The position numbers and the translations under genes were made by a program. DNA of 20,000 nt from IMG/VR virus record IMGVR_UViG_3300030202_002298, positions 50,723 to 70,722 of that record. One strand, written 5' to 3'. This stretch comes from an uncultured virus (IMG/VR IMGVR_UViG_3300030202_002298) (lineage: Duplodnaviria; Heunggongvirae; Uroviricota; Caudoviricetes). Position 1 is the stretch's first letter, and each line of letters starts with the position of its first letter. Shown here one piece after another: positions 1 through 20,000 of this stretch. The notes beneath the pieces were generated by a model. The model was not told where the DNA came from. It ran no database searches and saw only the letters and a program-made list of their open reading frames with translations.

Positions 1-714
1 GAATTGGCTGCACACAAAAAATTAACGGCATCACTCGTGGCTGAATTCGAGAGAATGAAAGAAGCGACAGCAACAACGAAGAGAACAGTGTTTTGGTTCG
101 ACAGAAAACGTCAACACAACGATTTAAAGTTCGCTATAGTGGATAACAAATACCCAGCCGGATATGAAGTCTGGGAGGATGGTGAACTCATTGAGCGGTG
201 GCATTGGAAAATTGAGGGGAACCCTAAAACGGATCAGTACGGCGATTATATATTCAGATGCGTTTCAACGTACAATAAGGAAGGTGAATACTCAGGTTTT
301 AAACAATATGTCATGGCAAATTATCCTGACGACGAGGGTTTTATCATGCCAATTGACAATGCTCTGGAGTACACAGTGAATATAAAAAAGAACTGGCTCA
401 AACTAAAGTCATACGACAAGGACATGAATGGGATGGAAATTATGTGGAAGGACGGAAAGGTACTTCATACCTATTTACATGAACGGGATTTTATGCACTC
501 AAAACAAGAAGGAACTGATCGCGATTTGTATTCAATTATTCAGGAACCTGATCAGTTAACATACATGGAACACCTGTCAAAAATGTTTCCGTTCATTCAA
601 AATGATGTTCTCGAACCGTTCAAAAAATCTATACGTTATGAAAAAATCAAGGCAGCACAATCGGCTTTAAACAAAAGCAAAGCGGCGGTTAAAAGTGTTA
701 GGAGGAAGGGGTAA
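1..714 (+). CDS. Hypothetical protein (at least 236 aa, possibly 5'-truncated) directly upstream of the integrase
   Basis: The frame is open to base 1 (GAA TTG GCT...), so the TTG at 4 may not be the true start. Its TAA (712-714) abuts the integrase ATG (715). No family recognised. Confidence 0.7.
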   Translation, partial: ELAAHKKLTASLVAEFERMKEATATTKRTVFWFDRKRQHNDLKFAIVDNKYPAGYEVWEDGELIERWHWKIEGNPKTDQYGDYIFRCVSTYNKEGEYSGFKQYVMANYPDDEGFIMPIDNALEYTVNIKKNWLKLKSYDKDMNGMEIMWKDGKVLHTYLHERDFMHSKQEGTDRDLYSIIQEPDQLTYMEHLSKMFPFIQNDVLEPFKKSIRYEKIKAAQSALNKSKAAVKSVRRKG

Positions 715-2103
715 ATGGCTCAACCGTGGATTAAATGGGTGCGAGGTTCTAAACAAGAAAACTTGATCGCAGAACTACTTGGTATCAAATATAAAAAAGA
801 AGGCGGCAAATATAAGGTTCGTTATTGGACAAGTACGATTCACAGAAATGCGTTTCGTAAAGACAATGCCAGAAAACACCTTCCAGTATTAGACAAGTTC
901 ATTAGAGACAGAATTAAAGAGTATGAAGATCATCAACCTGTTGAGCCAAAAGTAGCCAAACAATATGAATCCGATGAGCTTCTAACTGCTAAACAAATAC
1001 TCAAGGATTGGAAGATAACAACTCCCCTATTAACATTTGTTAAACAGCAAGCAGAACAAGAGTTTAACACGAACGGAAAAACACAAGACATCTCACCTAA
1101 AGAGGCGTACAAACAATACCGTGTATCGAAACCTCTGGCACACAACTCAATTCCCGCTGCTCAAAAAATATTCAAGGATGTGTTCAGTCCATTTTTCGAC
1201 ATGGAAATGCGGAGAATTAATTTTACTGATATAGATAAACAGTTGATTGCTCTCTGGAAATCTAATGACTGGTCTGTCGATACATTTAATAAACGAGTCA
1301 CGGGTACATCAGGTTTTCTAAAATGGTGTCAGTCTTCAAAAAGGCGATACATTAGCATGAGTTGGCCTGTTAGCTCATTGGAACGTATGCCAGAGGAAGA
1401 ATATGAAACATTAGCTGGCGGCATAACCAAATATTTCACACCTGACCAAACCAATGATTTACTACATTCTGCAACAGGTCGAGATACAGACAAATATCAA
1501 TTCGATTATATGCCGAATCTCGCAACCCAATTTTTTGCAGGGCCGCGACCTTTCGAGACATACCGTCTACCGTTGGAAAATTTCAATATGGAGGATAACA
1601 CGGTTAAACTGGTTAAATCAAAACTAGGAGACAACAAACATCGTTTAGTTAAATTAAAACCTAACCTAAAAGCCATAATTCTCCCCTACTGGGAAGCTCA
1701 AGGAGGAAGAGGTTTAATGTTACCGCCAGAATTAAGGGTAAAACTAGAACCATTGTTCTATGGGCTGAATGCTGAACTTGCAAAAACAGGTAAAATTAGA
1801 AACAAAAAAGCGAAGAGGGAATATGACGAATGCCTAGCTTCTATCGGTGGTACGTTTAGTCAGGCATTTAAGCGAATGGCCGAGCGGCTCAAATTAGATT
1901 GGATTCGTGACGGATCTAGGCACAGCTATGGCTCCTATAGGTACAATCAGTTATTCCATCAAGATAACTCCGATAATTTTATATCAACAAAAAACACTCT
2001 CAAAGAAGAGATGGGTACAAATGTTGAGAACCTGGAAAAACATTATGTTGGTAGCGGTATTAAACTAGCTGAGGTTAACCAATATTTTTCTGTGGGATTG
2101 TGA
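715..2103 (+). CDS. int: Tyrosine recombinase / phage integrase (462 aa)
   Basis: Catalytic motifs appear in the expected order: FFAGPRPFE (R), KSK (K), DGSRHSYGSY (xxxR-H-S box), EEMGT (LGH-equivalent), LEKHY (Tyr nucleophile). The central helical region resembles a core-binding domain. SD AGGAGG at 700-705. Adjacent to a tRNA and an att-like region. Confidence 0.93.
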   Translation: MAQPWIKWVRGSKQENLIAELLGIKYKKEGGKYKVRYWTSTIHRNAFRKDNARKHLPVLDKFIRDRIKEYEDHQPVEPKVAKQYESDELLTAKQILKDWKITTPLLTFVKQQAEQEFNTNGKTQDISPKEAYKQYRVSKPLAHNSIPAAQKIFKDVFSPFFDMEMRRINFTDIDKQLIALWKSNDWSVDTFNKRVTGTSGFLKWCQSSKRRYISMSWPVSSLERMPEEEYETLAGGITKYFTPDQTNDLLHSATGRDTDKYQFDYMPNLATQFFAGPRPFETYRLPLENFNMEDNTVKLVKSKLGDNKHRLVKLKPNLKAIILPYWEAQGGRGLMLPPELRVKLEPLFYGLNAELAKTGKIRNKKAKREYDECLASIGGTFSQAFKRMAERLKLDWIRDGSRHSYGSYRYNQLFHQDNSDNFISTKNTLKEEMGTNVENLEKHYVGSGIKLAEVNQYFSVGL

Positions 2104-2180
2104 TGGTAGCTGCGAGTGGAATTGAACCACTGACCTGAAGCTTATGAGTCTTCCGCTCTAACCAACTGAGCTACGCAGCC
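2104..2180 (-). tRNA. tRNA-Met(CAU), elongator-like, with encoded CCA
   Basis: The minus strand folds as GGCTGCG TA GCTC AGTTGGTTA GAGC G GAAGA CTCATAA GCTTC AGGTC AGTGG TTCAATT CCACT CGCAGCT A CCA (77 nt). Anticodon CAT is at 2146-2144. The 5' end resembles bacterial elongator tRNA-Met. It lacks the C1:A72 mismatch and the three G:C anticodon-stem pairs of fMet. Ile2 cannot be fully excluded. Confidence 0.93.
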
Positions 2181-2221
2181 ATCGAAGAAGGGCAATTTAA
2201 ACACACTTGTCAATCGTTCTC

Positions 2222-2465
2222 AATCCTCCCAAATTCCAGATCTAGGGGGGATGAAAGGGGGATTTCTAAAAACTGGTCAAAATTGCCCCACCTTAAACTA
2301 CTGCCTATAAGATAGTTAGATGCCTTTAGACTTCTGGCCTCATAATCCAAAATTCTTGTAACTATAAACCACTGATAATCAGCAACATAACCCTCTCTGT
2401 TTTTTTTGTGATTATGTCATTTACTCCCATTTACTCCCATCCATAGGGGGGATTTAGGGGGGATT
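2222..2465. other. Putative attP site (arm-type repeats flanking a 7-bp core)
   Basis: Tandem 11-mers TAGGGGGGATG/AAAGGGGGATT (2243-2264) and TAGGGGGGATT x2 (2444-2465), plus a degenerate inverted copy (2222-2232). In the centre, an imperfect inverted repeat GACTTCTGGC-[CTCATAA]-TCCAAAATTC (2329-2355, 7/10 pairs). An IHF-like stretch lies at about 2367-2390. Non-coding and next to the integrase. Confidence 0.75.
2418..2440 (+). repeat. Tandem 10-bp direct repeat CATTTACTCC x2 (+CAT), candidate excisionase/RDF site
   Basis: CATTTACTCCCATTTACTCCCAT lies between the putative core and the right arm repeats. Function is inferred from position. Confidence 0.55.
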
Positions 2466-2714
2466 TTAAGGCAGGGTTGGATGACACTCCCAGCACCTAT
2501 CTAAGATAGTATCTCTTTTGACTAGGAAGTCTGCTCCCCTCTCCTCTTCGTACCCTACATAATGAACAATGAGCTGCTGCTTGTAGACCTTGCACACTGC
2601 CTCATGAGCCTGATCTTTTGCTCTACTAAAACTGGATGCCGTTAATGCCGCCAAGATCCCGATAATGGCGATAGCTATGAGTAGCTCCATTATGGTCATT
2701 CCAGCAAATCCCAT
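2466..2714 (-). CDS. Short type IV pilin/pseudopilin-like protein (N-methylation motif) with C-terminal CxxCH
   Basis: G|MTIMELLIAIAIIGILAAL matches the class III signal (E at +5). SRAKDQAHEAVC...Q resembles PVC-type prepilin-like proteins. Ends RCWECHPTLP. An alternative ATG at 2699 overlaps the upstream stop (ATGA). Confidence 0.85.
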   Translation of the reverse strand: MGFAGMTIMELLIAIAIIGILAALTASSFSRAKDQAHEAVCKVYKQQLIVHYVGYEEERGADFLVKRDTILDRCWECHPTLP

Positions 2715-3088
2715 GACCCTTCAAATTTGTAGAATCTATTACCTGTGCCATTATAGATTTTCGCTGTTAAACCTCTAACCTCATCAAACGGAATAATCCA
2801 GAATTTCAATACGTCGATTGCACAGCATATAAAATAATCAACATCACCTGGATCGTAACGCTTTTTAGCGGAGAGTCCGTGAGCTAATTGAAACTGATAA
2901 TGCGGCCTGTTGTCTTTGTATTTGTGTTGCTGAAGGGTTGCCTTAACTTGGATACGAAGGAACCTTTGCCGTTTGACCACTAATAGATCAAAACGGGCGG
3001 TGTCTGAAAGGGGGTGTGCTACGCTCCAACCGTGTTCTATCAATTTCTCCGCTACCAGCAGTTCCCCCCGCTGGCCAGTGGAACGCAC
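2696..3088 (-). CDS. PD-(D/E)XK endonuclease (group I intron-associated / PDDEXK_5-like), 130 aa
   Basis: Motif pattern G..GE..V...L...GW.V..P..D..RFDLLV......RIQVK and Y....VDYF. GTG start. Confidence 0.85.
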   Translation of the reverse strand: MRSTGQRGELLVAEKLIEHGWSVAHPLSDTARFDLLVVKRQRFLRIQVKATLQQHKYKDNRPHYQFQLAHGLSAKKRYDPGDVDYFICCAIDVLKFWIIPFDEVRGLTAKIYNGTGNRFYKFEGSWDLLE

Positions 3089-3094
3089 ACCGTT

Positions 3095-3259
3095 TTATTT
3101 TTCAGCTTCGGTTTTTACGCCGTGACGCACGAATATGGCTAATAGAGAGGTTATGGCTATATTAATAGCAGCACCCATTTCTAATTCACCTGTCATGTAT
3201 CCCGCCAAACTACCGATTATACCGGTAACGCCACTCCAGAGGGTCTTTGATTTTAGCAT
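3095..3259 (-). CDS. Small two-TM membrane protein, holin-like (54 aa; not in ORF track)
   Basis: Hand translation: MLKSKTLWSGVTGIIGSLAGYMTGELEMGAAINIAITSLLAIFVRHGVKTEAEK. SKT.W start, two hydrophobic segments, charged tail. Fills the gap between neighbouring genes. Confidence 0.7.
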   Translation of the reverse strand: MLKSKTLWSGVTGIIGSLAGYMTGELEMGAAINIAITSLLAIFVRHGVKTEAEK

Positions 3260-3261
3260 TT

Positions 3262-3423
3262 TTAGTCCTTGTTTTTGTTAAGCCTGAAACAACGCATGAT
3301 GATGTAAACTAGGGTAGCCAGAGAAACTAGGCATTTAAGAACCAGATCTATATCTGTTAGAAACCAGTTCCCCACCCCTAGAATACTAGCCACTCCTACT
3401 TTAAAATCATCAATCAGTTGCAC
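3262..3423 (-). CDS. Small membrane protein, holin-like (about 53 aa)
   Basis: C-terminal part of track ORF 3262-3489: ...DDFKVGVASILGVGNWFLTDIDLVLKCLVSLATLVYIIMRCFRLNKNKD, with hydrophobic segments and a basic tail. The GTG at 3423 is preferred because it minimises overlap with 3410-3625. Start uncertain. Confidence 0.6.
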   Translation of the reverse strand: MQLIDDFKVGVASILGVGNWFLTDIDLVLKCLVSLATLVYIIMRCFRLNKNKD

Positions 3424-3625
3424 TTTCAGGCATTTCGATAGTCGGGTTTTCCTCGCTACCTTCTGCTTCCTGTGCTGGTGGTTGAACATCTAGTCCGAAA
3501 TGTTTAGCTAATATTTGAATAGCTGCATCTCTTTGACGACCAGAAGGCCCATCCACCATTGCACGATCCGCGACTTGAGCGAGTACTTGCACCGCTGTTT
3601 TTAACTGTTCTGTGTTATCTGCCAT
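3410..3625 (-). CDS. Hypothetical protein (71 aa, helical N-terminus, acidic tail)
   Basis: ATG with GGAG about 8 nt upstream, preceded by a promoter-like intergenic region and co-oriented with the operon. Confidence 0.7.
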   Translation of the reverse strand: MADNTEQLKTAVQVLAQVADRAMVDGPSGRQRDAAIQILAKHFGLDVQPPAQEAEGSEENPTIEMPESATD

Positions 3626-3640
3626 GATAATTGCTCCAAA

Positions 3641-3674
3641 ACACTAATATTAGTGTCACATATTAATTTGTCAA
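3641..3674 (-). promoter_or_regulatory. Putative promoter TTGACA-N16-TAATAT overlapped by a perfect 16-bp palindrome
   Basis: TTGACA at 3674-3669, TAATAT at 3652-3647, palindrome ACACTAATATTAGTGT at 3641-3656. Bases 3643-3660 match 14921-14938 at 15/18. Confidence 0.55.
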
Positions 3675-3676
3675 TT

Positions 3677-3817
3677 TTATGGTTTGCGTTTTTTTCGAGC
3701 AGTTTTAGCTGCGGCTTTGAAATCAGCGTCACTTGGGGCACCTTTCTCACCCTTTTTTCTCATGGGCTTTCCGCTTTTGCGTTTCTCGTTAATGTTATAA
3801 TACAACCCTTTAGCCAT
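3677..3817 (-). CDS. Small basic protein (46 aa; not in ORF track)
   Basis: MAKGLYYNINEKRKSGKPMRKKGEKGAPSDADFKAAAKTARKKRKP. TAATG coupling to the upstream ORF. Resembles the GLY.NI..KR...GAP....F..AAKTA small proteins of aquatic phages (recalled, not searched). Confidence 0.8.
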   Translation of the reverse strand: MAKGLYYNINEKRKSGKPMRKKGEKGAPSDADFKAAAKTARKKRKP

Positions 3818-3972
3818 TATCTACCTACCTTCTTCATAGCTGCCTTGTGAGACTCACCAAATGTTTTACCCTGTTTCATCATAGTCTTCATAGCACTCAT
3901 ATGTTTTGCTGAGTGATGTTCAGAGTGACGAGCAAGCGTATCTTTTTGTCGTTGTGTTAATTCTTTTTTCAT
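3817..3972 (-). CDS. Small basic His/Met-rich protein (51 aa; not in ORF track)
   Basis: MKKELTQRQKDTLARHSEHHSAKHMSAMKTMMKQGKTFGESHKAAMKKVGR. Its stop overlaps the next start (TAATG). Resembles a small-protein type of aquatic phages (recalled, not searched). Confidence 0.8.
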   Translation of the reverse strand: MKKELTQRQKDTLARHSEHHSAKHMSAMKTMMKQGKTFGESHKAAMKKVGR

Positions 3973-4031
3973 TTGCAGTTTCCTTGGCAAGTATCGTCAA
4001 AGCAATAGGGGTTTTCACATTTATTCTCCAT
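3969..4031 (-). CDS. Candidate 20-aa Cys-rich micro-ORF
   Basis: MENKCENPYCFDDTCQGNCK. GAGGAGG lies just upstream and the stop overlaps the next ATG (ATGA). It bridges the gap between the two flanking genes. Confidence 0.5.
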   Translation of the reverse strand: MENKCENPYCFDDTCQGNCK

Positions 4032-4443
4032 CTGATCCCTCCTCTTCATCTTCATCTGCGTCCACATCAACAACTGGTTCAGGCCCAGGTATTGGTTCAG
4101 GCTCTGGTACTGGTGCTGGTTCCACAGTAGTATCAATCGTAATCTCTGGAGACTCAAAGTCCTCGACATTCTTAGGTTGAGCTTTCTGCGCTTCAATCTG
4201 GGAATCTAAACTAGCAATCCACTTGTTATCAGCAGCGAACTGTGACACTAGAGCATTTGCCTGTTCTTTAAACTCATTGAGCATAGGCATACTATCCATT
4301 GGATATTGGTATACCCCGTCAATGTATGAACTGTTCCCGTCTGGGTCTGTTGCTGTTAGTCCTATGACCACCTCGCATACGCAGTTGGGGTCTTCCGATT
4401 TGTGGCGTGGCTCTAGCCTCACGCAGGTATATGTATTAGCCAT
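4021..4443 (-). CDS. Hypothetical protein (140 aa), possibly tail-fibre associated, with Pro/acidic tail
   Basis: The MANTYT... beta-rich N-terminus and a C-terminal helix (LDSQIEAQKAQP) resemble small proteins found after phage tail fibres. AAAGGA upstream. Confidence 0.7.
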   Translation of the reverse strand: MANTYTCVRLEPRHKSEDPNCVCEVVIGLTATDPDGNSSYIDGVYQYPMDSMPMLNEFKEQANALVSQFAADNKWIASLDSQIEAQKAQPKNVEDFESPEITIDTTVEPAPVPEPEPIPGPEPVVDVDADEDEEEGSDGE

Positions 4444-4444
4444 T

Positions 4445-4543
4445 TCAATATCCTTTCATTTTCTTTGTACCAGTTTTTTTACTGTTGGGTTTTGGTTTTG
4501 GTTTATTAGTACTTGGTTTTCCGTATCCTTTTCCTTTTGGCAT
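4445..4543 (-). CDS. Small Lys/Pro/Gly-rich basic peptide (32 aa; not in ORF track)
   Basis: MPKGKGYGKPSTNKPKPKPNSKKTGTKKMKGY. AAAGGA SD upstream. Fills the gap between 4443 and 4560. Confidence 0.7.
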   Translation of the reverse strand: MPKGKGYGKPSTNKPKPKPNSKKTGTKKMKGY

Positions 4544-4559
4544 TATTTATCCTTTCTAT

Positions 4560-5186
4560 TTAGCTTGTTGCTTGTGTGTCTACTGGTTCCATTGTGGATG
4601 CCAGCATTTGTGTAAATCTTGCTAATCCCTCGGCAGGAGAATTCTGGGTACATTCCACGTCAATGCTGTAACGAGCTGAGAAGTCTGATGATCTAATGTT
4701 TTCAGAATGTGATGTAACTGTTCCTGTATGTGAATTGGAATGAGATCCACCTGCATCAAACCCTACTCCCCAGAAGTGACCACTTACAGATGCATGAACT
4801 TCAGACTCCGAATGATCCTCTTGTTTATTGTCGTGTGACTCTGTGTTTTGGGAATGACTCTTAACCTCCATATCAAAATGTACCTTAACATCAGATATAG
4901 ATAGGTTAGGTATAGTTACCATCGTTAGTAACGGCATCTTCACCATTTGTTTTAATGGTTTGGTTTGACCTTTGATTAGCCGTTCGACTTCTACATCAAC
5001 GGTACGGGTCCTGGTTTTCTTTGGATCTTCTGGATCAGGCTCAAACCCAATCGAGGATACAAAGTCCAATGTTACTCCAGCTAATTTCTTCTGGCCTTTA
5101 GCCGCTGACACTAGAGGGTCAATTATGAGTTCCGAAAGCGGGAGGCCTTGGAAATCTTTTAGTTGTTTATCGTCTGCTCCTGGCAT
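4560..5186 (-). CDS. DUF2589-like protein, long form (208 aa)
   Basis: Pattern recognised by eye: F.GLPLSELI..PL..AA..Q..LA.....F...IGF, V.MPLLTMV.IP.L.I..V.V.FDMEVK, a Ser-rich hairpin, SARYSI.V, PAEGLAR....L. Confidence 0.82.
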   Translation of the reverse strand: MPGADDKQLKDFQGLPLSELIIDPLVSAAKGQKKLAGVTLDFVSSIGFEPDPEDPKKTRTRTVDVEVERLIKGQTKPLKQMVKMPLLTMVTIPNLSISDVKVHFDMEVKSHSQNTESHDNKQEDHSESEVHASVSGHFWGVGFDAGGSHSNSHTGTVTSHSENIRSSDFSARYSIDVECTQNSPAEGLARFTQMLASTMEPVDTQATS

Positions 5187-5196
5187 AATGATTTAT

Positions 5197-5586
5197 TTAT
5201 ATTGTTGGTATTAGTTTTATTAGGTTATCTCCGATACGAGCCATGCCTTCAGCTTGATCCGTACTGGAAAATTTTATCTTTACGTTAGCCATCTTGGATT
5301 TTCTTAGTTTACCCAAACAGCCAACTGCTTTGTCTCCGTCATGGTCAAGGTTCACCTGTAGATCAACCTCGCATGATTCTATTTTTAGTGTGTTATGAGG
5401 AACCAGCACGAACAATGGAGCTTCTACATCTTTATCGTTAAGCCTAATCTTCACTGTCTTAGCTGATCCGTCCTCATTAAAGTACCCTTCCCTTATATTA
5501 TTTGAGAGAGACTCCTCCACTGATTTTTGAGCCTGTACCACTGCTGAGTACAAGCTATCGAATATGTTCTGTAATTCTCCTGCCAT
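5197..5586 (-). CDS. DUF2589-like protein, short form (129 aa)
   Basis: L..I...L..AVV.AQ..V....YF.EDG....V.I.....V.APL..LVPH..L.I....V.L and KIKF......EGMARI...L...IP. Same architecture as the downstream paralogue but without the long hairpin. Confidence 0.78.
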   Translation of the reverse strand: MAGELQNIFDSLYSAVVQAQKSVEESLSNNIREGYFNEDGSAKTVKIRLNDKDVEAPLFVLVPHNTLKIESCEVDLQVNLDHDGDKAVGCLGKLRKSKMANVKIKFSSTDQAEGMARIGDNLIKLIPTI

Positions 5587-5597
5587 TTTAAAAAATG

Positions 5598-8500
5598 TTA
5601 TATCTGTCCTTCATACTCAACTTCGTATCTATCAATATCTGCTCGCTCTCCGTAAATTGTGTAGTAGCAATCAATAGCGTTACCATCTGCCTCGCCTATT
5701 TTTATCTCTATATTACTAGCAGAAATTACAAACAGTTTTTGGTATGAACCTTTAGGGGTTAGCTGAACTGTAACTGTTCCATCTCTAACCAACCCTGCCC
5801 AATAATCTGGTAGATCAATAGTGTCACCTTGAACTTCACCACGTTGGTAAACCCCAATCTCTGGCCCTTCCAATGAGGAGTGGCGAAGATTCATTCCTTC
5901 TTTTGTAGGGTGAGGTATTTTAAATGATTTACTGTACCCGCCTATGTCACCGTTAGAATAAATATTGCCACTAAAGAAAGCCGTGTAAGAACTATTCGGG
6001 CTGGTTCCAACGCCTAGTCTTGTAGTTATCTGAGCATCTCCAACAACGTGTAGGTTCTCATTACCAGGAGATGTCTTGTTAACAGTTAGTGAATGATCAG
6101 AGCCATTGTAAAATAAACGTGGAGCTTGTTTAACTGTAGTGCTGTCTGTGTAAACCGCTATGTTTCCATTGGTTGTGCTGCTAGTAACTGAGCTTGATGA
6201 AACTGTTCCACTACCACTGCCTCCTCCGCTTTGGTCTGCCCATTCTAATGTGGTTCCACTACTAGGTGCTGTAAGAACTTGCCCCGCACTGCTAGGTGCT
6301 GACGTTGGAAATGTGTATGCATCATGGAACCTAATTCCAGAGTTAGATACGGACATACGACTATTACCCCCAGAGGTAAATTCCATTGTGTCGTTTGCGC
6401 TTCTAAAAATACCTGTGTTTAAATCATTTATAAATGTGATACCGGGATTACCAGCACTACCATCTCCTGAACGGAAGAATGCTGAAAAAGTATTTAACCA
6501 TCTGAGATTATATGCACCCGAATCTCTCACTGCATCAGCGTAAGGGCCGATGTTTCGCTCAAAGTAAGTTTGTTTATTGAAATAAAACGATGGCCGATCC
6601 GTCATAAAGTGACAGAAAGAACTATTTTGTGGCCCTGTTTGTAACCAGCCATGATCAGTGACTGTTATTAAAGAAGTGTTAGTGGAATTATGTTGATATG
6701 TGTCCGCACCGAAATATAACTTATCAGATATTACAACATTACCTCCAGAGTCTACACGGAATTTTTGTGATCCGTTTTCATCAATGTAGAGCAAAGGATA
6801 ACCCGCAGAAGTTCCAGACGAGTTGACGCTAATTCGCACACCATACGGAGTTGTGCTGCTTGTTTGGAAATGCCCAGCATAGGTTGTTCCACTTGTGACT
6901 GCATGAATTTTTGAGTCAGGGGCGTTAGTCGCTATACCTAATCCTGTGTTATTTACAAATGCCCTTGCAGTGCCTCCCGTTACAAACCCAATACTATCCG
7001 CAGAATTTTCGTATATATATGTGTTAGAACCTCCGTCTAGGTAAAACGCTTCAGAAGCACCCACAAAGACTTCACCATTAGCTTTAACACCAAATTTATA
7101 AGTCCCATTAACATTAACACCGAGAGCCATTCCAGAACTCCCCGGCTCATCCATTCGCACTAGCAACCCACCTGAGTTTCCACTAGTTGCAGTGTTGTAA
7201 ATTTTTGAAACCCAGTTGCCTGTTAATGATTTCTGAACGTGAAACGGGTACGATGGAAAAGCTCCTATGCCTAAAGCGTTTTGGATTTTTATGTTCCCAT
7301 CATTGTAGATCATAAAATCCGCAGTCCCACTTAAATCAGGATCAGTGGTAGCACTTGAACTTCTGATAATTGCAAACTTGTTTGTACCGTATGCATTAGT
7401 TACCAAGAACCTTCTAGCACTAGATGTGTGTCCTGTGTTTGCGTGAAATAATAAACCTCCGTAGGAACCGTAGTTGCTTGTTGTTGAGTAACCCGCTAGT
7501 CGCAATGCGTTGTTATCTGGATCTCCATTAACTTCACCTATTGTTAAACCTCGCCCCGAAATGTGCTTTATGTACGAATCACCACCACTATTTTCAAGTT
7601 GCAACGCTCCCGCATTTGTTATGGTTAATCGGTTAGTATTATTTGTTGCAAAATTGATAGCACCATTTTCGTAGTTATGTATTCCAGCGTTAAGGCCAGA
7701 TAAATAAAATTCAAGTCCGTCACTAGCTCCCGTGCCACTACTGTTGTTTTGCAGTGCCATTTTTACGGGAGTGGTGTCGTAAATTGTTAGTTTTTTAGTC
7801 GCAGCAGAAAGGCCGATTCCTAAACGACCTCGGTTAGAAACAAACACACCAGTTCCAGTTGGGGTATAACAAGCTAAATTTGGTACGTCATTGACGATGT
7901 TGTTTGCTGTATCAATTGACAAACCATAAGCACCTCCGTTGTTTTCAAATCTGCCAGTCCAGTTAACAGTAGTCTGTTGTACGTCCAGTAAATATCCTGT
8001 TTTTCCAATGATGCTTACCTTGCCGTTAAATGTAGCAGTGTCACCTATTCTACTGTGTTGTTCATGGCAAGATATGTTGTCTATGTTAAAATTACCTCCA
8101 GCAGTGTTAGCCCAGAATCCTAAAGTTGTGTCTGTTGGAACAATTTCTATAGTGTGCGTTCCATTACCGTAACTAACATATCCATTTGAACTAGTGTAAG
8201 CACTTCCACTTCCAAGTTTATTACCAATCCAAATATTTGCTAGACCGCCACTTCCAACTTGAATTGTAAATGAGAGTTTAAATGTTTTGCCAGAATCGTT
8301 AGCAACAAAAACACTGTCTTGAGCTAAAGTTCCGTTACTAGAATCGTCAAATGATGCAACTCCATTGAGAATCTTCCACGGAGCAGAACTTGTGGTGATT
8401 GCAACATTGCCTCCATTATACATTGTCCATGAACTGGTACTCGCCATAGCACCATTGGATATTTTGTCAGTAGTGCTGTGAGTTTTAATTTCACCTGAGA

Positions 8501-11500
8501 CATCTAATTTAGAATTTGGTAAAGTATCTGCTATCCCCAAATTCCCATTTCTCAGTGTCATTGTGTTTACCCCTCCATTAGCTGATCTGCAATAGAGAGT
8601 GTCGGTGTCAAAATAAATATCCGAAGTTCCGCTATAACCGAATCTGTAGGAACTGCCGTTAGCATTAGCAATCTGAATTTTAGAGTCAGGAGCAGTTACC
8701 CCTCCAATGCCGCAATTTCCATTTGTATCAATTACAAAACGAGGGCTACTGTCTAGGTTGCCAGCATTGTTTTCGCTGATAAAAAACCCAGCACCATTTT
8801 GGCCAATAGATGTTGAACCTCCTGACCCTTTAAATATCAGAGGGACTTCACCTTTGCTTGCATCGCCAATCGTTATCCCTTGTTCACTTGCGGCTGGAGT
8901 TACTTGGAGAGTTCCTGTGATTGTGCCGCCAGATGAGTTTAGTATTAGTTTCTGACTGTTCTGAACTCTGAACTCTAAGTTGCCGCCGATACTGTCAACA
9001 ATGCCTGAAGTGTTCCCGTTGGAGTATGTTAGCTTAATTCCATACGTTGAACTTTGTGTGAAGTTTGCTGCACCGTTTGAATCTATCTCAAATTTCTTAC
9101 TTCCGCCGCCAAAACTACTGCCTGTCCAAAATTCTATTCCTCCTTGACCGTGAAGTTTTAATCCTGCTGTAGAATATTTTAGTGCTAATCCTCCACGGTT
9201 CCCCCCGCTGTCAGCTAATATCAAGTAAGGTTGCCATGTATTTGCTGTTTGTGAAACATTTCTAACGTAAACAGTACCAGTGCTATCTGAAGAATTTCTA
9301 AAACACGCATGACCAGCACCCGCCGAATAAAGACCTAAAAGCTCATTGCTTGAAGATATGGTAGCTGCGGTTCCTATGCCTAAAAAAGAACCACTCAGCG
9401 TCATTTGCTGAGAGTTGTTGGTGAAAAACTTTAACGTGGAATTTGTAGCTTCAATTCGCTCATGTGAGTCAGCCCATTGCAGTGAGTATCCGTGGTCTAA
9501 GTTTAAATGACTGTTATCAATTATTAAATCGCCACTTAAATTAGTATTACCTCCTGATGAAACAGAAAAATAATGTGATCCGTTTTGCTCAACTTTAAGT
9601 AAAGGATAACCTGAAGAAGTTCCTGACGAGGAAGCGTTAATCCTCACACCATACGGAGTTGTGCTACTTGTTTGGAAATGTGCAGAATAAGTTGAACCAC
9701 TGCTAATTGTATGAATCCTAGAGTCGGGTAAAGTTGTGTTTATACCAACATCTCCATTTTTTACGATCAGTCCGGTGTGAGTGGTAGCCCCATTAGAATC
9801 TACCGTTGTAAGCTGTGCATAACGGTCAGACGAAGCGTTGTTACCTTTAAGAAGTAAAGCACCTCCGTAACTTCCACTCCACATTGGGAGGTTGTTTCCG
9901 ATCTGTATTTTTCCATCACCCCGCACAAGCATTAGGCTAGTGCCGTTACTGTATGTTGTATTGTTTGTTCTAACGTGGAGTACCTCTACATCTGAACCAT
10001 CGTTAACCGTTGAAATTACAGTCCCATCATACTCTGAGGTGTTGCCCGAATTATGAAGCCATGCAACAGGAGTGTTAGCTGCACCTGAACTACCAGAGAC
10101 AGTTAAAGGGCCACCAATTGTTGTTGTATTCCCACTTGTCCCGCACAAAGCAACGCCTCCAGCCCGTTTAACAACCAAGTCCATGTTGTTGACGTTTGGT
10201 TGATATACATACCAATCACCGTTGCTAGTCCCATATGCAGGGGTTGTATTATAAGCCATGCCCATCCGTGCGGAATTAGCATAAGTGGAGTTGGTAAAAA
10301 ATATTTCACACCATTGGCTGCTCTTTACCTCAATGCCGCATCTGGCAGAGGTGTTACCGAATTGAGCCATTTGTTGGCCTGATCCAGTTGCGGTTATGTT
10401 ACCACTAAATATAGCGTTCCCGTTATACAACGTCAGAACATTGTTGCCTCCCGGTTGGCCACTCGTTTCACCTATTTTAAATGCTCCTGAATCAGTCCTA
10501 TCAATACCTACACACCAGTTAGTTGTGTTGTCACCGAAGGAAATGTATGGGTCGTTATTCCCTGAAAATAACCTAAGTTTTGTTGCTCCCGAAGATTTGG
10601 AAACTGTTAAGTCACCACTAGGTATTTCTACATCACCAGCATTAAGTAACTTCAGTACTGTTTTTGGAGAACCAGTGTTATCGGTGATGAAATGAAAATC
10701 TCCTACATTTGTAGCGGTTTTATATTGATATGCAATTCGTCCATCAGCATTTCTCGCTCGGAAATCTAGATTAGCATAAACATTGTCAGCCTCTGTTGTG
10801 TTGTAAATTAAAAACCCCTGCCCAGCACCTCCACCACTTAACCCATCTTCTGTTACATTTGTGCCTGAACGTGCAAAAACTACAGAAAGAGTTTTATTCG
10901 GTGTTGTGCTACCTATGCCTACCGAATCACTACCGATAGTCATCACCGCACTATTGTTGTCCCAGATTTGCGTTTTTAAATTACTAGCATCAGCAACAAT
11001 GCGTCCGACTATAGTATGATCTAGTCTCCTCCAGATTAACGCTGACGATGTTCCTGTGTTTGTTGGTACATCAATGTAGGTTGTGTTATTAACCTCTAGT
11101 TGACCTGATAAAACGCCATTGTTGTCCTCGGTTAATTCAAACGCTGTATTGCTGTCTGTGGTGTTTCTAAATTTTAGTCCAGTGCCAGCGACATAAACCT
11201 TCCAATCATCTGTACCACTCTCCGCTGAAACTAATGAGAGTGCGGGGTCGCTTGATGTAGAAATTAAAAGATCGCTGCCAATAGTCCCACCATTGAACGA
11301 ACTACTTGTCTGAATTACGTTACCACTAGAATCAACTGCTAGATATTTGGCTACCGTTCCTGTTAAACCACTGCCACCGTATTTGTTTAATTTAAGCTGC
11401 CCCGTTTCCCCGCTTACCTCTAACAACCAGTCAGTAATCGCCCCAGATTGCCCATGCCTACCTATACTGAAGTCTGCTCCTGAAGTGTTATTATTATTAC

Positions 11501-12881
11501 TGTCTAGATTTACAAACAGTCCTCCGAAAGTATTAATTCGTAAGTCATCCGCAGCATTACCTGAACTGTTACGACTACCAATAGCGTGTTCCGTGTGACC
11601 CCCGCCATAAAATGTTATATAAGGAGCCTGAGATGCGAAGTCTATATTTTGAGCAAAAGTCACCTTGCCGTTGCTGGCTATAGTTACCCTCTCCGTAGCG
11701 TCAGTATAAAACTTTAGATAATCTCCGCCATTGCTCCCGACTATCTTTGCTTTGGTTCCACCCCACCTAATGCTTTGCCCGTCATCAAGAAATGAATCAC
11801 CATTGTTTATTCTAACATCGCCATTGACTTGAAGTCTGTAGCTAGGTGTGCAAGCGATCCCTACCTTGCCATTATCAGCAACAGTGAATCTTGTAGTGCC
11901 AGCGGTTTGCACATAAAAATAATCATTGCTGACAAACATACCAGTATTCGCGTCTGTATCGCCAATATTGTAACCATCTGAGACTGCTATACGGCCGTTG
12001 TGAACATGAAGCTTTTGGCTTGGCTCAATTCCTAAACCCAGCGATCCATTCTGCATGAAATACCACTTGCGAGTACCGTTAATGCCGATAAACAAATCGG
12101 ATGAACCCATCTCTAAGTCGGCATAGGTTCCATTCTTGTTTATTCTAAGTGTCGGGTTGTGAGAAGCAGTATAAATTTCTAGGTCTTTAGCTGGGGCTGA
12201 ACTGCCTATGCCAACGCCCGTTGATTTTACAACAAGGTGATTCTCGTTGAACGTAGCACTAGCATTAAATTTTAAAGCAGTTGATGAATGATCCCATCCG
12301 ATTTTTGCATTAGCTGATGTATCAGAAAAAAGTATGTAGTTGTCATGCGAAGTGCCGCCTTTAACCTCAATGCCAGTATGACTAGACGTTTCAACTGTCA
12401 GGTTGCCCGTAAGTGTGCCGCCAGTTGCGGTTATTGCTCCACTAAATGTAGCGTTACCGTTTTCTGACCCGTCCAAAGTCAAAGCAGTTTTTACAGTGCC
12501 ACCATCCTTGATCTTAAAAAGAATATCTTTGTCATCAATAGGGTTTTGAATAACAAAGTTGTTTGAAGAGTTTTGTAAAATCCCAAATCTAACTCCATCA
12601 TCTTTAAGGCTAATAGTATCGCCACCAGCGTCTAAAACAATTCCATCAGCGGAGTCTATTATAAAGTCGCTAGTTGACGCGATTGTTCCACCGATAGTTA
12701 AAGTGCCACTAAGTGTGCCGCCAGCTAGGGGGAGATGATTGTTTAACTGTAGAACACCATTGGCAGCGGCATTGCCGACATAGAGTTTACTGTCATGTAG
12801 ATTAACTGCTAACTCGCCAGCCGCTAAACCGCTAGGTACGCCAGCAGTTGCCTTGCGCTTAATCTGAAGTGTATTAGCCAT
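5598..12881 (-). CDS. Long tail fibre / receptor-binding protein (2427 aa)
   Basis: N-terminal Mtd_N-like domain (LQIKR...PSGLAAGELAVN..D.KLYVGN). Many G.vGIG...P...L.v fibre repeats; Gly/Ser/Thr/Asn-rich. CBM-like insert at about 8061-8468. C-terminal KSFKIPHP...LRHSSLEGPE.GVY.RG...LPDYW domain typical of fibre termini (putative chaperone). Confidence 0.92.
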   Translation of the reverse strand: MANTLQIKRKATAGVPSGLAAGELAVNLHDSKLYVGNAAANGVLQLNNHLPLAGGTLSGTLTIGGTIASTSDFIIDSADGIVLDAGGDTISLKDDGVRFGILQNSSNNFVIQNPIDDKDILFKIKDGGTVKTALTLDGSENGNATFSGAITATGGTLTGNLTVETSSHTGIEVKGGTSHDNYILFSDTSANAKIGWDHSSTALKFNASATFNENHLVVKSTGVGIGSSAPAKDLEIYTASHNPTLRINKNGTYADLEMGSSDLFIGINGTRKWYFMQNGSLGLGIEPSQKLHVHNGRIAVSDGYNIGDTDANTGMFVSNDYFYVQTAGTTRFTVADNGKVGIACTPSYRLQVNGDVRINNGDSFLDDGQSIRWGGTKAKIVGSNGGDYLKFYTDATERVTIASNGKVTFAQNIDFASQAPYITFYGGGHTEHAIGSRNSSGNAADDLRINTFGGLFVNLDSNNNNTSGADFSIGRHGQSGAITDWLLEVSGETGQLKLNKYGGSGLTGTVAKYLAVDSSGNVIQTSSSFNGGTIGSDLLISTSSDPALSLVSAESGTDDWKVYVAGTGLKFRNTTDSNTAFELTEDNNGVLSGQLEVNNTTYIDVPTNTGTSSALIWRRLDHTIVGRIVADASNLKTQIWDNNSAVMTIGSDSVGIGSTTPNKTLSVVFARSGTNVTEDGLSGGGAGQGFLIYNTTEADNVYANLDFRARNADGRIAYQYKTATNVGDFHFITDNTGSPKTVLKLLNAGDVEIPSGDLTVSKSSGATKLRLFSGNNDPYISFGDNTTNWCVGIDRTDSGAFKIGETSGQPGGNNVLTLYNGNAIFSGNITATGSGQQMAQFGNTSARCGIEVKSSQWCEIFFTNSTYANSARMGMAYNTTPAYGTSNGDWYVYQPNVNNMDLVVKRAGGVALCGTSGNTTTIGGPLTVSGSSGAANTPVAWLHNSGNTSEYDGTVISTVNDGSDVEVLHVRTNNTTYSNGTSLMLVRGDGKIQIGNNLPMWSGSYGGALLLKGNNASSDRYAQLTTVDSNGATTHTGLIVKNGDVGINTTLPDSRIHTISSGSTYSAHFQTSSTTPYGVRINASSSGTSSGYPLLKVEQNGSHYFSVSSGGNTNLSGDLIIDNSHLNLDHGYSLQWADSHERIEATNSTLKFFTNNSQQMTLSGSFLGIGTAATISSSNELLGLYSAGAGHACFRNSSDSTGTVYVRNVSQTANTWQPYLILADSGGNRGGLALKYSTAGLKLHGQGGIEFWTGSSFGGGSKKFEIDSNGAANFTQSSTYGIKLTYSNGNTSGIVDSIGGNLEFRVQNSQKLILNSSGGTITGTLQVTPAASEQGITIGDASKGEVPLIFKGSGGSTSIGQNGAGFFISENNAGNLDSSPRFVIDTNGNCGIGGVTAPDSKIQIANANGSSYRFGYSGTSDIYFDTDTLYCRSANGGVNTMTLRNGNLGIADTLPNSKLDVSGEIKTHSTTDKISNGAMASTSSWTMYNGGNVAITTSSAPWKILNGVASFDDSSNGTLAQDSVFVANDSGKTFKLSFTIQVGSGGLANIWIGNKLGSGSAYTSSNGYVSYGNGTHTIEIVPTDTTLGFWANTAGGNFNIDNISCHEQHSRIGDTATFNGKVSIIGKTGYLLDVQQTTVNWTGRFENNGGAYGLSIDTANNIVNDVPNLACYTPTGTGVFVSNRGRLGIGLSAATKKLTIYDTTPVKMALQNNSSGTGASDGLEFYLSGLNAGIHNYENGAINFATNNTNRLTITNAGALQLENSGGDSYIKHISGRGLTIGEVNGDPDNNALRLAGYSTTSNYGSYGGLLFHANTGHTSSARRFLVTNAYGTNKFAIIRSSSATTDPDLSGTADFMIYNDGNIKIQNALGIGAFPSYPFHVQKSLTGNWVSKIYNTATSGNSGGLLVRMDEPGSSGMALGVNVNGTYKFGVKANGEVFVGASEAFYLDGGSNTYIYENSADSIGFVTGGTARAFVNNTGLGIATNAPDSKIHAVTSGTTYAGHFQTSSTTPYGVRISVNSSGTSAGYPLLYIDENGSQKFRVDSGGNVVISDKLYFGADTYQHNSTNTSLITVTDHGWLQTGPQNSSFCHFMTDRPSFYFNKQTYFERNIGPYADAVRDSGAYNLRWLNTFSAFFRSGDGSAGNPGITFINDLNTGIFRSANDTMEFTSGGNSRMSVSNSGIRFHDAYTFPTSAPSSAGQVLTAPSSGTTLEWADQSGGGSGSGTVSSSSVTSSTTNGNIAVYTDSTTVKQAPRLFYNGSDHSLTVNKTSPGNENLHVVGDAQITTRLGVGTSPNSSYTAFFSGNIYSNGDIGGYSKSFKIPHPTKEGMNLRHSSLEGPEIGVYQRGEVQGDTIDLPDYWAGLVRDGTVTVQLTPKGSYQKLFVISASNIEIKIGEADGNAIDCYYTIYGERADIDRYEVEYEGQI
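6738..6920 (-). repeat. Internal duplicated fibre module, copy 2 (copy 1 at about 9546-9728)
   Basis: Ungapped offset of 2808 nt. Bases 6837-6872 match 9645-9680 at 35/36. Both copies encode HFQTSSTTPYGVRI...SSGTS.GYPLL....NGS..F.V.SGGN. Confidence 0.9.
9546..9728 (-). repeat. Internal duplicated fibre module, copy 1
   Basis: Partner of 6738-6920 (DSRIH...SGGN versus DSKIH...SGGN). Confidence 0.9.
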
Positions 12882-12884
12882 TTA

Positions 12885-13985
12885 CTAAAATGTTCCACAG
12901 TCTATTGTTAGGTTTGCTGGTTCTTTTGTTTTTACCCAGGTGGTTCCGTTTGATTCAAGAATTCCGTATGAATTTGCACCTGAAGAAGTATGTCCAAAAC
13001 CAGCTATAGTGTTTAAGTCAGCGTCATACGCTTGAACATCTCCACCTATTGTTAAGCCAAGATTGGATCTAGCTCCACTAATGGTTGAAGCTCCTGTACC
13101 TCCATCTGCTACAGCAAGATCGCCTTGTGCGCCAATACCAGCATGAGTCAAGTCTACCTGAATCTCACCAGCATTAATCTCCAAACCAGCATTGGCTTTT
13201 AAATCTACACTAAGAGTATCACCAACTTTTTGGAGTCCGTTGCCAGCAGTAATCTGCCCTGCTCCAGAGAACTGAGAGAATGCTAAACTTGTTGAACCTA
13301 ATGTGATTGAACCCGTTGTTGAGAGAACAAACCCAGAATTTGCATGAGTGCTACCATCCTCAACAAACGTGAACATTCCAGATGTAACCTCCCCGGCTGG
13401 AGAGTTGTCAGCATCAGTGGCCCTTATAAAATCATCTGCACTACCACTTTGTTCGTATCTGTAAATACCGTTTTCACTAGCAGTGCTTTGATCCTTTACT
13501 AAGACTCTATCGCCAGTGGATAAAGTCACACCATCAATAGATACAGAGCTACCAAGGTTTGGCCAGCTACCACCTAAGTCTGCTGTTGTAGCAACTCTAA
13601 CTGATCCTTTTACATCTAAACCTGTTTGCGCTGCGTCCACATAGCTTTTATTTACAGCATCGTTAGCGGTTGTGGGAGTGCCAAGACCTGTGATCTTGTT
13701 GTTTCCCATTGCGACATTACCGCCAACCGTAAAGGTTTCAAGATTAGGGAAGGTGTTAGAAGAAGCTGTTAGGTTTTTGTTAGTTAGCGTCTGAGTGGAA
13801 GCAAGATCAACAAATCCACCTACACCTCCAATAGCCTTCTTTGTCCTAGATGAATCTGTTCCTGAACCGTGTCCTATATAAAGTGTGTTATCTTGCTCGT
13901 TATATGCAAGCTCGGCTCTAGCCAGTTCTCCAGGTGCCCCAGCAGCTCCAGATTGCCTCGATTTAATTTTTAATACGTTTGCCAT
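12885..13985 (-). CDS. Tail fibre / fibre-adaptor protein (366 aa)
   Basis: Mtd_N-like start (LKIK....GAPGELARAELAYNE.D.TLYIG), then NKITGLGTPT...DAVNKSYVD, KGSVRVATTA...IDGVTL..GDRVLVKDQ...ENGIY, and GGTGAST..GAR.NLGL.IG.DVQAYDADL. Ends IDCGTF. All are common phage fibre motifs. Confidence 0.88.
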   Translation of the reverse strand: MANVLKIKSRQSGAAGAPGELARAELAYNEQDNTLYIGHGSGTDSSRTKKAIGGVGGFVDLASTQTLTNKNLTASSNTFPNLETFTVGGNVAMGNNKITGLGTPTTANDAVNKSYVDAAQTGLDVKGSVRVATTADLGGSWPNLGSSVSIDGVTLSTGDRVLVKDQSTASENGIYRYEQSGSADDFIRATDADNSPAGEVTSGMFTFVEDGSTHANSGFVLSTTGSITLGSTSLAFSQFSGAGQITAGNGLQKVGDTLSVDLKANAGLEINAGEIQVDLTHAGIGAQGDLAVADGGTGASTISGARSNLGLTIGGDVQAYDADLNTIAGFGHTSSGANSYGILESNGTTWVKTKEPANLTIDCGTF

Positions 13986-14386
13986 TAGAATGATCCTCCA
14001 CCTATTATTTTACTTTCAATTTGTTGCTCGTTTAATGTTCCAACTGCTTCACCTAAAATCCCTAAAGCCTCTTCAATTTCTTCCTTAGTCATTTTACCAG
14101 ATGAAATACTACTCTCCAGACTGCTAAGTTTAATTCTCTCAGAGTCGCTAAACACATTGGTATTAGAATTTGATTCATAGAGAGTTTTAATCTCACTTGC
14201 TGTTAACGTGGATGTAGATGCAGGTGTGGTGGTTGTTGACGAACTAACGTCTTCCACCTTGTCCCTTACCCTATCAATGACAGCTTTAGCATCATCCCAC
14301 CAATCCTTTAAATCTTCTGATGGAATGTCAGGCAGCTCACCTTCATCTCTTTGGACTAGGGTGGCAGACTTTTGAGTGAAAGCCAT
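13985..14386 (-). CDS. Small virion/tail-associated protein (133 aa)
   Basis: Contains the fibre-type motif TASEIKTLYESNSNTNVFSDSE..KL and ends IIGGGSF. TAATG overlaps on both sides. Confidence 0.75.
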   Translation of the reverse strand: MAFTQKSATLVQRDEGELPDIPSEDLKDWWDDAKAVIDRVRDKVEDVSSSTTTTPASTSTLTASEIKTLYESNSNTNVFSDSERIKLSSLESSISSGKMTKEEIEEALGILGEAVGTLNEQQIESKIIGGGSF

Positions 14387-14904
14387 TAAATCTCTTCAGT
14401 ATATGTCGCAGTAAACTTAGTTGATGTGGCAACGTGTATCTTGGCCTTTGTTTGACCTAGTTCATCGTCGACTATATTAGCAACAGTAAGGTTTCCAGCT
14501 AGAGTTGTAGCTCCTACTGCTGCCCCAGATGTAAGGGTTAAGACTCCTCCGTTTGTAAAATACAGTGCATCACCTGAAGGTATCGCTTTAGCTAGAGCGT
14601 CTACAGTTACAGACACACCGTTTGCGACTGAGTATCCGCTGGCGTTATTAACTGTTGCCTGTCTACTTGGAACCTTGATAGGAGCATTTAGACTTATTGC
14701 TGATCCAGCACCAACTTGAGCAAGTAACTCACCGGAAGCCCCGTAGTATTTAAGACTAGCCATATTGCTGCCATCTCCATTAATAAGGTCTACAAGGTGA
14801 ACTGCCTTACCTGACTTTGAGGCTTGAACCAATGTGGCCCCTGCCCCTGTAGTGTTGGCTGTGGATATTTTACGAGGTAGTATTTGGTTCGTATCTATTA
14901 TCAT
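14386..14904 (-). CDS. Putative structural protein (172 aa, beta-rich)
   Basis: Ala/Gly/Thr/Val-rich (ATVNNASGYSVANGVSVTVDAL...SGD.LYF..G). First gene of a translationally coupled tail cluster. Confidence 0.7.
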   Translation of the reverse strand: MIIDTNQILPRKISTANTTGAGATLVQASKSGKAVHLVDLINGDGSNMASLKYYGASGELLAQVGAGSAISLNAPIKVPSRQATVNNASGYSVANGVSVTVDALAKAIPSGDALYFTNGGVLTLTSGAAVGATTLAGNLTVANIVDDELGQTKAKIHVATSTKFTATYTEEI

Positions 14905-14920
14905 ATCTGTTATTGTTATT

Positions 14921-14938
14921 ACTATTTTTAGTGTGACA
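14921..14938 (-). promoter_or_regulatory. Conserved intergenic motif TGTCACACTAAAAATAGT (candidate late promoter/operator)
   Basis: 15/18 identical to 3643-3660. The two copies end 16 and 17 nt upstream of minus-strand ATGs. Confidence 0.5.
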
Positions 14939-14945
14939 ATTCAAG

Positions 14946-17900
14946 TTAGAAGCCGATTGCGGTACTAAAAGCCTGACGCTTAATTGCTTCTGATGAAGGA
15001 AGGTCTAAGTCTCTTGTTATCTGGCTTCTAAATGAAGTCGCAGTTTTAGGTTTCTCTAGTTTTCCTTCACTTGGGGTTATCCCTAAAATCGTTCCATATT
15101 CGTTTATATTCCTGATCGTCTGCTGTACTGACGCTTGGCCATCTGCATTCATTGTATCCAGTAATTCGTAGTATTCTGCGGCTGTAGGCATTGTTTGGAA
15201 TACATATCTTAATGGGTGGTATGCTTGGAAACTACGCTTCACACTGTCTATTGGGTCTTCTTTGCCCATCGCTTCAGCTTCCAGCACTGCTCTTTGCCAT
15301 GCTTTATCAAACCACATCTCGTCATCCACGACTGCTGCCATAAGCATTTCAGATACCCAAGGTCGCATCCTAGTTGATGTAATCCCTTTAGCTCCAGAGA
15401 ATGTGCGAACATCGAGATCCATATATCTACCTGCTGCCCTGAGATAATTGTTTGTAGATATTCGACTAGCCATTGCGTATTCCTGCTCAAACATCGGCTC
15501 TGATCCTGCCTTGGCTAACCCATTGTTTAAGATCTGAGCGTACTGAAGGAACCCTGCACCACCTAAAGATGTGGCTAATGGTCTGTAAACCGTGGCGTAG
15601 TTTGCACTCCGTTGTGCTGCCATATTGGTTATGACCTTCTTAATAGTGCCTAACGTATTCAAAGCATACACTCGGCTATCAATACTTAGCTCTCTGCCAG
15701 ACTCATTATTCAAGGTAGTGTTCATTATCTCACCACCAAATCCGAATGTTCCTACCCTATCAAATCTTTCTATTGCTATCTGAAGGGCATTGTAAGGGTC
15801 AGTCTGGATCTCCTCTAGGCTAGGCATTCCGTCACCTTTAAATATCAATCCCTTACCAGCTTGTAAGCTACTCTTCTTACCTAGTATCTCTTCGTCATAT
15901 TCGTCCCTCAAGTAAGCGTAGATTAATCCTATAGGGAAGACAGCCAAGTAAGCTTTAAGTGCCTCCACGTTGCCTAGTAGGTAGCCGTATGAGTTCCTGT
16001 CAGTTGCGACTGTCTTATTGACATCAACAAACTTTTGAACACTCCAGCCAAGTAAAGGCATAGAAGCGTAAGCAAATCCGTTAGTCAGGAATATAGGAGA
16101 TCTAGTTGTTACATCTGTTTCCATCATTACCTGAGATACAGTTGTGTGGGCTAAAGCCATATACAGTGCATTCTCAGTAGGTAAATAGCTGGCTGCTAGT
16201 GGATCTGCCTTCATGTCTGTTTTCTTTCTGTTGATGTAGTCGAGTGCTACTTGTTCAACATTGAACCCAGACTCAAGCAAAGTGTTATACATATGGTGAT
16301 AAGCCTTGCTGTTATTAAAGAACAAGAACGACTTACCGTAACCCATCTCATCTAATGCCTTATTAAGTCCAGCTTGCCCAAGGGCTTTCTCGTTAAAGAT
16401 CATCCCGTGCTTCTTGTAGACTTCCATAGCTTCAGGATTGTTCTCGATGTACTCAGCGGCATTTACGATAAAGTTCCTGAACATCTTCCAAGTACTGATT
16501 GTGTTAGCCATTGATGACTGCTTGGCAATCTGTGAGAAGATAGCTTGTGGTCTAAATACTGGGAATGCTCCTCTCCCTTCCTCGGCAGATCCTATTCCTG
16601 TTTCCAAGAAAGCTCTGATACCTCTGGATGTAGTTTCAAAAGCCTTACCTATTAGACCTTTGCTAACCATCTCATCAGCCATGTTGGATTGGAACTCAGT
16701 GCGTAATCTTCTAAAGAACCCTCCCTCTAAAGAAGCTGTTGCATCATCAAGTCCAATGTCCATCATCTTAGCCATGTCATCATGGGCAAACTTGATACTT
16801 CTATTAAACATCTGGAAGAAACTACCAAACCCTAAGCCTAGGGAATTAGTTATATTATTCTTCATCATCTGGAACCCGAATCTATTTAGCCCCATTCTTT
16901 TCCAAGGTTGTTCTACAATTGAAATGGTATCAATCAAAGCTGTTCCAGGTGACTGCACGATTAACCCTGTCATGGATCTAATCAAATCATTGAACACGGA
17001 GAACTCCATTGCAGAATCACGCTCTTTAGATATGTAGGCTTTAAAGAAACTTTCGATCTTCTTCATCTGCCTTTGATTGTTGATTGCGTTTCTTAAGTAC
17101 TTACCTGTGTATTTTGCACCTTTGCCCTGAAGTTCCTTAGCAAGTTCATCATACTTCTTAATGTACATTTTGCGGCCCCATCCAGTAATCCTAGAAACAA
17201 GCCCCATCTCCCCAATCTTTTCCTCTATTTGTTCGTGGAAACTAGCAGCATCATCCATCTCGCTATTAGCAAGTGCGAAATCGTTATTAACTTGAACCAT
17301 ATCCCTACCAAATGCGGATTCAGCAGCAAGGTTCTTGACGTATTGATACATCTTTCTTTCTGTAAACTCTGCATAATCAACCCACTCAAGAGGGAAGTCA
17401 TTGAACTTACGAGCATCCATCATCACATGAATAGGAATAGCCCTCTTGTCTCCTAGGAAACCGTTTGCTTCATCTGATTGAGAGATAACACTATTAAGTT
17501 TACCGTAGAATCCTTGTAGTGTGTGTAAGACATTAGCTTGGAACTCTCTGGAATCTTCAGCACTTACCTTTGCACCAATAGTAAGAGTATCAAGGAAACC
17601 TTTCATGTTAATAGAATTATCCCTTAAATCAAAAGCAGCTTCCACTAAACCTTGAGGCAGTGGGTTTCCGTCCTCATCTTTGAATACACTTTTTCCAGGT
17701 CGTTTAACAATTTTTGACACGAAGTTATCCATAGTGCCTATACCCCCCTCATACATTTGTAGTATGTAATTGTTAAATTCTTCCTCAGACATTTCCTTTA
17801 TTTGGGAAACGCTTTTTTGAAATTCTTTTCTACCCCATACACCTTTAAGTCTATTGTAAACATTTTTGGCTACAGAGTTCGTCTGCCTCATTGTGGTAGT

Positions 17901-20000
17901 TAGGCTTGATCCAATTCTTCCACGGAAATAATTACCTTCACTTTCATATACCATTACCCCCATGTCATCAGAGATCCCAGCGATCTGCCTAGAATTAATT
18001 GCAGTCTGTTTATAGAAAGCTCTAAGCTCTGCTTCTGATTTATCAATAACAGGTTTTAATTCTCTAATTTTTCTTAATTCATTTAACCAAGTGTCAATTA
18101 ACCTATCTTCTCCTATATCCCTATTCGGTGCATCATTTAGAATATCTCTTCTGTGATGGAAGAACTGCATAGCTTGGTGATAGAACTGCTTTTTAAAACC
18201 ATTCATATCCCTAATCACGCCAGCTCTAGCGACAGCGTTCTTTGCTTCAGTTAATTTCCTGCTCCAAACTTTACCGTTCCTGACAGCAGACTTAGCACCA
18301 CTACCTGCAAAGGAAGCTATGTATGTTGCGAACTTCTTAAGCTGTGCTGCTATCTTACTTGCCGCAGGTGATCCAGACATCTCAAGCATATCAGTCAAGC
18401 TGCCCATCATTCTAACCACAAAACTGTTTGATAATTCTCTATGATATTGGACGGCTTGGATTTCAGTCATCCTGTCTACCATCCTTTTAATCATGTAGTA
18501 CTCTCCACCACGACGACTTTCAGGCTGTTTCTGCAACCAACTGTTCATCTTCTCGATGTCTTGTACGATACCTCCGATTTCTTTTATATCTCTGAGGTTA
18601 AGTGTCTTTTGATTATCTTCGTTCTTAAGTTCATTTATTGTGGAATCAGGAGATGGAGGAACTACATATAAAGCCCCATCAACTGCTGCCCATTCTTTAC
18701 CAGAACTAGACGCCCCTCTGAACCAATCAGGAAAGATACTCTCTCTTCTGAATAAAGAACCAATTCTCTCAAGAGTTTCTTCTAGGTTAGGCATTACTGC
18801 GTCATAGATCTTTAAGTCTCTTTCAGCGATAACTCTTTCTTGAAATACATTACGAGATTTTTCTAACGCTTCAGTAAACTCAAACAGAGCTATCTCTGCC
18901 TTCCTTGTAATACGAGTAAACGCACCGCTTCTGGTTCTGTCTCCATCCACATATGTACGCCAACCCTTCAAGGCGTTTTCGATGTTTCCATCTATTGCAG
19001 TTTTTATTGCCGTATTAAATGCTGTAGTCCACCCATCTACATCAGACTCCCTTCTCAATGAAAGAAGACTCATTAATGATTTTTGCCTACGAGCCACAGA
19101 TATTGCTAACGCGAGCATCGCTGGATCATTGAATACTTCGAGTAAAGGATCACCTAATGATTCAATAAACTCTTTTATCTTCTTAGCATTTCTCCAAGGG
19201 ATAGCACCAAGAGATGCTTCATTGCTAACTAGCGTGGCTAACCTTTCAAATGCATCAGTAATTCGTTCTGCCCTAGCTCTGTTTAATGCTCGGTCAGTTG
19301 CTTTACCTCTACCTACAATTGCGTCTCTTGCTTTTTGAATCTCTTCATCAGTAGCAGTCTCACCCATTTCGCTTAGGGCTTTGCTAATCATGTTGTCCGT
19401 CTTCTCTGCTTTGCCTTTTACTACTTCATCAACTGTTTCAACAATTCTGTTCTGAATAATTTTTAAATCTTTATAGTTTGAAGCAAGAAGGTTTAGTTTT
19501 ATTTGCAGTTCCTTATGTCTGCTAACCGCTGATGACTTAACATCAAAAGATAACTGAGTGTCAGCCTCTATGCGTAGTGAATTTATGTTAGTCTCGACCT
19601 GGCGTAGTAGTTTATCAAGAGCTTCAGCAGCACGGGGTCTGGCCTCTTCGACTTCGAGATCTTGCAGTTGTGTGTTCGCAAGTGACGGGTCGCCGGATAT
19701 TTCCAAGGCTTTTTTAATCCTCTCATCAGGTAGTTTATTATTAGTAATTTCCTTAATGAAGTTCTCCTTACTCATCTTCCCGTACACACCACTCGTTCTT
19801 CTGAATGAATCGTGTAGGTTTGATAGTATATCTTTTAAAGCATTGTTGGTTGCTATGATCCTTTGTGCTTCCATTCGTACAACAGCAAGATCAACTTGGT
19901 CATACATATCACGATCAGGAGCAAACATTACTTTAGTGAAAAGAAGATTATGCTCTACTGCTTCAGGTGAATCACCGACAACCTCCTTATACTGTACAGT
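14946..20000 (-). CDS. Giant alpha-helical protein, probable internal virion / DNA-ejection protein (>1684 aa, 5'-truncated)
   Basis: The frame stays open from the ATG at 19928 to the window edge (24 more codons, TVQYKEVV...). Charged helical composition with a C-terminal region of Gly/hydrophobic segments (SPIFLTNGFAYASMPLLGWS; YLAVFPIGLIYAYL), as in podovirus-type ejection proteins. Precedes the tail genes. Confidence 0.7.
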   Translation of the reverse strand, partial: TVQYKEVVGDSPEAVEHNLLFTKVMFAPDRDMYDQVDLAVVRMEAQRIIATNNALKDILSNLHDSFRRTSGVYGKMSKENFIKEITNNKLPDERIKKALEISGDPSLANTQLQDLEVEEARPRAAEALDKLLRQVETNINSLRIEADTQLSFDVKSSAVSRHKELQIKLNLLASNYKDLKIIQNRIVETVDEVVKGKAEKTDNMISKALSEMGETATDEEIQKARDAIVGRGKATDRALNRARAERITDAFERLATLVSNEASLGAIPWRNAKKIKEFIESLGDPLLEVFNDPAMLALAISVARRQKSLMSLLSLRRESDVDGWTTAFNTAIKTAIDGNIENALKGWRTYVDGDRTRSGAFTRITRKAEIALFEFTEALEKSRNVFQERVIAERDLKIYDAVMPNLEETLERIGSLFRRESIFPDWFRGASSSGKEWAAVDGALYVVPPSPDSTINELKNEDNQKTLNLRDIKEIGGIVQDIEKMNSWLQKQPESRRGGEYYMIKRMVDRMTEIQAVQYHRELSNSFVVRMMGSLTDMLEMSGSPAASKIAAQLKKFATYIASFAGSGAKSAVRNGKVWSRKLTEAKNAVARAGVIRDMNGFKKQFYHQAMQFFHHRRDILNDAPNRDIGEDRLIDTWLNELRKIRELKPVIDKSEAELRAFYKQTAINSRQIAGISDDMGVMVYESEGNYFRGRIGSSLTTTMRQTNSVAKNVYNRLKGVWGRKEFQKSVSQIKEMSEEEFNNYILQMYEGGIGTMDNFVSKIVKRPGKSVFKDEDGNPLPQGLVEAAFDLRDNSINMKGFLDTLTIGAKVSAEDSREFQANVLHTLQGFYGKLNSVISQSDEANGFLGDKRAIPIHVMMDARKFNDFPLEWVDYAEFTERKMYQYVKNLAAESAFGRDMVQVNNDFALANSEMDDAASFHEQIEEKIGEMGLVSRITGWGRKMYIKKYDELAKELQGKGAKYTGKYLRNAINNQRQMKKIESFFKAYISKERDSAMEFSVFNDLIRSMTGLIVQSPGTALIDTISIVEQPWKRMGLNRFGFQMMKNNITNSLGLGFGSFFQMFNRSIKFAHDDMAKMMDIGLDDATASLEGGFFRRLRTEFQSNMADEMVSKGLIGKAFETTSRGIRAFLETGIGSAEEGRGAFPVFRPQAIFSQIAKQSSMANTISTWKMFRNFIVNAAEYIENNPEAMEVYKKHGMIFNEKALGQAGLNKALDEMGYGKSFLFFNNSKAYHHMYNTLLESGFNVEQVALDYINRKKTDMKADPLAASYLPTENALYMALAHTTVSQVMMETDVTTRSPIFLTNGFAYASMPLLGWSVQKFVDVNKTVATDRNSYGYLLGNVEALKAYLAVFPIGLIYAYLRDEYDEEILGKKSSLQAGKGLIFKGDGMPSLEEIQTDPYNALQIAIERFDRVGTFGFGGEIMNTTLNNESGRELSIDSRVYALNTLGTIKKVITNMAAQRSANYATVYRPLATSLGGAGFLQYAQILNNGLAKAGSEPMFEQEYAMASRISTNNYLRAAGRYMDLDVRTFSGAKGITSTRMRPWVSEMLMAAVVDDEMWFDKAWQRAVLEAEAMGKEDPIDSVKRSFQAYHPLRYVFQTMPTAAEYYELLDTMNADGQASVQQTIRNINEYGTILGITPSEGKLEKPKTATSFRSQITRDLDLPSSEAIKRQAFSTAIGF

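Follow-up and report, generated by a model that had tools for sequence, protein, structure and literature searches.

A divergent integrase, a tRNA(CAU) gene and an attP-like repeat region form a candidate tRNA-dependent lysogeny module in an uncultured marine phage

Does a marine phage integrate into a host tRNA gene, leave that gene split, and restore the lost function with a tRNA of its own? The question is raised by a locus in the 70,722-bp genome of an uncultured marine phage, which we read inside a 20-kb window (the whole stretch of DNA analyzed) and in which an integrase gene, a complete tRNA gene, and G-rich repeats placed around an anticodon-arm-like sequence follow one another (Table 1). 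We put at about 0.5 the probability that this locus is a lysogeny module, made up of a divergent integrase, a self-promoted tRNA(CAU), and an attP of ~225 bp, that directs tRNA-dependent lysogeny. Each of the sequence features listed in a first-pass annotation of this DNA could be read directly from the sequence at the position given for it.

Table 1. Features of the candidate module, in window positions
Feature	Position	Strand	Basis and remarks
ORF, 339 aa, 3' part in window	1..714 (genome 50417-51436)	+	third in a short run of plus-strand genes, the last being int
Divergent tyrosine recombinase P0001, 462 aa	715..2103	+	profile-profile and fold evidence
Complete tRNA, anticodon CAU, encoded CCA	2104..2180	-	ARAGORN (cat); Rfam RF00005, 66.5 bits, E 3.4e-14
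Sigma-70-like promoter, TTGAGA, 18 nt, TAAATT	2194..2223	-	consensus scan, 9/12; directly upstream of tRNA 5' end
Left pair, putative arm-type Int sites, TAGGGGGGATG + AAAGGGGGATT	2243..2264	+	sequence, repeat search
Candidate attP core	2332..2352	+	CTCATAA inside imperfect inverted repeat; anticodon-arm match
Tandem CATTTACTCC, twice, adjoining right pair	2418..2437	+	repeat family D7; two substitutions in L002
Right pair, putative arm-type Int sites, TAGGGGGGATT twice	2444..2465	+	sequence, repeat search; identical in L002

The region of the candidate attP is a convergent gap between the int block on the plus strand and the structural genes on the minus strand, the usual place for an attP. 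Upstream, the stop codon of the 339-aa ORF lies directly before the int start codon; this ORF has no Pfam match at E of ≤0.001 and no PHROG match at E of ≤1e-5, and relaxing the cutoff to E of ≤0.5 yields a sub-threshold Pfam match only. No Xis or RDF was identified. Three related loci (L002, L008, and L009) are colinear phage forms.

The ORF called an integrase in the first-pass annotation proved to be a tyrosine recombinase, by evidence that lies beyond direct family searches, in which this protein (P0001) matched nothing in Pfam (E of ≤0.01), PHROG, or the PDB sequences; tblastn against cultured phages and plasmids likewise gave no match. An exhaustive phmmer search returned 29 matches, and PF00589 is present in 18 of the 21 that were scanned (weakly in two of the 18). 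Comparison by hhalign of alignment A2 with an alignment of PF00589-bearing integrases (A3) gave a probability of 99.94% (E of 3.6e-37). All six Foldseek matches of the P0001 model at E of ≤0.001 are tyrosine recombinases (XerA, IntI), and they are followed, at E values of 1.4e-3 to 3.2e-3, by Tn1549 Int, XerH, Brujita Int, and lambda Int; most of the matches listed are tyrosine recombinases, and the list also holds the recombinase-fold repressors MrpR and YopR. Among the relatives of P0001, which include P0002 (46% identity) and P0015 (31%), P0015 and P0014 fall short of the PF00589 gathering threshold, with 16.8 and 17.1 bits against a cutoff of 27.1. Candidate catalytic residues are R277 (GPRPFE), a K-containing hairpin near positions 300 to 310, R402 (DGSRHS), and Y443 (EKHY), whereas D and T occupy the positions of the two histidines found in most family members. 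Judged by profile-profile comparison and predicted fold only, P0001 is thus a very divergent tyrosine recombinase. Routine annotation would miss both the integrase, which Pfam does not score, and the candidate attP, which shares no long stretch with a host genome.

The N-terminal residues 1 to 71 of P0001 are predicted to form a helix, three strands, and a helix (H13-22, E25-29, E32-38, E48-53, and H56-71; model pLDDT of 72), and P0001 would be an integrase of the heterobivalent type. Foldseek returned nothing for this domain at E of ≤0.001, and it has no sequence match or significant fold match to solved arm-binding domains; in a VIA-wide search, the best Z score was 5.5, and an AP2 DNA-binding domain came second with a Z score of 5.3 (rmsd of 2.6 over 57 residues), a value within the noise range.

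Immediately downstream, no spacer separates the int stop codon (2101-2103) from the tRNA gene, whose CCA end is the nearer one. This is the only tRNA gene of the genome, and it sits exactly between int and the candidate attP. The first-pass annotation had named it a complete tRNA-Met; completeness and the CAU anticodon hold, but the Met label derives from the anticodon alone, and the body is equally like tRNA-Ile. Bacterial initiator tRNA-fMet is marked by a mismatch at 1-72 and, at the bottom of the anticodon stem, by a run of three G-C pairs; the phage tRNA, with its G1-U72 pair and an anticodon stem of GAAGA/GCTTC that has an A31.G39 mismatch, is not of this initiator kind. Its closest phage tRNAs are a tRNA-Ile(TAT) (86.6%) and a tRNA-Ile(GAT) (85.7%), and its best Escherichia coli match is tRNA-Met (77 to 78%). 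To go by its sequence, it would be of the elongator Met or the Ile2 type, and Ile2 may apply because the body is as close to tRNA-Ile as to tRNA-Met. Of the Ile codons in the phage, 37% are ATA (21 per 1,000 codons), and a tRNA of the CAU/Ile2 kind might therefore be carried simply for translation. The promoter-like site upstream of the tRNA is conserved in sequence in L002.

Beyond the tRNA gene, the paired G-rich repeats described in the first-pass annotation are present, and they are arranged in the manner of arm-type sites. The two pairs belong to a single 23-nt family, 87% alike and 201 nt apart. Across the whole genome, the plus strand has four copies of GGGGGAT, all within the two pairs, and a single reverse copy occurs at genome position 35399. 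A count of four in the 20-kb window is unremarkable by itself (17 of 200 shuffles reach it); the signal of these units is their clustering into two same-sense tandem pairs, not their number. With a central inverted repeat between the pairs, the arm-pair-plus-core layout of an attP is present at the sequence level, and we place the candidate attP at ~225 bp (2243-2465). The attP of phage lambda has the same plan, with arm-type sites flanking a core that has an inverted repeat around an ~7-bp overlap, and is not known to target a tRNA; further points of likeness to the lambda type are an int gene transcribed towards attP and the predicted three-strand-plus-helix N-terminal domain. The tandem CATTTACTCC beside the right pair is possibly a site for an accessory protein.

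Between the pairs, 75 and 99 nt from them and 12 nt from their midpoint (2354), stands the heptamer CTCATAA (2339-2345), whose minus-strand copy at 2142-2148 is the anticodon loop of the phage tRNA. Its flanks, TTCTGG (2332-2337) and CCAAAA (2347-2352), are complementary at five of six positions, which bears out the imperfect inverted repeat noted earlier. The likeness to a tRNA had, however, been taken to end with these 7 nt, and it does not: 13 contiguous bases (2339-2351) are identical to the tRNA(CAU) anticodon-arm class TTGGA-CTCATAA-TCCAA-A, with which positions 2334 to 2351 share 16 of 18, a match noticed after the fact. Searching IMG/VR for the arm as a pattern gave 77 matches, of which 68 are ARAGORN tRNA(cat) genes, with a 5' stem strand of TTGGA (32), TTGGG (18), GTGGA (11), or TTGGT (7), and over the loop and the 3' stem strand, the Rfam tRNA consensus line is identical to the core. 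On its two strands, the genome has 14 copies of CTCATAA; the number expected by chance is 0.029 between the pairs (2265-2443) and 0.0053 for a placement no more than 15 nt from the midpoint. Flanks that form an inverted repeat of 5/6 or better have a background frequency of 0.0097, and two of the 14 copies possess them, namely, the anticodon arm of the tRNA itself and the candidate core. The joint chance of heptamer and inverted repeat near the center is ~5e-5 to 3e-4, about 100-fold below that of the heptamer alone.

The first-pass annotation also stated that no tRNA 3' half follows the core, and the searches agree. An Rfam scan of 2265-2443 at E of ≤10 gave two noise matches, neither of them a tRNA; no D-arm, T-arm, or acceptor stem is found around the core; and the tRNA 3' half aligns to the right flank no better than to shuffles (P = 0.75). 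Two apparent remnants were rejected: a relic of the tRNA 5' half to the left of the core (CTGCCTA..AGTTAGA) reaches a P value of 0.01 to 0.017 in end-free alignment but of only 0.29 locally, and the 9-mer AACCACTGA, shared by 2125-2133 and 2367-2375, has the wrong orientation and spacing. The attP side has no tRNA-like segment able to rebuild a tRNA, and, as far as sequence comparison can tell, what the core copies from a tRNA(CAU) is the anticodon loop plus the 3' strand of its stem and nothing more.

These elements suggest a mechanism in which Int would bridge the arm sites and the core and would exchange strands, inside CTCATAA(TCCAAA), with the anticodon loop of a tRNA(CAU) gene of the host, for Met or for Ile2. 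With no tRNA half in attP to repair it, the host gene would stay split, and the phage tRNA, intact and lying ~160 bp inside the prophage end with a promoter-like site upstream, would supply the lost function. This is, in essence, the mechanism proposed in the first-pass annotation, whose interpretation is partly supported, and it equals a published one, tRNA-dependent lysogeny, whose reported features the anatomy matches (PMC10865867). That strategy goes back to a 2024 paper in mBio by Guerrero-Bustamante and Hatfull on actinobacteriophages (PMC10865867), with cases that include Fionnbharth K4, Cluster L, Gaia, and the Gordonia phages OneUp and Mollymur at tRNA-Ile2-CAT. In their account, pairs of arm sites flank cores of 8 to 17 bp, an anticodon-loop position of the attP/attB core is called common in mycobacteriophages, and the phages carry the cognate tRNA, which in Gaia is downstream of int (PMC10865867). 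The marine locus shares with these phages, as they are described there, a tyrosine integrase, putative arm-site pairs, a short core at the anticodon loop (7 to 13 bp for the candidate here), an attP without a tRNA half for rebuilding, and a complete tRNA near int with a matching anticodon, though perhaps not with the isotype of the target. Unlike the actinobacteriophage cases, the phage is uncultured, marine, and known from its sequence alone, its integrase lies beyond PF00589 scoring, and its tRNA stands between int and attP, inverted relative to the core.

The defining paper leaves open how prevalent the strategy is outside actinobacteriophages (PMC10865867). One possible example is the Lactobacillus johnsonii prophage Lj965, cited there as a case in which the tRNA is not rebuilt and a cognate tRNA is encoded; Lj965 has been seen as an integrated prophage with junctions, whereas the marine phage is seen here as a free form only. 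That the latter practices tRNA-dependent lysogeny, with a host tRNA(CAU) as its target and perhaps the only tRNA-Ile2 that reads AUA, is a tentative proposal to which we give slightly less than even odds; were it to hold at such an Ile2 gene, each lysogen would depend on its prophage for one codon. The phage is widespread and pelagic, and parts of it occur in at least 20 marine sequencing runs from 11 studies (of these, seven contain half or more of the sampled words, and two may be the source sample). The same anatomy in such a phage would extend tRNA-dependent lysogeny to marine hosts and would tie a phage tRNA gene to lysogeny instead of codon usage, and int, the tRNA, and the 225-bp attP make a compact test set.

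A useful comparison is an unrelated IMG/VR phage locus (L060) that also has two tandem GGGGGGATT pairs next to int, 209 nt apart (201 here). Its pairs flank a 3' fragment of tRNA-Arg(CCG), with the anticodon loop 85 and 95 nt from them. This fragment has the anticodon arm, the T arm, and the acceptor 3' strand (Rfam, 27.2 bits), where the window has the loop and one stem strand only; the L060 repeats are oppositely oriented relative to int and core, and the L060 integrase (P0043) has no significant similarity to P0001. L060 thereby resembles Boilgate and Omega, whose canonical tRNA-targeting attP includes the tRNA 3' part (PMC10865867).

How else might the locus be read? It is unlikely, though well worth weighing, that the attP is real but its crossover lies elsewhere between the pairs and its target is not a tRNA gene, the arm likeness being a coincidence or relic and the tRNA(CAU) being cargo that helps to translate many AUA/AUG codons or counters tRNA-directed host defenses. 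The ATA usage and the Ile-like tRNA body given above would suit such cargo, there is another inverted repeat with a 7-nt spacer (I3, 2375-2391/2399-2415), and no tRNA or tRNA fragment lies within 2.5 kb of the integrase in any of 13 loci with remote relatives of its subfamily (gathered with alignment A6; viral_contigs scans with P0002 and P0015 found no locus). Against coincidence stand the joint chance of heptamer and inverted repeat, the 13-nt run that equals real tRNA(CAU) arms, and the placement of the genome's one tRNA gene. A crossover inside the complete tRNA gene, with that gene itself as the attB homology, would leave a whole tRNA at both junctions and so inactivate nothing. The abutment of the tRNA on the int stop codon would suit this arrangement, as would the similarity (at least 88%) of its 5' half to very abundant tRNA genes in marine metagenomes, but the two repeat pairs are on the same side of the tRNA, 63 and 264 nt away, GGGGGAT is absent from the int 3' end, and in four marine runs the depth over the tRNA 3' half (2104-2141) does not exceed what contigs of the phage itself account for. 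Considering also that the core lies between the pairs both in L060 and in the published attPs (PMC10865867), we regard this arrangement as very improbable.

The G-rich repeats might also be something other than Int arm sites (operators of the tRNA promoter, iterons, or a partition site), and P0001 might not be the lysogeny integrase, in which case a canonical recombinase of 276 aa encoded elsewhere in the genome (24179-25009; PF00589, E of 9e-17) would integrate the phage, or the phage would never integrate. The presence of this second integrase, which was not known to the first-pass annotation, is one argument for such a reading; others are the D and T of P0001, the repressors in its Foldseek list, and the distribution of the tandem G-rich motif, which stands beside an integrase in only 3 of 50 distinct IMG/VR contexts, many being near terminase or methylase genes, and which we therefore rejected as an integrase-specific mark. 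However, R, K, R, and Y of P0001 align with those of canonical integrases that share its D and S/T substitutions, the geometry of the pairs equals that in L060, the replication initiator and DnaB are encoded ~8 kb from the repeats, and Pfam and PHROG searches found no ParA/ParB in the genome. Operators for protein genes are improbable at the repeats because the region is convergent. Overall, we consider this reading distinctly unlikely.

Returning to tRNA-dependent lysogeny, we searched for a host, an attB, and junctions, and one genome scan, two metagenome loci, and four sequencing runs gave no integrated copy and no junction. Other points that weigh against this reading are the tRNA-free surroundings of the remote integrase relatives, the second integrase, the noise-level fold scores of the N-terminal domain, and the ATA usage; toward an attB in a host tRNA gene, the arm match of the core gives indirect support. 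Scanning genome_contigs with alignment A2 gave two spurious matches and no integrated relative: each falls by chance, in antisense, within a tgt-like gene of Prochlorococcus, and window positions 2181 to 2560 have no significant match in those two genomes. The pattern CTCATAATCCAAAA matched 11 times in 201 cyanobacterial genomes, against 13 for a reversed control, and the six loci fetched had no tRNA. Best TerL matches (21 to 29% identical) and best DnaB matches (≤35%) belong to phages of unrelated hosts, an Atlas search gave integrase-like clusters only, from mixed taxa, and a 20-mer from 2479-2498 had no exact match in viral_contigs. In four of the marine runs, examined for contigs over the region, contigs span the candidate attP in its phage form, with no joint and, among the loose ends listed, none at 2339-2345; these runs were read as Logan contigs, from which low-frequency variants are lost, and an integrated form of that kind would have been invisible. 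Excess depth at 2142-2180 in the four runs comes from tRNA 5' halves of other organisms. A loose-end consensus in run X7 (four contigs, agreement of 0.75) continues, in the tRNA sense, with TCCAT after the loop, which we treat as a lead only.

Within the phage tRNA gene stands another copy of the core, inverted, at a distance of 190 bp and with the same N-CTCATAA-N stem geometry. More speculatively, Int might also flip the segment between the two copies; alternatively, the stem of the phage tRNA, GAAGA/GCTTC, which differs from the stem imitated in attP, may have diverged to avoid self-recombination.

The int/tRNA/attP-like architecture reported in the first-pass annotation holds: a tRNA gene directly adjoins the int stop codon with no gap, two G-rich repeat pairs lie beyond it, and between them, within TTCTGG/CCAAAA and 12 nt off the midpoint, CTCATAA forms the loop of an inverted repeat. 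Also as reported, no tRNA 3' half follows the core; an Rfam scan and alignment found neither T-arm nor acceptor sequence at the candidate attP, and no D-arm either.

Features of the int/tRNA/attP region and of the rest of the phage genome
Feature	Window	Genome	Strand	Remarks
int (P0001 ORF)	715-2103		+	462 aa
tRNA	2104-2180		-	Rfam 66.5 bits; anticodon CAU; encoded CCA
Promoter-like TTGAGA-18-TAAATT	2223-2194		- (tRNA strand)	sequence scan
Left repeat pair	2243-2264		+	GGGGGAT at 2246, 2257
Candidate core	2332-2352
CTCATAA	2339-2345
Right repeat pair	2444-2465		+	GGGGGAT at 2447, 2458
Pilin-like ORF	2466-2714		-	82 aa
DUF2589 proteins, adjacent	4560-5186; 5197-5586
Very large ORF	5598-12881		-	2427 aa
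Very large ORF	14946-19928		-	1660 aa
Second tyrosine integrase (L004:5182-6009)		24179-25009	-	276 aa; outside window
Twister-like match (L005:1429-1501)		39429-39501	-	type P1
Four-gene int block		49630-52825	+	P0001 ORF last
10-N run (L005:11658-11667)		49658-49667		in first ORF of int block
Second gene of int block (L005:11965-12303)		49965-50306	+	113 aa

Going by how often the heptamer occurs genome-wide (n = 14, both strands), chance would place 0.029 copies of CTCATAA between the pairs and 0.005 close to the centre of that region. Flanking inverted repeats of at least 5/6 occur at 1% of genome positions and surround only two of the 14 copies, the tRNA's own anticodon arm and the candidate core, both with the same one-base offset. 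An IMG/VR search for CTCATAATCCAA followed by a T-loop motif at tRNA distance returned 77 loci, 68 of them tRNA(cat) genes by ARAGORN, with the 5' stem strands TTGGA (32), TTGGG (18), GTGGA (11) and TTGGT (7). It follows from these stems that window 2334-2351 (CTGGC-CTCATAA-TCCAA-A) shares 16 of 18 positions with a tRNA(cat) anticodon arm, 13 of them contiguous (2339-2351); the anticodon stem in the phage tRNA is not this one but GAAGA/GCTTC. The tRNA likeness had been described as the 7-nt loop only; the loop stands, but the likeness reaches past it, and the observation is somewhat stronger than first stated.

In the tRNA itself G1 pairs with U72 while A31.G39 stays unpaired, and its ARAGORN label, "Met," derives from the anticodon only. 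Its nearest phage tRNAs are tRNA-Ile(TAT) (86.6%) and tRNA-Ile(GAT) (85.7%), and its identity to tRNA-Met genes is 75-78% in phages and 77-78% in E. coli. Because of these Ile-like identities, and because ATA makes up 37% of phage Ile codons, the tRNA may be of either the elongator Met or the Ile2 isotype; we take it not to be initiator-like.

The integrase, P0001, matched nothing in Pfam, PHROGs or PDB sequences. An exhaustive phmmer search returned 29 proteins, two of which are full-length relatives, P0002 (about 47%) and P0015 (31%), the others being fragments and weak hits; PF00589 was detected in 18 of the 21 matches scanned, weakly in two of the 18. A profile of the family aligned with a profile of 11 PF00589 integrases over 341 columns (probability 99.94%, E 3.6e-37), which puts R277, a lysine hairpin, R402 and Y443 at catalytic positions; P0001 has D and T in place of the two histidines, and the canonical subfamily aligned with it has D and S. 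The AlphaFold model is of only middling quality (pLDDT 62.6), yet all six Foldseek matches to it at E<=0.001 are tyrosine recombinases (XerA, IntI), followed at E 1.4e-3 to 3.2e-3 by Tn1549 Int, XerH, Brujita Int and lambda Int. Residues 1-71 are predicted to form, in order, a helix, three strands and a helix, which in the model is the overall shape of arm-binding domains. With this N-terminal domain alone, Foldseek found nothing at E<=0.001; the top VIA score was Z 5.5, and an AP2 DNA-binding domain followed at Z 5.3, within the noise range. The genome encodes a second, canonical tyrosine integrase (PF00589, E 9e-17; phrog_1 integrase, E 1.7e-36), inside a minus-strand operon in which the genes of an HTH protein and the large terminase follow shortly downstream. 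Rfam at E<=1 detected no tRNA-like sequence, and so no tRNA-like attP for this integrase, in the 54 kb of genome outside the window.

GGGGGAT occurs four times on the plus strand of the whole genome, all here, as two tandem pairs of 11-nt period and the same orientation, 201 nt apart. The module is colinear in two 92% identical relatives (L002 and L009), in which the right pair is identical, the left has one spacer change, and divergence between the pairs is close to that of the coding sequence around the module. One of the IMG/VR loci with a tandem G-rich motif, L060 (IMGVR_UViG_3300025900_000004, positions 2792-4233), from a phage of 58% GC, carries two GGGGGGATT pairs (GGGGGGATTTTCCGGGGGGATT) with a spacing of 209 nt, immediately after the gene of a canonical 403-aa integrase. 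They enclose a tRNA-Arg(CCG) 3' fragment, from anticodon arm through CCA, and lie 85 and 95 nt from its anticodon loop, the corresponding window distances being 75 and 99 nt. By its sequence this site reads as a clean canonical attP of the same layout, with the tRNA part that is absent from the window. It is an analogue rather than a relative, since its integrase has no detectable similarity to P0001 beyond family motifs and its repeats are oppositely oriented. Another tandem, AGGGGGGATTATAGGGGGGATT, flanked as CATTAA..AAAGAAGTA, stands in the same form on 16 IMG/VR contigs with a GC content near 35% (L022, L025, L027, L031, L036, L040-L042, L046, L048, L051, L052, L055, L057, L070 and L086), mostly near position 3001. 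L022 and L027 were scanned as representatives; in both, a C-5 cytosine methylase gene lies beside the tandem and no integrase was found near it.

Guerrero-Bustamante and Hatfull (mBio 2024; PMC10865867) describe tRNA-dependent lysogeny in actinobacteriophages. There attB lies within a host tRNA gene, and the phage's tyrosine integrase joins attP to it across a common core of only 8 to 17 bp, bracketed by pairs of putative arm sites. Integration does not restore the tRNA, and viable lysogens need the cognate phage tRNA. Anticodon-loop cores are common among mycobacteriophage att sites, the targets in their Table 2 include tRNA-Ile2-CAT (OneUp, Mollymur), and in Gaia the tRNA lies downstream of int; the Lactobacillus prophage Lj965 is cited as a possible case, and the authors say that prevalence beyond actinobacteriophages needs investigation (PMC10865867). 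All features readable from a free phage genome match this description, the tRNA at the level of its anticodon. The best available reading, to which we assign a probability of about 0.5, is not new in kind: the phage would split a host CAU tRNA gene at the anticodon-loop core and supply a full replacement, as first proposed.

It is somewhat unlikely that the attP serves a non-tRNA target and the tRNA is cargo. At 13 loci encoding distant relatives of the integrase subfamily, no tRNA or tRNA fragment lies within 2.5 kb, which makes a tRNA target slightly less likely a priori; beside this stands the extended anticodon-arm match of the core. That the repeats are not arm sites, or that a different integrase is in charge, we consider quite improbable. 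The tandem G-rich motif occurs at 69 IMG/VR loci in 50 distinct contexts, the majority unrelated to integration, and a PF00589 integrase adjoins it in only three (the relative L069, L082 and L060). Least credible is that the tRNA gene itself is the core; both repeat pairs lie on one side of it. As for tRNA-dependent integration, a scan of genome contigs gave only spurious hits and no integrated form, and a metagenome scan gave two contigs, both in the colinear phage form. In four marine runs, contigs span tRNA, repeats and centre in the phage configuration (X3 record 4, 1836-2492; X5 records 13 and 14; X6 record 21; X7 record 30), with no joints and, among the loose ends listed, none at the core; a rare integrated form would escape detection in assembled contigs such as these.

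To the right of the candidate attP, the pilin-like ORF resembles type IV prepilins at its N-terminus (N_methyl at E 8e-4, under the cut-off) and matches phrog_3433 pilin at E 1.3e-5. It is missing from L002 and L009, which have 10 nt in place of 231 nt, starting 2 nt past the right pair. In runs X3 and X6, summed depth over its 3' end (2465-2540, 75 nt) is about 90, compared with about 6 for the phage. The cover there is made up of 11 to 16 short contigs, which vary at 2504-2525 and are flanked differently on the left; the 3' end appears to be a conserved segment common to many related genomes, and IMG/VR contains no exact copy of a 20-mer taken from it.

The window covers positions 50723-70722, the final 20 kb of a 70,722-bp IMG/VR virus record, which is classed as linear, is rated 100% complete by CheckV, and has a GC content of 41.4% and one tRNA gene in total. 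Nearly all genes are on the minus strand, including replication and recombination genes of lambdoid type (Sak annealing protein, exonuclease, SSB, RusA, O/DnaD-like initiator, DnaB and HU); others encode CobS/CobT-like proteins, the large terminase and very large structural proteins. The int block converges on minus-strand structural genes across a gap at window 2104-2465. The 90%-identity cluster of P0001 has 12 member sequences, its representative occurring on 14 contigs from marine sources, and among the runs listed the region is at least partly present in 20 marine runs from 11 studies, with at least half of the sampled words in seven of the 20; database comparisons found no close cultured phage. 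The first ORF of the int block, a possible regulator, is readable only in part owing to the 10-N run, and the second, which weakly resembles ribbon-helix-helix proteins (NikA-like at E 0.003, under the cut-off), is a possible regulator or directionality factor. The two very large ORFs sit among tail-fibre-like and head-decoration-like genes. The twister ribozyme-like match (44.4 bits, E 1.3e-6) covers the full model length and scores under the Rfam gathering score of 67.2.
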